IMG/VR virus record: IMGVR_UViG_3300044821_000131
Coordinates: 1-64,000 of that record
Length of the DNA: 64,000 nt
Reading direction: 5' to 3' (one strand)
The stretch's first letter is position 1. The number at the start of each line of letters is the position of its first letter. Below are positions 1-64,000 of the stretch, piece by piece. Below the pieces are notes generated by a model. The model made no database searches, had not been told where the DNA came from, and saw only the letters and a program-made list of their open reading frames with translations. Position numbers and translations under genes: made by a program.

Positions 1-1
1 C

Positions 2-379
2 GTGACGATCGACAATTACGTGACGATCGGCGATGACGTGACGATCGGCAATCGCGTGACGATCGGCGATTACGTGGCGCTCGGCAATGGCGTGACGATC
101 GGCGATGACGTGGTTATTCCCAAAGCTGCGAACATCCAACTCCAATACGACCTGGTCACCATCAACAACTTGGGATCCCGGAACGCGCCCTTATCCGCTG
201 TTAAAATCAAGGATATCGTCCATGTCGCGACTGGGTGCTTCAGTGGCACGATTGATGAGTTTGATAAGAGGGTAAAGGAAGTGCATGGGGAGAGTGAGCA
301 TGGGACGGCATACCGAAATGTGATAAACTACGTAAAACTACACTTTTCGTCGCATGAGAATTTCAAAAGCCAACGTTAA
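2..379 (+). CDS. Hexapeptide-repeat (left-handed beta-helix) protein, paralog 1, 5'-truncated by window edge
   Basis: (T/A)(I/L)GxxV repeats, then the VIPKAANIQLQYDLVTINNLGSRNAPLSAVKIKDIVHVATGCFSG domain shared with the genes at 2714, 47230 and 51461. Confidence 0.85.
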   Translation: MTIDNYVTIGDDVTIGNRVTIGDYVALGNGVTIGDDVVIPKAANIQLQYDLVTINNLGSRNAPLSAVKIKDIVHVATGCFSGTIDEFDKRVKEVHGESEHGTAYRNVINYVKLHFSSHENFKSQR

Positions 380-569
380 ATCGGACGCTGGGGAAGACGG
401 CTCGGATTTTATTGACGTCGACTGTTTTTATAACTTTGTTCACAGTTATCGGGATGCCGTCGAGAGTTTGGATCTGGCGTTGCTCTATGCCCGGAGTGAA
501 AGTCCTTTGGCCAAAAAGTTGCGACAGATTTCTGACCTTATGGATGATATAGACATCGACGTTTAGGTT

Positions 570-737
570 ATGTACGACGAATCATTGGTGGCCAAGTACT
601 GTCCGTATTGCGGGCAGGAAATTGTCACCTACGCTCCGGAACTGTGGACCGCCAGAATGGACGCTTCGCCGGAATTGGAATCGAAAAATTTAATTCAGTA
701 CTACTGTGTAAATTGTGATCAGGCATTTTTTTCATGA
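570..737 (+). CDS. Small Zn-ribbon protein (55 aa, below ORF-track cutoff)
   Basis: Read directly: MYDESLVAKYCPYCGQ...YYCVNCDQAFFS*, two CxxC pairs; ATGA overlap with the ORF at 734. Confidence 0.6.
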   Translation: MYDESLVAKYCPYCGQEIVTYAPELWTARMDASPELESKNLIQYYCVNCDQAFFS

Positions 738-1816
738 GCAAAAAATTTAAATTCAAACCCAACAAGAATAAATCCGCTGGTGCTAGTAACGGCAGTCGAG
801 CAGACAAAGCCGAAGCTGTAGCGCGTCAGCTTGCGTTTGCTGCTGGCGTGAAACACCTCAGCTTGTCCGTTGATTCCGGAATCGTATCGGAAGCACTGGC
901 AGATCTATTTCATCTGTGTGATAGAGAAGGTTGGTCTGTACCGGAAGTAATCAAAGAGGGAATTGGTATTTGGGGATCCGAACGATGATATCTGTTTCAA
1001 TCAATACCTACAAATACGAAGAGTTGTCGGACTCGGCAAAAGAAAAAGCCCGAGACTGGTACCGAACCGCTTCGGCTGACGACAATTTCTGGTCTGAGTC
1101 TGTTCTTGAAGACGCTGAGAGTATTCTCAATATATTGGGCTATGAGTCGGTAAAGATATTTTTTCGCGGTTTCTGGAGCCAAGGCGACGGTGCGTGCTTC
1201 GAGGCTACTTGGCGCAACGGTACCGGACGTGCCGAGAAGTTGAAGGAATACGCTCCGAAAGACGAGGAGTTGCACCGCATAGCTGACGCTCTGCAAAAAG
1301 AAAGCGCGTGTTTCCCTTATATGTACATGAAGATTAAACATAGTGGACACTACTACCATGAGTACTGTACCAGTTTCGATGTCCGATTCACCGATAGCGA
1401 AGACAATGACATGGATACTTCTACGAGGGAGACTGGAGCGCAGACGGCGCAATGTGTGGAAGAACAACTGATCGATCTTTCTCGGGATCTGATGTGTTGG
1501 GTTTATAAATCGCTTGAGCAGGCGTGGGATTGGCAGAATGCAGATGAACAGGTCGCGGAGAGTATCTGCGCCAACGAATATGACTTCACAGTCGATGGTA
1601 AAAGATTTCGGTATTAAAACTATGGCAAAACTCGAAGTAACAACGGTATATCCGTTTATGGAGCTTTCACGTAAGGCGCAGGGCAAAGTATTGCGTCAGT
1701 ACAAACTCGACATGCGAAAATCGACTGGGCGCAAGCTGGCGGATATGGCGGCCATGTCGGCGCTGTCGCGGAGCGGTCTCAGATTTACTATCACCGGTGA
1801 ACTCTACACTGAATAA
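734..1816 (+). CDS. Run of hypothetical phage ORFs (734-988, 985-1617, 1622-1816)
   Basis: Tightly packed co-oriented ORFs with overlapping stop/start codons; no recognisable motifs. Confidence 0.6.
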
Positions 1817-1821
1817 CACAT

Positions 1822-2709
1822 ATGGCATTCGAAGCTAAAATCATCAAAGACTCAATTTGTAACGGTAATCGCCTGACCACGATGCAGCTGACGCATCCGC
1901 GCATCGTTCACGCTGAATTCAACACGCACAGGATGTTCTCCCGGAATGCTTCCAGCAGCCGGGCCATTCCGTTCGCTGTCGCGGTACAGAAGGTATTGGA
2001 AGATCCTTTTATTCCTGTATGGTGGGGTAAGAATCAGAAGGGCATGCAGGCTGTCGAAGAGATTGCTGGTCCGGAGAAGGACTTTGCTATTGTTCGTTGG
2101 TTGCACGCTCGAGATCAAGCTGTCGCACAAGCCAGTTTCTTTTCCGAATCACTCGACGTCCACAAGCAGATCGTCAATCGTCTGATTGAGCCATGGTCAT
2201 GGATCACCGTCTGCTGCACAGGCGACGCCGGCGCTTGGTCCAACTATTTCTCACTGCGCTGTCACAAGGATGCTCAGCCAGAGATTCAGAAACAGGCGTA
2301 CATGGCGCAGCTGGCCTATTATAATAGCAAGCCGGAGAATTTGGAACCCGGTGATTGGCATTTGCCGTACATTCTTTCAGAGGATTACGGATCGACACTT
2401 GACTCGACTTGCTTGAAGGCGCACCTCAAGAAAGTCTCGGTTGGACGCTGCGCCAGGGTTTCATATTTGACCCAAGAAGGTAAGCGTGATCTATCCAAGG
2501 ATGTCGAGCTGCATGATCGTTTATGCAAACAGATTCCGTTTCATGCCTCCCCGTTTGAACATGTGTGCGAGGCTATGGATGATAATGGCCGTTACGCTAA
2601 TTACGTCGGGTGGCGCTCGTATCGTTACATGATGCCGCATGAGTACGTTCGGGATTTCATGTGGAATCATCCAGACATTCTGGCGGAGATAAGTCGTTCC
2701 ATGGATTAA
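1822..2709 (+). CDS. thyX: Flavin-dependent thymidylate synthase (phage type)
   Basis: HAEFNTHRMFSRNASSSRAIP, RCHKDAQPEI, GRCARVSY and HASPFEH motifs typical of phage ThyX. Confidence 0.9.
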   Translation: MAFEAKIIKDSICNGNRLTTMQLTHPRIVHAEFNTHRMFSRNASSSRAIPFAVAVQKVLEDPFIPVWWGKNQKGMQAVEEIAGPEKDFAIVRWLHARDQAVAQASFFSESLDVHKQIVNRLIEPWSWITVCCTGDAGAWSNYFSLRCHKDAQPEIQKQAYMAQLAYYNSKPENLEPGDWHLPYILSEDYGSTLDSTCLKAHLKKVSVGRCARVSYLTQEGKRDLSKDVELHDRLCKQIPFHASPFEHVCEAMDDNGRYANYVGWRSYRYMMPHEYVRDFMWNHPDILAEISRSMD

Positions 2710-2713
2710 ATTT

Positions 2714-3304
2714 ATGAACCTATATCTAAAAGATTCATACGGTAATTGGAAATCACACAGCTACGAAACGTTATCCGATTTGGCCAGGGAGTTTGCCAAA
2801 CGTAACATAAAAATCGGCAATCGTGTGGCGCTCGGCAGTGACGTGGCGATCGGCAATCGCGTGGCGATCGGCGATTACGTGACGATCGGCTATGGCGTGA
2901 CGATCGGCGATTACGTGGCGATCGGCAATTTCGTGAAGATCGGCGATGACGTGGCGATCGGCAATTTCGTGAAGATCGGCAACGACGTGATGATCGGCAA
3001 TTTCGTGAAGATCGGCAATGACGTGGTTATTCCCAAAGCTGCGAACATCCAACTCCAATACGACCTGGTCACCATCAACAACTTGGGATCCCGGAACGCG
3101 CCCTTATCTGCTGTTAAAATCAAGGATATCGTCCATGTCGCGACTGGGTGCTTCAGTGGATCGATTGATGAGTTTGCGAAGAAGGTGAAGGAAGTGCATG
3201 GGGAGAGTGAGCATGGGATGCGTTATTTGGATGCTATTGAGCACATCCGTAAACATTTTGCGCGGGCTATATCAATTAAGTCTCATGACGAAAAAGGTGT
3301 CTAA
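2714..3304 (+). CDS. Hexapeptide-repeat protein, paralog 2 (12 repeats)
   Basis: N-terminal LYLKDSxGxWxxHSYETLSDLA block, 12 x 18-bp units at 2810-3025, shared C-terminal GSRN...GCF domain. Confidence 0.88.
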   Translation: MNLYLKDSYGNWKSHSYETLSDLAREFAKRNIKIGNRVALGSDVAIGNRVAIGDYVTIGYGVTIGDYVAIGNFVKIGDDVAIGNFVKIGNDVMIGNFVKIGNDVVIPKAANIQLQYDLVTINNLGSRNAPLSAVKIKDIVHVATGCFSGSIDEFAKKVKEVHGESEHGMRYLDAIEHIRKHFARAISIKSHDEKGV

Positions 3305-3585
3305 GAAAAGTAAATCCGAAAAGTGCTTGTTGTCGGTAATAGATCAAGCCCGTATTCTTCAGCTATCGAATGACCTGTCGGAAGGTATCGCTAGTGGTAC
3401 GGTCCGAGAATGGCGTACTGTGGCTGAGTTTTTTCGTCAGGAACACGATACTCTGTATAGCCGGCTTCAAAGTATGCACTCTACGCTCGCGGCATTGGAA
3501 CTCGGTGAACGCATGCGCAACACGGCTCTGGAAGAAGTGTCGGAGTGGCTTCGAAGCTTTAAAAATATAACCTGACATTCATAAC

Positions 3586-4782
3586 ATGGCGCATTATCTG
3601 ACAGAACAAGAAAAGCAGGTAGACGTACAGATGGGATCCAGTGCGCCATCGGTATTGGACCCAGAAATCCGTAAGCTGGCTGAAGAACTTAGCACAATTC
3701 ACGGGACCGTACGGATCACTCGTGAAAGTAACGGTGTGCATCTGTATATGGCTTGTCCAAACTGTCTGGAGACTTACGGGTCAGACGAGTTGTTCAAGAT
3801 GCACCTGGCCATAAACGCCGAGAAGTATTTGACCACCGATAACAACGTAGTTGGCATGTGCATGAAGGAAGGCGACAAGTTCAACGTTCTGGACTTGAAA
3901 GCCATGCCTCCTCTGAACGTTCGGGGCCACGAACACAAGCCGGCGGTGGTAATGCATAAAGAGGCAAACGAGAAGTATCTGGAACCAGATCAACACGGTG
4001 TAATGGTCCCGAAGAGCCCGGGTAAAGTTATTCCGGTTCAGGAACTGACGAACGACCATCCTGCCATAATGTATCTGAACTCTCGTAATTTCGACGTGTC
4101 ATCGCTGGCAGATCAGTTTCGGTTGTCTTATTGTGAACAGGAACGTGACGACATATTCTACCGAAAATTGCCGGGTGGTTTTCGGGCGACACCTCAAGGC
4201 CGCTTGGTATTTTATATCGTTCAAAAAGGAGTTGTCGTAGGATGGCAGGCTCGTATTTTGGAAATTGTAAATGATGGTCTGGTCTGGTACTGGCATCCGT
4301 ACAAGAAGTCTTGGACGCCCGTATTACAGACGCAGCCTGACGCCAAACCTTCCCCACTTCCCGGATGGGAGGAGTGGGATCCCGCCAAGTACATCTTGGC
4401 TCATGGTTGTGCACGTAATGAATGCCTTATGGGTTACGACGCGGCGGTGGCTTACAATGTTCGTACTAATGAAGGTTGGTGTGGCTTGGCTGAAGGGCCT
4501 TTGGATGCCGGACGCTGCGGCGCACCGATTATGGCGACGATGGGTAAGTTCTTCAGTGAGTCGCAAGCCCGATTGATTAAGGACGCCGGGTTCTCCAAGG
4601 TGATTTACATAGCGGATAGTGACGCAGCTGGTGAGAAGGGGAAGGCGTATGTGTGGAAGCAGTTTCAGTTTTTGGATATGGCCTCTAAATTAATTGTAGT
4701 CAACCCTCCGGCTGGGTATAAAGATCTTGGCGAGATGCCAGATCAGAACACGGCACGCGAGTACATTTTGTCGCATCTGTGA
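3586..4782 (+). CDS. DNA primase (DnaG-like, TOPRIM)
   Basis: N-terminal CPNC, TOPRIM LAEGPLDA and YIADSDAAG (DxD), C-terminal KDLGEM. Confidence 0.8.
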   Translation: MAHYLTEQEKQVDVQMGSSAPSVLDPEIRKLAEELSTIHGTVRITRESNGVHLYMACPNCLETYGSDELFKMHLAINAEKYLTTDNNVVGMCMKEGDKFNVLDLKAMPPLNVRGHEHKPAVVMHKEANEKYLEPDQHGVMVPKSPGKVIPVQELTNDHPAIMYLNSRNFDVSSLADQFRLSYCEQERDDIFYRKLPGGFRATPQGRLVFYIVQKGVVVGWQARILEIVNDGLVWYWHPYKKSWTPVLQTQPDAKPSPLPGWEEWDPAKYILAHGCARNECLMGYDAAVAYNVRTNEGWCGLAEGPLDAGRCGAPIMATMGKFFSESQARLIKDAGFSKVIYIADSDAAGEKGKAYVWKQFQFLDMASKLIVVNPPAGYKDLGEMPDQNTAREYILSHL

Positions 4783-4816
4783 ATAAAAGACATTTTGACG
4801 TAGCACTGATTAACCA

Positions 4817-6556
4817 ATGAAAAATAGAATACTTCTAGGTGGCGGCGGTTCTGGGGAGGTTGCTATAGACCTTCCGACGCTCATCAAAACCAGGCTTCTA
4901 ATTCAGGCAAACTCCGGAGGAGGAAAGAGTTTTCTTATACGGAGATTGGCTGAACAGCTCTTCGGTACGGTGCCGGTTATCATCATCGACCCCGAAGGTG
5001 AATTCGCCACACTCCGGGAAAAATATGACTACGTCCTGGCGGGTCCTGGTGGTGAAACTCCGGCGGATATACGATCTGCAGGATTGCTGGCGCATAAGTT
5101 GCTTGAGCTGCGAGCTTCCGCAGTGTGCGATTTGTATGAGATGAAGCCTCAAGATCGGCATCAGTGGGTAAAACTTTTCTTGGATTCGTTGATAAATGCA
5201 CCTAAGAAATTGTGGGGCCCAACTGTCGTAATAATTGACGAAGTGCATCAATTTTGTCCAGAGAGCAAAACTGGCGAGAGCGTCGCCAGTGGTTCGGTAG
5301 TAGATTTGGCCACTCGTGGACGCAAGCGTGGCTATTGCAGCATATTCGCCACGCAACGTCTAGGTAAGTTGCGCAAGGACGCGGCGGCAGAGTTGCTGAA
5401 TGTCATGATCGGCATGACGTTCATAGACATTGATCGTGATCGGGCGGTAGATAGTCTGGGCGTTAGTCGGGAGGAAAAGCAGCGCTTCAATAACGAGATC
5501 AAGCTCTTGGAACCCGGTAATTTCTACTGCCTCGGTCGAGCTATCTCCAAGGACCGACTGTTGGTTAAAGTGGGTAGTGTGCTTACTACTCATCCTGAAG
5601 CTGGTGGTAGCAAGTTTACGCTGGTTCCGCCGTCACCAGCGGGTATTAAGGCATTATTGCCCAAGTTGGCAGATTTACCAAAAGCTGTGGAAGAACAGGC
5701 AACCACCGTTGCCGGCTTAAAACAAACTGTAACCGGTTTGCGTCGAGAGATATTGGAATTGAAAAAGGCGAAACCTCCTACTGCAGAACCGTCAAAAGTG
5801 TTGCCGGTTAAATCTGAGTCGGCGCTTTCAGGTAAGGATCGGGCGAGTCTGGCCAAGTTAGGTTCAATAATGGGCCGCGTAGACGGAGCCTGCGAGAAAT
5901 TGACTCAGCTGGGACAGACCCTTAATTCGGAACTCTCCTCTATCAAATCGTCACTGTCGAAAATTTTGTCATCTGACTCGTCTGTTAGAGTACCAACGGT
6001 TAAAACTACGTCGCCGGTTATGGTCAAACCGATGCCCGTCGTGATTCGCGAGGTTTGGAGAGATACGTCCGAGTCAGAAAGTGCTGACTATAAGCCCAGC
6101 AAGTGTCGTCAGAAAATTTTGGGTGTTCTTGCGCAATATCCTGACGGCTGTACGATTGGCAAGATTGCACTCCTGTCGGGGTATCATGTTAGTGGTGGGT
6201 TCAAGAATGAACTGGCTTATCTTCGTACGCACGGACTTATTCTTGGTGGCAACACAGAGCTGATGCGCATTACGAGCTTAGGCTTGGAGAAAGGACCGTT
6301 TGATGCGCTTCCAGTCGGTTCGGACTTTGTTAATTATTGGATGAGTCATTCCAGTTGTAGTTTATGTATGCGTCGTATTATGCAGTCACTTATTGACAAT
6401 CCTGTCGGTCTCGACATATCGAAATTGGCTGAGGCGTCTGGGTATCAGGTCTCTGGCGGATTTAAGAATGAACTGGCACGACTGAGGACGGCCGGACTTC
6501 TGGTTGGTAAGAATACTGGGACGATGACATTAGCCGAGGAGTTTTTCAATGCATAG
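4817..6556 (+). CDS. HerA/FtsK-superfamily ATPase (DUF87/DUF853-like) with two C-terminal winged-helix-like repeats
   Basis: Walker A ANSGGGKS, Walker B VVIIDEVHQF, RGRKRG, ATQRLGKL; coiled coil; duplicated SGYxVSGGFKNELAxLRTxGL. Confidence 0.8.
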   Translation: MKNRILLGGGGSGEVAIDLPTLIKTRLLIQANSGGGKSFLIRRLAEQLFGTVPVIIIDPEGEFATLREKYDYVLAGPGGETPADIRSAGLLAHKLLELRASAVCDLYEMKPQDRHQWVKLFLDSLINAPKKLWGPTVVIIDEVHQFCPESKTGESVASGSVVDLATRGRKRGYCSIFATQRLGKLRKDAAAELLNVMIGMTFIDIDRDRAVDSLGVSREEKQRFNNEIKLLEPGNFYCLGRAISKDRLLVKVGSVLTTHPEAGGSKFTLVPPSPAGIKALLPKLADLPKAVEEQATTVAGLKQTVTGLRREILELKKAKPPTAEPSKVLPVKSESALSGKDRASLAKLGSIMGRVDGACEKLTQLGQTLNSELSSIKSSLSKILSSDSSVRVPTVKTTSPVMVKPMPVVIREVWRDTSESESADYKPSKCRQKILGVLAQYPDGCTIGKIALLSGYHVSGGFKNELAYLRTHGLILGGNTELMRITSLGLEKGPFDALPVGSDFVNYWMSHSSCSLCMRRIMQSLIDNPVGLDISKLAEASGYQVSGGFKNELARLRTAGLLVGKNTGTMTLAEEFFNA

Positions 6557-8213
6557 GTCTGATTGGAGGTTTCGGCTACACGCCGGAGATGAAGTTACTT
6601 GGAATGATCCTGACGGAGGTTCGTGCTCTTTCACTGGGATCGTTTCTGAGCTCGTATACAAGCCAGATTCTTCAGCTTGGATCCTTTTCTCGGATGGACA
6701 CGAGATCGAAGTTTATTTGGAGGAACTATCATGACGCACGATTTTATTATTAATGACTGTAAGGACAAATGAGCAAACCAACATTCTATAGAACGTTTAA
6801 GCGATCATGCACCAATTGGCGTGAGTTTGGATCCAGCAAAAAGCGCACAGTGGAGTCTGGTTTAACTTGGTCTCAGGCACGACAACGTTGTGCCGAGTTC
6901 AATGAAAATAGATCACAAGCACAGATTACTGCAGGCACGATGCTCGAATTTGAAGCCCTATAATTAAAATGAGTAAGACAATCAACACGATAAATTTCGA
7001 TCAGTTGGCAAAGGAATACTGCGAACGGCAGGTACAAACTCCAGAAGGCTTGCGGGAAATACTCATGCACCAGAAACAGACGTATAATCCTGATGGCTGG
7101 ATACTGTTGGAGTGTCGGATGATGGACTCTTCGCGGTGTGGGAGTTACACGATTCTTCCATATGGTCCGAAGAACACGTTTAAAGCTGTTCCGGAATATC
7201 CTATATCCCCAAGAGGCTTGGCATCTGACATGTCTGTTGTGGTGGCGGTTATGCCGTCTTCCGCATTATGAAAATTCCCCCACTTTCGAGTGGTTCGATT
7301 TGGGGTTTTGACTCTAACGGCAATCGTCATAGTCGTGGTTCAATTATGGGCCGTCCGAATATACTTCCTGATAATTGCAAAGAACCTTTGGCCCTCACGG
7401 TGACACGTCTGCCGTGGGTTGACTGTGATTATGATTCAGAAGGTGCCTACTGGGGATTCGTTGCAGGCGACCATATCTGGCGCGCTGTCGGCGAATCTAA
7501 ATATCAATTGGTAGAAGTGTTCGTTCGGGCCAAGTCCGTCGATTCGGCGCGCTTGGCTATCATCGATCTATTGCCGCACGCGCATTTAACTTTTGATGCG
7601 GCGACACTCGGCTTGGACGGTCTTGACCCGTTCACGCGGGCCTACATCGAGTGCGCGTTGTGGTTGTCAGACGAAGAGGCTTCAAGTGGTGACTACGCAA
7701 AGACTGGCTTAGCGGATATCGGGTTCGATCAGATATCTCCGGCTGATTTGCAAGAGATGATTGAGGACTGCCAGCAATTCATGCAAATGCATCACGACAA
7801 TCTGGCGGCAGCTTACACGCGTTTCAGTGATTATATGCCAAGCAGTGCAGGTCACGATTTCTATCTGACCCGCAATGGTCACGGCGTAGGATTTTCCGAT
7901 CGCAATTTGGGCGTTCTTGGCGACGCGTTGTACGATGCCGCGCACAAATTTGGTGAACGTCAATTGGTGCGAGATTCCACTGATGGAAAATTGTATTATG
8001 AGTAAGATAAACTGGACAACTAGTGATAGCAACAAGGCCCGGCGTTTAGGTTGGGACGTGTTTTATAATACGGACGTTGACGAGAACGAGATTCAACGCG
8101 TGGACGAGACCTCGGTATTCGAATCAGATGCTCATGCGATTGAGCATGTTTTAAGGAACGCTAAGCGTAACAAGACCTGTCGCAAGGCAATAAAGTTTGT
8201 ATATGGTTTCTAA
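6549..8213 (+). CDS. Run of hypothetical ORFs (6549-6734, 6769-6963, 6969-7271, 7268-8005, 7998-8213)
   Basis: Contiguous co-oriented ORFs with ATGA-type overlaps; no function recognised. Confidence 0.6.
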
Positions 8214-8216
8214 ATT

Positions 8217-11200
8217 ATGAACAAGCCCACACACCCTCCAATACCTCCGCTGCTGCTTGACGCGGAGGAACAAGTATCGATGCCCTTGATGCCTATGACC
8301 GATGGCGGAGTTACCAAAAAGCCGTCTCGTATGTATCCAGAAGTGTTCGGAGATATGGAACCTCCGAAACAACTCTGGCGGTCGCGTCGTATCGGGGACG
8401 CCATGGTCACTCTGCCGAACCAGAAGAAAGTGAAGGGTGTGTTGCATGTTTGTGGTCGCGGCAGCAAGACCGCCCAGATCATGTTCATTAGCCCGTCCGT
8501 TTTCCGCGAAGAGGAGTCGATCACCCACACTAGTGAGCCTTCCATGCTCAAAGGCCCGGCAGGTAATCTGTTTACTCGATCCTTGTATCGTTGTGGTTTC
8601 AAGGAAGAAGAGTGGTATTACACCGCGGTATGCAAGTACAACGTGCCGAAACTGAAACCGACGGCGCAAGATCTTCGGTGGAATGAACAGATTCTCAGAG
8701 ACGAGATAGAGACCATCAAACCAAAGCTCATCGTGTGTCTGGGCAAGCTGCCGTTTGATATTCTGTTCAAGACCAAGTTCAAGTTGAAAGACATTCAAGG
8801 GGGATTCTTCCGAAGTGAGGAATTCAACTGTATGTTGTACCCGATGGACACGCTGCTGACTCCGCTGATGAAGCCGGAGTACCAAGAGCGGGTCATCGTG
8901 GATCTCAAAGAGATTCGTCGCGCGTTGAACGAGATCCAAGGTACGACCGTGGTCAAGGTGGCGACCAGTTATTCGGTGATCGATACGGCCGAGAAGTTGC
9001 AGAACCTCATGACCGATCTTGGCGATGAGATCAATGCCGACCGGCTGCACGCCGCCTCCATAGACGCGGAATGGCACGGGCAGACTGCTTGGAGTGGACA
9101 GCTTCGTTCGTGGCAGATGGCATGGAAACCCGGGGTTGCCGCCTGTGTACGTCTAACGTCGCCAGTGAAGGGTAAGTCCGAATATGTGATGGACCAGCCG
9201 TTGCCGGTTATTCGTGAGATCATTAAGCCTACCATGAACAATCCTAAGTTGAAATGGATTGGCCATAATGCTCATGCGGATATGGCTTGGATGGATCAGC
9301 ATCTTGATCTCGAAGTGTTCGGAAGATTCCTGTTCGACACTATGTTTGCACAGCAGCTTCTGAACGAATATTCGGATTTGAAGCTGGAACGATGTAGTGT
9401 GCAGTATACGGACCTTGGACGTTACGACATCGATTTGTTGTTGTGGAAGAAGAAGCACAAGTTCGATGAGGAAGACAATGAAGGGTACGGGCTGGTTCCG
9501 GACGAAATCTTAATACCCTACTCACTTCGTGACGTAGATTGCACCCTTCGTATTTATCCGGCGCTCCTGAAGCAGCTTATCCAACAGAATCTCTCCAGTT
9601 ATTACTTCAACTACACGCTGCCATTTACCACGGATGGTTTTTATGAGTTGATGTCTACAGGTTTACCGATCGATTCGGACTATCTGGATGAAATGCGGGA
9701 GACCTTTACACATCATGGTGGAATGTTGTTGGATGAGTTTCGTAAGTCAGTTAAGCGTGAGGCCGACACGCTTCTGCACACCATGTTAAGAGATCGTTCG
9801 ATCAGGATGGGTGGTACGTTGGAACAGGGTACCAATGCCTTCATCGAGATGTTTAAGCTGGCGAAGCGTGGACCGGAAGCCGAAAAAGAATTGCGTGAGC
9901 ACCTGCAGGCTTTCGTTGAGGACTCGTCCGACTTGGCTCAGATGTTGCCGCTTTACCTTCACTGGCGGGACTGCTCGACCTTCAATATTAGCAGTACGGA
10001 TCATCTTCGGCGTTGGCTGTACGACGTGAAGAAGTTCCAGCCCATCAAGACGACGAAGAAGGACGGGATTCAGATGGCTTGGGACAAGGTGCTGAACATG
10101 CCGCCTGATAAGCAGCTTCAGTACACACCCGCGGCGGACAAGCAGACGATCAAGGTATTCGCGGCCAAGGATCCGATGGTGGCACAGATTGAAGAGTTGA
10201 AGTCGGTACAGAATATCACGAAGATATTTTTGAAGGGTGTAGATGAAAAAGGGCGAGAGCAGGGCATCCATAAGTGGATACAGATGGACGGAAGGATACA
10301 TTCTAACTTCGCGGTAACGGAAACTGGCCGGCCCAGGTCTTGGAGACCCAACATTCTCAACTGGCCGAAGGCCATCACCAAGCCGATTGAGAAGGCGTTT
10401 GAGAGAATTAACATCGCTGTAATAAAGCAGGAATCAGCCAAACTTGGAACGGTGGCCGCTGATAAACATGTAAAGGCACTACGTCTGCTGGCCGATTCGC
10501 ATGCTTCGGAGAAGGATCAGTCTGCGGCTATGACCGCCCTTGTCGACGCTGGCTACTCGTCCGATGCTATTGACGCTTTCGTACGTTGTGTATCGTTGCC
10601 GGTATCTCTTCGGTCGGCCGCTCGGGCGCCGGAGGGCTGCGCGTTCATTGACATGGACTTGAAGACGGCGGAAGTGGTGGCCCTCGGGCGTCTGTCTGGT
10701 GACGAGAATTTGATCAAGGTACTCACGGAGCCAGATACCCAGTTTGCCAGGATTGATAAAGAAAATGCAAAGAAGGCAGTTCGTATATGTTACAATGATA
10801 ACGTCGAACTGCCCGAGGCCGAGCTGGATACTGCGCTATTGGTTGCGTTGGATGATCCGAGGATACTCAGGGATGCATCGGGCAATATCCTGCATCCGTT
10901 AAGGGATGTACACTGGGAGATGGCGGAGGAGACTGGCGGCAAGCCTCGGGAGAAGTTGGATGAGCGTTTGTACAGAGACGGAAGCGGCAAGGTGGGTAAC
11001 TTTTGTTTACTACACTCGTCTCGTGTACTAACTCTTCGGGGCGAGATTCCGATACAAGATGTGAAATTGACTGATCTTTTGTGGGATGGCGTAGATTGGG
11101 TTTCTCATGAAGGTGTGGTCTGTAACGGTTTAAAGCAAGTTTATGAATATCAAGGATTGTGGGCAACAGACAACCATGAAGTCTGGACTGAAACCGGAGA

Positions 11201-12044
11201 CAAAGTGTTGTTCGGAGATGCCCGTCGAAACGGCTGGAATTTGCTTCGACCTAATGCGCTACCGCACAAGATTGATGGATTCCGGGTATGGTTGAAAGAC
11301 GGACACTTAGTGTCGTGCGTAAAAGCGTTCGACAATAAGTTTTACGATGCTAGGAATTCGGCTGAGGATTGTGGCTTGGTCTACGACATTATCAACGCCG
11401 GACCCCGGCATCGGTTTACCTGTTCTGGCGTCTTAGTGTCCAATTCCATACCCTACGGTGCTACATCTACACTGTTGGAGCGCATGATCGAAGCAAATAC
11501 GGGCATCAAGCCGCCGGAAGGTACCGGCCAGAAAATGATCGATACGCACGCGCGGCGATATCCTGTAGCCACCAAATTCCAGAAATCTTTGGAAGATATG
11601 ATCCAAGACCCCGGCTATTATCGGTCGATTTCGGGCCGTGTGCGTCATTTCTTTTATACGAATCTCGGGGATCTGGACGGCTTGTCGGAATATACGTTGG
11701 AGGGGATATTGTCCCCGTTGAAGCGCCAAGCGCGTAATTTCCCCATGCAGAATTTGGTGGCGGATTCTACGGCTCGGGCGTTGATTCGATTCATCAAGGA
11801 ACGTCGTGAACGAGATTTCCATCGTTCCCGGGTCATGATGTTGTTGTACGACGCTATGACTGCGATTGCTCCGCTGGAGGCTTTGAAGAATACGGAGGAG
11901 TTGTTACGTAATTGTCTGACTATATGGTGCCCTTGGACAGTACACGGATCGACGTTTAACTTCGATGTCGACACCAGTATTGGATTTAGATGGGGTGTAA
12001 AACCTACAAAGAGAGAGAAGGAATTATTGAAAAAATATCTATGA
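8217..12044 (+). CDS. polA: Family A DNA polymerase with N-terminal uracil-DNA-glycosylase-like domain, 3'-5' exonuclease and intein
   Basis: UDG-like YYTAVCKY and KPKLIVCLGKLPF; exo IDAEW, GHNAHADM, FDTMFA, YSLRDVDCT; pol TETGR, DMDLKTAEV, KVGNF/SIPYG, ARNFPMQ, LLYDAM. Confidence 0.92.
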   Translation: MNKPTHPPIPPLLLDAEEQVSMPLMPMTDGGVTKKPSRMYPEVFGDMEPPKQLWRSRRIGDAMVTLPNQKKVKGVLHVCGRGSKTAQIMFISPSVFREEESITHTSEPSMLKGPAGNLFTRSLYRCGFKEEEWYYTAVCKYNVPKLKPTAQDLRWNEQILRDEIETIKPKLIVCLGKLPFDILFKTKFKLKDIQGGFFRSEEFNCMLYPMDTLLTPLMKPEYQERVIVDLKEIRRALNEIQGTTVVKVATSYSVIDTAEKLQNLMTDLGDEINADRLHAASIDAEWHGQTAWSGQLRSWQMAWKPGVAACVRLTSPVKGKSEYVMDQPLPVIREIIKPTMNNPKLKWIGHNAHADMAWMDQHLDLEVFGRFLFDTMFAQQLLNEYSDLKLERCSVQYTDLGRYDIDLLLWKKKHKFDEEDNEGYGLVPDEILIPYSLRDVDCTLRIYPALLKQLIQQNLSSYYFNYTLPFTTDGFYELMSTGLPIDSDYLDEMRETFTHHGGMLLDEFRKSVKREADTLLHTMLRDRSIRMGGTLEQGTNAFIEMFKLAKRGPEAEKELREHLQAFVEDSSDLAQMLPLYLHWRDCSTFNISSTDHLRRWLYDVKKFQPIKTTKKDGIQMAWDKVLNMPPDKQLQYTPAADKQTIKVFAAKDPMVAQIEELKSVQNITKIFLKGVDEKGREQGIHKWIQMDGRIHSNFAVTETGRPRSWRPNILNWPKAITKPIEKAFERINIAVIKQESAKLGTVAADKHVKALRLLADSHASEKDQSAAMTALVDAGYSSDAIDAFVRCVSLPVSLRSAARAPEGCAFIDMDLKTAEVVALGRLSGDENLIKVLTEPDTQFARIDKENAKKAVRICYNDNVELPEAELDTALLVALDDPRILRDASGNILHPLRDVHWEMAEETGGKPREKLDERLYRDGSGKVGNFCLLHSSRVLTLRGEIPIQDVKLTDLLWDGVDWVSHEGVVCNGLKQVYEYQGLWATDNHEVWTETGDKVLFGDARRNGWNLLRPNALPHKIDGFRVWLKDGHLVSCVKAFDNKFYDARNSAEDCGLVYDIINAGPRHRFTCSGVLVSNSIPYGATSTLLERMIEANTGIKPPEGTGQKMIDTHARRYPVATKFQKSLEDMIQDPGYYRSISGRVRHFFYTNLGDLDGLSEYTLEGILSPLKRQARNFPMQNLVADSTARALIRFIKERRERDFHRSRVMMLLYDAMTAIAPLEALKNTEELLRNCLTIWCPWTVHGSTFNFDVDTSIGFRWGVKPTKREKELLKKYL
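11004..11444 (+). mobile_element. Mini-intein (147 aa) in DNA polymerase motif B
   Basis: Starts CLLHSSRVLT, block B ATDNHEVW, ends VYDIINAGPRHRFTCSGVLVSN, +1 Ser; removal restores KVGNF-SIPYG; no endonuclease motifs. Confidence 0.9.
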
Positions 12045-12487
12045 GTGAACCTTTGGTTGCAAGTGGACAGTCCGCGGTGGCGCAGAGTATATGTTTTGAT
12101 CTGAATCTGCTGCTTGCTGGTCTTACTCACCAGGCCCAACATTGTGCTACCGATAGTAATTTTGTGACGCAGTTTTTGCCTCATTGCCACAATTTGATCG
12201 ATTCAATACGTGATGGTGTTGAGCAACTTACGAATGCCAAGTGTGGAAATGCCAAAATTTTTGTTGCGCTCGAAGGCGACATGGTGAAGATTGAAGGCAC
12301 GTCGTCAATAGATGTCATATTGGCGATTTTGAGTGGTGATGGAAAATACAAATTCAAATTGAACAGAGAAACGTTGGTTCCCTTGTCTGAGGAAGCTTTT
12401 TTACATTTCGTACACGATACTTTGGCTGAAGATCTTCAGCAAGGTAACGTCACGGAAACGCAGTTAAACCTAATCGAAAACAAATAA
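12041..12487 (+). CDS. Hypothetical protein
   Basis: ATG overlaps the polymerase stop (ATGA). Confidence 0.6.
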   Translation: MSEPLVASGQSAVAQSICFDLNLLLAGLTHQAQHCATDSNFVTQFLPHCHNLIDSIRDGVEQLTNAKCGNAKIFVALEGDMVKIEGTSSIDVILAILSGDGKYKFKLNRETLVPLSEEAFLHFVHDTLAEDLQQGNVTETQLNLIENK

Positions 12488-12489
12488 CT

Positions 12490-14004
12490 ATGCCTGCAAT
12501 AAAGAAATCGTTGGTTGGTGGCTCCGAAGGTGAGCCTGAGTTGAATTCCGCGCACCCGTTCTTCTTTCCTGATGTCAAAGCTCTGCAGCTGCTCAGCAAG
12601 AATACTTACGGTCTGCGTCTGCTTCCCGCTTACGACATGCACATGTTGGAAGCCGGGGACGAGAATTACAAGTTGAGTGTGGCCCCGTATCGTGACGTGG
12701 ATAAGATTGATCCAATGAGTGATCAGCCCAAGTTCACGGCTTGGTATTACGTTCTGAAGGCTTACAAGTTCGTCGGCAACGACTCACGGCATTTCGTGTC
12801 ACCGTTGACCGGGCATGCCAAGGATAACCGCGGCATCGATCCCCTGTTCGACATATTCTTCACGGCACGCAATAGCGGCAATCCGGACTGGACCTGCTTG
12901 GTGGCCAAGCCTGAAAAGGCGTCGGATGGCTATCAATCAGTTATCCCGCTGCCGAAACGTTGCGGCGTGGCTAATGCCTTGGTGAATATTGAGAAGACTC
13001 AATCCATCGAGAACCGCATCATTGTGTTCGGCAGTATGTGTCTTGACATGCTCAAGATGACGTTGAATACGATGCGCCCGGTGACTGTCGTTGAGCCTGT
13101 TGATCCGGATTGGCCGAACTATCTGTTTGGCGACGTAACCAGTCCTGCTCGTGGGTCTTGGGCCACCGTCAAGAAGACAATATTCAATACAGCTCAGATG
13201 GCCGACTCGGGAATGCACTTCTCGTCGAAACCCAACCAGTTGGTTGGGCATACGGCTTGGCCGATCGATACAGCCACGGAATGGGGTATCGCGGCACTTG
13301 CTGGTCGTTACAACATTGCGGATACCGAGAAGGTGACTCGGATCTGGACGGCCGAAGAGATCCTCGATTACATCGTATCCGACGGATTCATTCCATACGC
13401 ACTGATCGAGGAAGGCTGCAAGAAGCACTGGCATGTTCCTCCGGAGTCTGGCAACCCGACGTACTCGTTGCCTCCAGAATCGTCGGACGATGACGGTGGC
13501 CAGTTCGGACCAGTTCCTTCGGCTCCCGCTGCACCTGTAGCCCCAGCGGCTCCGGCAGCACCGGTAGCTGCGGCGGCACCAGTGGTTCCGCGTCCGTTTG
13601 TGGCACCGCCTCGTATCGCTGCGCCCGCAGCTCCTGCTTCGCAGACGCCTCCTGCACCGCGCGTCGCGCCGCCAGTGGCTCAAGGACATAATCCGTCAGT
13701 TCCGCGCACTGCGGCTCCGGGAGCGTTGCCTCCTCGGCCGGCGGCGCCGGCATCGGCTCCGAAGGCACCCGCAGCCCCGGGAGCGACTCCTCGTCCTCCG
13801 TCAACTCCGAAACCGGTGGTTGCGGCACCAGTTCCAGTACCTGTGGTTGCCAATACTCAGGCTCCGCTTACGGTGGAGGAGATTCAAGAGTTCAACACCT
13901 TGGCTGATGCCTTCAGTGCTGACCAGTCTTCGTTGACCAGTGATCAGATCCAGCGTTACGCGGCGCTTGGGGAGCGGGTGTCGGCGGCAGCTATACAGCA
14001 GTAA
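12490..14004 (+). CDS. Possible ssDNA-binding/recombination protein with long Pro/Ala-rich linker
   Basis: Lies between polA and recA-like; N-terminal LRLLP...WYYVLKAYKFVG loosely resembles gp32-type SSBs; low-complexity PAAP tract in the C-terminal third. Confidence 0.4.
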   Translation: MPAIKKSLVGGSEGEPELNSAHPFFFPDVKALQLLSKNTYGLRLLPAYDMHMLEAGDENYKLSVAPYRDVDKIDPMSDQPKFTAWYYVLKAYKFVGNDSRHFVSPLTGHAKDNRGIDPLFDIFFTARNSGNPDWTCLVAKPEKASDGYQSVIPLPKRCGVANALVNIEKTQSIENRIIVFGSMCLDMLKMTLNTMRPVTVVEPVDPDWPNYLFGDVTSPARGSWATVKKTIFNTAQMADSGMHFSSKPNQLVGHTAWPIDTATEWGIAALAGRYNIADTEKVTRIWTAEEILDYIVSDGFIPYALIEEGCKKHWHVPPESGNPTYSLPPESSDDDGGQFGPVPSAPAAPVAPAAPAAPVAAAAPVVPRPFVAPPRIAAPAAPASQTPPAPRVAPPVAQGHNPSVPRTAAPGALPPRPAAPASAPKAPAAPGATPRPPSTPKPVVAAPVPVPVVANTQAPLTVEEIQEFNTLADAFSADQSSLTSDQIQRYAALGERVSAAAIQQ

Positions 14005-14017
14005 GTTGGTTTAACCG

Positions 14018-14047
14018 GAGGCGCGTCGTCTGATGGCGACGCGCCTC
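14018..14047 (+). terminator. GC-rich hairpin after the 12490-14004 gene
   Basis: gaggcgcgtcgtc-tgat-ggcgacgcgcctc inverted repeat; weak U-tract. Confidence 0.55.
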
Positions 14048-14054
14048 ATTCTAT

Positions 14055-15527
14055 TTGAAAGGAAGCTTTGTGGGACGAAAGAAAACAGAAAAGACGAATC
14101 CGTTCGCGGGACCCAAGTCCTTTAACATCTTGGAAGACGGCGCCAATCTCGTGAGTGCAGTTCGAGAAACCTTAGCCCGTACCGAGGCCGATGTAATGCT
14201 TGCTGGGGATCCCAACAAGCCCAAGCTCATTCTCCCGGTACCGTCGTTCGCGTTCTGCACCGCCATCAAGGCCCGTGGTTTGGTGGCAGGTACAATCGTG
14301 GATATTATCGGTGCCGACGGTATCGGCAAAACCAGTCTCATGTTCACCATTATGGGCTGGGCGATGGCGGCCAATGGACCGTGCATGTATGTGGAGACCG
14401 AAGGCAAGCCGCTGGATCAGACTCGTATCGAAGCTTGTCTTCATACGGATCGTTCGATTGCCGGTAAGATGTACAAGGCGATCTACATGACACCTGCTCG
14501 CGAATTGCGTGAGGCTGTCAACAAAATCGAAGAGTGGCTTATTTCGATCCGCGCGCCAGGTACAGTCATACCTCCCACTGCCACTGCAGTCATCGGGCTC
14601 GACACGTTTAGCAAGTTGATGTCTCCCTCTGAGGCCGCAGGTTTTTCGGCTTACGACAGTGCGGGGGACAAGGAAAAGAAGAAACAGGAAGACAAGAAGA
14701 AGGCGTTCAAGGCTGCTAAGAAGGGCGTTGAACCCGAGAAGATCAAACAGAAGGAAGCTGAACCGGACGAGTCCAAAGAACTGGGTTCTGGCAGCAACTT
14801 CGGTCATGCCAAACTGTCGCAGGAATGGACTCGGCGTCTGCCCTATTATCTGTCCAAGTACAATGCTATTCTCATCTTGAACCGGCATCAAAACGACAAG
14901 ATCGACATGGGCGGTGGTGGAGGTGTGTTCCTGTCGGCGGAGGCCAAAGATGCGTTTAATCGTACTTCTATTGGTGGCCGGGCTTGGTTGCAGAGTGCGG
15001 CTTACGAATTCATTCTTTCTCGGAAAGACTTTGTTCGCGCGACTGTTTCAGGTATCAGCGTCAAGTTGGCCGCCAATATCAAGATGTCGGTTGCCAAGAA
15101 TGGCTGGGGTCCGTTGCAGGATGGTATGTATCGGCTTTCCTTAATGCCGCGGCGTAATACGGAGAGTCAGTACGAGCCGGTGATTGACTTTGATCCATTC
15201 CTTCCGGATATTTTGAAGGATCACAAGTTGATGAAGTTATCCATGAAGAACGCCAACACGGTGGTATGTTCGGATTTCAACGAGCAGGGCAGAGCCGAGG
15301 AGTACGATCTGTACACGTTTTGCTCTATGTTCTATCAACGTCCGGCATTGGTCGAAGATCTTGGCCGGCGTCTCGGTTTTGCTCACTACGACGATCGTAG
15401 TATTTTCCCCAAGTTTATGACTGTACCCGTACCGACGATTGATACTCCATCGTCCGAGGAGTCTGTGGAAGCTCCAGTTTCGTCCGAGGATACAGCTAGT
15501 GTAGCAGTTGCTTCAGATCCAGCATGA
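14055..15527 (+). CDS. RecA/UvsX-like recombinase (start may be GTG 14070)
   Basis: Walker [14 protein letters not shown], Walker [24 protein letters not shown] motif, VAKN. Confidence 0.8.
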
Positions 15528-16768
15528 ACATTAACCGGTTACAGTTCAGACAAGCTTTGGCCTCGCTGGCGGGCCGCCCATTCCGTTCGATCGTCTGGCC
15601 ATCCAAGAGCGATGGTGATTTAACTGATGATTTTCGGAGTTGGGCTGAGACGGTTGAGGTATCGTATCCAGTTCTAACGGACAGTATATTTGTAATGTCG
15701 GAGCGTTTGCCTATTCTGAATGACATACAACGGAAGCAGCGCTCAGTTTTGGTACAACTCCTCCTGGATAGAAACGATGAGACCGCATTGGTCGTAGATT
15801 CGTTTCTTGGAGGAAAGGACTCTCTCTTCTTGGCTCAGCTGTTCGAGAATCGAACTACGGCTGAGGAGTGGGTGTCCAGCATGTGCCCGGCACGTATGTC
15901 ATTAACCATTCGTCCTATCGACAATCAACACAAGATCATGATCGCATCTCTTGGTAGTTATGTCTCCGTCGGCGGCAGTTGACTAACTGCCTTCTTTTTC
16001 CTCATGGCATAAGACTTGATTTTATCTTTGAGGATTTAGACGGTTGTCTCTACTGCAATTTTAAAGGTCCTTTGGAAGAGCACATTCCGTGCTCCCTGAT
16101 TCGTCAGCCCGCATGGCTGATGGAACGCGTCAGTCGTCTTGCCGGAGCGGATGACCTATATGACGGCCTCTGTGCAGTTGCCGTGGTCTCATCAGCCCGG
16201 GTAGCAGTTATTTTTGAAAAGCATCATTTGGCGGCTCAGATATTTGATCACAAAAGTTTGGCCGCCGGTCTGCGTGTGGCTTGGATTAGTTTAAGCGACT
16301 ATGAAAAAATCGTACATTTTGAGGTCTGACTTCTGTGCCCCGTCGTTGGTGTGGCGCGCAGGAGATGTTTTGGTGAGTGCTGGCGAAGGTTCTACTTTTG
16401 ACCTCCTGAGTGTACATCCTGAAGGTCACCCTTTGCCGTTCACCTTGGTGCCCCGGGATAAGCTTCTCGACATGTCACGTTTTCTTAAGCAGCAGCCCAG
16501 TAAGAATTTCTGGGGCTTACGACGACTCAACGTGTTAAGCTTAAACTACAACGTTGAGTATTTGGAGAATGCGACTACGGAGTCGTGGGGGAATTTGCCG
16601 TTTAGATTTGAGAGTCTCGGTGAGTTGGTTTATTACTGCAAGCTGCACTCGCTGATAACCAGCAGTTATTGGGTCGTTCATTTCGAGTATCTGCCCGACT
16701 TGGTGACGGCGCACTCGATAAAATTGTTTCAACGTAACCGGATCGAAAACACAAAAGAAAATATATGA
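15524..16768 (+). CDS. Three hypothetical ORFs (15524-15982, 15979-16329, 16301-16768)
   Basis: Overlapping stop/start chain between recA-like and recQ. Confidence 0.6.
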
Positions 16769-18456
16769 CAATTGCACAAGAGACAACAGTGGAACGACTA
16801 CCCGAGGTAACAGACCGCAAACACCCGGTACAGAACGATGCCTTCTTGCGAGGTATCAAGAACATGCCCAAGGCTTTGTCTCTCATGGGTTACCAAGAAT
16901 TGCGCAAGGGTCAAGACCGTGCAGTGTACAACCTGTTATCACATCGAGACACTTTGGCCATCTTACCTACTTCTGGTGGTAAGACTGCCATTTACGTCTT
17001 GCCGACGATCTGCATGGACTGGAAGTGTCTAATCTTCAGCCCTTTGGTTTCCTTAATGCAGGATCAGGTGATGGGACTACAGCGTTCAGGTTTATCGGCC
17101 GGGCAGGTGAGCAGTGGTCAGACACCGACGGAGAACATGATGGCGCTGAAAATGTGGGAGATGGGAGAGTTGCAGTTTCTGCTGGTGGCCCCGGAACGTC
17201 TTGAGAGTGCTGAGTTTCTTAAGGCTATGCAGCTCACACGTCCGAATATGGTGTGTCTCGACGAAGCCCACTGCGTTTCTCAATGGGCAGACAGCTTTCG
17301 TCCCGCGTATTGTAAAATAGGTAACTTCATTGCCTTATCGAATCCGGATGTGGTGCTGGCCATCACGGCTACAGCTACTGTGGAGGTGGAGACAGACATT
17401 CGTCGTGTACTAGGCATCAGTGGTGCCGCGCGCGTCGTCTATCTTCCCCGGCGTGAGAATTTGGTGTTCAAGAGTCGGGAGTTTAAGAATGACGATCAGG
17501 TGTTGATGTTCATTGAGAACGCCACCGGTCCTACAATCGTTTACTGTGCTACTCGCAAACGTACCGAGGATTTATTCAATCAGTTTCGTGACGAGATAAC
17601 AGGTGGTTGTTTAGTATATCATGGCGGCATGACACCGGACGCAAGGTTTAGTGCCCAACAGATGTTCATGACGAACCAGACTCGGGTTATGTTCGCGACC
17701 AACGCTTTCGGACTTGGTATCAATAAGCCGGACGTTCGAGCGGTGATTCATCGGGACGCGCCTAACAGTATTGAGGCGTACATCCAAGAAAGTGGCCGCG
17801 CCGGGCGTGATGGCGAGAAGTCGGATTGTGTGTTGCTGTTGGACGAGTCGGCTTTCAGTACACATTCCTATTTCATCAAGTCTACCTATCCTGAGCGGGG
17901 AATAATTGATAAGGTTTATTATCTGATCAAGACCAGCGTGGATAGTTCCGGGCAGCTGTTGATGACTGGCGCCGACATGGCATCCCGGCTGTCGTTACAG
18001 GAGCAAGTGGTCAACTCGGCGCTAGGTATTCTTAAATCGTCTGGTGTGATAGATCGGACGGATGAGCAAAGTCGTCCGGTGACCATTCAGATAATTCAGG
18101 ATCCTACGGATGAGAAGTTTCTCAAGTTGGTGGAAGACGTGAGGAAGTATGGGCTTTTGTTGCCGAATGGAAATTTTGAGGTCAGCATGGAACTGTTGCT
18201 GGCGCAGACCAACCGTAAACAGAAGACCACGGAAACGCACTTCAAGAAATTGGAACAGGATGGGTTTATCATTTACACACGTCCGTTCCGCGGTAAGACC
18301 ACGAGTTTGAAAGGGGACCTCAGTTTGGTTGATTTTGAACGGATTAAGGTTCGTCGGAATGAGGCTTACGAAAAGCTTGACTGTCTTCGGGAGTTCCATA
18401 ATGTTCCTGATCAGGATAAACATGAGTACCTGCAGAATTACTTTGGTGTAAAATGA
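16765..18456 (+). CDS. recQ: RecQ-family DNA helicase
   Basis: PTSGGKT, SPLVSLMQDQV, APERL, DEAHCVSQW-DSFRPAY, TATAT, ATNAFGLGINKPDVR, QESGRAGRDG; no HRDC domain seen. Confidence 0.93.
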   Translation: MTIAQETTVERLPEVTDRKHPVQNDAFLRGIKNMPKALSLMGYQELRKGQDRAVYNLLSHRDTLAILPTSGGKTAIYVLPTICMDWKCLIFSPLVSLMQDQVMGLQRSGLSAGQVSSGQTPTENMMALKMWEMGELQFLLVAPERLESAEFLKAMQLTRPNMVCLDEAHCVSQWADSFRPAYCKIGNFIALSNPDVVLAITATATVEVETDIRRVLGISGAARVVYLPRRENLVFKSREFKNDDQVLMFIENATGPTIVYCATRKRTEDLFNQFRDEITGGCLVYHGGMTPDARFSAQQMFMTNQTRVMFATNAFGLGINKPDVRAVIHRDAPNSIEAYIQESGRAGRDGEKSDCVLLLDESAFSTHSYFIKSTYPERGIIDKVYYLIKTSVDSSGQLLMTGADMASRLSLQEQVVNSALGILKSSGVIDRTDEQSRPVTIQIIQDPTDEKFLKLVEDVRKYGLLLPNGNFEVSMELLLAQTNRKQKTTETHFKKLEQDGFIIYTRPFRGKTTSLKGDLSLVDFERIKVRRNEAYEKLDCLREFHNVPDQDKHEYLQNYFGVK

Positions 18457-18875
18457 GTCTGTACCAAGCACTCGGGGTTTTGGAACAGATGCCGGAGGCT
18501 CCGGTCTTTAAGCCGCGTTCGTTTGAGCCTCCGCCTGGTCATTGTCCTTGTGCTTGCGGTAAGAAGTTTATTGCTCTGAGTGCGATTAAGTTTCACAACA
18601 CCAAATTGATTCAGGGTGTGACCGATTCTATTTGTGATGATTGCGAGCGTAACGTTAAGAATTTCGCAATTGTTGTGTGTATTAAATGTAAGAGCGTGGT
18701 GGCACGCATGCAGCCGAATGTGTTTCGCACCGGTTTTGTTGTCCGTGCTGGCGAGTATTATCACACTAATGCTTGTCCGAATTGTGTAAAAAATCTGAAC
18801 TCGTCCATTCTGATCGAGAAATATTTCTACGAGAAAGAGAACGGGTTCGCAGTAAAGGAATTAAAATGTTATTGA
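18453..18875 (+). CDS. Cys-rich putative Zn-binding protein
   Basis: CPCACG, CDDC, CIKC, CPNC. Confidence 0.6.
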   Translation: MSLYQALGVLEQMPEAPVFKPRSFEPPPGHCPCACGKKFIALSAIKFHNTKLIQGVTDSICDDCERNVKNFAIVVCIKCKSVVARMQPNVFRTGFVVRAGEYYHTNACPNCVKNLNSSILIEKYFYEKENGFAVKELKCY

Positions 18876-21546
18876 CGCTAGTTTTTGGCAGTGTCTGTCT
18901 CGTTTCTGGTGTGGTTGTAGGGGTGGCCCTCAGCGACCGTGGTATTCTCACTCTGGCTGATCTTCAGGCCTGTGCTGATAAATTGATCGCCGGTGGTCGT
19001 GTTCTCACGCGGCGCGACCTTGTTGCGTCTGCATCTCAATCTGCTTAACCTCGGTTAACAAAATATCTTTATTATGACTGAAACAACTGAACTTTTGAAC
19101 AAAGGCTCCTTGACTGATAAAGTTGAACTGCCTGAACCTCGCATTGCCACTGAAGTGGTCGAACGTATTACCGCGCCCCAACGTCATCCGGGTTATGACG
19201 AAACGCGAAAAGCTACTCTGTACTACATCTCGTATGTGACTACGGGGGGCACGGCGGTCACGAAGGAATGCACCAAAGAGGTGGCGGACTGGAACCTTCA
19301 ATCCCAGCCCGAGTATGATGTCCATGCCGCGTTCATTCTGAACATCAATCTCGACAACCAGCAAGTTATCGGCGTTGTGCGCAAGCCACATCTGCGGAAC
19401 GGCCCACTGTCCACACGGCTCAACATTGATCCGAACTTCCTTATTCTGCAGAAATCCGGCAACAATTACGAGCCGATCAATCTGCCGCTTCGGTTCTCCT
19501 CGCCGGTTTTGCAGGAGGCGATCCAGGCGTTGAACGCCGCTGGGCACGTGCGTCCTGGGAACAAACTCGGCAAGTTTGTGGTCAAGAATGTACTGGCCTC
19601 GGAAGTCGAGGACGCGGACTTGGTGGTGCTCGACATCTTGCCCGACTGAGTGTAATGCCGGTCTGTTCTGTGTTATATATATTTGAGCAGTCGTACTGCT
19701 TAAAATAACTATGAACACCGACAAATTAGTTTACGGGGCAGATCTGCCAGACGAGGATACTTTAGCACTGTATTCGGACACCTCGGCAGATCTGCCTTTT
19801 TCGTTTCCAAACGGGGACGCCGACCCAGATCTTTGTTACGCGGCCATGGGTTGTATTCGTTATGCTTCCCACTATACGCTGCTGCGTGGACAGGTTCTTC
19901 CGTTCTGCAACCCTGTTCGTGGTACCTACAATAATACCTTGGAGTTTCTGTTGTATTTACTGGTAGCGAAGGTTCGCTTTGTGGAGCGTGATCGCGGCGC
20001 CCTGTATCGTTTCGAGATTATGTGTGCCGGCAAGCCCGGTTTTGGTAACACTCAGCTGCATGTGGAGGCGGGCATTCATTCGTTTCGGGCGGAATCAACC
20101 CTTGGTTTTCTTGGCCGGAATTACAGTCTGCTTAGTCCTGTGGATCGCACAGATGTTCACTCGATGGTCGTGGCCGACGGCTATTCATCGACGCCGGGTG
20201 GCTTGTTTGAACGTCGTTCGGATGGCCAACTGCCTTTCACACCTCGGTTCTACGTTCCGACACAGGGCGAAGGTAAGAAGTATTTCGACGTTGAATCCCG
20301 GCAATGGATCACCCTGACTGAACTGGTGGACGGTCCGTTATTCTTACCGTTCCCTGATCCTTCAGAACCTATGCCAGTTGAGCGTCTGACTACTCGATTG
20401 GCAACTCGCTTCAAATGGGGAACGTATATATATATTGGTACGGACACCATGTCTCCCCCTACGGTAGATCATGTGGACAAGCAGCACGAGATCATCAAGT
20501 TGCTGGAAACGCGGCAGGATACCTCGTTGGGATTTGACCGGCAATGTGAGATGGGCATACGCCCTGGTATTTGTCGGTTACCTCGAGCGCCGTCTTCGCT
20601 TTCGCTTCGAATGCGCGGACTGCGACAAGTTCTCAACGCAAACGGATTGTACAAGCTTCAAAAACAGTGCTTGGCACTGTAGTAACACGAAGGGACCTTG
20701 TGGTCTCTTCTTTATGTATCGGTTGTTGAATTTAAAAACTGTGGAAACTATGACTGAAAAATTCGGGTCTGAACTTACTCCGGTAACCGTGATCCCTACG
20801 GTGCACATTATCGTTCGGGACAAGGATGCTATTCGCGCTATGATTGGTGGTGACTGCCCGGCGCTCGCCCAGTTGTTACATCACGCTTCCGAACATTTCG
20901 GATCGATGGTGACGCGGCGATCTGACGTTCTGACGCCCTTGGGTCAGGACATTTACGACATATCCTACGATTACCTCATGATGGTGCGCGGGGCACTGAC
21001 GTTCTTGTCTCTGGACGCGATACTGAAATTGGAAGAATCTTATCCGTCTACTCTTAAATACTCGGTCGTAGTTACCCGATGAATTCGGATGCCGACGAGG
21101 CCTTTCTCGCCACTGGAGATTGGTTGTTTCAAGAGGAAAAAAAGATTATCCGGAAGTGGGGTCGTGTGAAGGATCCTGCAAAGCTTCCGGATTCCGAGCG
21201 TCGTAAAATATTACACATACTTGCTCGCATGCATCAATGGTATCGGGACTATCATCGGGAGTGCGAGTAGTTATTTAATTGTTGACGGGCGTCTCTCGTG
21301 TTTGTAATCTCTTCATGAAATTTGAACCGATTACAAATTATGAGCACTCCAAATGTTGACGAAGCCGCCCTGTTACGCGCAAACCTTCTCGGGTTCATGA
21401 CTCAGGTCAAATACGCCACCGGCGCCACTGATGCTGAACTCCCGGCCTTGTACAAAAAGGCCACGGATTATCAGAACCAGGTGATGACCAAACGGGCAAA
21501 AGTTCGGGACTTGATTCTGGCCCAGATCGCCCCGGCGGCGGCCTGA
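18866..21546 (+). CDS. Run of hypothetical ORFs (18866-19048, 19074-19649, 19711-20682, about 20714-21082, 21079-21270, 21340-21546)
   Basis: Co-oriented ORFs with AT-rich leaders; 18866 has one hydrophobic segment. Confidence 0.55.
21282..21310 (+). promoter_or_regulatory. Sigma70-like promoter
   Basis: TTGACG-N17-TAATCT upstream of ATG 21340. Confidence 0.5.
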
Positions 21547-21568
21547 AGTTTTTAGTTGCGCTTTCGCT

Positions 21569-21602
21569 TTGGGACCAGTAGACCTATGTCTGCTGGTCCC
21601 AA
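21569..21602 (+). terminator. Hairpin
   Basis: ttgggaccagtagac-ctat-gtctgctggtcccaa, between the 21340 and 21610 genes. Confidence 0.5.
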
Positions 21603-21609
21603 TTATTTT

Positions 21610-22221
21610 ATGCCCAAGCCGATTTACGCCGATCTATTCAAAGATAAGCTAAACCAGCACCGTGCCGATAATAATTTGTCGTATCAGCAGTTGTCCAAGC
21701 AAATAGGCTTCTCTACGCGGCATGTTATTCGATGGTTAAAAGGAACCTCATACCCGGCAGAAAAAAACTTGAAACAGGTGTGCCTGCGCCTGTGTTGGCC
21801 TTTTGATCAGTTCTCGATTGAAGCTAGATTGGATGCGAAGGCACTTGCCAATTTTTTGTCCTTGGAGGCCATTCAGGCGCGCTATCTGCGTTCCTGTGCC
21901 CGTGATAATTCGATCGAAGCCTATCACATGGTAGGGCTGGCCGCTTGGCATATATTCAACATGCTTCAAGTTAAAAATATTGTTTGCATTTTGACCGCCG
22001 ATTCGGTTCAGAGTGGCACCGCCTACATCACTTGTGCCGTGGCACCAAACTTGGGTGTCGTCATCAAGGTTGTCGGCGAGAAGGAAGGAATCAAGGCCGA
22101 AGTCTCAAACGGTGCAGATGCGGTCTTCGTCGGTCTGAAATTGGTGACGGATCAGACCGCACCAGAATTTACTGTCACTATCCCTAAACTCGTAGCTTAC
22201 TATGGAACCCATGAATCTTAA
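21610..22221 (+). CDS. XRE-family helix-turn-helix protein
   Basis: LNQHRADNNLSYQQLSKQIGFSTRHVIRWLKGTSYP. Confidence 0.7.
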   Translation: MPKPIYADLFKDKLNQHRADNNLSYQQLSKQIGFSTRHVIRWLKGTSYPAEKNLKQVCLRLCWPFDQFSIEARLDAKALANFLSLEAIQARYLRSCARDNSIEAYHMVGLAAWHIFNMLQVKNIVCILTADSVQSGTAYITCAVAPNLGVVIKVVGEKEGIKAEVSNGADAVFVGLKLVTDQTAPEFTVTIPKLVAYYGTHES

Positions 22222-22881
22222 TCGCGGAACCCCACCTTTGGCGTTTGCACAACAAGAGGCACGTCGCCGTGGCGAACTTGACGCCGTACAACCAAATTCT
22301 CAACCCATGGAAACCGATCCGATTTCTCCTGCATCTCCACCCTCGCCACGCATGAGCGGGCGCTTGTTCCCTGTGACATTGACCTATAACCCTCCTCCGG
22401 GCACACACACTCCCGGTGGTGATCCACTGCCCAGTATCAGCATAAAGTTCAAAGCTCGATCCGTGGATATCAAGGAGCATTTCATTTCCTTGAATCACAG
22501 CCCCGACATCGACATTGAATTTACAGCGTTTGCCGAAGATCTGATTTGTAAGATCGGCGAGAAGGCCTATCCGGTGAGTTGGGTTGGATCTACTTTCAGC
22601 TTTCCAGACAACGACGTATATGGTATTCAGTTGTTGCGTCGGCAAGAACCGCCCGGTACATCAGGATCGTGACGGTGGTGTAAACTGAACTATCAATGAT
22701 AAAAAATGGTCGCATCGAAATTGGCAAGACCCCTAGCGTTGTTACTGGCGCCTGTTCTACCCGCATCTTGGAGGGTGAACCAGTCGGCGATCATGAACAC
22801 CCGAATGATCCCGAATTCAGAAAACTTGCCTCTCTGATGGTGTTACCAACTCCCGACGATGTGAAGGAAATCGATGGCTGA
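22202..22881 (+). CDS. Two hypothetical ORFs (22202-22672, 22696-22881)
   Basis: Directly upstream of, and overlapping, the putative portal gene. Confidence 0.55.
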
Positions 22882-25624
22882 TTTTAACGATCTCGGTTAC
22901 GTGGGCTTGGGTGGCGAACGTCGCTTCGACGATCCATTCCTGCTGCCCAGCAGCGCGTCAATGCCGTTGACGCTGGAGACGGCCATCGACATGTGCCTTT
23001 TCCTGTACTACATGAACCCGCAGTACGTACAGGCTTCGGCGCGTGTCGCCCGGCACTTCATTACCGATTTCGATTTTCCTGGCGATGGCAGTAAGCAGGA
23101 AAAGGAAGATTTCAAAACCTATCTCAAATACCAGTTGCAGCTGCCCAGCTTCATGACTGAAATGGGTGACGAATGGAGCTGTTTTTCTGGTGATACGAAA
23201 GTCAACACGCGCGATGGTGTATTTGAGATTAAAGACTTGGCTGACAAACGTGTGGAGGTTTTGTCCAAAGGCGGTGTGTATCGTCCAGCGGATTTCAAGT
23301 GCTATGGTAAGCAGCCACTGATGGAGGTCACATTTAGCGATGGCCGAAAGGTTTACGCAACGGCGGCGCATCAATGGGAAGTGATCAATCGTAGTAACAA
23401 ACAAGTAGTCACTACAACGGACAAACTAATTCCCGGCTATAAGATTGAACGTACGGTGGCGCCTAGACCCGATCGGAACGACGAATACTACGAGGGTATA
23501 CGACATGGATTCATCTTTGGCGACGGCTCTCTTTCTTCCAGAAATAAACGCTCGACAGCTCTGTTTGTTGGCGCGAAAGACGCGGCCTTGTTTCCATTTT
23601 TCAAAGGTTACGGAAACACGCCTCGCCCTAGACGCGACAAAAAGGACATGGTTCGCATATCCGGATTCCCGGCCGCCTATAAAAGTCTACCGTCACGTAC
23701 GGCTAGTCCTTCGTACTGGTACGGTTTTGTTTGCGGTTTCTTGGCCGCGGATGGTTGTGTGTGTCCTTATGGCTGCGCCATGCTTACACAAATATCAAGA
23801 GCTACGATTGAGGCCGTAGTAGAGCAGCTTCCAAGGATCGGTATGTGTGCTGGTCCGATTCGCTCGCAGCGTCGTATCACGGATCTTAGCAAGTACAGCA
23901 AGTATCCAAATGCCGTGTACGATTCGACTATACATTTCGTGACGTTATTGAAACGCTTTATGCTGCCGCAGGATTTTCTGATCCCGGCACATCGTGAAAA
24001 GTTTATAAAGAAATTCAAAGGCGGTAATTACGGGCGTTACGTCATCATCAGGTCTGTCAAGAAAACGGATCGGGTTGAACCTGTATACTGTTGTACTGAG
24101 ATGCAGACACACAGGTTTGTAGTTGATAATGGTATCTTGACGGGCAATTGTTTTGGTAACTGCTTCGTACGCATACACATGCCGTTCGATCGGTTTCTGA
24201 TAGACGACCGGACGAACACGATGTACGCGCTGGATTATTTCGGTCGTAATTCCAAGTACAATTATCAAACCATGACGTATGAGGTTCCGGATCCTCTCCA
24301 TCCGGGCAAACGGGTTCGGCTACGCTTCAGAGATCAGCGGTCGCGCGATGCCTCTCGTATCCGGCTTCGTAAGTTGTATCCACGTTTAGTCACGATTCGA
24401 CACAACATTATTTCTGGTGGAAGTGAATACATTTACCGATTCGATCCCGAGTTTGTGAGCGATGTGAAAAAGGGTCGTTTGTATGTGGTGAACGAGACAC
24501 CGATGAAAATGTTGCAGGCGATCAAGAATAACCACGATTTCGCCTTTGACGCCGATTCCATTTTCCATCTCAAGTCTCCAACGGTGAGTGGTGTTTCGAA
24601 TGCTGGATGGGGCATCCCGAACACGATCGCGAATTACCGCAATCTTCATCAGTTGCAGGTGTATCGCAAGATTGATGAGGCGGTCGGCTTGGACTACATG
24701 CTGCCGTTTCGCCTCTTCAGTCCTGCGGAACACTCTGGACAGAACGACGCGTTCAATTACATGATCTCATCTCGTTGGGGTTCCGAGATCAAGAAGATAA
24801 TTGACTCTCGCCGTCGTGACAAATATGCCATGCACTCGCTGCCATTTCCGGTCACCTACCAAGAATTTGGCGCGCAAGGCAAGACCCTTACTTCGAAGGA
24901 TATGATGGAATTTCAGACCAGCGCGCTGTTGGATGGCATGGGCTATCCGCAAGAGCTGTTTAAAGGCAGTCTTACTTGGATGCAGGTTCCAACGGCGATG
25001 CGTCTGTTCGAGAACTCTTTCATGTTCCTGCACATGGGTTTCAATAACGTTACTGGATGGGTTACGCGACGGGTTAGAACGTATCTCAATCAGCCTCAGA
25101 TGGCTGTCACCATGCAGAAACCGTCCTTGGCGGACAGTTTGGAACGCAAACAGTTGGTGTTTCAATTGGGAGCCATGGGCGAAATCAGCCGTGAAAATGC
25201 CTACAACTCTCTGGGTATTGATGATCCGGTGGGCGAGATGAAGAAGCGGCTCGAAGAAGATATGGAGATTCAACGCGAGCAGATTCGCATGCAGTCGGAA
25301 TTTCAGAAGGAAGTGGAATCCGGATCCCTGTTGGCCCCGGAACAAGCTTCTGGTGGGTCTGCGTCCGGCAGCTTGCCTGGTGGAGGTGCCGCCGGTAGCG
25401 TGACTCCGACCGATTCTCAATCTCAAGCTCAAAGTCTGGCCTCCTACTGGTTGAGTATCCAAAGTCCTGGCGAGCGCCGACAAGCTATGAATGCTGTTCG
25501 AGCTCAGAATCAGGGCTTGTACGCCAGCGCCAAAGAGCAAATGGAGCGCATGAGATCTCAAGGTAGTAGTCAGGGGCGCCAAGCTGTGGAACAGCAGGCG
25601 CAGCAGCAGGGTGCCACGCAGTAA
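22874..25624 (+). CDS. Putative portal protein, intein-containing
   Basis: After intein removal GDEWS-CFGNCFV resembles the portal GNAF motif; LYPRLV, IFHLK, GWGIP, LLDGMGYP; extein about 590 aa with low-complexity C-terminus. Confidence 0.62.
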   Translation: MADFNDLGYVGLGGERRFDDPFLLPSSASMPLTLETAIDMCLFLYYMNPQYVQASARVARHFITDFDFPGDGSKQEKEDFKTYLKYQLQLPSFMTEMGDEWSCFSGDTKVNTRDGVFEIKDLADKRVEVLSKGGVYRPADFKCYGKQPLMEVTFSDGRKVYATAAHQWEVINRSNKQVVTTTDKLIPGYKIERTVAPRPDRNDEYYEGIRHGFIFGDGSLSSRNKRSTALFVGAKDAALFPFFKGYGNTPRPRRDKKDMVRISGFPAAYKSLPSRTASPSYWYGFVCGFLAADGCVCPYGCAMLTQISRATIEAVVEQLPRIGMCAGPIRSQRRITDLSKYSKYPNAVYDSTIHFVTLLKRFMLPQDFLIPAHREKFIKKFKGGNYGRYVIIRSVKKTDRVEPVYCCTEMQTHRFVVDNGILTGNCFGNCFVRIHMPFDRFLIDDRTNTMYALDYFGRNSKYNYQTMTYEVPDPLHPGKRVRLRFRDQRSRDASRIRLRKLYPRLVTIRHNIISGGSEYIYRFDPEFVSDVKKGRLYVVNETPMKMLQAIKNNHDFAFDADSIFHLKSPTVSGVSNAGWGIPNTIANYRNLHQLQVYRKIDEAVGLDYMLPFRLFSPAEHSGQNDAFNYMISSRWGSEIKKIIDSRRRDKYAMHSLPFPVTYQEFGAQGKTLTSKDMMEFQTSALLDGMGYPQELFKGSLTWMQVPTAMRLFENSFMFLHMGFNNVTGWVTRRVRTYLNQPQMAVTMQKPSLADSLERKQLVFQLGAMGEISRENAYNSLGIDDPVGEMKKRLEEDMEIQREQIRMQSEFQKEVESGSLLAPEQASGGSASGSLPGGGAAGSVTPTDSQSQAQSLASYWLSIQSPGERRQAMNAVRAQNQGLYASAKEQMERMRSQGSSQGRQAVEQQAQQQGATQ
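23180..24148 (+). mobile_element. Intein with LAGLIDADG homing endonuclease (323 aa)
   Basis: Starts CFSGDTKV, block B ATAAHQW, GFIFGDGS and GFLAADGC, ends VYCCTEMQTHRFVVDNGILTGN, +1 Cys. Confidence 0.92.
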
Positions 25625-25665
25625 TTCGTTGTCAATTCTTCGGGGATTGGCTAATCTTTCCCGAG

Positions 25666-28600
25666 ATGACACAGCCGCAGCAAAAAAACGTCGTTAGCCT
25701 GCTCAAGCAGCTTCGTGGAAAACCCGTACCGAATCATCCTACAGGCCTGCCGAGTCCTCGTTCAAATGATAACGATGTCACCACGGACGGCGTTTATCGA
25801 GACGAAGGTCTCACCGATCCCGGCATTATCGGCGGCGTCACGGGCACGGGTAATGGCCCGATCATTGGTGTAGGCTAAATTTGTGCAATCACCAGATATA
25901 AATAATTTCTTTTGGAATCAGATGAACCGCACGGGTCCCTCTGATATAGCCCAGCGTGTCGGTATTAATCCGAACCGCGGGCCGGCAAGTTTCATCCCCT
26001 CTCCCGGTACCCAGCCTTGGACTATCGGCTATCAGGCCGGACGTACCCTTCCGGACATGGCTGTTCGACATCAGATGCTTCGACCTTTGCGCGGCGCCAT
26101 AAACAATCTGGGCACTAACAACGCCGGCGCAGCTCTGGCTGGGGCCGGTATTGGTGGCGCTATTGGCGCCGGTTCAGCCTTGGTAGGTGGTGGTAACGTC
26201 GGACGGCGCACGGCCGTAGGCGCCGGTGTCGGCAGCCTCGGTATGTTGCTCCTCAGCTTGTACGCGCGTAATCGTTTGAATAACACGCAGTATCGTCAGA
26301 TCGAGCCTCCAGCGTTGCCGGGCCGTGTAAAAAGCAGTTTCTACGCGGTTGGCGAAGGCAGTCAAGAGATCGGGAGTAAATTGCTCTCTGATTCTGGACT
26401 CAGTTCGGCCGATAAGACCATGTTATTGAATTACGTGCAACGTCTGCCTAATTCTCAAAAAGCCGAGCTCGCACACTTGATCGGACCTGCGGTGGGTGCC
26501 GGTATTGGCATCATCATCGCCCGGTATCTGATGCGTTTGGGTATTGGTGGCACAGCGATTATGGCTTTGTTGGGTGCCGGCGTTGGTCGTCAGATAACGT
26601 CGGGTCCGCGTGACGCGTACGGCCATGTGATCAATACCCGGCGTGATGCTTTTGGTCAACCTCGATTCGTTTAACAATGTCTGCCAAACATACAGATTGG
26701 ATCATGCTTGGTGAAGAGATCGCCACACTCGCTGAATTTCACGCGACATGCGCGGTCAACATCGAGCAGGCCTTGGCGAAGTCGGATATCAAAGCCATGC
26801 CGTCCGATCTTTTGCAGTTGCAACGTCGGAGTATTATCAAACACCGGGAATGGAGCGTGTTGTTGCGTGCGCTCTCTAAAATTCAAGGTTGAGGCGGAAG
26901 TCAATTTAAAATATATTTGGACCGATGCAAAACGAAGCTTTCAATCTGGGTGTGGCTCTGGCTTGTGTGTCACACAATCTGCCGATGACATCTTTTCCCA
27001 AGCTGGCCGGGGTTGCCGCCAAGATGCAGAGCGCCGAGGCAATTCCGGCAAAACGGCTGTTGATAAAATCCGCGCACGATGTGATGGTGCTCTGTGGTAC
27101 CGGTCATACCGCCCCCGCCCGACATCTTGAGATCCTCGCCGATCTTCCTGGCTGGTCTACCCATGCTGAGGACGTCTATCATGACCTAGTGAAGGCTTGT
27201 GCCTTATCCGAAACTCTCGAGAAGCACGCATTTAATGAGGCTGTGGAAGGTGCCGGTAATCTTGCAAAAGGTATCGGCTACGCTGGTGTGCTTGGTGGCG
27301 CTGGTCTCGGTTCCCTCTATTGGATGTTGTCTCGTCATGCGACTCAGAACGAAGCCGATGTGGAGGCTAAAAAGCGGCAGCTTCAGTATTATCAGCATCT
27401 CAATCACGAGCTGCAGGACTCATTGCGTCGTAAGTATCGGTACTCCAACGCCACTGAACCCGGGGTGCAAGTATGACCGGTGATCGTATGCCCGCGGCGC
27501 TTGGTGTTGGCTATGGCGTGCCCCAGACACGTTCGCGCCCGGACAAGAAGTTCAAGCCTGCGGGAGTTGTTCCGGATCTTCCGGACGACTGGTCCGACAC
27601 CCCGACAATTTCAGGTCAGATCAATAATCCCGAACTGTGGCGTGTGAAGGATGAAGAGGTCAAAGTTTTCGATCTTACCCAAGCTGAAGACATCAAGCAG
27701 TATAACGAGCTTCTGACCTGCGTTAACCAGGTCAACACGAACAAACTGATTCGTGATCGAAAGACTGAGGCGTTTCCTGCGATTTCGGGCTGGAAAGTTT
27801 TGGTACATGTGGTTACCATCGAGTTTCGAAAAATACTTAAAACCGAGAAACCAAAATGAACAAAATTGCCGGAGTTGATTGGGGTTCCGTTGCCAAGATG
27901 TTGGCTGGCGGAGCGATGCTTGGTACCGGCGCTGGCGCGGCCGTCACATTTCTGAACCATCTGAAAGAATTGCAGTCCAGCGCCAAGCTTCCTAGCGAGG
28001 ACGGCGGCGATTCTAATGTTCTGTATCTGGAGTTGCCGAGTAAGCGTCTTGCCCCGCAGGCGCCGGCGCGCATGCCTTACAAACGTGCTTCCTCGGCCAA
28101 TCCGAATACAAATACTGCTTCTACGTTTGCTTTGTCGTCGTTGGCTGGGTTGGTTGGCTCGGCTTTGGCTTACAACACGGTTCGCGATGTTTACAATCGG
28201 AGACGCAAGCGTGAGGTCGAAAACGACCTGTCGAATGCTCAGCATATCTATCTGAACCAACTGCCGGCTACCAAAGTCGCCAGTCAGTACTCAATGCCTA
28301 CCAAGATGGTTGGCACTGGTTATCTTGCTCTGTTGCTGACGGCGCTGGGTAGTGCCGTGGTTGCGAACAAGATGTTACAGAAACGTTTTCCACCGCTACA
28401 GAATCCTACGTCCGGGCAGCCGCGCAAGATCGTTATCAGGTCAGTGGATCCCGTCACGCATAAGCCGTTAACCGAGGGCCACGCTTTGAATGATGTTAGC
28501 CCTGACGCCGTCGAGGGTGTGGTGAGAACACAAATGGCCAATACCAAGATGGCCGCGCGCAACGATTTGGTGAATGTGGTGCACGCCGTGGCGTCCGGGC

Positions 28601-29181
28601 GTGGTGAAGAAATCAAGGAACTTATTAAATACGCCGGTGTCGACGGCATGTTGGACGCGGTTAAGGGATCCTCGACCGAAGCAACCGATCCGGTTCTTCG
28701 TAACATCGCAATTACTTGGATATGCAATGATCCATTGGTTAAGGAGGCTTTGGCTCCGACTATCGCCGCGGAGTTCTTCAAGAATGCTTCGTGGACGTTT
28801 GAGTTGTTGCCGCGCTTGTCTGATCTGGGTTTCAAGGAAGCCAGTTTGATCGGTCTTGTGGAGGCATCGACCAGGGCTGTTCGGGCTAACACGCTGGCCC
28901 CGGTGATGGAGAAGATGGCTCTCACAAAAGCTGCCGAGGAGCCTGGTGTGTCGCCGCTGAAGACATTGTTCTTTGCTGGTGCGCTTAACAGCATCATGGA
29001 TCCGCGCAAGCGAGAAGCGGTGCAGGATCAAACCATGAATACGATGGTGAACGAAGAGAGTCCGGTAAAGACTCGTAAGTATCATCACGGTATCGATCTC
29101 GAGATCGGTGACGACGACGCGCGCCGGTTTGCACAAACGATGCTGCCTGCCGTAGATAAGACCTTGGCTCGAAATTCGTAA
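25666..29181 (+). CDS. Probable virion/ejection protein cluster (25666-25878, 25883-26674, 26677-26892, 26925-27476, 27473-27859, 27856-29181)
   Basis: Follows the portal; several Gly-zipper (GxxxG) hydrophobic segments and recurring K-x-A motifs. Confidence 0.5.
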
Positions 29182-29192
29182 GCTCGTCGTAT

Positions 29193-29221
29193 TTGACAGC
29201 CATTCCCTTTCGTCGTACAAC
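29193..29221 (+). promoter_or_regulatory. Sigma70-like promoter
   Basis: TTGACA-N17-TACAAC, 7 nt before ATG 29228. Confidence 0.6.
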
Positions 29222-29227
29222 TGTCTT

Positions 29228-29779
29228 ATGGGCAAGAAACGCATTCCTTTGGGAGTCCTTGGACTTCCGGCTATTCTGCAGCTTCAATCCGAAGGTTTCA
29301 ATGTGTCCAAAGAATTGACGGACCGTGGCCGTTCCGATCTCATTTGTACGGTAGCACCACCGGTATCCAAGGCGCCACTCATCGATCGCATTAACAAGTA
29401 CGGTGTGTCGGCGGCAGAAGATCGCACACATGACGGTATTACTTTCGATTCCAAGCTGGAGAAAAATGCCTATATCCTGTTAAAGGATTATGGTGTGGAT
29501 TTCACATACCATCCGGTGTACGAGTTGCAGGAGGCATTCAAAGATGGAACCGGCCGGTCACACCGGGCTATTCGGTACGAAGGTGATTTCCTGCTCAATC
29601 ATCCGGCTGGTGCTGTTTTGATAGATATGAAGGGCGTGCTGACTCCCAGTTTTAAGATGAAAGAAAAAATGTTGATCCACAAGTATGGGTTGACTCTGTA
29701 CTGTCCGAAATCTCTTAACAAATTGATGCTTCTCTTGGCGGAGCACAATCTTATCGGACCTAAGAAATTGTTGAAGTAA
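29228..29779 (+). CDS. PD-(D/E)XK endonuclease, DUF1064-like
   Basis: FDSKLE, YEGDFL, IDMKG, TPSFKMKEKM. Confidence 0.72.
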   Translation: MGKKRIPLGVLGLPAILQLQSEGFNVSKELTDRGRSDLICTVAPPVSKAPLIDRINKYGVSAAEDRTHDGITFDSKLEKNAYILLKDYGVDFTYHPVYELQEAFKDGTGRSHRAIRYEGDFLLNHPAGAVLIDMKGVLTPSFKMKEKMLIHKYGLTLYCPKSLNKLMLLLAEHNLIGPKKLLK

Positions 29780-29912
29780 ACAAAATTTTTAAATGACAAT
29801 AGCCACCGGCGCACAATTGAGAAAAGTTCTGGATTACTTGCGACAACACCCGGAAGAAGCTGCAGCCGCATTTGGCTTTTGTGATGTCTATAAAGAAACA
29901 TAAATTATACCC

Positions 29913-31161
29913 ATGATCGTACGCGCTCTAATTTTACTCAGCTTGTGGATTGCCGGTATCCTGATACAACTTCGGTTTTGTAATAACTGGTGGGATAATA
30001 ACCGCTCAAAAGGCTGCGGCTGTCATAGTCCCATGGACGAAGCTTCTTTGTTGAAAGGCGTTTTGCTGGCAGTGTCGGCATTCGTGTGGCTGCTATTACC
30101 ATTCGTGGCGGCCATTGTTTATTGGTTCTCAGGGTTTCAAAAATGAAAATGTCGTGGTCGAAACAATCTACGGAAATTAAACATATGACAATCAAAAAGC
30201 GAAAATCAAAATCGCGACCTGCACCACCTCCTTTGAAAACTTATATTGTGATCAACGATGCTGACGGTAACGACTCGTTCGAGGTAGAGGCAGAGTCTGA
30301 CTATCACGCGCACATTATAGCTTTGCAAGAACTCGGTTGGTGGGTATCGACACCAGCATGAGAAATATCATACGCGACAACTACAAATTCGTTGGCCAGG
30401 CATTTTCGGGTCATCTATTCGCGTGGGCGGCATTTATAGCCACTGTTGGTATAGTCCTTATACTCATTGTTCTACCAAGTGCCGACATGACGGTTACATC
30501 TGCGACGGTTACGACGTCTCGGCATCGACCGTCTGTTCAACGATCGCCTCAAGTAGTACTTACATACAAGGAACTGACCAATTTTATCGCGCAGTTGCCC
30601 GCAACCAATTGTTCGGTCCAAGACGTTTTGATATGGACCAACAAGGCCGGAGACAAGACGATCGGAATAACCAAGGACGGCATGGTGTTCCTACGTGTGA
30701 AGTTCTAGTTTGTGATCACGAACACACCCGAGTGTAGACAGTTGATTGATGCATTGGCGCAACTGGTCATGCAGACATGTTCTCCGTATGTTGCAGAGTG
30801 CCGGGTTATAACCGATCCCGAGATGATGCGTATACGGCATATTGTCTTTAGTTGGCTCCGATCTCGGTTTCCACAGACTCCCGTCGACGAGTTTCGACAG
30901 TGGATCACATTAGAAAACAATCCCCGGGCGCCGGGAAAGCTTGAGGCGCGTCTCAATCATCAAAAAATGGTTGAAGACTTGGATAGTGTTCCGGATTGGG
31001 TGTACGCATTGTACTGGGCTTTTAATCCGAATTTTAAACCGACCTTCGAACCGTCGGTAAGAGTTAAACCAGAAACGTGGCCAGCTGCGGTAGAACCCAG
31101 TTCCGGGCATCACGGTAAACAAGAATCCTTTAATTATGACGATCGAACAAATACAGACTAA
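29913..31161 (+). CDS. Small hypothetical ORFs (29913-30146, 30185-30361, 30358-30708, 30712-31161), two with TM-like segments
   Basis: Co-oriented small ORFs; hydrophobic stretches in 29913 and 30358. Confidence 0.5.
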
Positions 31162-31885
31162 TTTTAATAAATTGGAACACAGCATCAGTTTCCACATTCA
31201 AAATTTAGAACTTCGCACAACTCTAATCGACTTCGTGCAGACCAATCAATCGCGGTTGAAGTCATCCCCAGCCTCGACCATGACCAGCCGTCATCACGCT
31301 GAGTCTGGTGGTCTGCTCCAACACATCAATGAGGTTATCGGCCTGTCTTGTGATCTCATTCAATACATGGCGTCCTTCGTTCACCGCGCTGATGTTCTGC
31401 AAGGTCTCGAAGACGTGGTGGTCGCTTCGATACTGCACGATATTCACAAGATAGGAGATCCGTTCGGACGTACCTATTATGAGCCGAACATGGTGAAAGC
31501 CAGTAAGCGTAAGGACGAGACCCAGATGGTGCAGTCCACGGCCAAGCCTTATGCCGTCACTGAAAACACATACAAATGCAGTCATGCACAATTGGTCTCA
31601 CCGATCCTCATCGCCACTGCCGCGCTTGTGGACCGCAATTTGGAGCAGCTACCTGAAGGCGATCTATCGTTGCTGTTTGTGCAGGCCACCTCTCCTAAAT
31701 TGTGGTCTTTGTTGAACGACACGGTAAAGTTCACGATTCGTCATCACGACGGCGCCTACGGCACATCCAAGTACGAGCTGGCCGGCAAGGAGACCGCAGT
31801 GATGCTGGCAGTACATACGGCCGATATGATCTCGTCCCGGAGCAGTCGGTTGTTTGTGACGCCGGCAGAGGTTGCAGAAGACTAA
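31136..31885 (+). CDS. HD-domain phosphohydrolase (YhaM-like HD, no OB fold)
   Basis: HHAESGGLLQH, LHDIHKIG, HHDG, HTADM. Confidence 0.8.
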   Translation: MTIEQIQTNFNKLEHSISFHIQNLELRTTLIDFVQTNQSRLKSSPASTMTSRHHAESGGLLQHINEVIGLSCDLIQYMASFVHRADVLQGLEDVVVASILHDIHKIGDPFGRTYYEPNMVKASKRKDETQMVQSTAKPYAVTENTYKCSHAQLVSPILIATAALVDRNLEQLPEGDLSLLFVQATSPKLWSLLNDTVKFTIRHHDGAYGTSKYELAGKETAVMLAVHTADMISSRSSRLFVTPAEVAED

Positions 31886-31903
31886 GATCTGCTGCAGAAC
31901 TCT

Positions 31904-33827
31904 ATGAAGTATTTTGTAAATGGACATTGCTTGAATCCAAAGGCAAACGATGACCTTGTTGTGCCACCGCTCTGTGCGTGCTGCCATAAACCACAGCATA
32001 AATGGAACACCATGCGCGTTCTCGGATGCGGTGGAGATTACGAGGACTGGCCGTGTAGACTGTGCCAGCCAGAAGAATATGAAAAAACTTTACGAGACGC
32101 CTATCTCTAGTCGGCACGATATAAAAGCTGAGCCGCAGCCAACTAATGATAGTCATGAACCAAATGACTCCTGCGGATAAACAGAACGCGCCAATAGAGC
32201 GATTTGATGCTCCACCGGGCTCGGCGGAGCGTGCTGGCCAGAATATGGAACGCGTTTTTAGGTGGTCTAAGGTCTGTGACTGTAAATCCACCGCGTCAAC
32301 GTGTGAAATTCGATGCAAGGGCGAATACGTCAACGCCACATGGACGATGACTGCGACATTTTACCCAATGCTTTCTTGCGATGAATGCGGCGCGACATGG
32401 AAACTCGACGCAGTTAACGTGGGAGTTGACCTACAGTCCCGCCGAAAGAAATAAAAATATGGTATTAACTCAATAGACCAACGACCAATGACACCAAACC
32501 AAGCCAGAGATGGACTGCTCGAAGCCATGCCGCTGACAACGGAAGCGGTAACGACGATAAAGAAATGGGGACGGGAATGCTCTGATGAGCGCAAGGCTGA
32601 CCCTGAAACCTACAATAAATGCCCGCGCTGCTATGGTCTCCACAGCATCCGTGGAAACTTCGACAACCTGTGTGATGGGTGCGTGAAAACAATCCTCGAA
32701 CACTTCCCAAACCATGAAAGCGTGCCGCACATCAAAGCAGCACTCGCTTAGATGTTTAACGTCCGCATGAGTCGCGGTAAATCGTATGGACATCACAAAA
32801 TTAAGCATTAAAGAATGTGCGGAACTTCAATCGCACGAAGGCAATTCCGAACTGGACAGGCGCGTAATGGAAGAACAGGACCGCATCGTTCGACTTTCCA
32901 TTGAGCAACTCACGGCGCTCTTGCTTGCCAGAAGTATTCGGCCAGATAAAACCGACATCAGGCTGAGAGCGGTAAGAGATGAACTCCTCACTCGCTTAGA
33001 TGTTTAACGTCCGCAGAATCCATGCGGCGATTTCAAAATGACATCCAAAATTGCAACTGAACCGTTCAAGCACGGGAACAACCCGCATTGGCTTCATGCG
33101 GTGGTTCGGCGACTGGTTGCATGTCTGCACGTTCACCGCTGGGAAGAAACGCTTTGGAACGCATGGGGCATAGACGTGGAGCAACGCTGCCGCTGCGGTC
33201 AATACCGGCATCACCTGTTTGAGCATCGTCGCGGTTTCTGTCAAGAACCAAACTGGCAACTTGGAAAACATCCCAACCGATACATGGCAAAATGAACACT
33301 GATAATAGTCGAAAATATGAAAACGAAAATAAGATATTCGGATATGAATGGTCGGACATCCAGCGAGCGCAGCAAGGCGGAAGGCTGGCGCAGCCAGTCC
33401 GAACCGGCAACCTAAACGCATCGGTGCAATGCTTCCGATGTCACAAATACTTTCGGCTGCCGCAAACGATGGAAACCGACCCGTGGCCGGTGCAATGCCT
33501 TCACTGCGGCTATATGCACACGTCGCATGACGGAGAATCGGCTATGTGGCCGAAATGGGGCGATGATAACAAATGGCATACAGTGGCCTAACGCCGTGCG
33601 TGAGCCATCCCGGATTCACGACACACAACAATCAAAAACCTGAACGAATAAAGTGCAGCGGCCAACCGGGATTGGCTCGACGCACTTGTTAGGCAGCACG
33701 GTTTATGAAAACAAAACCAATGATAACGGAAACAGTGACACTCTCTTTTGAGGTGAAGCTCAACTACCAAAACGATGAAGGCCGGGCATGGCTCGTAAAA
33801 TCGCTGAAGCGTGATGCTCGGAGATAA
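31904..33827 (+). CDS. Small cassette-like ORFs (31904-32110, 32146-32454, 32488-32751, 32786-33007, 33038-33295, 33292-33591, 33705-33827)
   Basis: Short, often Cys-rich ORFs separated by attC sites or remnants; 33705 read directly (MKTKPMITET...DARR*). Confidence 0.55.
32741..33015 (+). repeat. 27-bp direct repeat cactcgcttagatgtttaacgtccgca (32741-32767, 32989-33015)
   Basis: Exact match; each copy contains an attC core GTTTAAC and they flank ORF 32786-33007. Confidence 0.9.
33002..33110 (-). other. attC site
   Basis: Minus strand: GCCGAAC-CACCG-CAT[G]AAGC-CA[A]TGCGG...CCGCA-TG-GATTCTG-CGGAC-GTTAAAC. Confidence 0.75.
33586..33694 (-). other. attC site (canonical geometry)
   Basis: Minus strand: R'' GCCTAAC, 5 bp, L'' CGT[C]GAGC, CA[A]TCCCGG...CCGGGA-TG, L' GCTCACG, 6 bp, R' GTTAGGC. 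Confidence 0.9.
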
Positions 33828-33934
33828 GGAAATAGGCCGCACAGCCTTTGCTCTGAACCGTCTAAAGGAAATTTTGCCGAACAGTTGATTCTACCAACTT
33901 GGTTGGTTTATTTGCCAGCGCAAATTTAAAAAAC

Positions 33935-33964
33935 TTGCACACCACAACTCGATTCTGATATAAA
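33935..33964 (+). promoter_or_regulatory. Sigma70-like promoter, extended -10
   Basis: TTGCAC-N18-TATAAA with TG at -15/-14, after an A-tract. Confidence 0.55.
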
Positions 33965-34110
33965 TGACAGCATAGATGTCATAGCAGATGTCCTAAGTTC
34001 CACGTGGAATTCTCTTGGCTGGTCCAGATTGTGACATAATCTATGACACCTTTAGCGTTAACTGTCTCGAAGTATGACACTGTTTTGATCGAATTTGATG
34101 CCGGTGTCAT
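33964..34110. repeat. Cluster of TGACA/TGTCA motifs and short palindromes
   Basis: ATGACA-N7-TGTCAT (33964-33982), ttccacgtggaa, agattgtgacataatct, tatgacac twice (34042, 34073), gtgtcat (34104). Confidence 0.6.
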
Positions 34111-34142
34111 TTCCTGAATTTCGGTAACTAGTTGTCTATTAA

Positions 34143-34577
34143 ATGTTTCTTATGGAACAATCTAAGGTCTGTACTGAAAATGCTGCTCGAAATGTCATTA
34201 TTTCTTGCAAATGCGGCGCCGAAGCTCGGGTCGGTCAGCGCACGTGCCTAGAGTGTCATGCCCGACAAGAGCGAAACTATAGACGAGATCGACACTTGTC
34301 TTTGGAGATATGGTCCGTGTACCTGCAGAGTACTGCGTTACACGCCGACCCCGATACCCGGCAGCACTTTGAGGACAGGATCGACACACATCTGGTCGAG
34401 GTCTTGACATCTGGTACTGACCCGTCCTACATTGCCCTGCCGGTAGGTTTTCTTCCGGATGACGTCGTGATCGTGGCCGATCAGTCAGGTCATATCAAAC
34501 AGGTAAAACTGGATCAAATTATCAATTATGGTACGAAACGGAGAACTACAAAAAAATTATCACATCCTGACCGCTAA
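34143..34577 (+). CDS. Hypothetical protein with N-terminal Cys cluster
   Basis: CKCG and CLECH motifs. Confidence 0.55.
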   Translation: MFLMEQSKVCTENAARNVIISCKCGAEARVGQRTCLECHARQERNYRRDRHLSLEIWSVYLQSTALHADPDTRQHFEDRIDTHLVEVLTSGTDPSYIALPVGFLPDDVVIVADQSGHIKQVKLDQIINYGTKRRTTKKLSHPDR

Positions 34578-34881
34578 GGAAGCCTGCTCTCTCGACCCGG
34601 CTCGCTACCGGGTGCCACCACCTGATGCACTGCGTATGTTGCGCCCAGGGCACGTCGTCAAGCTGTTGGTCGATACTGCAAACAATAAAGGCGAAGAGGT
34701 GTGGGTGGCTGTCACCTACCGCCGCAACGCCAACTTCATCGGTATGGTCCATGGCGAGTTGGGCCGGACTCAGCATCACGGGCTGTATAAAGGTTGCGCC
34801 GTGAAGTTTCGAGATCGGAACGTTTTGGACGTTCTGTTTCAGTTGCCGAAAGATACCCCTAAGAGTGTGAGGATCATTTGA
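34528..34881 (+). CDS. DUF2314-like small beta protein
   Basis: VKL...EEVWVAV...FIG...G..VKF...VLDV pattern. Confidence 0.45.
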   Translation: MVRNGELQKNYHILTAKEACSLDPARYRVPPPDALRMLRPGHVVKLLVDTANNKGEEVWVAVTYRRNANFIGMVHGELGRTQHHGLYKGCAVKFRDRNVLDVLFQLPKDTPKSVRII

Positions 34882-35435
34882 TGCAATACAAGATCTGGGT
34901 GGATCTGGACGGGGTGCTGGCCAACTGGCACAAGAGCGCCTGCGAGGTCTTTGGGGTGCCATACCCAACCCGCACCGTGCTGTATCGTGACTGGATAGCC
35001 GAAACTACCAAGTTGCCAATAAATAAGCTGCTTGATCAGACGGACGATGTGCCCAGCTTCTGGAAGGATATGGAGCTTCTGCCGGTGGCGCCGCGGCTCA
35101 TATCCTACTTGGATGTCAATTTCCCCGATTGGCATTTTCTTACACATCCGACTTTGAGTTCGGTGTCATGGGGCGGTAAAGCGGCATGGGTCCGTAAGTA
35201 TTTCGGTAATGACGGCATGCGGCGCTTGGTGATGATGGGTGGTAAAAAGTCCCTGTTCGCAGATCGATATTCCGTTCTGATCGATGATACCCGCAAAATC
35301 ATCGACGAGTGGACCGCGGCCGGCGGCTTGGCATTTCATTGGGTTGAGTATACTTCTGATTGGAAAGAGGCGCATGAGACGCAACTGATACGGCTGATTA
35401 CGTATCTGGATTCGTTGAAAGAAAGCACAAAATAG
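34878..35435 (+). CDS. HAD-family 5'(3')-deoxyribonucleotidase-like protein
   Basis: WVDLDGVLANW, WGGKAAWV, KSL, VLIDD. Confidence 0.8.
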   Translation: MMQYKIWVDLDGVLANWHKSACEVFGVPYPTRTVLYRDWIAETTKLPINKLLDQTDDVPSFWKDMELLPVAPRLISYLDVNFPDWHFLTHPTLSSVSWGGKAAWVRKYFGNDGMRRLVMMGGKKSLFADRYSVLIDDTRKIIDEWTAAGGLAFHWVEYTSDWKEAHETQLIRLITYLDSLKESTK

Positions 35436-35457
35436 TATTTGCACCGGTGGTTTTCTT

Positions 35458-35985
35458 GTGCGATTAATAAGAACCAGTAGTCGGATGAACCGACTAGGTA
35501 TTATTATGAACGAACAAGAAAACAATACATCCAGTAACAACCCCAATCCTCAGTGTCTTCCGGCCAAGCCCGACTTCTCCGCGGTTTACATGGAGGCCTT
35601 ACGGACGTTGGAGGCGGTCATAGCAGCGAACCCGGAGACTCTTAGCAAGGATCTGTCTTCGGCATTGGAAGTCGGTAATGCACTGTTTCAACTGTTGGAG
35701 GCGTTGGCCCTGTACGGCCGGGGTCTTCAATGTAACTTGGACTCACTCGTGGCGCATCTGCCGGACACGGCCTTTCCAGAGGCCGCGTCTTTGAAAGCGT
35801 TGGCTATTCAGCTTCACACGGCATTTCACGAGGAGTCTCGATTTTGCGCCAACATGGAACGCATGGTGCGGGCGCGCATTCTGGAGAGCGCCGGCATCGA
35901 CCCGAATGACAATGACGCGGTTGTCAAATTTTTTACGAACGTCGGCCAAGCCGTAATGATGGCACCGGCCAACAAGGACAATTGA
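35458..35985 (+). CDS. Hypothetical protein (start possibly 35506)
   Basis: Helical ORF between the HAD and MazG-like genes. Confidence 0.55.
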   Translation: MRLIRTSSRMNRLGIIMNEQENNTSSNNPNPQCLPAKPDFSAVYMEALRTLEAVIAANPETLSKDLSSALEVGNALFQLLEALALYGRGLQCNLDSLVAHLPDTAFPEAASLKALAIQLHTAFHEESRFCANMERMVRARILESAGIDPNDNDAVVKFFTNVGQAVMMAPANKDN

Positions 35986-35997
35986 TTTATAAACAAT

Positions 35998-36603
35998 ATG
36001 GAACAAATTGAATATGCAGACATGGTGGCCAAGCTCAGAAAGCCTGGTGACGCCATCGTGAAAGAACTGAACGCCGATGACGCCGATCTGTTGCACATGA
36101 CCATCGGGCTAGTGGGCGAGGCTTCCGGTGAATTGCTCAGGACGTTGTACGCATCGGAAACACCAACTCAAGCGGCCCAAGACATGGAAAATATCATGGA
36201 GGAGCTCGGCGACATCGAATTCTATTTGGAAGGTATTCGCCAGTGTCTGGGCTTGGAGCGATCAACCGAGATCGACATATCCCGGATTCTTAATGTCCCG
36301 ACTGGCACTCTTTACTTGGCCATTATTCTGGCGTTCACGTCCGCAGATCAGCTGTTGGATCACGTGAAGAAAAAAGTGATTTATCGCAAACCCTTGGATA
36401 TGCATCAGATTCGCGAGGCGCTCGCTATGATTGAATTCTGTCTGTTTGGCTTACGCAACAACTTAGGACTTGGACGGGACCACATCTTGCAGTTGAACAT
36501 GGACAAGCTGGCTAAACGGTATCCGGGGTATAGTTACTCCAATGCTTCGGCACAAGCCCGGGCGGATAAGCTGACAGCCGAGGCGCCTGCAACAGGAGGC
36601 TGA
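35998..36603 (+). CDS. MazG-like nucleoside triphosphate pyrophosphohydrolase
   Basis: LHMTIGLVGEASGEL, EELGDIEFY, NMDKLAKRYP. Confidence 0.8.
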   Translation: MEQIEYADMVAKLRKPGDAIVKELNADDADLLHMTIGLVGEASGELLRTLYASETPTQAAQDMENIMEELGDIEFYLEGIRQCLGLERSTEIDISRILNVPTGTLYLAIILAFTSADQLLDHVKKKVIYRKPLDMHQIREALAMIEFCLFGLRNNLGLGRDHILQLNMDKLAKRYPGYSYSNASAQARADKLTAEAPATGG

Positions 36604-36654
36604 TTTGGGTTATAAATAGATGAGCAGGTAGTTTCTTTTAAGTGCTCGGACAGT

Positions 36655-37698
36655 GTGACGACCGGCCGAAGTTTATGGCCGGTCGTTTTCGTTTATATCA
36701 ACAAACCTCGGTTAACTAAAAATCACATGAATAATTCGAAACAAGATGGTTTGGACATTAGCGTAGTCAGTGAAGCGGCGGCTAGTCGTTATGGTGATTA
36801 CCGTTCACGCATGGACAGTTCGAGAATCACCTTCTCCAAGTCGAGCAAGGAGTTGGCAGCCGAACGCTTGGCCTACTTGGGTCAGCTCGAAGTTCCACCC
36901 AGTTCCGTGCCCATGTTTGACTTGGAGCGCACCAGTAACGAAGTGTTGCATCATCTGACGGAACACAACGTCAAGCAATTGCTCATTTCGAGCATGGCCG
37001 TTCTCGGTGTTCTCCGCGGTAATGACCCGCGTACGGTGTTTCGCCTTACCAAGGATATTCGTGTGCCCGATGAGGTCACCCGGCTCCGCAAGGAGAACGA
37101 ACGTCTGTCTGGCGATATCGTCATTGCTCAAGCGACGGCGGTCAACGCCAAGCGGTATTCCGACAAGCTGGAGGCCAAGATCGAGGAACTGGAAGAACAG
37201 CTGGTGGCCAAGCCCGAGGACACGGCAGCCTTCGAGCAGGCACTACAGACCAACATCGAAGCGTCCGACGCTTTCGGCGTGTATGGTGAACCGCTGCTTG
37301 CGCTGTTCGATCAGGTGATCGAGGCTTTGGAATTGAACAAGGAAAATCCGGACTCGGATTTTATTGTCGGTACGCTTCAGCACGTCATGGACGCCATGAG
37401 CAACGTTATTCTGCCTTGGAAGGAACTTGCACGTCCGCTGACAATCCCGGCCGCGGAAGAAGTCCCGCCGGATCTCGCGGAACGTATCGCGTCGGCGGCG
37501 CCCGAAGCCTTGGAAGTGCCGATCGCACCGGCTCCGCCTGTGGCAACCGAAACTCCTGAAGTGTCAGCGCCGGTCGCGGCACCCGAAAATACTACGATGC
37601 CGGAGGCGACGGAAGTTGCCGCGGTATCCGAGCCTCCGGTGGCTGAAACTTCGACCGAAGTGTCGGTTGTGGAGACGCCCTCGGCGGATACGGTTTAA
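36655..37698 (+). CDS. Coiled-coil protein with acidic Pro/Ala/Glu tail (likely start 36727)
   Basis: Heptad-like RLRKENERLSG...KLEAKIEELEEQL; low-complexity C-terminus. Confidence 0.6.
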   Translation: MTTGRSLWPVVFVYINKPRLTKNHMNNSKQDGLDISVVSEAAASRYGDYRSRMDSSRITFSKSSKELAAERLAYLGQLEVPPSSVPMFDLERTSNEVLHHLTEHNVKQLLISSMAVLGVLRGNDPRTVFRLTKDIRVPDEVTRLRKENERLSGDIVIAQATAVNAKRYSDKLEAKIEELEEQLVAKPEDTAAFEQALQTNIEASDAFGVYGEPLLALFDQVIEALELNKENPDSDFIVGTLQHVMDAMSNVILPWKELARPLTIPAAEEVPPDLAERIASAAPEALEVPIAPAPPVATETPEVSAPVAAPENTTMPEATEVAAVSEPPVAETSTEVSVVETPSADTV

Positions 37699-37709
37699 TT
37701 ACTCATCTC

Positions 37710-37752
37710 GACGGGTGGGAACAAGCAATTGTTCTCACCCGTCTTTTCTTTC
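37710..37752 (+). terminator. Intrinsic terminator
   Basis: gacgggtgggaacaa-gcaa-ttgttctcacccgtc followed by ttttctttc. Confidence 0.8.
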
Positions 37753-37781
37753 TTCTTTATTTATCTGAATCATTTCGTACG

Positions 37782-39187
37782 ATGGCAAAACATGACTCAC
37801 ACATTCCGACAATCGCCCTTACCGCTGGATTTCTGGCGGCTCCCGTCGCTGTACCAGTGGCACTGGTAATCTTTGGCGGCTATCTCATTTACTCGATTTT
37901 ACATTGCGGCAAATCAACACATGAAAACGACACTAACTCGGAACGACCTGGTTCTGATACTCCTTAACTCATATCCCCATCACGACTTTGATATTCCATG
38001 GAATTTCGAAAATTCCAAAACTATTACCGTCCCGGTTGGGGATCCGTTGATAACGGCATTGTTGGAATCATTTGCGGGAGTTGCTGGATCAGCTGACTCC
38101 GTCGAAGATATTTTGGGTTCGCTTTATAATGGGTTGAAATCTTGGCAGACAGACTTGAACGACACTTTGAATAATCTGCAGCGCCACGTGATGAATGTTT
38201 GCACGGCGCAGTACGCGGAATTCTTGGTCGAAAACTCGGCCGTTCACACCGAGAATATTTTTCTTTATTGGCATTCTTTTGCGCACAAGGGTTCGGTTTT
38301 TACCAATTTGACGCGGCTGCTGGTGCGTGATAGATATGAGACAGAATACCGGAAGGCTAGTGCGGAGTTATCGCCGACCCAGCATGGAGAGATGGAGCGA
38401 AACAAAAAAGTCTTGGCAAGCCTTCGACAGCAGCTTATGATCAATTTATCTGGTATTCCCGACGGCATCAGTAAAGAGCCTTTGTGGAAGACCGATAAAA
38501 AAGATGCCACCGATCCAGCAACTCCTGTTGACGAAACTAAGCGCCCGGTCGCCTAAGCAACGAGGGTTCTACGCCATGGTGAGGTCCGTTCAAAATGGCG
38601 AGCGCCCACTTCATAGCGTCACAAAATCTGTATCCGATGCGGCGCAGAAGCTGTTGCCGAAAGATGCTTCGCAGGAATCAAATGTTACCTACACCTCGGA
38701 ACCTCAATCGGTGAGTCCACCTGAAGCGTCTCGTAAGATGTCTTGCGCCCAGCGTTTCTTCGTCGCCGATTTTATCCCGAAGTTGGCCAACATCAGCAGC
38801 ATGATTCTTCGATCACACAAGGCTATCCATCAAGCTGGGGCTGCCCGACGTCAAGTGCTGGCCAAGGAGATCGACAAACTCCGTAAGCACAATGAGAAGC
38901 TGCAAACGCAGGCTCAGAAAGCTGAGGAAAAGGCTGTACAGTCTGAGCAGAAGGTTCGAGAGGCTGAGATGCAAGTAGCACAGGCCGGTAAGACGGTCGA
39001 ACAGATTCAGGCCATGCAAATGGCACAAAGAACTCCTCCTCCACCCGAACAGCCGCCGTATGGTAATATGTTGCTTGGTGGTGCGCCTGGTGGCGCTACT
39101 CCTGGCGCTACTCCTGTGCCGCAAGCTACTCCTGCGCCTCCGGCTAATCCCTCCATTCCCGGTATGACGATGGCGCCTGCGGTATAA
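37782..39187 (+). CDS. Hypothetical ORFs (37782-37967, 37921-38556, about 38576-39187)
   Basis: Co-oriented; the last has a coiled coil and Pro/Gly-rich tail. Confidence 0.55.
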
Positions 39188-39230
39188 TCGTCTTTCCTTC
39201 GGTTTTCAAGGTCGTGAACTTTCGTGTCCG

Positions 39231-39259
39231 TTGACTTAATACATATTTTGATTTAAAAA
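39231..39259 (+). promoter_or_regulatory. Sigma70-like promoter upstream of the region leading into attC array 2
   Basis: TTGACT-N17-TAAAAA just before ATG 39263. Confidence 0.55.
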
Positions 39260-39262
39260 TTC

Positions 39263-39787
39263 ATGAAGATACATCTTTTGGTTGGCCAGCGAAAAGAGAG
39301 CTATGCTGGCGAGTTTGCTCCTGAAGTTTTGGAAGCCATAGACGAATTCGGTAATTGCGAAAATGCCGGCGAATGGCTGCAGGGTAAGATGAAGGAGTAC
39401 CGCGTTGACGCTTCTTTTGAAGCACTAGTCATAGTTACATTGGAAGTTCCTACACTTAAAATTTTGGAACGTTTACGTCCGAATAATGAACCTATTGTCG
39501 CCGAGGTGGTAGACACAGATTTATTGACCCTATATCTAAAAGATTCAGACGGTATTTGGAAATCACACAGCTACGAAACGTTATCCGATTTGGCCGGGGA
39601 GTTTGCCAAACGTAACATAAAAATCGGCAATGACGTGAAGATCGGCAATTTCGTGAAGATCGGCAATGACGTGACGATCGGCAATCGCGTGGCGATTGGC
39701 AATGACGTGATGATCGGCAATCGCGTGACGATCATTGATAACACATGTATACCTCCGGAGCTTATCATTCAAAAAAGACTAAGCTGA
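39263..39787 (+). CDS. Chimeric gene: unrelated N-terminus plus hexapeptide module (paralog 3, 6 repeats, no C-terminal domain)
   Basis: LYLKDSDGIWKSHSYETLSDLA block begins mid-gene; 18-bp units at 39620-39727; ends at a broken attC. Confidence 0.75.
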   Translation: MKIHLLVGQRKESYAGEFAPEVLEAIDEFGNCENAGEWLQGKMKEYRVDASFEALVIVTLEVPTLKILERLRPNNEPIVAEVVDTDLLTLYLKDSDGIWKSHSYETLSDLAGEFAKRNIKIGNDVKIGNFVKIGNDVTIGNRVAIGNDVMIGNRVTIIDNTCIPPELIIQKRLS

Positions 39788-39896
39788 GACATCGGCACGG
39801 TCGAGAAATGACGGATACATTTGAAATCGCAACCAAACTAAAATCTATGGCCTATGGAAAGAGTAGTGCCGATTGTTCTCCAACACCGTGTTCGGC
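39781..39896 (-). other. attC site lacking its R' box
   Basis: aagctgagacatcggcac...gtgccgattgttctccaacaccgtGTTCGGC; arms nearly identical to the 42442-42552 site. Confidence 0.75.
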
Positions 39897-40062
39897 GGAG
39901 CCGTCTTGGACGGCCTTCGTCGCGCGAATGAAAAAGGAAGCTCCAACGTTGGTCCCGGATGAAAATGACGACAAGTGGAAAAATTTGCATGCTGTTTATA
40001 TCATGGGCTACGCTGCTTGCCTCGATACCATGAGAGCAGAATTGGACGTACAGATCGACTGA
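39808..40062 (+). CDS. Small ORF starting inside the attC at 39781
   Basis: MTDTFEIATK...DCSPTPCSAEPSW; DCSPTPCS is encoded by the attC arm. Confidence 0.55.
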   Translation: MTDTFEIATKLKSMAYGKSSADCSPTPCSAEPSWTAFVARMKKEAPTLVPDENDDKWKNLHAVYIMGYAACLDTMRAELDVQID

Positions 40063-40064
40063 CT

Positions 40065-40673
40065 ATGACTTTTGCAACCTTTGATACAGCGACCACTGGA
40101 AAGATTAATTGGAAACAGCCGCTGTCTTGGCATGGACAGCCACGTATTGTCTCCACAGGTGCGGTTCTGTTCGACGATGTCGGACGAGAGCTCGCCAGCT
40201 ATTATTCCCTGATCAGACCGGAGGGGTTTCTTATTCCTTCCGATGCCACCAAGGTTCACGGCATCACCACAGAGAAGGCGGAGCAGTATGGAGTCAATTA
40301 CAACATCGCCATGACTTCGGTGATCTCAATGCTCAACTTGGCGGATTATATTCTGATCTTCAATGAAGCGTTCGATCGCAACATGGTTAATATCGAGGCG
40401 TTGATGCGCAGTAATGCGAATGGATACTTGGAGCGTAATCGTTCTCGTATCCGGTGTATGATGCAGGTTATGACCGCGCGTTGTAAGCTAGCTCATCCCT
40501 ACGACACCGGTGACTACAAGGGGCCCAGTTTGGATGAGGCGTGGCAATACACTTTCGGTTTACCACGAGATGTATCTAAAGTGCATAACGCTGGGGTCGA
40601 TGCGCGTGAGACCGGATTGATAGCTTTGGAACTGATACGTAGAAATGACTGGAATATCAACGACGCAACTTAA
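40065..40673 (+). CDS. DEDDh 3'-5' exonuclease-like protein (ExoI Glu replaced by Ala)
   Basis: FDTATTG, FNEAFD, PSLDEA, HNAGVDA. Confidence 0.75.
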   Translation: MTFATFDTATTGKINWKQPLSWHGQPRIVSTGAVLFDDVGRELASYYSLIRPEGFLIPSDATKVHGITTEKAEQYGVNYNIAMTSVISMLNLADYILIFNEAFDRNMVNIEALMRSNANGYLERNRSRIRCMMQVMTARCKLAHPYDTGDYKGPSLDEAWQYTFGLPRDVSKVHNAGVDARETGLIALELIRRNDWNINDAT

Positions 40674-40679
40674 ACACAC

Positions 40680-41162
40680 ATGAAAGAATTACATCCTGAC
40701 GATCCCCGACTTAAGATAAAAATGAATCGATTGGCCAACACCAAGAATCAGCACCAAGGTATACACAAAAAAGTTTTGTGTGTTTGCTCGGCCGGGCTGC
40801 TCCGATCGCCGACACTGGCCTGGGTTTTATCGAATCCTCCATGGAACTGCAACACCCGCGCTTGTGGTGCTGAACCCGAGTACGCATTGATTCCATTAGA
40901 CTTGGCTCTTGTCGAATGGGCTGATGAAATCGTTTGTGCTGAACAGGAGCACGTGGACGCTGCAAAGGCGTTCGTGAAGCATTGCTCGGATGCAGACAAA
41001 CGGATTTTCAATCTGGATCTACCCGATTATCACAGCACGCGCTCTACCAGTCTGGTCCATCTTATTAACGAGCGTTTGGACGCGGTTAAATTTGAAGGTA
41101 CGGTACCGACAGATCTGTCGTCCACTAAGCGTCGGGATTTATCGTCATCGTCAATTGTCTGA
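40680..41162 (+). CDS. Low-molecular-weight protein-tyrosine-phosphatase-like protein
   Basis: N-terminal VLCVCSAGLLRSPT (CX5RS), WADEIVC, LDLPD. Confidence 0.82.
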   Translation: MKELHPDDPRLKIKMNRLANTKNQHQGIHKKVLCVCSAGLLRSPTLAWVLSNPPWNCNTRACGAEPEYALIPLDLALVEWADEIVCAEQEHVDAAKAFVKHCSDADKRIFNLDLPDYHSTRSTSLVHLINERLDAVKFEGTVPTDLSSTKRRDLSSSSIV

Positions 41163-41207
41163 ACTTGGAATGAGGATAATTTTTGGAGCCGACGGCTGCA
41201 ATTCCGT

Positions 41208-43357
41208 ATGAGCAATCCGCGTGATCCCCTTACACCTGAACAAATCAAGCACTGGCGTGACATGCTTGTCGGTATGTTCGGTCCTTGGGCCTTCATAATG
41301 CCAGAGGAGGACATCCAGCGTATGAGGGAGCATTTACAAAGTGATTTGGATTCACATGAAATCAATGACTCAAAAGAATAAACGGAAACGGTTGGTGTGA
41401 CTTGTTATGCCACGAGAACACTCAATGTCGTGCGAATGGCCAGAGGGTTGTAGCTGTGGAGCATCAGCGTGGAATCGATTGGAGCGTGAGCGTGACTGGT
41501 ATCGCTGTCGCGTAAAACTGTTGGAACAGCACAAGTCAATGCTCCGAGAGCCAGAACTAACGCTGGTATGTGATATCATGGCAAACGGCCAACTAATGCC
41601 CGACCCAGACGGGAAACGATATGGGCCTAACGCAGACTTGTCAGGCATATCGATAACAAAACTGACATAAAACATATGACTGAAACTCCACAAACCAAAA
41701 AAACTCTGCTGCCGAAATACGAAGACGGAAGCGGATATAGGATCGAAAGAGAACTGTGTGTCTTCTGCCACAAACCGCTGCTCGACTCATTCCACTTTGC
41801 CAGCGATGACGGTAAGCAACACTGGCACACATACTGCGCAAACAGAAAAGGCGTAACGTCCCGGATGAGCCGCCCGCGATAGGCGACTCACGAACACCAA
41901 AAGATTTATGATCAAAAAGAAAGCGTCAACGCGGGTTGGCTCCATCGGGCGGGTTATGCCTCAGTTGGTGATATGCGACCATCATGGGCATGACTACTGC
42001 GAGGGATGCCAACATAACGAACCCCACAAAGCAAACAGTGAGGACGACGGCGAACTCTGCACATGCGGCGGAGTCTGTGGGGCAAACGGGCCAAACTTCA
42101 ACGTGCGCTGCCTGCGACATAACGCCTCAAGCTGAGGCACGTCGGACTAAAGACTTTATGAAACCTGTGAAACCAAAAATCCGTAGCGATAAAAACAAAC
42201 CGTCCAACCGACGTTGCCTCCGGCGCGGTGTTAGGCGACACGATTGGATAAACGGCCCCGATATGATTCCGAAGCCTGTAAAAAAGGCGATCAAAGAATG
42301 GCGGGCCATCACAAGTCCAATGGAGAAAATCGGATTCATCCTGCACGCTTTCGACCCGACAATACAGTTCCGCTGTCCCGACAGTAACCGAGTGTTTGAT
42401 ATGTCAATAAGTGCCGTCAAACGCATAAATGCCGCCTTGTCGCCTAACGCCTCAAGCTGAGACATCGGCGACCTGCGATGTCCAGCAACCCAAAACCTTA
42501 TGCTCAAAACTGAAAGCGCCAATACCGATTGTTCTCCAGCGCCGGGTTCGGGTGCTGGCTTGGATAACTGAATGGGTCGAAGCAATCTGGAAGGCGTTTC
42601 GACCGCCAAAACGGAAGCGGCTGGAACTGCGGCTCTGCACATGGACTGCCGCAGACAAGCTGATTCGGGAAGGTGGCGGCGCTTGGACGGTAGCCGCCGA
42701 AGATGACCACAACATGGTGCTTGGGTGTGTGTGGTTGGAACGCCTGGAACAATATCCCGACTTCTCGAAGCAGCAGTCGAACGGTGAAGTCAGCGATGGC
42801 GGGACGCTGACTTCCGAATTGAAATCCAAACGCGAACCCGCCATTCGCTGAATTGTTATGGCACTAATACACGAAGAAACTGAACACGAGCTTGGAGCGA
42901 AACTGATGGTATCGGAACGCCAAGAAGGTGAAACCCGCGCCCCGTGGAAAATCATCACGCTCGACGCAGACCGATTCGAGAATCTAACACCAACGGAACT
43001 CCGAAAGCTCGGAAAGTGGCTCATACACCAAGGGAGGCGCATCGGAAGTGAATACAAGTCCAACGGTGCGTTGAAGGCCAAGAGCCATAACGAAAAGCTG
43101 ATCGACAGCGGAAGGAAATTATGAGCTTTAAAAACGGCGGATATAACAACGGGCTTGGTCGGCCAAAGGCGAAGAAGCTGTTCGCTCCGGCGCGTTGTTC
43201 TACGGCGTGGTTGAGCGTGGAATCCCGTTGGCCAGTCAAGGGTGAACTCGAAACCAAAAGATGCCTGACAATCCTAGACGCGGTAATAGAAGGAAAACGC
43301 GCCCTCCAATGTGGGGCGTGGCGCGTAACAATAACTCAGTGCAACGGAGCGCCGTAG
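41208..43357 (+). CDS. Small cassette ORFs (41208-41381, 41407-41670, 41676-41882, 41908-42135, 42158-42460, up to 42429-42851, 42858-43124, 43121-43357)
   Basis: One ORF per inter-attC segment; no function recognised. Confidence 0.6.
41851..41959 (-). other. attC site
   Basis: Plus strand GCGTAAC-gtcccg-gatgagccgcccgcg...cgcggg[t]tggctc[c]atc-gggcgg-GTTATGC. Confidence 0.82.
42117..42236 (-). other. attC site
   Basis: Minus strand GCCTAAC-ACCGC-GCC[G]GAGG-CA[A]CGTCGG...CCGACG-TG-CCTCAGC-TTGAGGC-GTTATGT. Confidence 0.88.
42442..42552 (-). other. attC site
   Basis: Minus strand CCCGAAC-CCGGC-GCT[G]GAGA-ACAATCGG...CCGATG-TCTCAGC-TTGAGGC-GTTAGGC. Confidence 0.85.
42776..42861 (-). other. attC site with a short deletion next to R''
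   Basis: Plus strand GTCGAAC-ggtga-agtcagcgatggcggg...cccgcca[t]tcgctgaatt-GTTATGG. Confidence 0.75.
43085..43203 (-). other. attC site
   Basis: Minus strand GTAGAAC-AACGC-GCC[G]GAGC-GA[A]CAGC...GCTG-TC-GATCAGC-TTTTC-GTTATGG. Confidence 0.82.
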
Positions 43358-43405
43358 AACAGTTAATTAAACCAACGTTGGTCGTTTAACTCATACGAAA
43401 GCCGA

Positions 43406-43434
43406 TTGCCAAACGGGGCCTCAGTAAGTAGTAT
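43406..43434 (+). promoter_or_regulatory. Sigma70-like promoter for the RNAP-fragment genes
   Basis: TTGCCA-N17-TAGTAT, 6 nt before ATG 43441. Confidence 0.6.
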
Positions 43435-43440
43435 TCAAAA

Positions 43441-44985
43441 ATGACCGACGACGTAGCCGCACCCCCGGGAGTGGAAATTACAGCTTGGGATGACTTTCCC
43501 AAGAAACGCCAGCAGATTCTCACTGGCGCTAAAACTGCCCTGCAAGAATCATTTCCCCAATCCTATGGCGGGGTGCGGCTTGAACTACACGACCTCGATT
43601 ACGACAATCCCAAGGAATTCACATTGTCGGAACAGAAGGACGCCCTGATGAAGAACCAGTTTCTCCATCACAAACTCAAGGGTACGTTAAAATTATTCGA
43701 TGAGAAAACCGGTGCGTTGCTGGATCAGAAAACTCAGACGCTCATGCGAGTTCCTTACCTTACCGAGCGTGGTACATTTCTACATAATGGTAACGAGATC
43801 ACCACCAACAGCCAGGCTCGGCTCATGCCGGGCATCTATACGCGGCGTAAGAATTCTGGTGAAATTGAGTCTCAGGTGAACGCCAAGCGTGGATCGGGAT
43901 CATCCTTCCGTGTACGTCTCGAACCCGAGTCCGGTTTGTTTAAGGTCGACATCGGTCAGAGTAGTCTGCGGCTTTATTCGTTGTTGAAAGATATTGGAGT
44001 GTCCGATCAGCAGATTGAGAAGACTTGGGGACCAGAACTGTTGAAGAAGAATCAGGACTCCTACGATGCCAGGGTGTTCGAGAAGGCTTACGATCGATTG
44101 GTGCGGCGTCCCGATCCGAAGGCCACGCGCGAGCAGAAGGTAGAGGCAATCAAGCAGGCTTTGGACAATACGCAGGTGGATCGGTCGGTGGTCATGAGGA
44201 CATTGCCGAATCTGTTCGCCACCAAGTTCTCCTCGATGTTGGCATTCGATCCTACCATGCCTCGGCCGCAGAGCGAGAAGAAGGAATTCAATCACGACGA
44301 TTGCCTGATGCTGGCGGAGCTGTTGAATCAGAAGTTTCATGCTGGCATTCCGTTGGATGCCCCGACCTCAGAGATCGTAGCCATGGTGATGGGTGAAATA
44401 CAGAAGCTCATGCCGTCGGTGAATGAGCAGATGCTGGCACAGACTGTAGGGCAACAGCAGAAAGAGGCGCGATCGAAACAAGGTTATCTGATGTTGAATT
44501 TCGAACCGGAAGACGCCATGAGGTTTTCCAAGTGGTCAAGGCAGAATATCCCGGATTCGAAACTGGGTGCGTCCGGACGTGAAGACACCCCGCATATCAC
44601 TTTGCGTTGGGGTATCAACACGGGTGATATTGGGCACCTGAAATCATTCTTCTCAGAACAGTCCCCAGTCCAAGCCACGCTCGGCGCTCTGACTCGATTT
44701 CCTGGCGTCGACGACGGAAACCAAGATGCACTAGTGGCGCCGGTAGAGTCCGAATCCATTCACAAGCTACACCATGCTGTCGTATCGACGTTTCATTCTC
44801 ATCTCGGACCCGTCAAGTTCAATACCTACCGGCCACATGTTACTCTAGCCTATTTAAGGCGTGGCGAGATGCCGGAATTGGAAGGTAACAAGGAGTTTCA
44901 TGGCCAGACATTCCAGTTGAAGAAGGTGGTGTATTCCAATCCTCGCACCAGCTCGTATATTGACATTCCGCTGGGTACAAATTAG
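43441..44985 (+). CDS. RNA polymerase beta subunit N-terminal fragment fused to a 2H phosphoesterase domain
   Basis: VPYLTERGTFLHNGNEITTNSQARLMPG matches RpoB IPLMTxxGTFIINGxERVVVSQLxRSPG; C-terminal PHITL (44593) and PHVTL (44836). Confidence 0.82.
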   Translation: MTDDVAAPPGVEITAWDDFPKKRQQILTGAKTALQESFPQSYGGVRLELHDLDYDNPKEFTLSEQKDALMKNQFLHHKLKGTLKLFDEKTGALLDQKTQTLMRVPYLTERGTFLHNGNEITTNSQARLMPGIYTRRKNSGEIESQVNAKRGSGSSFRVRLEPESGLFKVDIGQSSLRLYSLLKDIGVSDQQIEKTWGPELLKKNQDSYDARVFEKAYDRLVRRPDPKATREQKVEAIKQALDNTQVDRSVVMRTLPNLFATKFSSMLAFDPTMPRPQSEKKEFNHDDCLMLAELLNQKFHAGIPLDAPTSEIVAMVMGEIQKLMPSVNEQMLAQTVGQQQKEARSKQGYLMLNFEPEDAMRFSKWSRQNIPDSKLGASGREDTPHITLRWGINTGDIGHLKSFFSEQSPVQATLGALTRFPGVDDGNQDALVAPVESESIHKLHHAVVSTFHSHLGPVKFNTYRPHVTLAYLRRGEMPELEGNKEFHGQTFQLKKVVYSNPRTSSYIDIPLGTN

Positions 44986-44994
44986 TATTCGGGC

Positions 44995-45711
44995 ATGCCT
45001 AGTCATAGCAAAGCGCAGCAACGGGCGTTCGGAATGGCCGCCGCTCTCCAAGAAGGTAAACTTTCTCCCAGCAAGGTGTCTCCCAGTGTACGCCGCATTG
45101 CCCGGGATGTATCTCATACGGATGTGCGTCATTTCGCCACTACCAAGCACACTGGCCTTCCTGAGCATGTTGCCAAGCACGCTTCATATCTGAAGCCAAT
45201 GACGGCCGGCACGGCTGTAGGGGATTTTGGCAGACTTGAAGGCAACCCCAATACTTGGAACATGCCGATGCCGCGCTATAACCAAGCTCCTCCAGCGTGG
45301 GCACCCGCGGAGAAGCCCCTGACATTCATGAGCAGTGTCGGGCAGATGGGCAAAGGCTTATATCGTATGGGTATGGGTGGTGCATCCGCGGCTACGATTG
45401 GTCAAAATGGATCTCCTGGCGTGTTGGAGAACACGTTGGGCAATGCCGTACATGGAGTTGGCGATGTATGGTCGGGACAGGGCGCGTGGGGAAAAGTGCC
45501 TGGGTACATCCGGAAGCCTCTGGCACCGATTGCCGGGCCTTGGTATGGTGCTATGAACACCCCCGGGCAGTTCAGTGGTCCCTACGGCAGGTTCTTGGAC
45601 AACTCCGGTCAGGATCGTGCCATGGCTGCTGCTCCTTATACGTGGGCACAGCATAGTTGGCGCGATATGGTGAATGGCTGGAATCAATTCATGAACAATA
45701 AAATGCAGTAA
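44995..45711 (+). CDS. DUF3008-like N-terminus plus Gly/Met/Trp-rich C-terminus
   Basis: MPSHSKAQQRAFGMAAA...VRHFATTKHTGLPEHV resembles the DUF3008 pattern MPAKSKAQQ...FASTKxKGLP. Confidence 0.55.
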   Translation: MPSHSKAQQRAFGMAAALQEGKLSPSKVSPSVRRIARDVSHTDVRHFATTKHTGLPEHVAKHASYLKPMTAGTAVGDFGRLEGNPNTWNMPMPRYNQAPPAWAPAEKPLTFMSSVGQMGKGLYRMGMGGASAATIGQNGSPGVLENTLGNAVHGVGDVWSGQGAWGKVPGYIRKPLAPIAGPWYGAMNTPGQFSGPYGRFLDNSGQDRAMAAAPYTWAQHSWRDMVNGWNQFMNNKMQ

Positions 45712-47163
45712 ATGCTCACTTACGAAAAGATTTTCGCGCAGGCTAAAAAAGCTTTCGTCGAATCCAAATCTGCTACTGCCGAACCGGCTCAGCCCACAGA
45801 GGATACCGTTCCGGTCAATCCTGACGCGATCTTGGCTATCACCAGCAAGTTGTTAGCTGTGACTAGAGGTGAGGCGGATCCGGACGAACGTGATAGCCTT
45901 CAATTTAAAAGAGTTCACACTCCCGATAAACTGTTCGCCGAACGCATTAAGATGGATGCCCATAAACTGCGTAAGATCGCGATGCGTCGCGTTTCGCGTG
46001 TCCGCAATCTATCACCTATCGGTGTGGCGCATTTCGATCCTTACACGGGAGGATTGATCGTTGGGCATCCGTTATCCAGTCCTTTGGAAGAGACGAACCC
46101 GTTATCGCTTACGGAGCAGGCGAGACGCGTGACGCAGATGGGACCTGGTGGTATTCCTTCCTCGGATTCGATCACGGAAGAGGCACAATCTGTGTCTCCT
46201 TCGATATTCGGTTTCTTGTCAGCGATCGAAGGGCCGGAATGCTTTTCAGATGACACAGAGGTGTTCACTTATAACGGGTGGAAGTTTTGGAGTAGCATTA
46301 CAAATTCGGATCGTCTGGCCTGTCGTGATGAACACGGGCAAATGTTTTTCTCGGCCCCTAGTCGCCTAATAGCTGCACCTTATACTGGACCTATGGTCCA
46401 AGCTGACGCTCGGATGTTTCATTTAAAGGTTACGCCGAATCACAGGTTACTTGTCGCTAAGCACATGAGAAAATCACAAGTTCCCACGACTTGGTTTAAA
46501 ATTTTTGCCGGTGATTTTTCTGATCATAATGTTTTGCGATTCGACACCGGCAGCCTTCCATATTCTGGAAATTCTGTTTTAACATGGTCTCTACCCGATT
46601 ATGCTCTTGATAAGTTCATTCCGGAATACTTGTTCGATGCACCAATTTCTGCCCGACAGAAGTTGTTTGAAGCCCTACTTTTGGGAGATGGTCGGATTAA
46701 CAAAAACCACACCAATTTTACCAGCAGCAGCAAACAATTGGCTACTGATTTTGAACGTTTGGCCGTAGGCTTAGGACACACCACCAATTTTAGAAAATAT
46801 TTCGACAAGCGACCCCATGTACAAGCTTGGACTTATGAGATTAGTATTTTGAAGTTGCGCGAGCGCGTGGCGGCTAGAAAACCCAAGTCTGGTGTTGGCG
46901 GGCTGTTTTCGATAGTCGATTATTCTGGTATTGTGTATTGTGCCACGGTTCCCGGCGGCCTGTTGCTGACTCGACGTGGCGTATCTACCGGTGTATGGTC
47001 AGGCAATAGTGAACGCATCGGTGTAGATACGCGTCTCGCTTGGGGCGCTAACGTTGGCTCAGACGGAAAAATTTATCAGAAACTCTTGAATCGCAGGACT
47101 GGTCAGCATCAGTATGTGTCACCGGACGATCTCGTCGGTCGCACGGTTGGTATCCCTGAATAG
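45712..47163 (+). CDS. RNA polymerase beta subunit middle fragment, intein-containing
   Basis: DERDSLQFKRV (cf DDIDHLGNRR), LEETNPLSLTEQARRVTQMGPGGI (cf [24 protein letters not shown]), FGFLSAIEGPE-SERIG (cf YGRICPIETPEGPNIG). Confidence 0.88.
   Translation: MLTYEKIFAQAKKAFVESKSATAEPAQPTEDTVPVNPDAILAITSKLLAVTRGEADPDERDSLQFKRVHTPDKLFAERIKMDAHKLRKIAMRRVSRVRNLSPIGVAHFDPYTGGLIVGHPLSSPLEETNPLSLTEQARRVTQMGPGGIPSSDSITEEAQSVSPSIFGFLSAIEGPECFSDDTEVFTYNGWKFWSSITNSDRLACRDEHGQMFFSAPSRLIAAPYTGPMVQADARMFHLKVTPNHRLLVAKHMRKSQVPTTWFKIFAGDFSDHNVLRFDTGSLPYSGNSVLTWSLPDYALDKFIPEYLFDAPISARQKLFEALLLGDGRINKNHTNFTSSSKQLATDFERLAVGLGHTTNFRKYFDKRPHVQAWTYEISILKLRERVAARKPKSGVGGLFSIVDYSGIVYCATVPGGLLLTRRGVSTGVWSGNSERIGVDTRLAWGANVGSDGKIYQKLLNRRTGQHQYVSPDDLVGRTVGIPE
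46240..47007 (+). mobile_element. Intein (256 aa) with partly deleted LAGLIDADG domain
   Basis: Starts CFSDDTEV, VTPNHRL, only one ALLLGDG motif, ends VYCATVPGGLLLTRRG...WSGN, +1 Ser. Confidence 0.88.
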
Positions 47164-47192
47164 CACTATTTCTGACGGAACACTTAACAGTC

Positions 47193-47222
47193 ACGCGCAG
47201 TAATCCCTTACTGCGCGTTTTT
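47193..47222 (+). terminator. Intrinsic terminator hairpin, copy 1
   Basis: acgcgcagtaa-tccc-ttactgcgcgt-tttt; identical at 51424. Confidence 0.8.
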
Positions 47223-47229
47223 GCATTTT

Positions 47230-47901
47230 ATGAACCTATTATATCTAAAAGATTCAGACGGTAATTGGCGATCACATAGCTACGAAACGTTATCCGATTT
47301 GGCCGGGGAGTTTGCCAAACGTAACATAAAAATCGGCAATCGCGTGGCGATCGGCAATTACGTGACGCTCGGCAATTACGTGACGATCGGCAGTGACGTG
47401 ACGATCGGCAATTACGTGACGATCGGCAGTGACGTGACGATCGGCAATTACGTGACGATCGGCAATCGCGTGGCGATCGGCAATTACGTGACGATCGGCT
47501 ATGGCGTGACGATCGGCTATGGCGTGACGATCGGCAATCGCGTGAAGATCGGCAATGACGTAAAGATCGGCAATGACGTGACGATCGGCGATGACGTGGA
47601 GATCGGCGATGACGTGATGATCGGCAATTACGTGAGGATCGGCAATTACGTGGTTATTCCCAAAGCTGCGAACATCCAACTCCAATACGACCTGGTCACC
47701 ATCAACAACTTGGGATCCCGGAACGCGGCCTTATCTGCTGTTAAAATCAAGGATATCATCCATGTCGCGACTGGGTGCTTCAGTGGCACGATTGATGAGT
47801 TTGAGAAGAGGGTGAAGGAAGTGCATGAAGAGAGTGAGCATGGGATGCGTTACGGTCTGGTTATTGAAGTTATTCGTAAATGGTTTTCGGTACAACGGTA
47901 A
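47230..47901 (+). CDS. Hexapeptide-repeat protein, paralog 4 (18 repeats)
   Basis: 18 x 18-bp units at 47329-47652; shared N- and C-terminal blocks. Confidence 0.88.
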   Translation: MNLLYLKDSDGNWRSHSYETLSDLAGEFAKRNIKIGNRVAIGNYVTLGNYVTIGSDVTIGNYVTIGSDVTIGNYVTIGNRVAIGNYVTIGYGVTIGYGVTIGNRVKIGNDVKIGNDVTIGDDVEIGDDVMIGNYVRIGNYVVIPKAANIQLQYDLVTINNLGSRNAALSAVKIKDIIHVATGCFSGTIDEFEKRVKEVHEESEHGMRYGLVIEVIRKWFSVQR

Positions 47902-47929
47902 ACAAAAACAAACAACTGAAAGGAAACAT

Positions 47930-48355
47930 ATGAGTCTATTACAAGCATTATTCTGGCCGTGGCGTTTCGTCTCGGAGGTCATTGATACCCATCCAACCGC
48001 CGGACAGATACGTCAGGATCTGCAGCAGAATCGTCCGATAGTCGTATCCAATAACACCGGTGTGGCTGTGGGACTACGCCTCGACGGCACGGACAAAGTC
48101 TCACCGCTGGAGGACGTAATCACGCGCAAGGTTGGAAGTCCCGAGGAGCTGCCTCTGGCCTTGGCCTTCGGTGAAGGTGTTGTGTCCGGGTATGGTCTGG
48201 CGGTGAAACGTGCAATCAATCTTCGACGCTCGTCTCTTGCCGAGGATAATAAGTTGCGCCGAGCCGCCTTAGCCGCAGATGCAGCGGCGAGCGAACCGGA
48301 GCCGGCGTCGGAAGCGTTCGTTGGATCAGAATTGTTGCCGGCCTCTGCTGTCTAG
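47930..48355 (+). CDS. Hypothetical protein
   Basis: ATG after an A-rich leader; precedes the AAA operon. Confidence 0.55.
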   Translation: MSLLQALFWPWRFVSEVIDTHPTAGQIRQDLQQNRPIVVSNNTGVAVGLRLDGTDKVSPLEDVITRKVGSPEELPLALAFGEGVVSGYGLAVKRAINLRRSSLAEDNKLRRAALAADAAASEPEPASEAFVGSELLPASAV

Positions 48356-48372
48356 TCGAGATTACACTCAAC

Positions 48373-48408
48373 AAACGCCCGGATCGACTTTTGTCTTTCC
48401 GGGCGTTT
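48373..48408 (+). terminator. Hairpin
   Basis: aaacgcccgga...tccgggcgttt. Confidence 0.55.
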
Positions 48409-48420
48409 CTCTATTTAATA

Positions 48421-50004
48421 ATGAATTTTACTGAGAAATTGGCCGTCTATCTCAAGGCGGCGTATCCCATAATTGGCGTAGAGACGTACGAAGAAGGGCG
48501 TCTGTTGGAGACTGGAATTTATCCATTAAAAATGCCGGTTGAGCGCCGTCTATACCAGTGGGATTGCGCCACCGGTATGGTCGACACAACTGATCGAAAT
48601 AAGCCGGTGAAGCTGGACAAGACCGCGGATCCAATGGCTATGTTGGCCATCGTCTCTGGTAACGTTGAGAGCGCCATTTTCGTGCTAAAGGACATCCACG
48701 CGCATTTCAACAACGTCCGGCACATACGGATGCTTCGGTCTATGATTAAGACGTTATCGAACCGTAAGCAGACCATCGTGCTTGTGGCGCCGAGGCTGAA
48801 CCTTCCGTTTGATCTCCAGAAGGATGTTCAGATGATGGACTTTGCGCTGCCTACCAAAGCTGAATTGTCGGCCATGACAGAAACTTTTATCGAAACTTCG
48901 ATTCGGCGTAATGAGAACGCCGCGTACAAGGAGTTCCGTTTGTCGTTGTCCGATCGCGAGGCCATCGTCGAAGCAGCCACCGGCATGACTAGTATTGAGT
49001 TCTGTAACGCCTTGTCGTCTTGCTCCATTGGACAGAGCCAAGATAATGGCAAGCTTACGATGACCGGTGATTTCCCGAAACGCATCTTCGACGAGAAAAT
49101 TATTAATCTGAAGAATGGATTACTGGAGTACGTACCGGAGGCTGGTGGTTTCGACACGATCGGTGGTCTAACCCCAGTCAAGGAGTGGGCGAAACAACGC
49201 CGTCTCGGTTACGAGGAAGTCGCGCGCAAGGCGCACCTGCCATATCCTAAAGGCTGTCTCTTGGTAGGCTTGCGCGGATGCGGCAAATCGGTTCTGGCCA
49301 TGGCTATCGCTCAAGCATTCAACTTCCCGTTGTTCAAACTGGATATAGGCAAGATCTTCGGTAGCAAGGTGGGTGAATCCGAAGGCAATGTTAGAGAACT
49401 CATCCGTCTATTGGAAGGTCTCGGTCGTGCCGTCATCTACATGGACGAAATTGAGAAAGGTCTCAATAACAGTGCGGCGTCTGGTCAAGGTGATTCCGGC
49501 ACAGGTTCCCGGGTATTCGGGACTCTGATCTCTTGGATGGCCATTAAGAAGTGTCCGGTGTTTCTTATCGGTACAGCTAACAATATTGATGTCCTGCCAC
49601 CTGAGTTGATTCGTAAAGGTCGGTTCGATGAGATATGGTGGGTGGATCTGCCGACGTCCGAGGAGCGGGTGGATATCTTCAACAAACTGCTACAACACAA
49701 GTTTCAACGTGAGTTTGAGGTGACTGGCGTCAAAGACAAACTGATAACCAGCACCAAGGATTACAGTGGCGCCGAGATTGAGGCGGTTATTGAGGCTGCG
49801 TTGTATGAGATGTTGTCTTCCAAGGATAAGAATTTCAGGAAGATTCTGGAGTCGACGATCGAGCGTACCGAGCCACAGGCTCAGATCAATCCAGAGTATA
49901 TAAACAAGATGCGGGAGAAGTCTAAGGCCGGTTATCGCAAGGCTAATGATCCCGAAGTTCATAATGCAAGTGTATCAAACATGTATCGGAAGGTTCAGTT
50001 ATGA
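48421..50004 (+). CDS. AAA+ ATPase, Ycf46-like
   Basis: Degenerate first domain (IFVLKDIH), Walker A GLRGCGKS, Walker B IYMDEIEK, TANNIDVLPPELIRKGRFDE. Confidence 0.9.
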   Translation: MNFTEKLAVYLKAAYPIIGVETYEEGRLLETGIYPLKMPVERRLYQWDCATGMVDTTDRNKPVKLDKTADPMAMLAIVSGNVESAIFVLKDIHAHFNNVRHIRMLRSMIKTLSNRKQTIVLVAPRLNLPFDLQKDVQMMDFALPTKAELSAMTETFIETSIRRNENAAYKEFRLSLSDREAIVEAATGMTSIEFCNALSSCSIGQSQDNGKLTMTGDFPKRIFDEKIINLKNGLLEYVPEAGGFDTIGGLTPVKEWAKQRRLGYEEVARKAHLPYPKGCLLVGLRGCGKSVLAMAIAQAFNFPLFKLDIGKIFGSKVGESEGNVRELIRLLEGLGRAVIYMDEIEKGLNNSAASGQGDSGTGSRVFGTLISWMAIKKCPVFLIGTANNIDVLPPELIRKGRFDEIWWVDLPTSEERVDIFNKLLQHKFQREFEVTGVKDKLITSTKDYSGAEIEAVIEAALYEMLSSKDKNFRKILESTIERTEPQAQINPEYINKMREKSKAGYRKANDPEVHNASVSNMYRKVQL

Positions 50005-51068
50005 TTGATGTTTTTCCGTCTGCTAGTCAGACTCCAAAGTTGTCGGAAGCGGCTCAGGCCGCGTTGCAGCGTACGTTTCAAGAAGGTTGTATTATTATTC
50101 TCAGCATCGGCAAGAAAAGCTGGAGCACCAAGCTCACTCCCGACCTGCTCGGCCTCGACGCGCTTCCCCCCGCCTGTAAAGGTCGATGGGATCTATTGCA
50201 GGAGGAATCCGATCCTGAGAACCCTGAAGAGCAGGACCTGACCAAGAAGGATCCGGCAGCGAAGATCAGTAGTATCGAAGGCAAGGCTCGAAATTACCTG
50301 CGCAAGCAATCTCTGTCCTTCGGCAACGAAGCCCGGGCCAATTTTCGCTTTGTTCGCACGGATATGATGATCGATACTCTGTTGAGTTTGCAGGAGTTCA
50401 AAAAGCAGTACTTCGATGCGGTCGATGAATTGATTTTGGCACTGCCAGCTATCAAAGAGAATCTCAAGCTTAACAAGCCGAAGCAGTGGGAGAAGTTGAA
50501 AGACTTTTATGACGTGGGTAGCGATTTTATCAAGAAGCAGTATTACTTCGTATATGAATCCATGGCCATGGCCTTCCCGAAAGCTTTGGACAGCATGGAT
50601 ATCGAAGATCTGCTTCGGCGACAAACAATCGAGGGTCGGGTTACTGACGAGTATCGGGCCAAGGCGGAGCTGGTACTGCGTGAGCAGTCGATGCAGGCCA
50701 AAGAAACGGCCAAGGGATTCGTTGAGGACACGATCCGGGCGATACGTGGCCAAGCCGTCAAGGCTTTTCAGGAAATCGGGGCTAAGATTCAAAAGGGTGA
50801 CGCGCTTAATAAGAAGAATATCGAGAAGATTCGGGAGGCAGTTCAGTATGTTAAACGTATGGACTTTCTCGGAGACCGTGACTTCGTAACTCATATGTCG
50901 AACGTGGAAAACATGTTGGATGGCACCTCCACCTTCAAGGACAACGATCAAGCCGTGGCCGAATTGGATAAGATTCTGAAGCAGACCGTGGCGTTTGTGG
51001 GGAGTACGACTGACTCCGCAGTAGCGTCCATGACTGAATCGTATTTCGCCAGAAACTTGTCCTTATAG
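50001..51068 (+). CDS. Helical AAA-associated protein (possibly DUF3150-like)
   Basis: ATGA-coupled to the AAA gene; family guess from context and overall pattern only. Confidence 0.4.
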   Translation: MIDVFPSASQTPKLSEAAQAALQRTFQEGCIIILSIGKKSWSTKLTPDLLGLDALPPACKGRWDLLQEESDPENPEEQDLTKKDPAAKISSIEGKARNYLRKQSLSFGNEARANFRFVRTDMMIDTLLSLQEFKKQYFDAVDELILALPAIKENLKLNKPKQWEKLKDFYDVGSDFIKKQYYFVYESMAMAFPKALDSMDIEDLLRRQTIEGRVTDEYRAKAELVLREQSMQAKETAKGFVEDTIRAIRGQAVKAFQEIGAKIQKGDALNKKNIEKIREAVQYVKRMDFLGDRDFVTHMSNVENMLDGTSTFKDNDQAVAELDKILKQTVAFVGSTTDSAVASMTESYFARNLSL

Positions 51069-51092
51069 TTTGGTCGATTTGACGGTTGTCAT

Positions 51093-51120
51093 TTGACGAC
51101 GCATTCATCCGTGCTATCTT
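51093..51120 (+). promoter_or_regulatory. Sigma70-like promoter
   Basis: TTGACG-N16-TATCTT with extended TG. Confidence 0.45.
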
Positions 51121-51175
51121 GATTGCACGTTAAGTACCTGGTGTTGATGTCGACATCCGGGTCTAAATTTAAAAT

Positions 51176-51406
51176 ATGAATGCAAAAGTATCGTCTGATT
51201 GTGCCGAGTTGTCGTCTCCTTCGTCCGTAGTCCAGTTCTTCATTAAGTTGTTTGAAGACAAGCCCGTGTCCGATATCCGGCGTGCTCTCCTTGCAGTCAA
51301 TAGTGGCGGCTATGCCGATCTATTGCCGAATGAGAGCACGGCCTGTCTGGCGGGCAGTGGTCTCATTGGTCTGCTGGTGGACCGAAAAGCCTGTTTAGTC
51401 GAATAG
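51176..51406 (+). CDS. Hypothetical protein
   Basis: ATG after an AT-rich leader. Confidence 0.5.
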   Translation: MNAKVSSDCAELSSPSSVVQFFIKLFEDKPVSDIRRALLAVNSGGYADLLPNESTACLAGSGLIGLLVDRKACLVE

Positions 51407-51423
51407 TGGAATTATCAACAAGT

Positions 51424-51453
51424 ACGCGCAGTAATCCCTTACTGCGCGTTTTT
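51424..51453 (+). terminator. Intrinsic terminator hairpin, copy 2
   Basis: Identical to 47193-47222; identity extends 40 bp through the ATG. Confidence 0.8.
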
Positions 51454-51460
51454 GCATTTT

Positions 51461-51886
51461 ATGCTCCTATATCTAAAAGATTCAAACGGTATTTGGAAAT
51501 TACACAGCTACGAAACGTTATCCGATTTGGCCAATGAGTTTGCCAAACGTAACATAAAAATCGGCAATGACGTGACGATCGGCGATTACGTGGCGCTCGG
51601 CAATGACGTGGCGCTCGGCAATCGCGTGAAGATCGGCAATGGCGTGGTTATTCCCAAAGCTGCGAACATCCAACTCCAATACGACCTGGTCACCATCAAC
51701 AACTTGGGATCCCGGAACGCGCCCTTATCTGCTGTTAAAATCAAGGATATCGTCCATGTCGCGACTGGGTGCTTCAGTGGCACGATTGATGAGTTTGATA
51801 AGAAGGTGAAGGAAGTGCATGAAGAGAGTGAGCATGGGATGCGTTATCTGAAGGCCATTAAATATATCAAAGATCAATTAACATGA
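51461..51886 (+). CDS. Hexapeptide-repeat protein, paralog 5 (5 repeats)
   Basis: 5 x 18-bp units at 51557-51646; shared N- and C-terminal blocks. Confidence 0.88.
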   Translation: MLLYLKDSNGIWKLHSYETLSDLANEFAKRNIKIGNDVTIGDYVALGNDVALGNRVKIGNGVVIPKAANIQLQYDLVTINNLGSRNAPLSAVKIKDIVHVATGCFSGTIDEFDKKVKEVHEESEHGMRYLKAIKYIKDQLT

Positions 51887-52233
51887 GTCATATTGTAAAA
51901 TTTTCAGCGGCCAAGTTTACAAATTTGGATATACTGAAAAAGGCGTTTGCAAAATTCAATTGGCAATCCGTCGGCAACGTGATACTGCATCCCGAAAAAC
52001 GGGGCAATATCACCTTGGTGCAGAATACGGTTTCGATGGAGTGGGACCTGCAAGGTGACCTGTCGATGGGAGGCATATACGACACCTTCGGTCGAAACTT
52101 TGAGAAGTTGCAGCAGCAATACGGGTTGGAAATGCTTGAACAGTACGTGCAGGAGAAAGCCGGAACTATGGCGTGCGAAACGTTGGAGGATGGCACGATC
52201 ATGGGTGAAATTGAGATGGAGGTGATGCTGTGA
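51883..52233 (+). CDS. DUF1257 (Ycf35)-like protein
   Basis: MSHIVKFS..KFTNLDILKKAF...LQQQYG.E; a usual neighbour of Ycf46-type AAA genes. Confidence 0.6.
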   Translation: MSHIVKFSAAKFTNLDILKKAFAKFNWQSVGNVILHPEKRGNITLVQNTVSMEWDLQGDLSMGGIYDTFGRNFEKLQQQYGLEMLEQYVQEKAGTMACETLEDGTIMGEIEMEVML

Positions 52234-52430
52234 AGGCTAAGATCAAATTCCGGCTGACTCCTGATGGCAAGGTTCATTGGGACAATATCGAGAATGTGGG
52301 ATCGTCCTGCACCAAGGTCATTGACGACGTTTCATCTGATCTTGGTCTACATGTAGAGACGCTGGGTCCGACGACGCCAGCCTTTTACGAGGAAGTCCAG
52401 CAGGATAACGAACAAGACATTACGACATGA
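52230..52430 (+). CDS. DUF2997-like protein
   Basis: IKFRLTPDGKV...GSSC...LG. Confidence 0.65.
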   Translation: MKAKIKFRLTPDGKVHWDNIENVGSSCTKVIDDVSSDLGLHVETLGPTTPAFYEEVQQDNEQDITT

Positions 52431-52943
52431 TTCAGCCACCTAAAATTCCTGAAAACTTGGGCACGCTTGATATGCCCGCCTTGGTCGAGCTTTACCGATT
52501 GACCGGGTCGAAGCGGGTAGCCTCGGCCATTCACAAGTTGAGCCAAGCGCCAGTCCCGACCGCACCGATTGCACCTGTGGTGCACCCAAGACCCGGCGGC
52601 ACTCCGAAAGGATTTCATGTGCCACGACGGGAACAGGGTAGTTATAAACCGAGGCCAATTGAACGCCAGCCCAAGTTGACGTCAGATGAAGGTTAAGGCG
52701 AAAGTATTCTTGCGCCCAGATGGCACAGTCGAAGCCGTGTATCGAGACACACTGTTCCCTTTATTCGGATCCATAACACAGGTCACCCGGGTGACCGATG
52801 TAGAGTTCAATCTATCATCGCAGACGTGGGAATCGAGAGATGTTCACGGCTGTCTGTTGGTACAGAACGTTTCTCGTGATCAGTGTGTTCAAGAGGAACA
52901 CTCCATCGTTGAAGACCGCATGCGCCTCGCGTGCGCAGTTTGA
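52427..52943 (+). CDS. Two small ORFs of the AAA operon (52427-52696, 52686-52943)
   Basis: Overlapping chain; the second has PDGTVEAVY...RVTDVEF. Confidence 0.55.
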
Positions 52944-53089
52944 TTCAATTAACCGACGGCGCTTACATGGGTCGTCGGTCTCTTTCGTTTCGACCAGCCA
53001 GTGTCGAAACACTCATGGTTGCCACCTATTGTCAACCTTGTCATATCCAACAAAATCCCCACTGGTGTCTTTCCTACTAAACTACTGTT

Positions 53090-54553
53090 ATGCAAATACA
53101 GCTAGATAATCCCCCCAGTTCCAAACTTACGTCACAAGAACGTCGGATAACGCAGGCCGTGCCCTCAACGCCCGGCTCCGAAGTTAATCCACAGGTGCGT
53201 CGAGTAACGCAGTCGCAGACGACAATCAATAACTCGAATGTGCGCCAAGCATCGGCATCGTCAACAACCACAGGTTTTCGTAAGCGCATCGACCGAGTGC
53301 CTGGCACCTATACACTGAAGCGCACCGGCGGACCTGGCCACGGATATGGTCAACTGTTGGTACGTCGATGCAATAAAGGCTTTGATGTCATTGCGGACTA
53401 TCTTCCCGGCAATGTCGAGAAGCTCGGACGTTGGTTGAGTTACACACCGCTGGAATACAAAGCGTTCCCATTCATCCCGGTGTATCGCTCTTTCGATTCC
53501 AGGACGCCGGATGAGGTTCAGGTTATGGAGATCAGTGTCAACACGATCGACGGTGTCAAATTCCGGCTGCTCACGCTCGATGCTCAGCCGGCCAGCAACT
53601 GGCGAGACTACGCCGGGGTAAAGTCGGACGTGCACAGCGTGGACGCTGGCGTTCGGACTCGTATCCGGAACTTTACTTCGGTCAAGCTGTATCCGGTCGG
53701 AAAGTCGGTTGTCAATAGCGCGGAAGCCGCGCAGTTTTTCGCACCGAAGCCTGTTGCTCCAGCAGTGGTAGGACCCGCTCCGGTCGCTGTTGCGCCAATC
53801 GCACCGATTCCGTCAAAGCCGTGGATCTCGGCGAAACCGGATTATGTCTGGCCTTTGCCTCAACGACCCAAGACTGTTCCTACGTTGGTCTCACGGCATC
53901 CGCTCAAGAAGCCGGCGACCCCGCACAAGTTCAAGACTCCGGTGTATCAATGGTCGGAGTTGTATCGTATGATTCTTAAGAATTGGAAGCGCGTGGCGCC
54001 GAGTGTACAACCCGCACAACGGTCTGCTGCGGAAACGGCGTCGGCTATAGCCCGCAATGGCCAGCGTAATGCCCGATATGCCTGACAGTATGAAGTTTAA
54101 ACTGGTTAAAAACGCCAAAGTGTTGGTGAAGGATAGAGCAAGCACTTCACCATTCGAATGGGAAATACGGGAAGGTATTGTAATCGACGCGTTGCGCGAT
54201 CACATCTTGGTTAAATTCCATTGGTGGATCTTTCCATACCAGCGTTGGGTGTCGTTACAAGCATCGCCGTCACACGAAGTGGCTTATAGAGACGAAGACA
54301 CCCGGGACTGATTATGATAATAACGAAGATCATTCCCGGTTTTGTTTCTCAACGTTTCGATACTGAGAAACAGTGTTGGCTGGACCAAGAGTTTGTGGGC
54401 GGTGACAGCGAGATATTCGATGCTAATGGTGAGGAGTTGTCGACGCAACTCGCCGAGCAGTTACAACGTGACTACCCGGTGCTGTCAGAGTCTTCTCTGC
54501 CGCTTCTCATGGTTCAGCCGAAATCCGTTGACGGTGTCAGTTTGGCTGGCTAG
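53090..54553 (+). CDS. Hypothetical ORFs (53090-54085 Pro-rich, 54057-54311, 54314-54553)
   Basis: Co-oriented ORFs upstream of tmRNA. Confidence 0.55.
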
Positions 54554-54571
54554 GGTTTGTTTATAGTTTAC

Positions 54572-54991
54572 GGGCACGTACTGGTATCGATTGTTGTTGG
54601 GACTGAAAGACTGCGTGTAGCGGATGGTCGTTGGCCGCTTTAAACTCCGACCAAAACGAAAACGCTAATAGCGGATTCAATATGGGGCCAAGTGTGGCCG
54701 AAGCTGACGCGCTCCTCGCTAAGTTCGGATACACTGAAGCCGTTCTGGCCTGATTAAACAGGCCTCCCGATCTGCCGGGTTAGATGCTCGCTATACCGGC
54801 GGATCGTCACCAGCGAGACCAAGCCTTGGATAGGGCAACGGCTGTTTTTCTGAACAGAGCCGAGAATCTGGTTGGGAGTTTGTCTGAAGCTGGTTGTCGG
54901 TCCTTTCAGGCAGAGTATAAAATCGAATACACACGTAGCGGTTTGAAGCACTAGCAGCAAGACAGGGGTTCGACTCCCCTCGTGTCCACCA
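54572..54991 (+). ncRNA. ssrA: tmRNA (one-piece, 420 nt)
   Basis: Acceptor stem GGGCACG/CGTGTCC-ACCA with G3:U; T-arm aggggTTCGACTcccct; pk1 gcgg/ccgc plus ggtcg/cgacc; probable tag ORF 54664-54753 ANSGFNMGPSVAEADALLAKFGYTEAVLA*. Confidence 0.93.
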
Positions 54992-55047
54992 TTTCCCGGT
55001 GAAAGCTGGGGATTAGCCTGGACGGAAGTTCCGTCCGGTTTTGTTGG

Positions 55048-55082
55048 ACGCCACTGGGCTTGATAACCCAGTGGCGTTTTTA
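55048..55082 (+). terminator. Intrinsic terminator after tmRNA
   Basis: acgccactggg-cttgataa-cccagtggcgt-tttt; two further hairpins lie between it and the CCA end. Confidence 0.8.
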
Positions 55083-55103
55083 ATTATTTAGTATGCTGGA
55101 ATT

Positions 55104-57548
55104 ATGAATACAAGTGAAGAGATTAGGTGCCTGTCCGAGGCGCTTATGGCGAGTTCGCGTGGAATCGAAATCAATTGGTGGTTGTTACGTGCCGCCTCCT
55201 ACGCTCTCGATGAGCTTCAAAAGGAAAGAGAAGCAGACAAAGCAACTATCGATGGCTTGGAACAATATCATACTGGTCTTACTGTTGCCAACGAAAGAGC
55301 TTTTAAAGCTGAAGGAGAAGTCGGGCAACTCCGCCTCGCCATCAAGTCTAAGGACGAAGCGCTTCTGGCGCACGTCAAGTGGCACGAGGAATATGACGAG
55401 TATGGCGGATGGACCGACTCTGATCTATGTGAATTGACTTATAAAGCTTTGAAAACAGACTTCAAATGACCATTACGAAAGAAGAAATTTGTCAACTTAT
55501 AGACGAGTTGCATGCGGCCCCGTATGTGGCTGGCGATCTTCATCATCGATCGGAGTCAGCAATGGCTATTCTGTATCGAGAACGAGAAGAGGCGCGTAAC
55601 CATGATGCGTCAGTGTGCCAGGCGTTAGAGGCGAGAACATCTGAACGCGAGCGCCTGCTGCTCGAAGTAAAGTTAGGGAACGAGCAGATCGACAGACTTA
55701 AGGTGGAAAAACTACGGGCAACTTTGGTCGGGGCGATCCAATGCCAGTGTGGATGTGCGTACTCAAGCATCGATCCCGAGACTGGCGATTTGCATTTCGG
55801 CCCGGGCTTCTTAGTACAACAATGCCCGCGTTGTATTCTAGTTAATACTTTAGAGCAGGAACTCAAAAATAAATGAATAATATAACTGAAACAGATCCGA
55901 CTGTACCTCTTGGTGAGTGCCGAGTATGTCGAACCAAAACTGAGCGAGATGACCTTATTCACTTGGCCATATACGTGGCAGGTAGCGAAGGTATTACCGT
56001 GTGTAACGCGTGTCGTCTCGTACTTGCCGAAGTTGTGCGGGGCATGATGCGTGCCAATATCTCTGGAAGAAAACAGGGGTATTTAGCCGCTAAAAACCCT
56101 CAACACAACAACACGACGCCAACTATAAAAGACGATGCACCGCCGAGACCGTGGCATTTTGTAAACTACGGGTATAATATCGGAGTTTACGAAGGCGCTA
56201 TTAAAACCCGCGACGGCGTTACGGTTGCTCATTTGAAAGCTTGTGAATGCGACGAACTTGAGGCTAGAGCCGCTTTAATCATCCAATCCGTCAATGAACA
56301 CTTCGTCTAAAAAATCATTTGAACCATGCAACTGGCCATTCAACGACGGAGCGGAATACAATCCTTGCGAGCGTTTGAAAATCCGTGGTGGTTATATTTA
56401 CTTCCGCCCGCAATCTGAACATTTTCAATTCACCGTTTCTTGCGGACCTAATAGTGAACGTAGTTTTTCCGGTTGCTATTTCGGACATGACGGAATGACA
56501 GCGGACAAAGTGCGTGCCGATTTAATACGTCGTTCTGGCAGCTTCTAACCATTAACACCAAAAACTATGAAAACTACAAACGCCAAAGCGACTCCGAGCC
56601 CAAAACAGCAAGTTATTATTCAAATCACTTCCCAAAAAACTTACCTTCCCGAATCGAAGATGCGGCAGCAGGTTGAGGCAGATTTAAATAAGCTGTCCAT
56701 GTCAACTGTTTACGGGTTGCAAACATTAATTGCGCTTCGTCTCGCTGAACAAAAAAGCGAACTGGAATGCGAACACGCCGCGCTAAACACCGTTGCGGAA
56801 GCGGCTAAACGGCATTTGGTGGTGGAGAAGGGAAAAGTTAAATGGCTACAAAATTGGCTCCACAATGGCGAGGGGAAAACATTATCAGAGGTTAGTCGCG
56901 CCTCCCTGGGGCAACTTTTAGCTGAAATGTTCCAGCTCACATCTGGCTCGAAATTGCCGCAAACTCTCGCCGCCCTCGCCGCGATCCGTGGAGGTGAAAA
57001 ATGAAAACAACTACAAACGACAAAACGACTCCAGACAAAAACAAAATGTTCAAAACAGCCTATGCAACTGTTGCTTGCGCTTGCATAAAGGTTGGCGATT
57101 GTGTCAGTGTTGAGTTTTCACACTACGGCAACAATGGGTTAGCTTGGTTCTACATTGACCGAAGCCAACACGGCCAACTTCCGCATAAAGTCGCCTATCC
57201 GGCCAACCATTTGAAGGATTTTTGTTTATGAAAGAATCACCATTTCACACACTAGCAACGGCATACGTGGCTAACAGTTATCAATCGTATGAGGAAAAGT
57301 CTGCCGTAATAAATCCAGCTGTCAACGAACACGCCGCCTTAAACGCCGTGGCGGATATGCTTAAAGATGCAGCTAGATTCTTACAAGCTCATTCCGAATC
57401 ATCCACCACCACTTGCGGAAATGCGGATGCTTTCCGTGCGCGTTCAAAGCAATACCGCTCCAACCTCGCCGCCCTCGCCGCGATCCGTGGAAAGAAACAA
57501 GCCATGAATAAAAACAAGGTACGAAAACATGAGAGAAAAATACATTGA
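55104..57548 (+). CDS. Run of small hypothetical ORFs (55104-55469, 55466-55876, 55873-56310, 56294-56548, 56567-57004, 57001-57231, 57228-57548)
   Basis: ATGA-coupled chain typical of phage early regions. Confidence 0.6.
56966..57491 (+). repeat. 27-bp direct repeat ctcgccgccctcgccgcgatccgtgga (56966-56992, 57465-57491)
   Basis: Exact match encoding LAALAAIRG near the end of two ORFs. Confidence 0.85.
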
Positions 57549-58425
57549 GAAGCGTTTCGGCGTGAAGGCTCAGGAGATGGTTCTGATAATCAACAAAATT
57601 CTCGCTGAATATGCCGCCGATGGCTATGACCTGTCCCTGCGCCAACTCTACTACCAACTCGTCAGTCGAAATGTGGTGGAGAACACCGAACGCAGTTACA
57701 AGAACGTCGGCAACATCGTGAGCGATGGAAGGCTGGCCGGCTTGATAGACTGGGACATTATCAAAGACCGTGGTCGCGAGATGATACAGAATCCTCACTG
57801 GTTATCTCCGGCTGACATCCTGAATACCGCTGCTACACAGTATCGCATTGATCGGTGGGACACACAGCCGCGCTACGTAGAAGTGATGGTGGAAAAACAG
57901 GCGCTCGAAGGTGTGCTGATTCCGGTCTGCTCGGACTGGGATGTGCCATTCACGGCCAATAAGGGATACTCTTCATCGAGTGCAATGCACGAAGCTGGTA
58001 AGCGAATCTATAAACGATTGCGCGATGAAAAGGATATCATCATCATCTATCTCGGTGACCACGATCCCAGCGGTATCGATATGACCCGCGATGTGGAAGA
58101 ACGACTGCGCCTCTTTGCGGAATGTCACATCGACGATACAATCACTGTGAACGTGCGTCGGGTAGCTTTAAACATGAGCCAGATCGAAGAAATGCGTCCA
58201 CCTGAAAACCCGGCTAAGATGACGGATAGTCGGGCCGAAGCGTATGTACAGCGATTTGGAGAGTCATCTTGGGAGTTGGACGCAATTGAGCCAAAACGCT
58301 TGGCCCAACTTGTGTCTTCGGCAATCGAACAGGAAGTGGACAAAAAAGCTTGGAAGCAAAGTGGTATTCAACAGCAGGCCGGTCGCGACTACATCGCGAA
58401 GATGGCCCGTGACTACAAACCGTAA
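57529..58425 (+). CDS. Topo VI A/Spo11-like TOPRIM protein
   Basis: LSLRQLYYQLVS (winged helix with Tyr), VEVMVEKQAL, NKGYSS, YLGDHDPSG, RVALN, WELDAI. Confidence 0.75.
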   Translation: MREKYIEKRFGVKAQEMVLIINKILAEYAADGYDLSLRQLYYQLVSRNVVENTERSYKNVGNIVSDGRLAGLIDWDIIKDRGREMIQNPHWLSPADILNTAATQYRIDRWDTQPRYVEVMVEKQALEGVLIPVCSDWDVPFTANKGYSSSSAMHEAGKRIYKRLRDEKDIIIIYLGDHDPSGIDMTRDVEERLRLFAECHIDDTITVNVRRVALNMSQIEEMRPPENPAKMTDSRAEAYVQRFGESSWELDAIEPKRLAQLVSSAIEQEVDKKAWKQSGIQQQAGRDYIAKMARDYKP

Positions 58426-58662
58426 TCCTCCTATGAACAAGCAATTATCGTTGGGTTTGAACCGCGGTTCTCGCCCGACCAAATTTCCAGAAGTCGACTT
58501 GTCGCACCACGACTTCGGTCCGGAGTTTGGCTACTACTACAGAACCCCGATCCAGCTGCGCCCTGAAGGCGGTATGGCCTATCGCTATGGCCGACCTAAT
58601 AACGCCGTCACGGCCGGACATCCGATCGGACATCCAGAAATAGATCTTAGGAATTCGATGAA

Positions 58663-59820
58663 ATGAGCATAAATCCAGCAGACCCGGTAGCGGCACATAT
58701 AAATATTCTGCAAACCGTCGTTGATCAGCTCAAAGCTGCGCGCGAACGGTATAAGCCCGACACCTCTGTAATCTATGTGGTACATGCCGTGTATGAGGAT
58801 AACGAACAGCTGTACGTCAGCTTCTGTGAGTTTCCTGAGCGTGTAGATCATACCGTCGTTCTGAAAAAGATGTGGGCTGAAATCGTGAAAAGTAATGGTT
58901 GGGAACTCGACGACGAAGAAAGCTATGCTGAAAACACTAAGGTGCGCTGGCTGTCAGTTATACATTTCGAAAATTACAAACCTGTGTTTGATTGGACGGA
59001 CAGCTATTACGTGGATTAGTTCGTGTAGTAGATTTCGCTTGCACGAATCTGGTTTCGTGTTAAAACGTTCTTGTGATCGAAGCGCTGCTCGAAACTAGTT
59101 TAGTTGAGGGACCCGAAGGAAAGTCCGTCGAAGGCCTGTCTCTCACCTGCGGCGATTGCGATCTCTGCGTTGAATGCGTAGGATCCGACTGCCGGGAGAA
59201 TCGAGAAAAGCTGAAGGCTATGTTGCATGAACGTTGTCCTGAGAAAGAGCATGGCCGGCACGTTATAAAAATCACCACTTCTTAAACTTAACTTCATCGA
59301 ATCTATGAGTCTCGGCGGCAAATTCAAGACCGAGGGCGGACAAGGCGGAAAACGCGGACATTCCAACATGACCCACTGGAATTATACTGAGGAAATTAAA
59401 CGTCGTAGCAAGAAGCGTCGACGTCTCGAAACGAAACGGCTGAGCTCGGATTATGAGTAGAAAGTCGAATAAACCCTCTGTTTTGTCAGGTATCTCACAA
59501 CAATGAACAAAGAATTACATTATTTACAGCACATCAAGGCTGCCGTTGAGTCGGTCGTGTATGGTCCGTTTTCAAATAGATACGAGGTGCAACAGTGTTT
59601 GCTTCGGCTCCTTACCGTGGCGCCTGGCTTGGCCAATGCTATCAGCCCGGACACCGTGTTCGAACTCGTTATGATGGGCAACAACCAGCTCAAAGCTTAC
59701 ACGTTCGCTGTAGGTTATATGGATAATCTTCGAGCACATGCTTTGGGACAGATCGACCAAGAATTGGATCGAGACTTTCCCTTGTTGCTAAAGCCTGAGC
59801 GTAAAACCAAGAAGAAATAA
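58663..59820 (+). CDS. Small hypothetical ORFs (58663-59019, 59073-59285, 59305-59460, 59503-59820)
   Basis: 59305-59460 read directly (MSLGGKFKTEGGQGGKRGHSNM...basic tail, 51 aa). Confidence 0.55.
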
Positions 59821-59823
59821 ATT

Positions 59824-60228
59824 ATGTTGAGATCCTTAATCACCTGCACTCTGTCTGCACTGCTGCTCGTGGTTGGATCGTCAACCACTTCCGGTCGTCC
59901 TATCTTCGAAGCGCTCGGCCTCATCGAGTCCGGAAATAACGACGCGGCCGTCGGTAAGAAGAAGGAAATCTCGCGTTATCAAATTCGCCCGGCGGTCTGG
60001 AAGGCCTACGCTAAACCTGGTGAGAGTTATTTAAACCCGCAGGATTCGTTATCGGTGGCACAACGTGTATTGTGGGAACGAATTAAGAAGTTCGAGCATC
60101 GGACGAGTCGATCTCCGACGAATTTTGAGATCTACACCTTGTGGAATGCTCCGGCTGAAGTTAATCACCCTAGCCGGGTGGTGGCGGAGCGCGCTGAGCG
60201 TTTCTGCAATCTGGTGTCGACACGCTAG
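59824..60228 (+). CDS. Lysozyme-like / lytic transglycosylase with signal-peptide-like N-terminus
   Basis: Hydrophobic N-terminus, ALGLIESG (catalytic Glu position), GKKKEISRYQI, YTLWN. Confidence 0.68.
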   Translation: MLRSLITCTLSALLLVVGSSTTSGRPIFEALGLIESGNNDAAVGKKKEISRYQIRPAVWKAYAKPGESYLNPQDSLSVAQRVLWERIKKFEHRTSRSPTNFEIYTLWNAPAEVNHPSRVVAERAERFCNLVSTR

Positions 60229-60300
60229 ATTCCCGGATCTTCCTGCCAGTTTTCACTAACCAATAACGGCGCATTCATTGCACTGTTAAAACCATACTAT

Positions 60301-63300
60301 ATGCCAACAAACCCAATTATCCATACTGCCCGTGCTGAAACGGTAATGCTTAGTCTGTGCGATGAAATAGATTATCTTCGACATGAACTTGAAGCTTCTC
60401 AAGAACGTGAACGTCAATTACGGTTGGCCTACGCCAAGCTGCAGAATGATTGCATTCAAGATAGTTATAGCACTATTGGCGCGGTGTTGACACACCTATT
60501 GAAACCAACAATGCCTGGTGCACAAGCAAAACCACACGATGAAATCAAAACAAACCAAAGTACCAGTCCTGAAGCCTGAAGAAGTTCTTTACGATCTGGA
60601 TGACACGGCGTTGGAGCAAGGCGGAGTATTGCGGTGTTGCCTTGCCTTCGTGGCCTCTGAGTATGAAGGCAAGAAGGTGAAGCTGGGCGATAAAAGTTCT
60701 TGCCGGTATTGTAACACAACTTTCACACTCGTGATGGTTCCTCCGGGCATGCTGTCGTGTTATACCAAGAAGGTACTTAAAACAACGCCAGTCTGGAAAC
60801 CGGACTGGCAACTAAAGGAAGAGCATGGGCCACAGATTCTATCCTAAGCATGGTAATGTTCAGCCTCCCGTAGTGCCATCTGTACGTTGGTTGCCCAGGT
60901 GGTTTTGGATAATTTACTGGCGCTTTAAAGCCCGGTCTGATGACCAATTCTGCATCTGGGCAAAGTCGTGCGAGGGCGAAGGTTGGTATTGTGAAGATGA
61001 TATGGGAGGCACTAAATATACGGATGATCCGACAAAGGCTGAAGTGTATTATGTTTATGAATTGCTCCAGTATCTACGCGGCACGTATGTCCATAAAACC
61101 CCAGTACGTCTGGTTAGAATGAAGTATGACCGCAATCCGTGAAACAATGAAAGGAAAAGTTTGATTTATGAATAATAACTATACAGATACACAGTTGAAA
61201 CTCTTACTGGCGAAGATGTTGCCGGAGAAGCTTTGTTGGGTAATAGAAGACAGTCCCGCAACTCTATGCCGGAGAAACAGTGTTGTTCCAGTCCTCGACA
61301 CCGAGCTCCTGGATCTTTGTTGGTGGGTGGAGGAGGAACTTGGTCTGTTCGAGCGTTCAAAATATGCTTGGAATTTGTTATGTGCCTTAATTGCTGACAG
61401 CTTTGAGTTTGGAAACAACTGTTTCTCTATATCATGGCGACAGTTATTTCATGTCACTCACGCCACATGGCAACAACGTGTAATAGCACTAGCTAAAGTG
61501 AAAGGAATTGAGATTGTATGAAAACAGCAGAAGAGTGGATACAAGAAAACAATCCACTGCTCCTTGTGGGTGGCGGAACATATAACGGCATCCTAGAACG
61601 ATACAAACAAATCCAACTCGACGCCATGGAAGAAGGTATGAGGAGGGCAGACAAAGAGCAACGTCAACAATTAGAAAGCACCTTTAGAGCCTTAGGCTGG
61701 AATCTTGAGGTATTAGAAGTGGCTCAAAATGCTAACTCAAAAGCCATCCTCACCACTGCCGACCAACTAACCGAGAAAGATTTATGCCCAACTCGACGCC
61801 ACAACAGCCGGCTGATGAGTTAGCGGAGAAGGTTGCGGCTTCATGTGCTTTAGGCCCAATACTAACATCAATTATCAAACAAAAAATCCTCGACGAACTC
61901 AACCTCGCATCACTCATTGAGGATAGGATGAAGGCCGTGAAGTCGCTGGCTGAACTGCGAGATGCCGTGAAGCGTACCGTGAATCTGGACGACTGTGGCC
62001 ATGCTGACGGCGTGAGCCTCATTCTTGTGGATGCCGTCAAAAACGCTGACGAAGTGCTGAACATATCCGCACCGCAATCCGTGAAGCAATGAAAAGCAAA
62101 CAATGAACACTGACACACCAGAGACTGATTTATGCGTAAAATCAGCCGATAGATATGGCGACCGAGATGTGGTTCCGGCGACCATCGCCCGCCAACTCAA
62201 ACGCGAACTAGACCAAGCCAAAGAACTAATGAAAACCGCCGCAATCTGGATTGAGGCGTGTCCATTTGAAAATTCAATTCCGCTCGGACTAAAACTGCGC
62301 AACGCCGCGATGCCCGAAGTGGAGGGCGTAGAGGCCTTGGCAACTGGTTCGGCGACTCCGATCACGATAGCAGATGCCATCGCTGAATACAAAGCCACGC
62401 GAGGAACGTCGGCTGTCAATCTACTGCATAAAGTACTCGACCAAATAATCGGTCTCCGCTGCCCGCAATGCGGAGAAGACATAAAGGTCACGCTGGAATG
62501 AAACCTGACTGTCAACTTGTGAAATAACATGTACTCACATCAAATTAGTGAAATGGCTGAATTGTTGGCCAAAACCGTCAAGCTACCTATGGAGCCGGCT
62601 GCGAGAACCGCCATGATTTTGGATTTTGTTCATGCTCTCAGTAATTACTGGAGTGACAAAATAGCTATCACTTGGTCTCTCGACGACGTTCGGCATGTGG
62701 CAGAGATGCATGCTGAGGACTATACCTGTTCTGAGGCTCAGTTGCGCGAATGCCTGCACAACATACTGCATGGAAGCTCCGCGGACATAGGTGTAACGTG
62801 GGCGACGATTGACGATGAATTACAGCACCTGACCAGCGATGAAAAAACAACCTGCTTATCCTGTCACGCCAGAGCTTGATAAGGTGAAGGCCGTGCACGA
62901 GAAGGCTCAAGCCATCGGAGAGTTTTTAGATATCTTCCTTTCTGAAAAGGGAGGTTACTCGATCGGCCGACCGCACAAGCATGGCCCACAATGTGGCGTA
63001 ATTTTTGAAGACGATAGCCCAAGCTGTGGTTATCGAACTGGCGAATTCGAGGCATTGAATGGCGCTATTGAACAGCGCCTTGCTGAGTTCTTCGGTATTG
63101 ATCTCAAGAAGGTTGAACGCGAACGCCGGCAGGTTTTAGACTACATACAAACTCTCAATGACAGATAAAACTGAATCCCCTACACTCTCGGATAGCATAC
63201 TCCCGATTTGTCCGCTTTGTGGTCGGGTTTTAACCACTGATGATAAGCTAATTTTGCATTACAACATTACCAGGAAATATTGGGTGACGTCACACTTGGT

Positions 63301-63406
63301 GAAGCGGGACAACGGTGAGCTCGCTCTTCGGGATTTCTCCGGACAACTCTGTCAATGGACGAGTAGATGTGCCTGTGCAGATATACAAACAGTGATAGAT
63401 AGATGA
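60301..63406 (+). CDS. Run of small hypothetical ORFs (60301-60579, about 60538-60847, 60825-61142, 61168-61521, 61518-61823, 61784-62092, 62103-62501, 62529-62879, 62839-63168, 63158-63406)
   Basis: Dense co-oriented chain; no motifs recognised. Confidence 0.55.
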
Positions 63407-63455
63407 ATTATGACTGAATCCGAATCGAACCGGCGCCGCCTGCGAGCAAAACTTT

Positions 63456-63977
63456 ATGAGACACCAACTAAAGCTATGGCCTGAATATTTCAAGGCCGTA
63501 GCTACTGGAACGAGAACTTTCGAGGTGCGTGAAAATGACCGCAACTTCAAGGTGGGTGATGTGCTGGAACTCCGCGAATGGATACCGCAGCAAAATGATC
63601 CCGAATGTGAAATCCATTACTACCTCATGGGTGATGGTAACTGCACCTGTGGCACAAAAGGCAAATACACAGGGCGGCGCCTCGAATTTCGAGTGACCTA
63701 CATGACAGACTTTGGTCAACCGGACAATCAGGTAGTCATGGCTATTATCCCTAACATGCACAAAAATCAATGGCAATTAATCGAAACCGCTCCGCTTGAT
63801 AGCACAGTCATAGATATATGGTCTGCCAGCGAGGGCAGGCTGACAAACTATCGGCGCGTGAAACTGTCAAAAGACAACATCTTTTACGACCCTGACGAAT
63901 CTGGTGCCTGCTGCATCCGTGATGCAACTCATTGGATGTCGATACCGAATCCGCCGAACGCAAAGGAACGAATATGA
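63456..63977 (+). CDS. DUF3850 (ASCH/PUA-like) domain fused to a DUF551-like C-terminus
   Basis: [40 protein letters not shown]; WQLIETAP...[10 protein letters not shown]. Confidence 0.75.
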
Positions 63978-64000
63978 AATGCCCTAAATGCAACCATGAA

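Follow-up and report, generated by a model that had tools for sequence, protein, structure and literature searches.

We analysed a 64,000-nt stretch (hereafter, the window; positions 1 to 64,000) of the 204-kb direct-terminal-repeat phage genome IMGVR_UViG_3300044821_000131, from peat. Between 33.0 and 43.2 kb it carries eight attC-type integron recombination sites, five of them within 41851-43206, interleaved with small open reading frames on the same strand. A slash marks the crossover point in the cores and in the peptides encoded across it. The features, all on the + strand, are as follows.

32741..32767 (+), first copy of an exact 27-nt direct repeat (second copy at 32989-33015); it covers a left core plus 8 nt of an attC body with no matching 3' arm and no covariance model hit, so it looks like a truncated attC.
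32786..33007 (+), ORF of 73 aa whose TAA stop lies in the left core GTTTAAC of the 33002 site.
33002..33113 (+), attC site, 51.8 bits; the loop holds ATG 33038, and the 3' arm and right core GTTCGGC encode ..WLHAVVRR.
33038..33295 (+), cassette ORF of 85 aa that starts in the attC loop.
33292..33591 (+), ORF of 99 aa whose TAA stop lies in the left core GCCTAAC of the next site.
33586..33697 (+), attC site, 85.1 bits, with perfect GCCTAAC...GTTAGGC cores; the loop has no ATG, and the next ATG (33705) lies after the site.
39263..39787 (+), hexapeptide-repeat protein ORF whose TGA stop lies in the 5' arm (GCTGAG) of the 39770 site.
39770..39899 (+), attC site, 55.6 bits, with a degenerate left core (AAA instead of AAC), so probably immobile; the loop holds ATG 39808.
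39808..40062 (+), cassette ORF of 84 aa that starts in the attC loop.
41377..41410 (+), possible collapsed attC remnant, not detected by the model: a core-like AATAAAC that holds the stop of ORF 41208-41381, then GGTTGG..TTGTTATGCC with ATG 41407.
41676..41882 (+), ORF of 68 aa whose last 8 codons (SRMSRPR, then stop) are encoded by the 5' arm of attC A.
41851..41962 (+), attC A, 92.2 bits; left core GCGTAAC, right core GTTATGC (41953-41959); two in-frame ATGs lie inside it, 41908 in the loop and 41956 in the right core.
41908..42135 (+), cassette ORF of 75 aa, Cys/His-rich; the tail N/ASS plus stop comes from attC B.
42117..42239 (+), attC B, 82.4 bits; left core ACATAAC, right core GTTAGGC (42230-42236); the loop holds ATG 42158 and GTG 42167, and the 3' arm encodes RRCLRRGVRR.
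42158..42460 (+), cassette ORF of 100 aa, flanked by GTTAGGCGAC and GTCGCCTAAC, complementary at 10 of 10 positions; the tail N/ASS plus stop comes from attC C.
42442..42555 (+), attC C, 92.2 bits; loop ATG 42500 opens a 23-codon frame that closes at 42569.
42552..42851 (+), ORF of 99 aa from GTG 42552, right after the right core (alternative start, ATG 42429, 140 aa); the last 22 codons (N/GEVSDGG..AIR) are encoded by the next attC.
42776..42864 (+), attC site, 44 bits; left core GTCGAAC, right core GTTATGG (42855-42861), which contains ATG 42858.
42858..43124 (+), cassette ORF of 88 aa from the ATG of the right core; its stop overlaps the next start as ATGA.
43085..43206 (+), attC site, 59.1 bits; left core CCATAAC, right core GTTCTAC (43197-43203); the loop holds GGAAGGAAATT followed by ATG 43121, and the 3' arm encodes LFAPARCS.
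43121..43357 (+), cassette ORF of 78 aa that starts in the attC loop.

The phage has no integrase: no PF00589 hit and no tyrosine recombinase occurs in the whole genome. Considering that a CALIN (an attC cluster lacking an integrase) is defined by at least two attC sites on one strand less than 4 kb apart with no intI nearby (Cury et al. 2016, PMC4889954), the five sites in 41851-43206 and the two in 33002-33697 qualify, whereas site 39770 stands alone. Pfam and PHROGs gave no function for the small cassette proteins.

Structure and distribution of the attC sites

To determine whether these hairpins are attC sites, we built a covariance model from the phage sites. The model found the eight sites listed above and none elsewhere in the 204-kb genome. 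In 50 kb of plasmid R100, its only hit was the attC of aadA1 (43.6 bits, E 4e-7). Gapless and gapped inverted-repeat scans showed only a diffuse genome-wide excess in which the known sites scored weakly, and a generic AAC...GTT arm scan was close to shuffled controls except at these sites. Rfam, which has no attC family, found only a tmRNA.

The conserved triplets AAC and GTT are present in 17 of 18 seed sites. The cores in the window include GCCTAAC, GCGTAAC, ACATAAC, GTCGAAC and CCATAAC on the left, and GTTAGGC, GTTATGC, GTTCGGG, GTTATGG and GTTCTAC on the right. The inner L helix has an extra T and an extra C/G on the 3' arm and a 7-nt unpaired spacer against a 5-nt spacer, an arrangement that aligns with the bottom strand of the aadA1 attC. 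The helix is 94% paired, and 11 of 14 pairs changed on both sides. The covariation score was 0.506, against 0.153 for shuffles and 0.13 or less when the partner was slid, and no shuffle out of 500 reached the observed score. Site lengths are 89-130 nt in the window and 88-138 nt in the family, plus one of 200 nt. G.T and A.C mispairs are equally rare, which points to a DNA-level rather than an RNA-level constraint.

The same family forms arrays in at least 14 other phage contigs, including a direct-terminal-repeat record and a provirus. Five other records also lack an integrase, but in two contigs (L040 and L037) an integron-integrase gene sits at the end of the array. In L040 a 317-aa protein scores 258.7 bits on TIGR02249, is 39% identical to IntI1 over its full length and follows the array on the same strand; L037 has the same layout. 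Exact-motif matches in three further contigs were chance matches inside unrelated coding sequence with no 3' arm. A blastn search of 39.5-47 kb against the phage collection and a search for related loci with the 514-aa flanking protein found nothing.

Because the record is a metagenome assembly, and because the best source of matching DNA is probably its own source sample, we considered whether the array is an assembly chimera or a piece of bacterial integron wrongly joined into a phage contig. This is very unlikely. One Logan contig of 7.6 kb covers the whole stretch in question at even depth, and pieces recur in a 2019 rhizosphere run. The sites are interleaved over 10 kb with phage genes on the same strand, such as an exonuclease, and the window also encodes a DNA polymerase and a helicase. 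In addition, the same architecture occurs in the other phage contigs described above.

Cassette boundaries and polarity

In an integron gene cassette, the core at the start is complementary to the inverse core at the end, because the crossover lies inside the conserved triplet. When the right core of each site was compared with the left core of the next site, that is, across the ORF, 3.62 of 4 positions matched, with 76% of pairs matching at all four positions and 60% at all ten (p = 7e-24). By contrast, the two cores of one hairpin matched at 2.19 positions, the same as random pairs (2.18, of which 11% were perfect). Blocks of 91-98% identity between contigs run from left core to left core. 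Blocks shared between the window and the related contigs L003, L012 and L040, and between L009 and L012, begin and end at the left core. A 91% identical block in L003 starts at the AAC of attC A; ORF 41908 has an 88% identical homologue there that is followed by a different cassette. Compensatory arm changes distinguish attC B from its counterpart in L012, and a unit homologous to the 42776 site plus its ORF occurs in L040.

The R100 hit lies antisense to aadA1, indicating that the phage coding strand is the attC bottom strand. Consistent with this, the integrases of L040 and L037 sit at the array end in the canonical geometry only if the coding strand is the bottom strand. Canonical polarity, with the crossover at the right core, was rejected on the basis of the R100 control, the integrase geometry and the block boundaries, although the assignment rests on one canonical attC, two contigs and a handful of shared blocks. 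Open-frame length could not tell the coding strand in the short inter-site segments. Thus, the original prediction that the sites are attC-like and of inverted polarity was supported. Read along the genes, a cassette consists of the C of the left core RYYYAA/C, the attC hairpin, the right core GTTRRRY, the ORF body and then RYYYAA.

We also examined whether the hairpins could instead be phage regulatory or shuffling modules unrelated to integrase action, acting as RNA translational operators or as PeSL-like repeats that mediate homologous recombination. The absence of an integrase from this phage and the five other records, together with the start codon in an unpaired loop, would fit such a role, as would mosaic sites: the 5' half of attC C matches a site in L003 over 37 nt while its 3' half differs, and one attC is shared by L009 and L023 with different flanks on both sides. 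However, cores that pair across the ORF and not within the hairpin are not predicted by a structural RNA or a plain repeat, the model retrieves a clinical attC, and integron integrases abut two arrays with exact RYYYAA/C junctions. Moreover, there was no excess of promoter-like sites (4 found, about 3.5 expected by chance, none of the four in an attC), no +-strand terminator-like site and no G.U excess over A.C. We therefore regard this alternative as improbable.

Reading frames that open and close inside the attC sites

The original prediction placed start codons in the central region of attC sites or in the core itself. ATG 41908, 42158, 43121, 33038 and 39808 all lie in the loop (the variable terminal structure) of a site, and ATG 42858 lies in the right core GTTATGG. 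By contrast, ATG 41407, also predicted to lie in a core, follows a GTTATGCC core-like motif, but there is no model hit and no stable fold at this position. As predicted, RCLRRGVRR, LFAPARCS and WLHAVVRR are translations of the 3' arm plus right core, and HNASS, PNASS and NGEVSDGG are ends of upstream ORFs encoded by the next site.

To test whether loop ATGs occur more often than by chance, we compared the main downstream frame with the control frames. An in-frame open loop ATG was present at 32 of 46 sites outside the window against 10 of 92 control frames (70% against 11%; Fisher p = 4e-12), and at 5 of 8 against 2 of 16 in the window. The loop is 37% A, and the mean unpaired probability around the ATG is 0.58, against 0.13 in the arm. 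Upstream ORFs end inside the attC at 8/8 window sites and 46/48 outside sites, at the TAA of the core, the TGA of the GCTGAG arm or an ATGA overlap in the loop; such overlaps were found in 10 of 36 cases. The 3' arm and right core encode a median of about 23 N-terminal residues. Since all three reading frames are used, this peptide is a by-product of DNA-level constraint.

Homologues of two window genes support starts inside the attC. For ORF 42158, the conserved WINGPD motif begins right after the right core, and the only in-frame starts lie in the loop. Three homologues keep an in-frame loop ATG although their loops differ by 15 and 27 nt. For ORF 42858, 9 of 10 homologues start at the core ATG, with the N-terminus MALIHEE. 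Homologue tails diverge right after ..SPN and ..HN (CAT AA/C), which is the crossover, in agreement with the prediction that each C-terminal tail depends on the neighbouring cassette.

An alternative is that the sites are genuine attC sites but that the ATGs inside them are incidental, real translation starting downstream of the right core at ATG, GTG or TTG codons, with the attC as an untranslated spacer or leader. In its favor, the record's own gene calls start ORF 42158 at 42263 and the ORF after attC C at GTG 42552, site 33586 is followed by an ATG outside the site, and many sites have GTG or TTG codons just after the core. In addition, 14 of 46 outside sites lack an in-frame loop ATG, and attC C and its relative in L003 (3053-3164) have a loop ATG out of frame with the main ORF. 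However, WINGPD lies upstream of 42263 and has no in-frame start after the core. Combined with the frame enrichment, the conserved MALIHEE and the ATGA overlaps, these results make this alternative unlikely. Nevertheless, initiation inside the attC sites is inferred from sequence rather than from ribosome, proteome or reporter data. Codon-usage scores over these small ORFs were weak, and frame profiles were too weak to place starts. The only hint of expression is one 215-nt contig from an RNA library that spans attC A, and it could be contaminating DNA. ORF 41908 may start at either of its two in-frame ATGs.

The original prediction also proposed that the cassette following attC C might be silenced by a 1-nt shift. 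ATG 42500 is indeed out of frame with the 42552-42851 ORF, and two homologues carry an in-frame N-extension from a loop ATG. However, this ORF may start at GTG 42552 or ATG 42429, so silencing is not shown. We set aside a programmed +1 frameshift, because there is no slippery motif and the misfit arises at the join of the attC and the ORF body, not inside the attC.

Discussion

Taken together, our results indicate, with fair though not full confidence, that this stretch carries an array of integron gene cassettes in a jumbo phage without an integrase of its own, in which the hairpin precedes the gene and no spacer is left. After a cassette is inserted or excised, its start would travel with it, while the last few residues of the upstream protein would be set by whichever cassette follows. 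We infer that an integrase supplied in trans, by the host or by a co-infecting phage of the kind seen in L040 and L037, moves the cassettes.

As far as our literature searches show, this layout has not been described. The sites share with integron attC sites such as that of the aadA1 cassette of In2/Tn21 on R100 the RYYYAAC and GTTRRRY cores, the unpaired spacers, the extra bases on one arm, the variable loop and the cassette-specific core pair. By contrast, the phage ORFs lie on the bottom strand, start codon and N-terminus lie inside the attC, there are no intergenic spacers, the second extra base is usually C rather than G, and the genome has neither intI nor attI. Whole arrays are reversed and appear to be read polycistronically. 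Qi et al. (2023, PMC9892861) described attC clusters without an integrase in virulent and temperate phages, and cassettes with DNA-modification genes are seen here too (Mom, a DNA methylase and PAPS reductase in related contigs). Section 3.4 of that study reports neither reversed cassettes nor starts embedded in attC, and the family described here also includes phage contigs with their own integron integrase downstream of, and co-directional with, the cassette genes. ORF-11/ORF-18 in attI1 (PMC8876359) likewise places a translation initiation region and a short reading frame inside an integron recombination site, spanning the crossover and coupling translation into the adjacent cassette, but it is a separate leader peptide that serves only the first cassette. 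PeSL modules of T4-type phages (PMC2839356, PMC4122927) are conserved stem-loop repeats that flank small ORFs in the plastic regions of large phages and mark module boundaries, but they are promoter-terminator motifs that act through homology, whereas the core-pair signature found here points to site-specific recombination. In the inverted integron-integrase group, e.g. Treponema (PMC4889954), intI and the cassette genes also point the same way, but intI is on the same strand as the attC top strand; in L040 and L037 the intI/attC geometry is canonical and it is the ORFs that are reversed.

It is about as likely as not that these arrays represent a phage-adapted lineage of integrons, in which some phages encode the integrase while others carry only cassettes. 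In such a lineage the attC loop may have evolved into a portable translation-start module, with an A-rich leader, an ATG and a disposable N-terminal leader peptide. New genes would be inserted at the far end of a phage operon, right in front of intI, and expressed at once without a Pc promoter. In a bacterial integron the same cassettes would lie antisense to Pc and be silent, so that host arrays could bank phage genes and phage arrays could draw on them.

In the standard integron model, cassettes are promoterless genes followed by their attC and read from Pc, and the attC hairpin is at most a hindrance to translation. Here the recombination site itself appears to carry the start codon and to code for both protein ends, so that recombination would move a ready-to-translate unit and rewrite the tail of the neighbouring protein. 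Gene callers that avoid hairpins can mis-start such genes, as appears to have happened for ORF 42158. This array thus provides a concrete and testable case of one DNA hairpin serving recombination and translation at once. It also shows that phage-borne integrons are more than stray fragments: they form a distinct architecture spread over many peat and soil phage contigs, with DNA-modification genes among the cargo.

The phage genome and the hairpin family

The window is the first 64 kb of a 204,257-bp virus record with direct terminal repeats, which is rated 100% complete and comes from a peat metagenome. It encodes a DNA polymerase, a helicase, a terminase-like protein and an exonuclease, almost all on the + strand, as well as a tmRNA. 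No phage in the reference collection resembles it at the DNA level. Other genes and repeats noted in the window were as follows.

32741-32767 and 32989-33015: an exact 27-nt direct repeat spanning a left core plus 8 nt of attC body; the first copy has no 3′ arm, which suggests a truncated site or an insertion into a site.
39605-39748: six 18-nt tandem units, which form the hexapeptide (left-handed beta-helix) repeat of ORF 39263-39787 and are ordinary.
43441-44985 (+): a 514-aa protein with two HxT motifs (HITL, HVTL) in its C-terminal part and a PHROGs RNA-ligase match, which probably carries a 2H phosphoesterase/LigT-like domain.
45712-47163 (+): a 483-aa ORF that looks interrupted by an intein-like insert (Cys after ..AIEGPE, and a GN|S-like end near ..VWSGNSE); PHROGs matches residues 141-254 to a thymidylate-synthase family.
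54572-54991 (+): a full-length tmRNA gene (103 bits; tag peptide ARYTGGSSPARPSLG).

Inspection of positions 41200-43400, 32600-33720 and 39700-40020 showed long imperfect hairpins, whose 5′ ends read RYYYAAC and whose 3′ ends read GTTRRRY. ORFs stop in the 5′ part, and an ATG lies in the central part. Single-sequence folding was only moderately convincing, with z from -0.1 to -3.3, and a generic hairpin scan of the genome was near background; the case therefore rests on comparison with other sequences. A 20-nt motif from two of these sites, B (42117-42239) and C (42442-42555), recurs in an IMG/VR contig (L003) inside a complete hairpin, and also, in a short 66-nt version, in a Deltaproteobacteria MAG (L006; JAYVFX010000982). 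Homologues of ORF 42158 led to further phage contigs with the same elements. Eighteen sites aligned with conserved ends and variable loops. In the inner helix, 94% of cells pair and 11 of 14 pairs change on both sides, and the covariation score is 0.506, compared with 0.153 for shuffles and 0.13 or less when the partner is slid.

The hairpins are attC sites

To determine whether the hairpins were integron attC sites, we built a covariance model from them. The model found exactly eight places in the whole phage genome, all on the + strand between 33.0 and 43.2 kb. As a control, it found a single place in 50 kb of plasmid R100, which is the attC of the aadA1 cassette (43.6 bits, E 4e-7). ATG 41407, which the original prediction had placed in a core, is not in a detectable attC, and the site at 39770 has lost its left core.

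The decisive test was the pairing of the cores over 45 neighbouring site pairs. The right core of site n is complementary to the left core of site n+1, across the ORF, at 3.62 of 4 variable core positions; 76% of pairs match at all four positions, and 60% over ten bases. By contrast, the two cores of one hairpin match at 2.19 of 4, no better than random pairs at 2.18 (binomial p = 7e-24). In the window, the pair around ORF 42158 is GTTAGGCGAC and GTCGCCTAAC, and the pair around ORF 42858 is GTTATGGCAC and GAGCCATAAC. This is what integron recombination produces, because the crossover lies inside the conserved triplet, and it is predicted neither by an RNA operator nor by a plain repeat. The phage itself has no tyrosine recombinase, and neither do five other records; the window therefore holds a CALIN, an attC cluster lacking an integrase. 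Clusters of attC sites in phages, and their recombination by IntI1, have been published (Qi et al. 2023, PMC9892861).

The cassettes are reversed relative to their attC sites

Three lines of evidence on polarity agree. First, the R100 hit lies on the strand antisense to aadA1, and the phage + strand shares the 7-nt and 5-nt spacers and the extra bases on the 3′ arm with the aadA1 bottom strand. Second, blocks of 91-98% identity between unrelated contigs start at the AAC of one left core and end at the next left core. This holds for the window and L003, for L009 and L012 (two further contigs) and for the window and L012, as well as, by eye, for the window and L040, indicating that the hairpin travels upstream of its ORF. 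However, one attC is shared by L009 and another contig, L023, with different flanks on both sides, so breaks also occur at the right core, or sites can be exchanged.

Third, two contigs that hold homologues of window cassettes, L040 and L037, carry an integron integrase. L040 encodes a 317-aa protein that scores 258.7 bits on TIGR02249 (cut-off 265) and only about 100 bits on XerC/D, and that is 39% identical to IntI1 over its full length, including the integron-specific insertion. L037 holds the first 138 residues of a similar protein, scoring 103 bits. In both contigs the gene follows the array on the same strand, and the last cassette ends in a left-core junction, GGGCTAA|C or CGCCGAA|C, about 30 nt before the integrase ATG (L040 2726-2755; L037 about 2557-2588). 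An attI site would have to be very short or overlap intI, and the two spacers are not obviously alike. Turned over, this is the textbook layout of intI, attI and attC top strands, but with every ORF reversed. Integrons with intI on the attC strand are known (PMC4889954), but their geometry is different. In the Deltaproteobacteria MAG, two short attC sites (L006 90-158 and 1932-1999) share the same conserved 5′ motif, and the 321-aa ORF between them lies on the opposite strand, which is the usual cassette orientation; this is a hint at the host lineage and a contrast with the phage arrays.

The cargo of related phage arrays (L040 2009-2725 and 2756-3709; L037 499-1311 and 2589-3002; L009 11397-12848) includes a Mom-like protein (the cassette next to intI), a PAPS-reductase-like protein, DUF1643 and a DNA methyltransferase, which look like DNA-modification or anti-restriction functions. 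The + strand of the phage genome has more G than C (54,476 against 49,401). If this reflects replication direction, the attC bottom strands would lie on the lagging-strand template, where folding is favoured.

Start codons appear to lie inside the attC sites

The same family forms arrays in at least 14 other phage contigs, always on the gene strand. To examine whether ATGs in the loops were connected with the downstream ORFs, we defined the main downstream frame only from sequence after the right core. An ATG in the loop with an open path into that frame occurs at 32 of 46 sites outside the window, against 10 of 92 for the other two frames (Fisher p = 4e-12); in the window the counts are 5 of 8 against 2 of 16. 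The loops are 37% A, and the ATG context is A-rich and sometimes has a GGA/AGGA motif. The mean unpaired probability around the ATG is 0.58, against 0.13 in the arm. That translation really starts there is inferred; one RNA-library contig spans attC A (41851-41962), although this is weak evidence of expression. A start region inside a recombination site is already known for attI1 (ORF-11; PMC8876359).

Homologues supported starts inside the attC for two window genes. For ORF 42158, four homologues conserve WINGPD immediately after the right core, and the only in-frame starts upstream are ATG 42158 and GTG 42167, both in the loop. Three homologues keep an in-frame loop ATG although their loops differ by 15 and 27 nt, and the record's own gene call, which starts at 42263, cuts this conserved part off. 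For ORF 42858, 9 of 10 homologues begin MALIHEE, at the ATG of the right core GTTATGG. A distant homologue of ORF 42858 in Chitinibacter sp. GC72 (VIRW01000006, 10001-10261) sits at the end of a prophage-like region next to an AlpA-type gene, where the model found no attC site. In the case of ORF 41908, two in-frame ATGs lie inside the site, at 41908 (loop) and 41956 (core), and we could not choose between them, while the site at 33586 has no loop ATG. All three reading frames relative to the core are used, at 16, 15 and 6 sites, and the encoded peptides (median about 23 residues) are therefore by-products of the DNA. G.T and A.C mispairs are equally rare, which again points to a DNA-level constraint.

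The 42442 cassette was an exception. ATG 42500 opens a 23-codon frame that closes at 42569, whereas the ORF body (42552-42851) is in another frame; by contrast, its homologues P0007 and P0008 have an in-frame N-extension from a loop ATG. The original prediction proposed that this cassette was possibly silenced by a 1-nt shift. No indel lies inside the attC, and the misfit sits at the join of the right core and the ORF body. The 5′ half of this attC matches an L003 site over 37 nt, while the 3′ half differs, so that it looks like a swapped or mosaic attC. The gene may still start at GTG 42552, as the record's gene call has it, or at ATG 42429. The ATG is confirmed to be out of frame, but silencing is not confirmed.

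Upstream ORFs end inside the attC sites

The upstream ORF stops inside the site at all 8 window sites and at 46 of 48 outside sites. The stop is the TAA of the core, a TGA in the arm, or a stop in the loop, and in 10 of 36 cases the stop and the next start overlap as ATGA. We found no excess of promoter-like sites (4 found, about 3.5 expected by chance), none of the four lies in an attC, and there is no +-strand terminator-like site, which fits polycistronic reading. PeSL modules of T4-type phages are a functional analogue without site-specific recombination. In a limited literature search, we found no report of arrays of reversed cassettes whose start codon and N-terminus lie in the attC loop and whose upstream neighbour's tail is attC-encoded.

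Homologue tails diverge exactly at the crossover. After ..ALSPN the tails read ASS, ESSSATRK.. or DQAETSAR.., and after ..HN they read EKLID.., AKIQP, DKMSQ.., KTDQP and others. The tail is therefore set by the neighbouring cassette.

What the first reader, a model, noticed from the sequence alone, without database searches (positions are those of the whole stretch)
43441..47163. Bacterial-like RNA polymerase beta subunit split into separate genes
Seen: an N-terminal piece and a middle piece are separate ORFs with an unrelated gene between them. The catalytic C-terminal part and beta-prime are not in the window. Known: phiKZ-like jumbo phages have split multisubunit RNAPs. Here the motifs stay close to bacterial RpoB and sigma70-like promoters are also present, so this may be a distinct lineage of phage RNAP.
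Basis: partly seen in the sequence, partly recalled or inferred. Interest (0 to 1): 0.68.

Follow-up and report, generated by a model that had tools for sequence, protein, structure and literature searches.

The report
Split phage RNA polymerase with intein

Summary
ORF 43441-44985 is the N-terminal piece of a bacterial-type RNA polymerase beta subunit and ORF 45712-47163 is the middle piece, with an unrelated DUF3008 gene (44995-45711) between them. The rest of the enzyme lies outside the window in the same complete 204,257-bp phage genome: catalytic beta-C at 92605-94524, beta'-N at 105718-107766 and beta'-C at 117096-118940.

Two features were missed.
- The middle piece is interrupted by a 256-residue intein (C177-N432, nt 46240-47007). 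It sits in the 'ETPEG' motif, and about 100 residues of its LAGLIDADG endonuclease are deleted. Four relatives lack the intein precisely. At least 70 relatives carry full or mini versions at the same site.
- The N piece ends in a 2H phosphoesterase domain (residues 343-514) whose two H-x-T motifs are invariant in 23 homologous fusions.

In the wider family, 2H, NUDIX and pyrophosphatase domains are swapped on the ends of the beta-N and beta'-N fragments. The closest isolates, Salmonella phage Arash and Vibrio phage D69, encode beta fused to beta'-N in one 1525-aa protein.

I found no sigma or alpha gene, and sigma70-like promoter hits are not enriched. Verdict: a new variant of the known split phage polymerases, from a large uncultivated jumbo-phage family.

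The parts
43441..44466 (+). beta-N core: residues 1-342 of P0001, equivalent to the N-terminal beta1/beta2 (protrusion/lobe) part of bacterial RpoB (about E. coli beta 34-240), followed by a helical tail
   Evidence: PDB phmmer. NCBIfam rpoB positions 36-249. AF2 model at pLDDT 80-95 and Foldseek hits to Mtb beta B1-B2 domains. 48-59% identical homologues that end here, the 'bare' forms of 340-370 aa.
44467..44985 (+). 2H phosphoesterase domain fused in frame to beta-N (residues 343-514 of P0001; catalytic H385-x-T387 and H466-x-T468); coordinates include the stop codon
   Evidence: Pfam 2_5_RNA_ligase2 E 1.8e-9, above its cut-off. phrog_755. Both H-x-T motifs invariant in 23 homologous beta-N::2H fusions. 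Domain model pLDDT 93. VIA Z 15 to LigT/CPDase/Usb1 and Z 12-13 to Acb1.
44995..45711 (+). Intervening gene P0002: DUF3008 N-domain (residues 1-60) plus a Gly/Trp/Pro-rich C-terminal part
   Evidence: Pfam DUF3008 E 1e-7. DUF3008 genes lie within three genes of beta-N in relatives L020, L021 and L023. The C-part is weakly similar (E 1.7e-4) to the ORF that sits between beta-N and beta-mid in L023.
45712..46239 (+). beta-mid N-extein (residues 1-176 of P0003): end of the lobe plus the fork domain with 'GPGG' and 'IEGPE', equivalent to E. coli beta 420-565
   Evidence: Pfam Rpb2_3. PDB alignment. 52-57% identical to intein-less beta-mid proteins.
46240..47007 (+). Intein, 256 aa (C177-N432). Block A starts with Cys, block B is T241-x-x-H244, one remaining LAGLIDADG motif lies at residues 322-328, and the C-terminal residue is Asn. 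About 100 aa including the first LAGLIDADG motif are deleted.
   Evidence: Exact gap against four intein-less homologues. Pfam LAGLIDADG_3 and Hint hits. Allelic inteins of 322-361 aa and 141-163 aa at the same site in relatives. Related inteins in Lak megaphage and mycobacteriophages. GC 45.4% against 51.7-51.9% in the exteins.
47008..47163 (+). beta-mid C-extein (residues 433-483, starting with the +1 Ser) and the stop codon
   Evidence: Aligns to the C-terminal 51 residues of intein-less homologues; S433 is invariant.
47193..47218 (+). Terminator-like hairpin (11 bp stem plus T tract), 30 nt after the beta-mid stop; an identical copy lies at 51424-51449
   Evidence: 0 of 100 shuffles give a second copy.

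Best explanation
The locus encodes two of the five polypeptides of a phage-encoded, bacterial-type beta/beta' RNA polymerase core. The phage is an uncultivated 204-kb jumbo phage.

Beta is made from three gene products:
- beta-N (this window)
- beta-mid (this window)
- beta-C, the catalytic Rpb2_6 part, at 92.6 kb

Beta' is made from two: beta'-N at 105.7 kb and beta'-C at 117.1 kb. The beta' break is at the same place as in cyanobacterial gamma/beta'.

Beta-mid is translated as a 483-aa precursor. A 256-aa class-1 intein must excise itself between the equivalents of E. coli E565 and G566. It uses Cys177, Asn432 and the +1 Ser433 to rejoin the 'ETPEG'-type motif in the active-site cleft, giving a 227-aa fragment that can assemble. 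The intein descends from a LAGLIDADG homing intein that is widespread at this exact site in the phage family. Here half of the endonuclease is gone, so it is probably no longer mobile.

Beta-N carries at its C-terminus, which is the break point inside the beta lobe, an intact 2H phosphoesterase. This domain rides on the polymerase. Its most likely activity is hydrolysis of 2',3'-cyclic phosphate or cyclic-nucleotide phosphodiester bonds.

Shown here: fragment identities, collinearity, intein boundaries, conservation of the fusion and of the catalytic residues. Inferred: assembly into one enzyme, splicing activity, substrate of the 2H domain, independence from host sigma.
For: - Completeness and collinearity. 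The rpoB model is covered at positions 36-249 (P0001), 315-461 (P0003) and 533-1049 (beta-C). The rpoC model is covered at 160-534 (beta'-N) and 555-1064 (beta'-C). The Mg-binding DFDGD motif is present in beta'-N, and the conserved Lys of the beta active site is aligned.
- The same fragment boundaries recur in a 196.5-kb relative with dispersed genes and in over 100 homologues per fragment, many on contigs of about 200 kb.
- Intein. It is precisely absent from four homologues of 215-229 aa that read 'IEGPE|S'. Allelic inteins sit at the same site in at least 70 relatives. Splicing residues are conserved. GC is lower than in the exteins.
- 2H domain. Pfam score is above cut-off. There are 23 independent fusions at 24-40% domain identity with invariant H-x-T motifs. 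The model is confident and shows the 2H fold at Z 15.
- Not an interrupted single gene. No Rfam intron family is found in 42500-48000. Relatives have different intervening genes.
- Relation to isolates. Arash gp206 and D69_0261 align collinearly to beta-N, beta-mid, beta-C and beta'-N. Portal and major capsid proteins are also shared. Arash beta and beta' are the most abundant proteins in virion mass spectrometry (PMC10585845).
Against: - There is no experimental evidence for assembly, splicing or activity.
- The penultimate intein residue is Gly, not the usual His. This is a family-wide feature, so it is probably tolerated.
- The first roughly 160 positions of bacterial beta' (Zn ribbon and N-terminal clamp) were not found anywhere in the genome.
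- No specificity factor was identified.
- The 2H subfamily is unresolved. Pfam, NCBIfam and structure favour LigT/ThpR-type, while a PDB profile search favours Acb1 and the poxvirus cGAMP phosphodiesterase at E about 1e-3.
- No RNA ligase is encoded, so a complete phage RNA-repair pathway is not evident.
Confidence: 0.85

Rival explanations
1. The pieces are decaying remnants of a captured bacterial rpoB gene (pseudogene fragments) and the phage relies on host RNAP.
For: The gene is fragmented, interrupted by a mobile element and separated by unrelated genes. No sigma or alpha is encoded.
Against: All beta and beta' modules are present once, intact and collinear. The same fragment boundaries are kept at 45-60% identity in over 100 relatives, with invariant functional motifs such as GPGG, EGPE and DFDGD. 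The homologous enzyme is highly abundant in Arash virions.
Confidence: 0.03
2. beta-N and beta-mid are exons of one gene interrupted by an intron or by an assembly or frameshift error, so the split is not real at the protein level.
For: Group I and group II introns do invade these genes in the family. One beta-N homologue carries group II intron reverse-transcriptase domains (P0081). Some relatives have beta-N and beta-mid in one polypeptide of about 584 aa.
Against: No intron family is detected in 42500-48000 at E<=1. The intervening DNA is a protein gene that is conserved in relatives. Independent assemblies show the same two ORFs with zero, one or two different genes between them. beta-N continues in frame into a conserved 2H domain and a stop codon in 23 homologues.
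Confidence: 0.04
3. The fused 2H domain is an Acb1-like counter-defence enzyme that destroys cyclic-oligonucleotide immune signals (CBASS or type III CRISPR). The NUDIX/HAD domains on beta'-N may serve a similar role. The RNAP fragment serves as a carrier, possibly delivered with the virion.
For: The best PDB profile matches of the 23-member 2H alignment are Acb1 (9q2g, E 7e-4) and the penguinpox cGAMP phosphodiesterase (E 8e-4). Pfam Acb1 hits appear in P0001 (E 8e-4), P0054 and P0080. The same sites in relatives carry NUDIX, InPase, LigD_N or Acb1+InPase; InPase is, by my recollection, a family first defined in injected polyvalent phage proteins. Arash RNAP is virion-associated.
Against: The Acb1 Pfam score of 19.7 bits is below the cut-off of 27. 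Structure ranks LigT/CPDase/Usb1 (Z 15) above Acb1 (Z 12-13). PADLOC gives nothing, though it models defence rather than counter-defence. Virion packaging is not shown for this phage.
Confidence: 0.25
4. The 2H domain, together with NUDIX and HAD on beta'-N, processes RNA ends or transcription by-products. It would act as a built-in RNA 2',3'-cyclic phosphodiesterase, 3'-phosphatase or 5'-pyrophosphohydrolase on nascent or damaged RNA.
For: Pfam 2_5_RNA_ligase2 above cut-off and an NCBIfam hit to RNA 2',3'-cyclic phosphodiesterase. The structure is closest to LigT/ThpR/CPDase. HAD-IIIA/polynucleotide-kinase-phosphatase-like and NUDIX domains are present on beta'-N. There is a precedent of an HD phosphohydrolase fused to the beta C-part in AR9-type virion RNAPs (PMC7824862).
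Against: No RNA ligase of the Rnl1/Rnl2/RtcB families is in the genome. The function of the AR9 HD domain is itself unknown. The InPase and Acb1-type alternatives in relatives fit a nucleotide-signal or nucleotide-pool role at least as well.
Confidence: 0.4

Closest known systems
RNAP of Salmonella phage Arash (gp206, gp216) and Vibrio phages D69/D181/D148
   Same: Closest isolates by sequence, at 28-34% identity across every RNAP fragment, in the same order. The beta' break is the same. The first roughly 160 beta' positions are likewise not matched: the homology to our beta'-N starts at its residue 303. Homologous portal and major capsid proteins are shared.
   Different: There, beta (N+mid+C) and beta'-N are one 1525-1527-aa polypeptide. 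It has no intein at this site and no 2H or NUDIX domains in the aligned regions. Here the same material is four separate, dispersed genes. Arash is annotated with sigma factors; none was found here.
phiKZ/AR9-type (Chimalliviridae and relatives) split virion and non-virion RNAPs
   Same: A beta/beta' core built from fragments. beta' is broken after the DPBB at the cyanobacterial site. Virion RNAP beta is in three pieces. No alpha, omega or sigma. A phosphohydrolase (HD) is fused to a beta fragment in AR9-type phages (PMC7598289; PMC7824862).
   Different: Only one set of fragments was detected here (single hits for Rpb2_6 and Rpb1_2). The sequences are far closer to bacterial beta/beta'. The accessory domains differ (2H, NUDIX, HAD). 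Whether the beta break points coincide was not tested. An intein is present.
mReC lineage (Weinheimer & Aylward 2020, PMC7481178)
   Same: Uncultivated tailed phages, some over 200 kb, with bacterial-like beta and beta' detectable by cellular HMMs.
   Different: mReC was defined by beta and beta' matches of at least 800 aa and an NADxDGD motif. Every fragment here is under 700 aa and the motif reads G-M-D-F-D-G-D, so this genome would have been filtered out. Phylogenetic relation was not tested. The relatives' IMG sample numbers were not found in the paper's supplements.
Inteins in the second-largest RNAP subunit of eukaryotes and giant viruses (Goodwin et al. 2006, PMC1635734)
   Same: Homing inteins are inserted in the most conserved, cleft-facing motifs of RPB2/RPC2. 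Two of them lie in the fork domain, so splicing must precede assembly.
   Different: Those hosts are eukaryotic nuclear or NCLDV genes. Here the host is a phage fragment of a bacterial-type beta. Whether the site is allelic with the Bde RPB2-c or Ddi RPC2-a site was not determined.
2H phosphoesterases: LigT/ThpR RNA 2',3'-cyclic phosphodiesterase, and phage Acb1
   Same: Two H-x-T motifs and the 2H fold. Z is 15 to LigT/CPDase and 12-13 to Acb1, with weak profile hits to Acb1.
   Different: Known members are free-standing or sit in other contexts. Here the domain is covalently attached to an RNAP fragment. Substrate unknown.

Membership tests
Bacterial-type RNAP beta subunit (RpoB) | Collinear coverage of the rpoB model, including the fork (Rpb2_3) and catalytic (Rpb2_6) domains | tested here: met
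   NCBIfam NF001616 positions 36-249, 315-461 and 533-1049 across three ORFs. Pfam Rpb2_3 and Rpb2_6 above cut-off.
Bacterial-type RNAP beta subunit (RpoB) | Single polypeptide of about 1100-1400 aa | tested here: not met
   Three ORFs of 514, 483 and 639 aa at 43.4, 45.7 and 92.6 kb. All NCBIfam scores are far below the equivalog cut-offs.
Bacterial-type RNAP beta subunit (RpoB) | Partner beta' with the Mg-binding DFDGD motif, bridge helix and trigger loop region | tested here: met
   beta'-N aligns to B. subtilis beta' 169-539 and contains D-F-D-G-D. beta'-C aligns to beta' positions 668-1164.
phiKZ-like split multisubunit phage RNAP | beta and beta' each encoded as separate fragments; beta' broken at the cyanobacterial gamma/beta' site | tested here: met
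   beta'-C residues 19-335 align to cyanobacterial RpoC2 from position 3-11, and beta'-N aligns to the end of gamma. The site is described in PMC7598289.
phiKZ-like split multisubunit phage RNAP | Two paralogous sets (virion and non-virion) | tested here: not met
   One match each for Rpb2_6 and Rpb1_2 at E<=10. Seven other large ORFs have no RNAP PHROG. A very divergent second set cannot be excluded.
phiKZ-like split multisubunit phage RNAP | Sequence membership in the phiKZ-type subunit families | tested here: not met
   phiKZ-type PHROGs (3295, 3015, 2987 and others) match only 60-190 residues, at E between 1e-22 and 1e-4. Full-length cellular-type PHROGs 24349 and 25354 match at E 1e-45 to 1e-53.
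Class 1 intein with LAGLIDADG homing endonuclease | N-terminal Cys/Ser, block B T-x-x-H, C-terminal Asn, +1 Ser/Thr/Cys | tested here: met
   C177, T241-x-x-H244, N432 and S433. The penultimate residue is Gly instead of His, as in all allelic inteins.
Class 1 intein with LAGLIDADG homing endonuclease | Precise presence/absence polymorphism at a conserved host site | tested here: met
   Four homologues read 'EGPE|S' without any insert. At least 70 carry inserts of 141-361 aa at the same point.
Class 1 intein with LAGLIDADG homing endonuclease | Complete endonuclease domain with two LAGLIDADG motifs | tested here: not met
   About 100 residues, including the first motif, are absent relative to allelic inteins P0123-P0128 (alignment A4). 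The Pfam LAGLIDADG_3 score is below its cut-off.
Class 1 intein with LAGLIDADG homing endonuclease | Protein splicing activity | not testable with these tools
   Needs expression of the precursor.
2H phosphoesterase superfamily | Two H-x-T/S motifs on a duplicated alpha/beta lobe fold | tested here: met
   H385-x-T387 and H466-x-T468 are invariant in 23 sequences. Pfam PF13563 scores 38.2 bits against a cut-off of 27. Z is 15.1 over 161 residues at rmsd 3.2 to 1iuh.
Acb1 anti-CBASS phosphodiesterase | Match to the Acb1 family model above threshold | tested here: not met
   PF23474 scores 19.7 bits against a cut-off of 27. The PDB profile hit to Acb1 has E 7e-4. Structural Z is 12-13, below LigT-type.
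mReC phages (Weinheimer & Aylward 2020) | beta and beta' matches of at least 800 aa each, with an NADxDGD motif | tested here: not met
   The criteria are quoted. The fragments here are 483-682 aa and the motif is G-M-D-F-D-G-D.
mReC phages (Weinheimer & Aylward 2020) | Placement inside the mReC clade in a beta/beta' phylogeny | not tested

The most novel reading that the evidence does not exclude
In this jumbo-phage family the free ends created by splitting the polymerase act as docking sites for an exchangeable set of nucleotide and RNA-end hydrolases. The ends are the C-terminus of beta-N in the lobe and the N-terminus of beta'-N. The hydrolases seen are 2H/Acb1-like, NUDIX, inorganic-pyrophosphatase-like, HAD and LigD-type phosphoesterase domains. 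The polymerase would thus double as a carrier of counter-defence or RNA-processing enzymes. If it is virion-packaged as in phage Arash, these enzymes would be injected together with the genome.
Probability: 0.3. Interest if true: 0.8.

Novelty: new variant of a known kind. Interest (0 to 1): 0.62.

Why it matters
Split multisubunit RNAPs are so far studied almost only in phiKZ/AR9-type phages, whose subunits are too divergent for easy comparison with cellular enzymes. This family keeps clear bacterial-type sequence while showing every architecture:
- one fused beta::beta'-N chain in the isolates Arash and D69;
- two, three or more fragments in the uncultivated relatives.

It is therefore a natural series for asking where a beta/beta' core can be cut and still assemble.

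The intein sits in one of the most conserved motifs of all RNAPs. Relatives show it full-length, half-deleted, as a mini-intein, or absent. That gives a clean system for studying intein homing and decay, and it makes polymerase assembly depend on protein splicing.

The recurrent covalent attachment of 2H, NUDIX and pyrophosphatase domains to polymerase fragments is, as far as I know, undescribed. It points either to co-transcriptional RNA-end chemistry or to polymerase-borne counter-defence. Both can be tested with recombinant proteins.

Tried and rejected
- Sigma70-type promoters. The consensus scan of 39000-51500 gave 15 sites against 13.0+-3.9 in shuffles. The two best sites share 'TAGTATTC' just upstream of the beta-N and DUF3008 start codons, but that word occurs only 3+1 times in the genome, about as expected. 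I dropped it as a phage promoter motif.
- Sigma, alpha and the beta' N-terminus. Sigma70_r2, Sigma70_r4 and RNA_pol_A_bac gave no hit. Rpb1_1 hit only inside beta'-N. Arash 'sigma' gp196 has no homologue here.
- Intron hypothesis. Rfam at E<=1 over 42500-48000 found nothing.
- 2H as a separate gene in close relatives. The 169-aa ORF after the 'bare' beta-N in L023 is not a 2H domain. The 196.5-kb relative has no 2H anywhere.
- RNA-repair pathway. No Rnl1, Rnl2 or RtcB ligase in the genome.
- PADLOC gave no hit for any of four proteins.
- Near-identical DNA in the phage collection: none.
- mReC supplements did not contain the IMG sample numbers of the relatives.
- Foldseek on the whole P0001 model was swamped by RpoB chains, so the 2H domain was folded alone. 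Even then the 2H subfamily stayed unresolved.
- The beta-N tree is the quick version only; the careful search did not finish.
- Not used: the big representative search (the claim does not rest on absence), complex prediction (assembly follows from homology, so a pass would not change my odds), the read-mapping tools, and the metagenome contigs and genome-contig scans.

Full report
**What the window is.** The window is the first 64 kb of a single 204,257-bp contig, which IMG/VR classes as a complete virus record with direct terminal repeats. Gene content is that of a tailed jumbo phage. It includes a family-A DNA polymerase with exonuclease and UDG-like domains, helicases, a HerA-like ATPase, a primase-like Toprim protein and an intein-bearing portal. 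Nearly all long ORFs are on the + strand.

**The observation.**
- P0001 (43441-44985, 514 aa) aligns over residues about 15-250 to the N-terminal part of bacterial RpoB. The supporting hits are PDB beta chains at E down to 1e-6 (E. coli beta 34-195 aligned), NCBIfam rpoB positions 36-249, and an AlphaFold model that Foldseek matches to the Mtb beta B1-B2 domains at E 5e-11.
- P0003 (45712-47163, 483 aa) aligns over residues 34-176 to E. coli beta 420-565, that is, the end of the lobe and the fork (Pfam Rpb2_3 above cut-off).
- P0002 (44995-45711) lies between them. It is a DUF3008 protein with no RNAP similarity.

**The rest of the polymerase.** It fails: each is present once.
- An Rpb2_6 catalytic beta-C at 92605-94524 (E 6e-54).
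- A beta'-N with Rpb1_1/Rpb1_2 and the D-F-D-G-D motif at 105718-107766.
- A beta'-C with Rpb1_5 at 117096-118940.

Against NCBI's rpoB and rpoC models the five ORFs are collinear. They leave uncovered only short inter-fragment stretches (partly filled by the unaligned ends of the fragments) and the first roughly 160 positions of beta'. beta is covered at 36-249, 315-461 and 533-1049, and beta' at 160-534 and 555-1064. The beta' break coincides with the cyanobacterial gamma/beta' break, as reported for phiKZ-type enzymes (PMC7598289). I found no sigma70 region 2 or 4 and no alpha subunit.

**First missed feature: an intein.** P0003 continues after 'IEGPE' with a Cys-initiated block. Pfam shows weak Hint and LAGLIDADG_3 hits.
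- Four relatives have beta-mid proteins of 215-229 aa. Three of them, aligned here, match P0003 on both sides and read 'IEGPE|S', leaving a clean 256-column gap.
- The intein is therefore C177-N432 (nt 46240-47007) with S433 as the +1 residue. Block B is T241-x-x-H244.
- Its GC content is 45.4% against 51.7-51.9% in the exteins.
- The word search found over 100 beta-mid homologues of 540-610 aa. A motif scan shows inserts at the very same point: mostly 322-361 aa with a full LAGLIDADG endonuclease, and about a dozen mini-inteins of 141-163 aa.
- Against the full-length alleles (59-68% identical over the whole alignment, inteins included), this copy lacks about 100 residues, including the first LAGLIDADG motif. 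It keeps the splicing blocks but has a half-deleted endonuclease.
- The insertion point corresponds to E. coli E565|G566 in the 'ETPEG' motif lining the cleft. As argued for RPB2/RPC2 fork inteins (PMC1635734), splicing must precede assembly.
- Related inteins occur in Lak megaphage and in mycobacteriophage gp3.

**Second missed feature: a fused 2H phosphoesterase.** Residues 343-514 of P0001 match Pfam 2_5_RNA_ligase2 above threshold and phrog_755.
- The fusion is not an artefact. Twenty-three homologues from independent assemblies, several on contigs of 206-225 kb, have the same beta-N::2H architecture. The 2H domain is 24-40% identical among them, and both H-x-T motifs are invariant.
- The domain folds confidently (pLDDT 93) into the 2H fold.
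- The subfamily is unresolved. Structural Z is about 15 to T. thermophilus and E. coli LigT, D. radiodurans CPDase and Usb1, and 12-13 to Acb1 and viral 2',5'-phosphodiesterases. A sequence profile against PDB puts Acb1 and the penguinpox cGAMP phosphodiesterase first, but only at E about 1e-3.

**Family context.**
- beta-N homologues come in several forms among the best 120: 'bare' (36), with 2H (23), with an InPase pyrophosphatase domain (10), with NUDIX (10), or with long unassigned tails (40). There are also occasional inteins and one apparent group II intron insertion.
- On a quick tree of the beta-N core the 2H label needs 11 changes, at least 3 of them forced by well-supported branches. 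InPase forms one clade.
- beta'-N homologues show the mirror image at their N-terminus: bare forms of about 375 aa, or NUDIX, NUDIX+2H, InPase, Acb1+InPase, LigD_N, inteins, or fusion to beta-C.
- In this genome, beta'-N begins with NUDIX (residues 25-90) and an HAD-IIIA/polynucleotide-kinase-phosphatase-like domain (residues 157-257) before the beta' homology starts at about residue 303.
- The 196.5-kb relative G001 has none of these extras but has the same fragmentation with dispersed genes.
- Some relatives have beta-N and beta-mid in one chain of about 584 aa.
- The closest isolates, Salmonella phage Arash and Vibrio phages D69/D181/D148, encode beta-N, beta-mid, beta-C and beta'-N as one 1525-1527-aa protein plus a separate beta'-C. 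They also share portal and capsid homologues with this phage.
- In Arash these two proteins are among the most abundant in virion mass spectrometry (PMC10585845).

**The intervening gene.** DUF3008 genes lie within three genes of beta-N in three relatives. The C-terminal part of P0002 is weakly similar to the small Gly/Trp-rich ORF that sits between beta-N and beta-mid in L023 (E 1.7e-4). An intervening small gene is thus a recurrent feature of this subclade. Whether it is an RNAP accessory factor is unknown.

**Interpretation.** The best-supported reading is a five-piece bacterial-type RNAP core whose middle beta fragment matures by protein splicing, and whose beta-N fragment carries an active 2H phosphoesterase.
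- Rivals I consider unlikely: pseudogene remnants, and an intron or assembly artefact. The arguments against them are conservation, independent assemblies and a negative Rfam scan.
- The role of the 2H domain is open. An RNA-end or by-product processing role fits the LigT-like structure and the HAD and NUDIX partners. However, no RNA ligase is encoded.
- An Acb1-like counter-defence role fits the weak Acb1 profile hits and the InPase/NUDIX/Acb1 alternatives seen in relatives, but it fails the Acb1 family threshold.
- A precedent exists for a hydrolase riding on a phage RNAP fragment: the HD domain of AR9-type virion RNAPs, whose function is unknown.

**Comparison and novelty.**
- The enzyme works like the phiKZ/AR9 split RNAPs but is not a member of those sequence families, and only one set was found.
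- It fails the operational definition of the mReC lineage, which requires at least 800 aa per subunit and an NADxDGD motif. Its phylogenetic relation to mReC was not tested.
- Sigma70-like promoters are not enriched.
- I rate it a new variant of a known kind. The fragmentation pattern, the site-specific intein family and the exchangeable hydrolase fusions are, to my knowledge, undescribed. The existence of split phage RNAPs and of Arash-like RNAP genes is already known.

**Limits.**
- No phylogeny with cellular, mReC and phiKZ sequences was computed.
- The beta-N tree is a quick search with a midpoint root.
- The counts of architectures come from the best 120 hits of length-restricted word searches, so they are not a census.
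- Assembly, splicing, enzyme activity and virion packaging are all inferred.

Noticed in passing
window 54572-54991 (+): A full-length tmRNA gene. ARAGORN predicts the tag peptide, and Rfam RF00023 scores 103 bits against a gathering score of 47. It is phage-encoded.
   Followed up: partly
window 22874-25624 (+): A 916-aa ORF homologous to the Arash and D69 portal proteins contains a second intein (Pfam Intein_splicing, residues about 141-423).
   Followed up: no
window 47177-47852 and 51408-51846: A duplicated cassette at 86-94% identity. An identical 26-nt GC-rich hairpin with a T tract (47193-47218 and 51424-51449) precedes each of two paralogous hexapeptide-repeat ORFs (47221-47901 and 51452-51886). 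The copies bracket a 176-aa ORF, an AAA ATPase ORF and a 355-aa ORF.
   Followed up: partly
genome 105718-107766 (L006:1718-3766): beta'-N carries N-terminal NUDIX (residues 25-90) and HAD-IIIA/polynucleotide-kinase-phosphatase-like (157-257) domains in place of the first roughly 160 positions of bacterial beta'. No separate gene for that beta' N-terminus was found.
   Followed up: partly
window 8217-12044 (+): A 1275-aa protein combines a UDG-superfamily domain, a 3'-5' exonuclease and a family-A DNA polymerase.
   Followed up: no
window 45712-46239 (P0003 residues 123-141): The residues equivalent to the main rifampicin contacts of E. coli beta (Q513, D516, H526, S531) are S123, E126, Q136 and T141 (alignment). 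This suggests the phage enzyme would not bind rifampicin like the host enzyme.
   Followed up: no
L011 (Arash 130093-134670) and L016 (D69 143288-147871): The proteins annotated 'RNA polymerase subunit beta' (Arash gp206) and 'hypothetical protein' (D69_0261) are in fact beta fused to the N-terminal half of beta'. This is not stated in the passages of the Arash paper that I read.
   Followed up: partly
window 44995-45711 and relatives L020, L021, L023: DUF3008 genes stay within three genes of beta-N in several relatives. A small Gly/Trp-rich ORF recurs between beta-N and beta-mid. P0002 looks like a fusion of the two kinds.
   Followed up: partly

Follow-up and report, generated by a model that had tools for sequence, protein, structure and literature searches.

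An RNA polymerase subunit carrying a predicted 2H phosphoesterase domain in a soil jumbo phage

Known relatives of the fusion

Acb1 proteins (Pfam PF23474) are phage-encoded anti-CBASS nucleases of the 2H fold, with an HxT/HxT catalytic tetrad (PMC9117128). They include the T4 and FBB1 enzymes (7t26/7t27) and the Burkholderia phage BCSR5 phosphodiesterase (9q2g), and are free-standing proteins of about 150-165 aa. The ThpR/LigT RNA 2',3'-cyclic phosphodiesterases and Usb1, which share the fold, are cellular, free-standing proteins. 2H domains also occur in phage polyvalent proteins, where several conflict-related domains drawn from a shared pool are combined in one polypeptide, packaged in the virion and delivered with the DNA (Iyer et al. 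2017, PMC5512222). That study lists 2H, InPase and lysozyme among the phage-type polyvalent domains, notes that this 2H type is never linked to RNA ligases, and predicts degradation of nucleotide signals or RNase activity. The described carriers are MuF, portal or giant effector proteins. In eukaryotic RNA viruses, the rotavirus VP3 C-terminal 2',5'-phosphodiesterase and the coronavirus and torovirus ns2-type PDEs are 2H domains attached to the RNA-synthesis machinery, via a capping enzyme or polyprotein, which degrade 2-5A, an immune signal specific to animal immunity. Finally, the virion RNA polymerase of the Bacillus jumbo phages AR9 and PBS1 carries an HD phosphohydrolase, of unknown role, fused to a beta fragment (PMC7598289, PMC7824862).

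In a 204-kb soil phage, an intact 2H phosphoesterase domain is fused to a fragment of the phage's own RNA polymerase. As in AR9 and PBS1, a phosphohydrolase is joined to one piece of a split multisubunit polymerase, albeit with a different fold (2H rather than HD), on a different subunit piece and terminus (in AR9 and PBS1, the N-terminus of the beta C-fragment), as a swappable rather than a fixed domain, and in a different phage group, the AR9 group having two polymerase sets. The carrier is a polymerase fragment rather than a MuF, portal or giant protein.

The beta-N–2H gene and its neighbourhood

The window analysed is a stretch of 64,000 nucleotides, positions 1 to 64,000 of IMG/VR record IMGVR_UViG_3300044821_000131. 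The gene, P0001, occupies 43441..44985 on the + strand and encodes 514 aa (57 kDa); all features given below for the window lie on this strand. The initial annotation had noticed two HxT motifs C-terminal to an RpoB piece and after a KEA motif, and this observation is confirmed. The motifs PHITL (aa 384-388, 44590..44604; H385, T387) and PHVTL (aa 465-469, 44833..44847; H466, T468, in the context YRPHVTLAY) are the only two HxT/S motifs in the protein, and KEA (aa 341-343, 44461-44469) lies at the junction. A megablast search of the locus against phages found nothing, whilst 130 homologues of the protein were recovered by other searches; the names of those sourced from NCBI were uninformative.

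The N-terminal part is the beta1-beta2 (protrusion and lobe) core, aa 1-261 (43441..44223), and aa about 8-265 are conserved in all homologues. It matches phrog_24349 (positions 44-149), phage beta genes by tblastn, and bacterial beta by Foldseek, including the isolated Mtb B1-B2 domains (4kbj, E 9e-11). A predicted disordered tether follows at aa 262-280 (44224..44280), where pLDDT falls below 50 in the full-length AlphaFold2 model (overall pLDDT 87.4, pTM 0.45) and distant homologues diverge. The C-terminal segment of beta-N, aa 281-342 (44281..44466), is formed by three helices (285-299, 309-323 and 329-345) and ends in a loose K-[ESQ]-A-[AGS] junction motif, of which KEA is the local form. 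Unfused homologues end within a few residues of this point, so that the 2H domain is fused directly to the natural C-terminus of beta-N.

The 2H domain comprises aa 343-514 (44467..44982), a length of 172 aa. Pfam PF13563 matches at 38.2 bits (E 1.8e-9), or 41.3 bits in a further profile search, against a cutoff of 27, and phrog_755 matches at 9e-11. Both histidines and the first threonine are invariant in 98 relatives that are only 24-40% identical to this domain, whilst the second threonine is nearly invariant. The AlphaFold2 model of the domain (pLDDT 96.1, pTM 0.90) has the bilobed alpha/beta 2H fold, with Z scores of 12-15 to more than 40 solved 2H structures covering most of the domain, and of about 15 to LigT, CPDase and Usb1. 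The domain thus satisfies the motif, profile and fold criteria of the 2H superfamily.

The fusion is not an assembly error, a possibility for which no evidence was found and which is considered extremely unlikely. The ORF is uninterrupted, and more than 30 diverged homologues, assembled independently, share the architecture; fifteen or more from other assemblies cover at least 96% of the protein and keep the 2H domain. The source run contains a single zero-difference contig, and a contig from an independent rhizosphere metagenome is identical over 44320-44614 and bridges the junction.

Downstream, a variable-slot gene at 44995..45711 (P0003, 238 aa) encodes a DUF3008 N-terminal motif (PF11450, 32.4 bits) followed by a Gly/Trp/Pro-rich tail; a homologous motif occurs nearby but at other positions in relatives. 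The middle fragment of beta (P0002, 483 aa; end of lobe plus fork, Rpb2_2 and Rpb2_3) lies at 45712..47163, was identified by Pfam and PHROG matches, and shows conserved synteny in relatives. It is interrupted at 46240..47007 by a 256-aa intein with Hint and LAGLIDADG endonuclease matches, Cys1, a terminal Asn and Ser+1, inserted after GPE of the conserved beta motif; an intein-free relative, L012, aligns contiguously across aa 176/432. The remaining pieces of the polymerase lie elsewhere in the genome (G000, the phage genome): beta-C at 92605-94524, and beta' pieces at 105718-107766 and 117096-118940. This is the only detectable multisubunit RNA polymerase of the phage, with beta split into three genes and the detectable part of beta' into two. 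No sigma-70 region 2 match was found in the genome. The motif TAGTATTC upstream of P0001 and P0003 gave 3 matches against 0.95 expected, but 5 of 100 shuffles did as well, and it is not significant.

Interchangeable domains and the affinities of the 2H domain

P0001 is one case of a wider pattern, no description of which was found. Across this clade of phages of roughly 200 kb, beta-N (at its C-terminus) and the beta' N-piece (at its N-terminus) carry interchangeable domains, alone or in arrays: 2H, NUDIX, InPase (PF18823), a weakly matched HAD-type phosphatase, LigD 3'-phosphoesterase, lysozyme and SET. Of 89 tails on beta-N, 23 have 2H, 10 InPase and 10 NUDIX, with one lysozyme that co-occurs with NUDIX. 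P0001 itself has only two modules, but relatives have three or four, in the arrangements beta-N-InPase-2H, beta-N-NUDIX-2H, beta-N-lysozyme-NUDIX, NUDIX-2H-beta' and InPase-2H-beta'. In this genome the beta' piece at 105718-107766 carries NUDIX plus a probable HAD domain. The combination of several conflict-related domains in one polypeptide, one of the criteria for polyvalent proteins, is thus present in these fusions, and the same partner domains, InPase, lysozyme and NUDIX, occur.

Repeated independent capture of 2H by beta-N was initially suspected, since the 2H tree forced at least 4 label changes. However, nine of the presumed outgroup proteins proved to be beta-N fusions themselves, and after relabelling the AU test did not reject a single origin (p = 0.08), so this claim was abandoned.

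The 2H domain belongs to a large phage clade (2781 relatives) that is common inside giant multidomain proteins and lies between Acb1 and LigT; it is the same sequence clade as the 2H domains of phage polyvalent proteins. Of the 149 best representatives, 51 are longer than 1500 aa, and many of the best relatives lie inside proteins of 1500-6158 aa. The closest cultured match is in a 1362-aa protein of Tunturi_5, encoded between the head-tail connector and a tail gene, and BFVD matches lie in phage proteins annotated as structural or capsid-morphogenesis.

The suggestion that the domain is Acb1-like receives mixed support. The best solved match to the family profile is an Acb1 enzyme (9q2g, E 3.6e-8), Acb1 proteins show the highest sequence identity among the structural matches (17-19%), and the second-motif context, Y-x-[PA]-H-x-T-L-[AS]-Y, is shared with 9q2g and 7t26, whereas the two LigT-like proteins aligned have H-x-T-L-G-R where this family has H-x-T-L-A-Y. 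P0001 nevertheless scores only 19.7-23.4 bits on Pfam Acb1, below the 27-bit cutoff and over positions 57-112 of 144, although some fused relatives reach or approach this cutoff (P0198 at 27.9 bits). Nor does P0001 reach the cutoff for LigT_PEase (PF02834, 16.6-19.5 bits against 23.3), and the family matches Acb1 and LigT models about equally (68 versus 60 of 98). A structural comparison with Acb1 and LigT, proposed in advance as a check on this assignment, did not separate the candidates: Foldseek against the PDB, VIA-align and AFDB Swiss-Prot rank LigT/ThpR, CPDase and Usb1 at or above Acb1. ThpR/LigT and Usb1 are the closest overall folds and are of similar domain size (Z 14.8-15.1, TM up to 0.74, 10-18% identity), followed by Acb1 (Z 12-12.7) and the rotavirus, coronavirus and torovirus enzymes (Z 11.2-12.4), torovirus proteins also being among the BFVD hits. 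The alignment to 7t26 covers only chain residues 61-111, and the base-stacking aromatics (Y12, W74, F107 and W147 in FBB1) and C-terminal lid of Acb1 were not compared; an invariant aromatic, F420, aligns with F or W in the two Acb1 structures but was not mapped reliably to the published numbering.

Possible roles of the tethered hydrolases

The analysis establishes with high confidence that the domain is a real, selected and active-looking 2H enzyme fused to a real polymerase subunit, that the helical end segment plus the 2H domain hang from the beta core by a predicted disordered loop, and that interchangeable domains occur on two subunits across the clade; what follows on function is inference. 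In the preferred, albeit tentative, model the polymerase acts as a carrier in the manner of polyvalent proteins. It would probably be packaged in the virion and enter with the DNA, so that its hydrolases are present from the start of infection. The 2H domain would then use its two His-x-Thr motifs for metal-independent cleavage of phosphodiester bonds in nucleotide immune signals (cyclic di- or trinucleotides, or 2'-5'-linked oligonucleotides), as Acb1 and the viral 2',5'-phosphodiesterases do, whilst the neighbouring NUDIX, InPase and HAD domains would remove pyrophosphate- or phosphate-bearing signals or the products of that cleavage. No substrate was tested, and neither cyclic-nucleotide cleavage nor protection from CBASS was assayed. 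Evidence for packaging is indirect, and packaging is not shown for this phage. A lysozyme on a polymerase subunit is hard to explain unless the protein crosses the cell wall, the AR9 virion polymerase provides a precedent, and in Arash, a distant cultured phage with this kind of beta, beta and beta' are among the most abundant proteins in virion mass spectrometry. However, Arash is only about 34% identical over 132 aa, has an unsplit beta and has no member of this 2H family at E <= 0.01, and its authors caution that abundant enzymes may contaminate particle preparations. In the present genome the polymerase genes sit among replication genes or genes of unknown function rather than in a structural module, and PHROG annotation of the neighbours of the other polymerase genes identified almost nothing, giving no hint about packaging. 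Tethering could equally mean that proximity to transcription is what matters.

The main alternative, possible but less favoured, is co-transcriptional RNA-end processing, in which a ThpR/LigT-type 2',3'-cyclic phosphodiesterase held next to the polymerase, together with the HAD-type 3'-phosphatase, NUDIX (5'-end pyrophosphohydrolase) and InPase (pyrophosphate removal), heals or trims RNA ends cut by host RNases or conditions the polymerase's transcripts. This fits the nearest folds and several companion domains, HAD_PNKP (weak matches), LigD 3'-phosphoesterase with a ligase OB domain, NUDIX and InPase, which act on nucleic-acid termini or polymerisation by-products and, in the first two cases, point to nucleic-acid ends rather than small signals. 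The presence of the same domains on two subunits also suggests that attachment to the polymerase itself is selected. By contrast, the genome has no Rnl2-type RNA ligase (PF09414) and no RtcB, Rnl1-type ligase and polynucleotide kinase not having been searched for; this 2H type is reported never to be linked to RNA ligases; lysozyme and SET domains in the same slots have nothing to do with RNA ends; the second motif lacks the LigT-like context; and the beta lobe lies on the downstream-DNA side of the polymerase, away from the RNA exit channel. An offensive role as a Usb1/Mpn1-like, metal-independent 3' exoribonuclease or endoribonuclease attacking host RNAs early in infection is unlikely. Usb1 structures are the top Foldseek PDB matches (E about 1e-6, TM 0.68-0.70; Z 14.9), and RNase activity is one of the two predictions in PMC5512222, but identity to Usb1 is only 10-13%, the profile search of solved structures returned Acb1 and LigT-like proteins rather than Usb1, and such an RNase would presumably endanger the phage's own transcripts.

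It is similarly unlikely that the fusion lacks functional coupling, having arisen by loss of a stop codon at a hotspot for accessory genes, with the domain working independently, perhaps after proteolytic release. The interval between beta-N and beta-mid does hold different small genes in each relative, including a cell-wall hydrolase and DUF3008 genes; inteins and a group II intron reverse transcriptase also invade these genes; and fused and unfused forms are interspersed on the beta-N tree. However, the fusion persists across lineages whose beta-N cores are only 35-52% identical, with catalytic residues invariant, and a local hotspot cannot explain fusion of the same domain families to beta' at a different locus and the opposite terminus. 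The interpretation in the initial annotation, a counter-defence or RNA-processing enzyme delivered with or cleaved from the polymerase, is supported in part. The range of functions proposed is appropriate and delivery is plausible by analogy, but cleavage has no support, since no conserved cleavage motif distinguishes the junction and KEA is only the loosely conserved end of the last beta-N helix. An internal ribosome-binding site at KEA was likewise rejected, since this genome hardly uses Shine-Dalgarno sequences (14 of 210 gene starts). The clade-wide exchange of domains on two subunits was not recognized in that annotation.

Phage 2H enzymes such as Acb1 are known as small free proteins and polyvalent effectors are known on MuF, portal or giant carriers, whereas here the carrier is the transcription enzyme itself, in a pattern extending to two subunits and at least seven domain types across hundreds of uncultured phage genomes of about 200 kb. 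In its most far-reaching form, which is possible but less likely than not, this clade has turned its only multisubunit polymerase into a packaged and injected 'polyvalent RNAP', whose swappable hydrolase arrays (2H, NUDIX, InPase, HAD, LigD-PE, lysozyme) disable nucleotide-based host immunity, and help entry, at the moment transcription starts; this would be a previously undescribed class of counter-defence architecture. The analysis also identifies a bacterial-like, split, intein-bearing phage polymerase lineage that no cultured close relative represents. If the domains are counter-defence enzymes, the clade is a natural catalogue of signal-degrading modules with an internal control, since the same slot holds different domains in related phages, and it would show how phages make sure such enzymes are present before any gene is expressed. 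If they instead act on RNA ends, this would be the first bacterial-type RNA polymerase with built-in end-healing activities. Either way, the pattern offers a testable explanation for the unexplained HD domain on the AR9 virion polymerase.

The polymerase subunit and its fusion

The gene of interest is an open reading frame at 43441..44985 (+ strand, 514 aa; P0001) in a 204,257-bp IMG/VR phage record with direct terminal repeats, of which the window is the first 64 kb. The two H-x-T motifs described in the initial annotation are real, and its observation is upheld: PHITL lies at aa 384-388 (nt 44590-44604) and PHVTL at aa 465-469 (nt 44833-44847), and these are the only HxT/S motifs in the protein. 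The KEA motif is at aa 341-343, at the junction. The C-terminal 172 aa match the 2H superfamily model Pfam PF13563 at 38-41 bits against a cutoff of 27, and phrog_755 at 9e-11. The N-terminal part is the beta1-beta2 (protrusion and lobe) fragment of a multisubunit RNAP. It matches phrog_24349, a full-length beta profile, and the beta genes of Salmonella phage Arash and Vibrio phage D69, whilst the full-length model matches bacterial beta chains and the isolated Mtb B1-B2 domains (4kbj, E 9e-11).

The genome has one detectable RNAP set, which is in pieces. Beta-N is encoded by the gene described here and beta-mid by 45712..47163. In coordinates of the whole genome (G000), beta-C lies at 92605-94524 (PF00562, E about 1e-52 to 1e-54), the beta' N-piece at 105718-107766 and the beta' C-piece at 117096-118940. 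Beta-mid is interrupted after its conserved GPE motif by a 256-aa intein with a LAGLIDADG endonuclease (46240-47007; Cys1, terminal Asn, Ser+1). Of the related loci, L011 has the same intein, whilst L009, L010 and L012 lack it. No sigma-70 region 2 was found in the genome. The surrounding window encodes replication and nucleotide-metabolism genes: thymidylate synthase, primase, DNA polymerase, UvsX, helicases and topoisomerase. Among 211 greedy gene calls in the whole genome, 186 are on one strand, and only 14 of 210 gene starts have a Shine-Dalgarno-like sequence, the upstream regions being A/T-rich instead. This suggests a host that initiates translation without Shine-Dalgarno sequences, such as Bacteroidota; there is no other indication of the host, and the habitats are peat and rhizosphere soil. 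The octamer TAGTATTC lies 4-5 nt upstream of the ATG of both P0001 (43429-43436) and the following gene, P0003 (44983-44990). With 3 matches in the window against 0.95 expected, and 5 of 100 shuffles doing as well, it is not significant on its own.

The fusion is real and selected. At least 15 homologs from other assemblies cover 96% or more of the protein and keep the 2H domain at 42-52% overall identity, and nine more fusions or fragments were found among the 2H domain's own relatives. In 23 fused tails that are only 24-40% identical to this one, H385, T387 and H466 are invariant, and the same holds across 98 family members. The source peat metagenome covers the locus in one contig with no differences. 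An unrelated rhizosphere run has an identical 295-nt contig (44320-44614) that bridges the junction; comparison of 43300-47300 with a 2019 rhizosphere metagenome from a different study than the peat source sample (run X2) showed a near-identical phage at low depth.

Unfused beta-N proteins end within a few residues of the junction, so the domain is appended to the natural C-terminus of the subunit. The full-length model (pLDDT 87.4, pTM 0.45) has four parts: a confident beta core (aa about 19-261), a disordered loop (262-280), three helices (285-345) and the 2H domain from aa 347. The initial annotation had allowed that the enzyme might be cleaved from the polymerase. The KEA motif, however, is the loosely conserved K-[ESQ]-A-[AGS] end of the last helix; it also occurs in InPase-fused forms, and nothing marks it as a cleavage site.

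Relationships of the 2H domain

The model of the domain is very confident (pLDDT 96.1, pTM 0.90) and has the 2H fold. Structural comparison with Acb1 and LigT, which had been proposed in advance as a test of the Acb1-like identification, does not settle the subfamily. VIA-align gave Z of 14.8-15.1 for ThpR/LigT, CPDase and Usb1, and 12-12.7 for Acb1 (7t26, 9q2g) and the penguinpox cGAMP phosphodiesterase, and Foldseek searches of the PDB and AFDB Swiss-Prot gave the same picture. Sequence points somewhat more towards Acb1. The best solved matches of the family profile are the BCSR5 Acb1-type phosphodiesterase (9q2g, E 3.6e-8), followed by archaeal LigT-like proteins (6e-5 to 2e-4) and then FBB1 Acb1 (6e-4). 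The second-motif context Y-x-[PA]-H-x-T-L-[AS]-Y is shared with both Acb1 structures, whilst the two LigT-like proteins aligned read H-I-T-L-G-R. The protein itself gives only 19.7-23.4 bits with the Acb1 model PF23474, below its cutoff of 27, and at the Pfam level the family is equidistant: 98 of 98 members match PF13563, 68 match Acb1 and 60 match LigT_PEase. The interpretation offered in the initial annotation, a possibly Acb1-like counter-defence or RNA-processing enzyme delivered with or cleaved from the polymerase, is supported only in part.

An exhaustive search found 2781 relatives of the domain. Of the 149 best, 51 are domains inside proteins longer than 1500 aa (up to 6158 aa) and 38 are solo proteins of 250 aa or less. 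The closest cultured match is inside gp321 of Tunturiibacter phage Tunturi_5, a 1362-aa "NUDIX" protein encoded between the head-tail connector and a minor tail protein, and matches in BFVD include large Gordonia and Microbacterium phage proteins annotated as structural or capsid-morphogenesis. This is the 2H type described by Iyer et al. in virion-packaged polyvalent proteins, where it was noted never to be linked to RNA ligases and was predicted either to degrade nucleotide signals or to act as an RNase (PMC5512222). Consistent with this, no Rnl2-type ligase and no RtcB were found in the genome.

Variable domains on two polymerase subunits

The C-terminus of beta-N is a variable slot. Of 89 homologs with a tail, 23 carry 2H, 10 InPase (PF18823) and 10 NUDIX; one carries DUF6624 and one a group II intron reverse transcriptase, a lysozyme occurs once on a tail that has NUDIX as well, and about 45 have no Pfam match. 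Another 31 homologs are unfused. The tails can be arrays, as in the relatives P0198 and P0230 (beta-N-InPase-2H), P0167 (beta-N-NUDIX-2H) and P0063 (beta-N-lysozyme-NUDIX). On the beta-N tree, 2H-fused, unfused and InPase-fused forms are interspersed, whilst on the 2H tree a single origin of all fused domains is not rejected (AU p = 0.08). One or a few old captures followed by losses and replacements is therefore the conservative reading.

Gene order is conserved, with beta-N followed by a few variable small genes and then beta-mid. The small genes include a cell-wall hydrolase and DUF3008 proteins. Here the gene in this interval (P0003, 44995-45711) encodes a DUF3008 N-terminal motif of about 60 aa followed by a Gly/Trp/Pro-rich low-complexity tail; the motif, for which no function is known, recurs in relatives at other positions near beta-N and, in PHROGs, inside larger proteins. 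The RNAP genes are followed by genes for a hexapeptide-repeat (left-handed beta-helix) protein (47221-47901) and an AAA+ ATPase (48391-50004; phrog_8638, E 1e-109). An AAA ATPase follows further downstream in three of the four relatives' loci, as it does here, and the AAA gene keeps its position downstream of beta-mid in two of the four examined (L009, L012).

The same toolkit also decorates the N-terminus of the beta' N-piece. In this genome the 682-aa protein (G000 105718-107766, outside the window; L014:82-2130 in the locus numbering) begins with a NUDIX domain (PF00293 at 24.1 bits against a cutoff of 21.1, and E 6e-51 to a profile built from the NUDIX tails of beta-N fusions). There follow a probable HAD phosphatase (DFDGV...T...K...DD motifs readable in the sequence; NT5C only 15.9 bits), a (TPQV)x6 repeat linker, and beta' with its DFDGD motif. 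The first ~240 residues of a normal beta' appear to be missing from this piece. Relatives show NUDIX-2H-beta', InPase-2H-beta', InPase-HAD_PNKP-beta' and NUDIX-HAD_PNKP-beta' (both HAD matches below the Pfam cutoff), NUDIX-DUF5661-beta' (the NUDIX match just below its cutoff), beta'-LigD phosphoesterase-ligase OB, SET-beta', and bare forms. The LigD-type 3'-phosphoesterase is C-terminal to the beta' piece in P0312 and P0376 and is followed in P0312 by a DNA-ligase OB domain, which was not looked for in P0376; this may be a nucleic-acid ligase fused to RNAP. Where beta-N and beta' were paired by the equal size of the contigs carrying them, the phages whose beta-N is bare carry InPase or NUDIX on beta'. 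In some related phages (P0334, P0336, P0337, P0341, P0344, P0345, P0361, P0362, P0391 and P0392) a beta domain (PF00562) and the beta' catalytic domain (PF00623) lie in one polypeptide, so the pattern of RNAP splitting and fusion differs widely within the clade.

Possible functions of the appended domains

The analysis establishes an intact-looking 2H enzyme, a real RNAP subunit, a real and conserved fusion between them, and a clade-wide combinatorial decoration of two RNAP subunits; what the domains do is inferred. The main rival to the reading favoured below is RNA-end processing next to the polymerase, which appears unlikely. It rests on the ranking of LigT and Usb1-like folds, and on the companion domains that act on nucleic-acid ends (HAD_PNKP, LigD phosphoesterase). 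The favoured reading, which is itself tentative, is that the polymerase acts as a carrier and that the 2H domain degrades nucleotide signals. The domain families are those of virion-delivered polyvalent proteins, and lysozyme and SET domains in the same slots fit a set of activities needed at entry better than any single transcription-linked chemistry. In Arash, beta and beta' are among the most abundant proteins in virion mass spectrometry, alongside a cell-wall hydrolase, a pyrophosphatase, a pyrophosphohydrolase and a phosphoesterase (PMC10585845). The link to Arash is however distant (34% identity over 132 aa, unsplit beta, no 2H of this family), and packaging was not examined for the phage described here. 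The virion RNAPs of AR9-like phages carry a fused HD phosphohydrolase of unknown role (PMC7598289). The experimentally characterised virus-encoded 2H enzymes Acb1, the poxvirus cGAMP PDE, coronavirus ns2 and the rotavirus VP3 C-terminal domain all degrade immune nucleotides, and VP3 is itself fused to virion transcription machinery.

No earlier description of this arrangement was found. Term searches of a comparative jumbo-phage survey (PMC7824862), an RNAP review (PMC7598289), a 2026 review (PMC13282480) and a NAD/ADPr survey (PMC9503650) revealed no fusion of 2H, NUDIX or InPase to RNAP subunits, the only fusion mentioned being the HD domain of AR9, and source databases label the protein "2'-5' RNA ligase" or leave it unnamed. 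Both of its sides have known counterparts, since phage 2H and polyvalent effectors have been described, as has a split phage RNAP with a fused phosphohydrolase. What was not found described is a 2H domain of the polyvalent-protein type on a subunit of a split phage RNAP, within a clade that decorates two of its RNAP subunits in combinatorial fashion.
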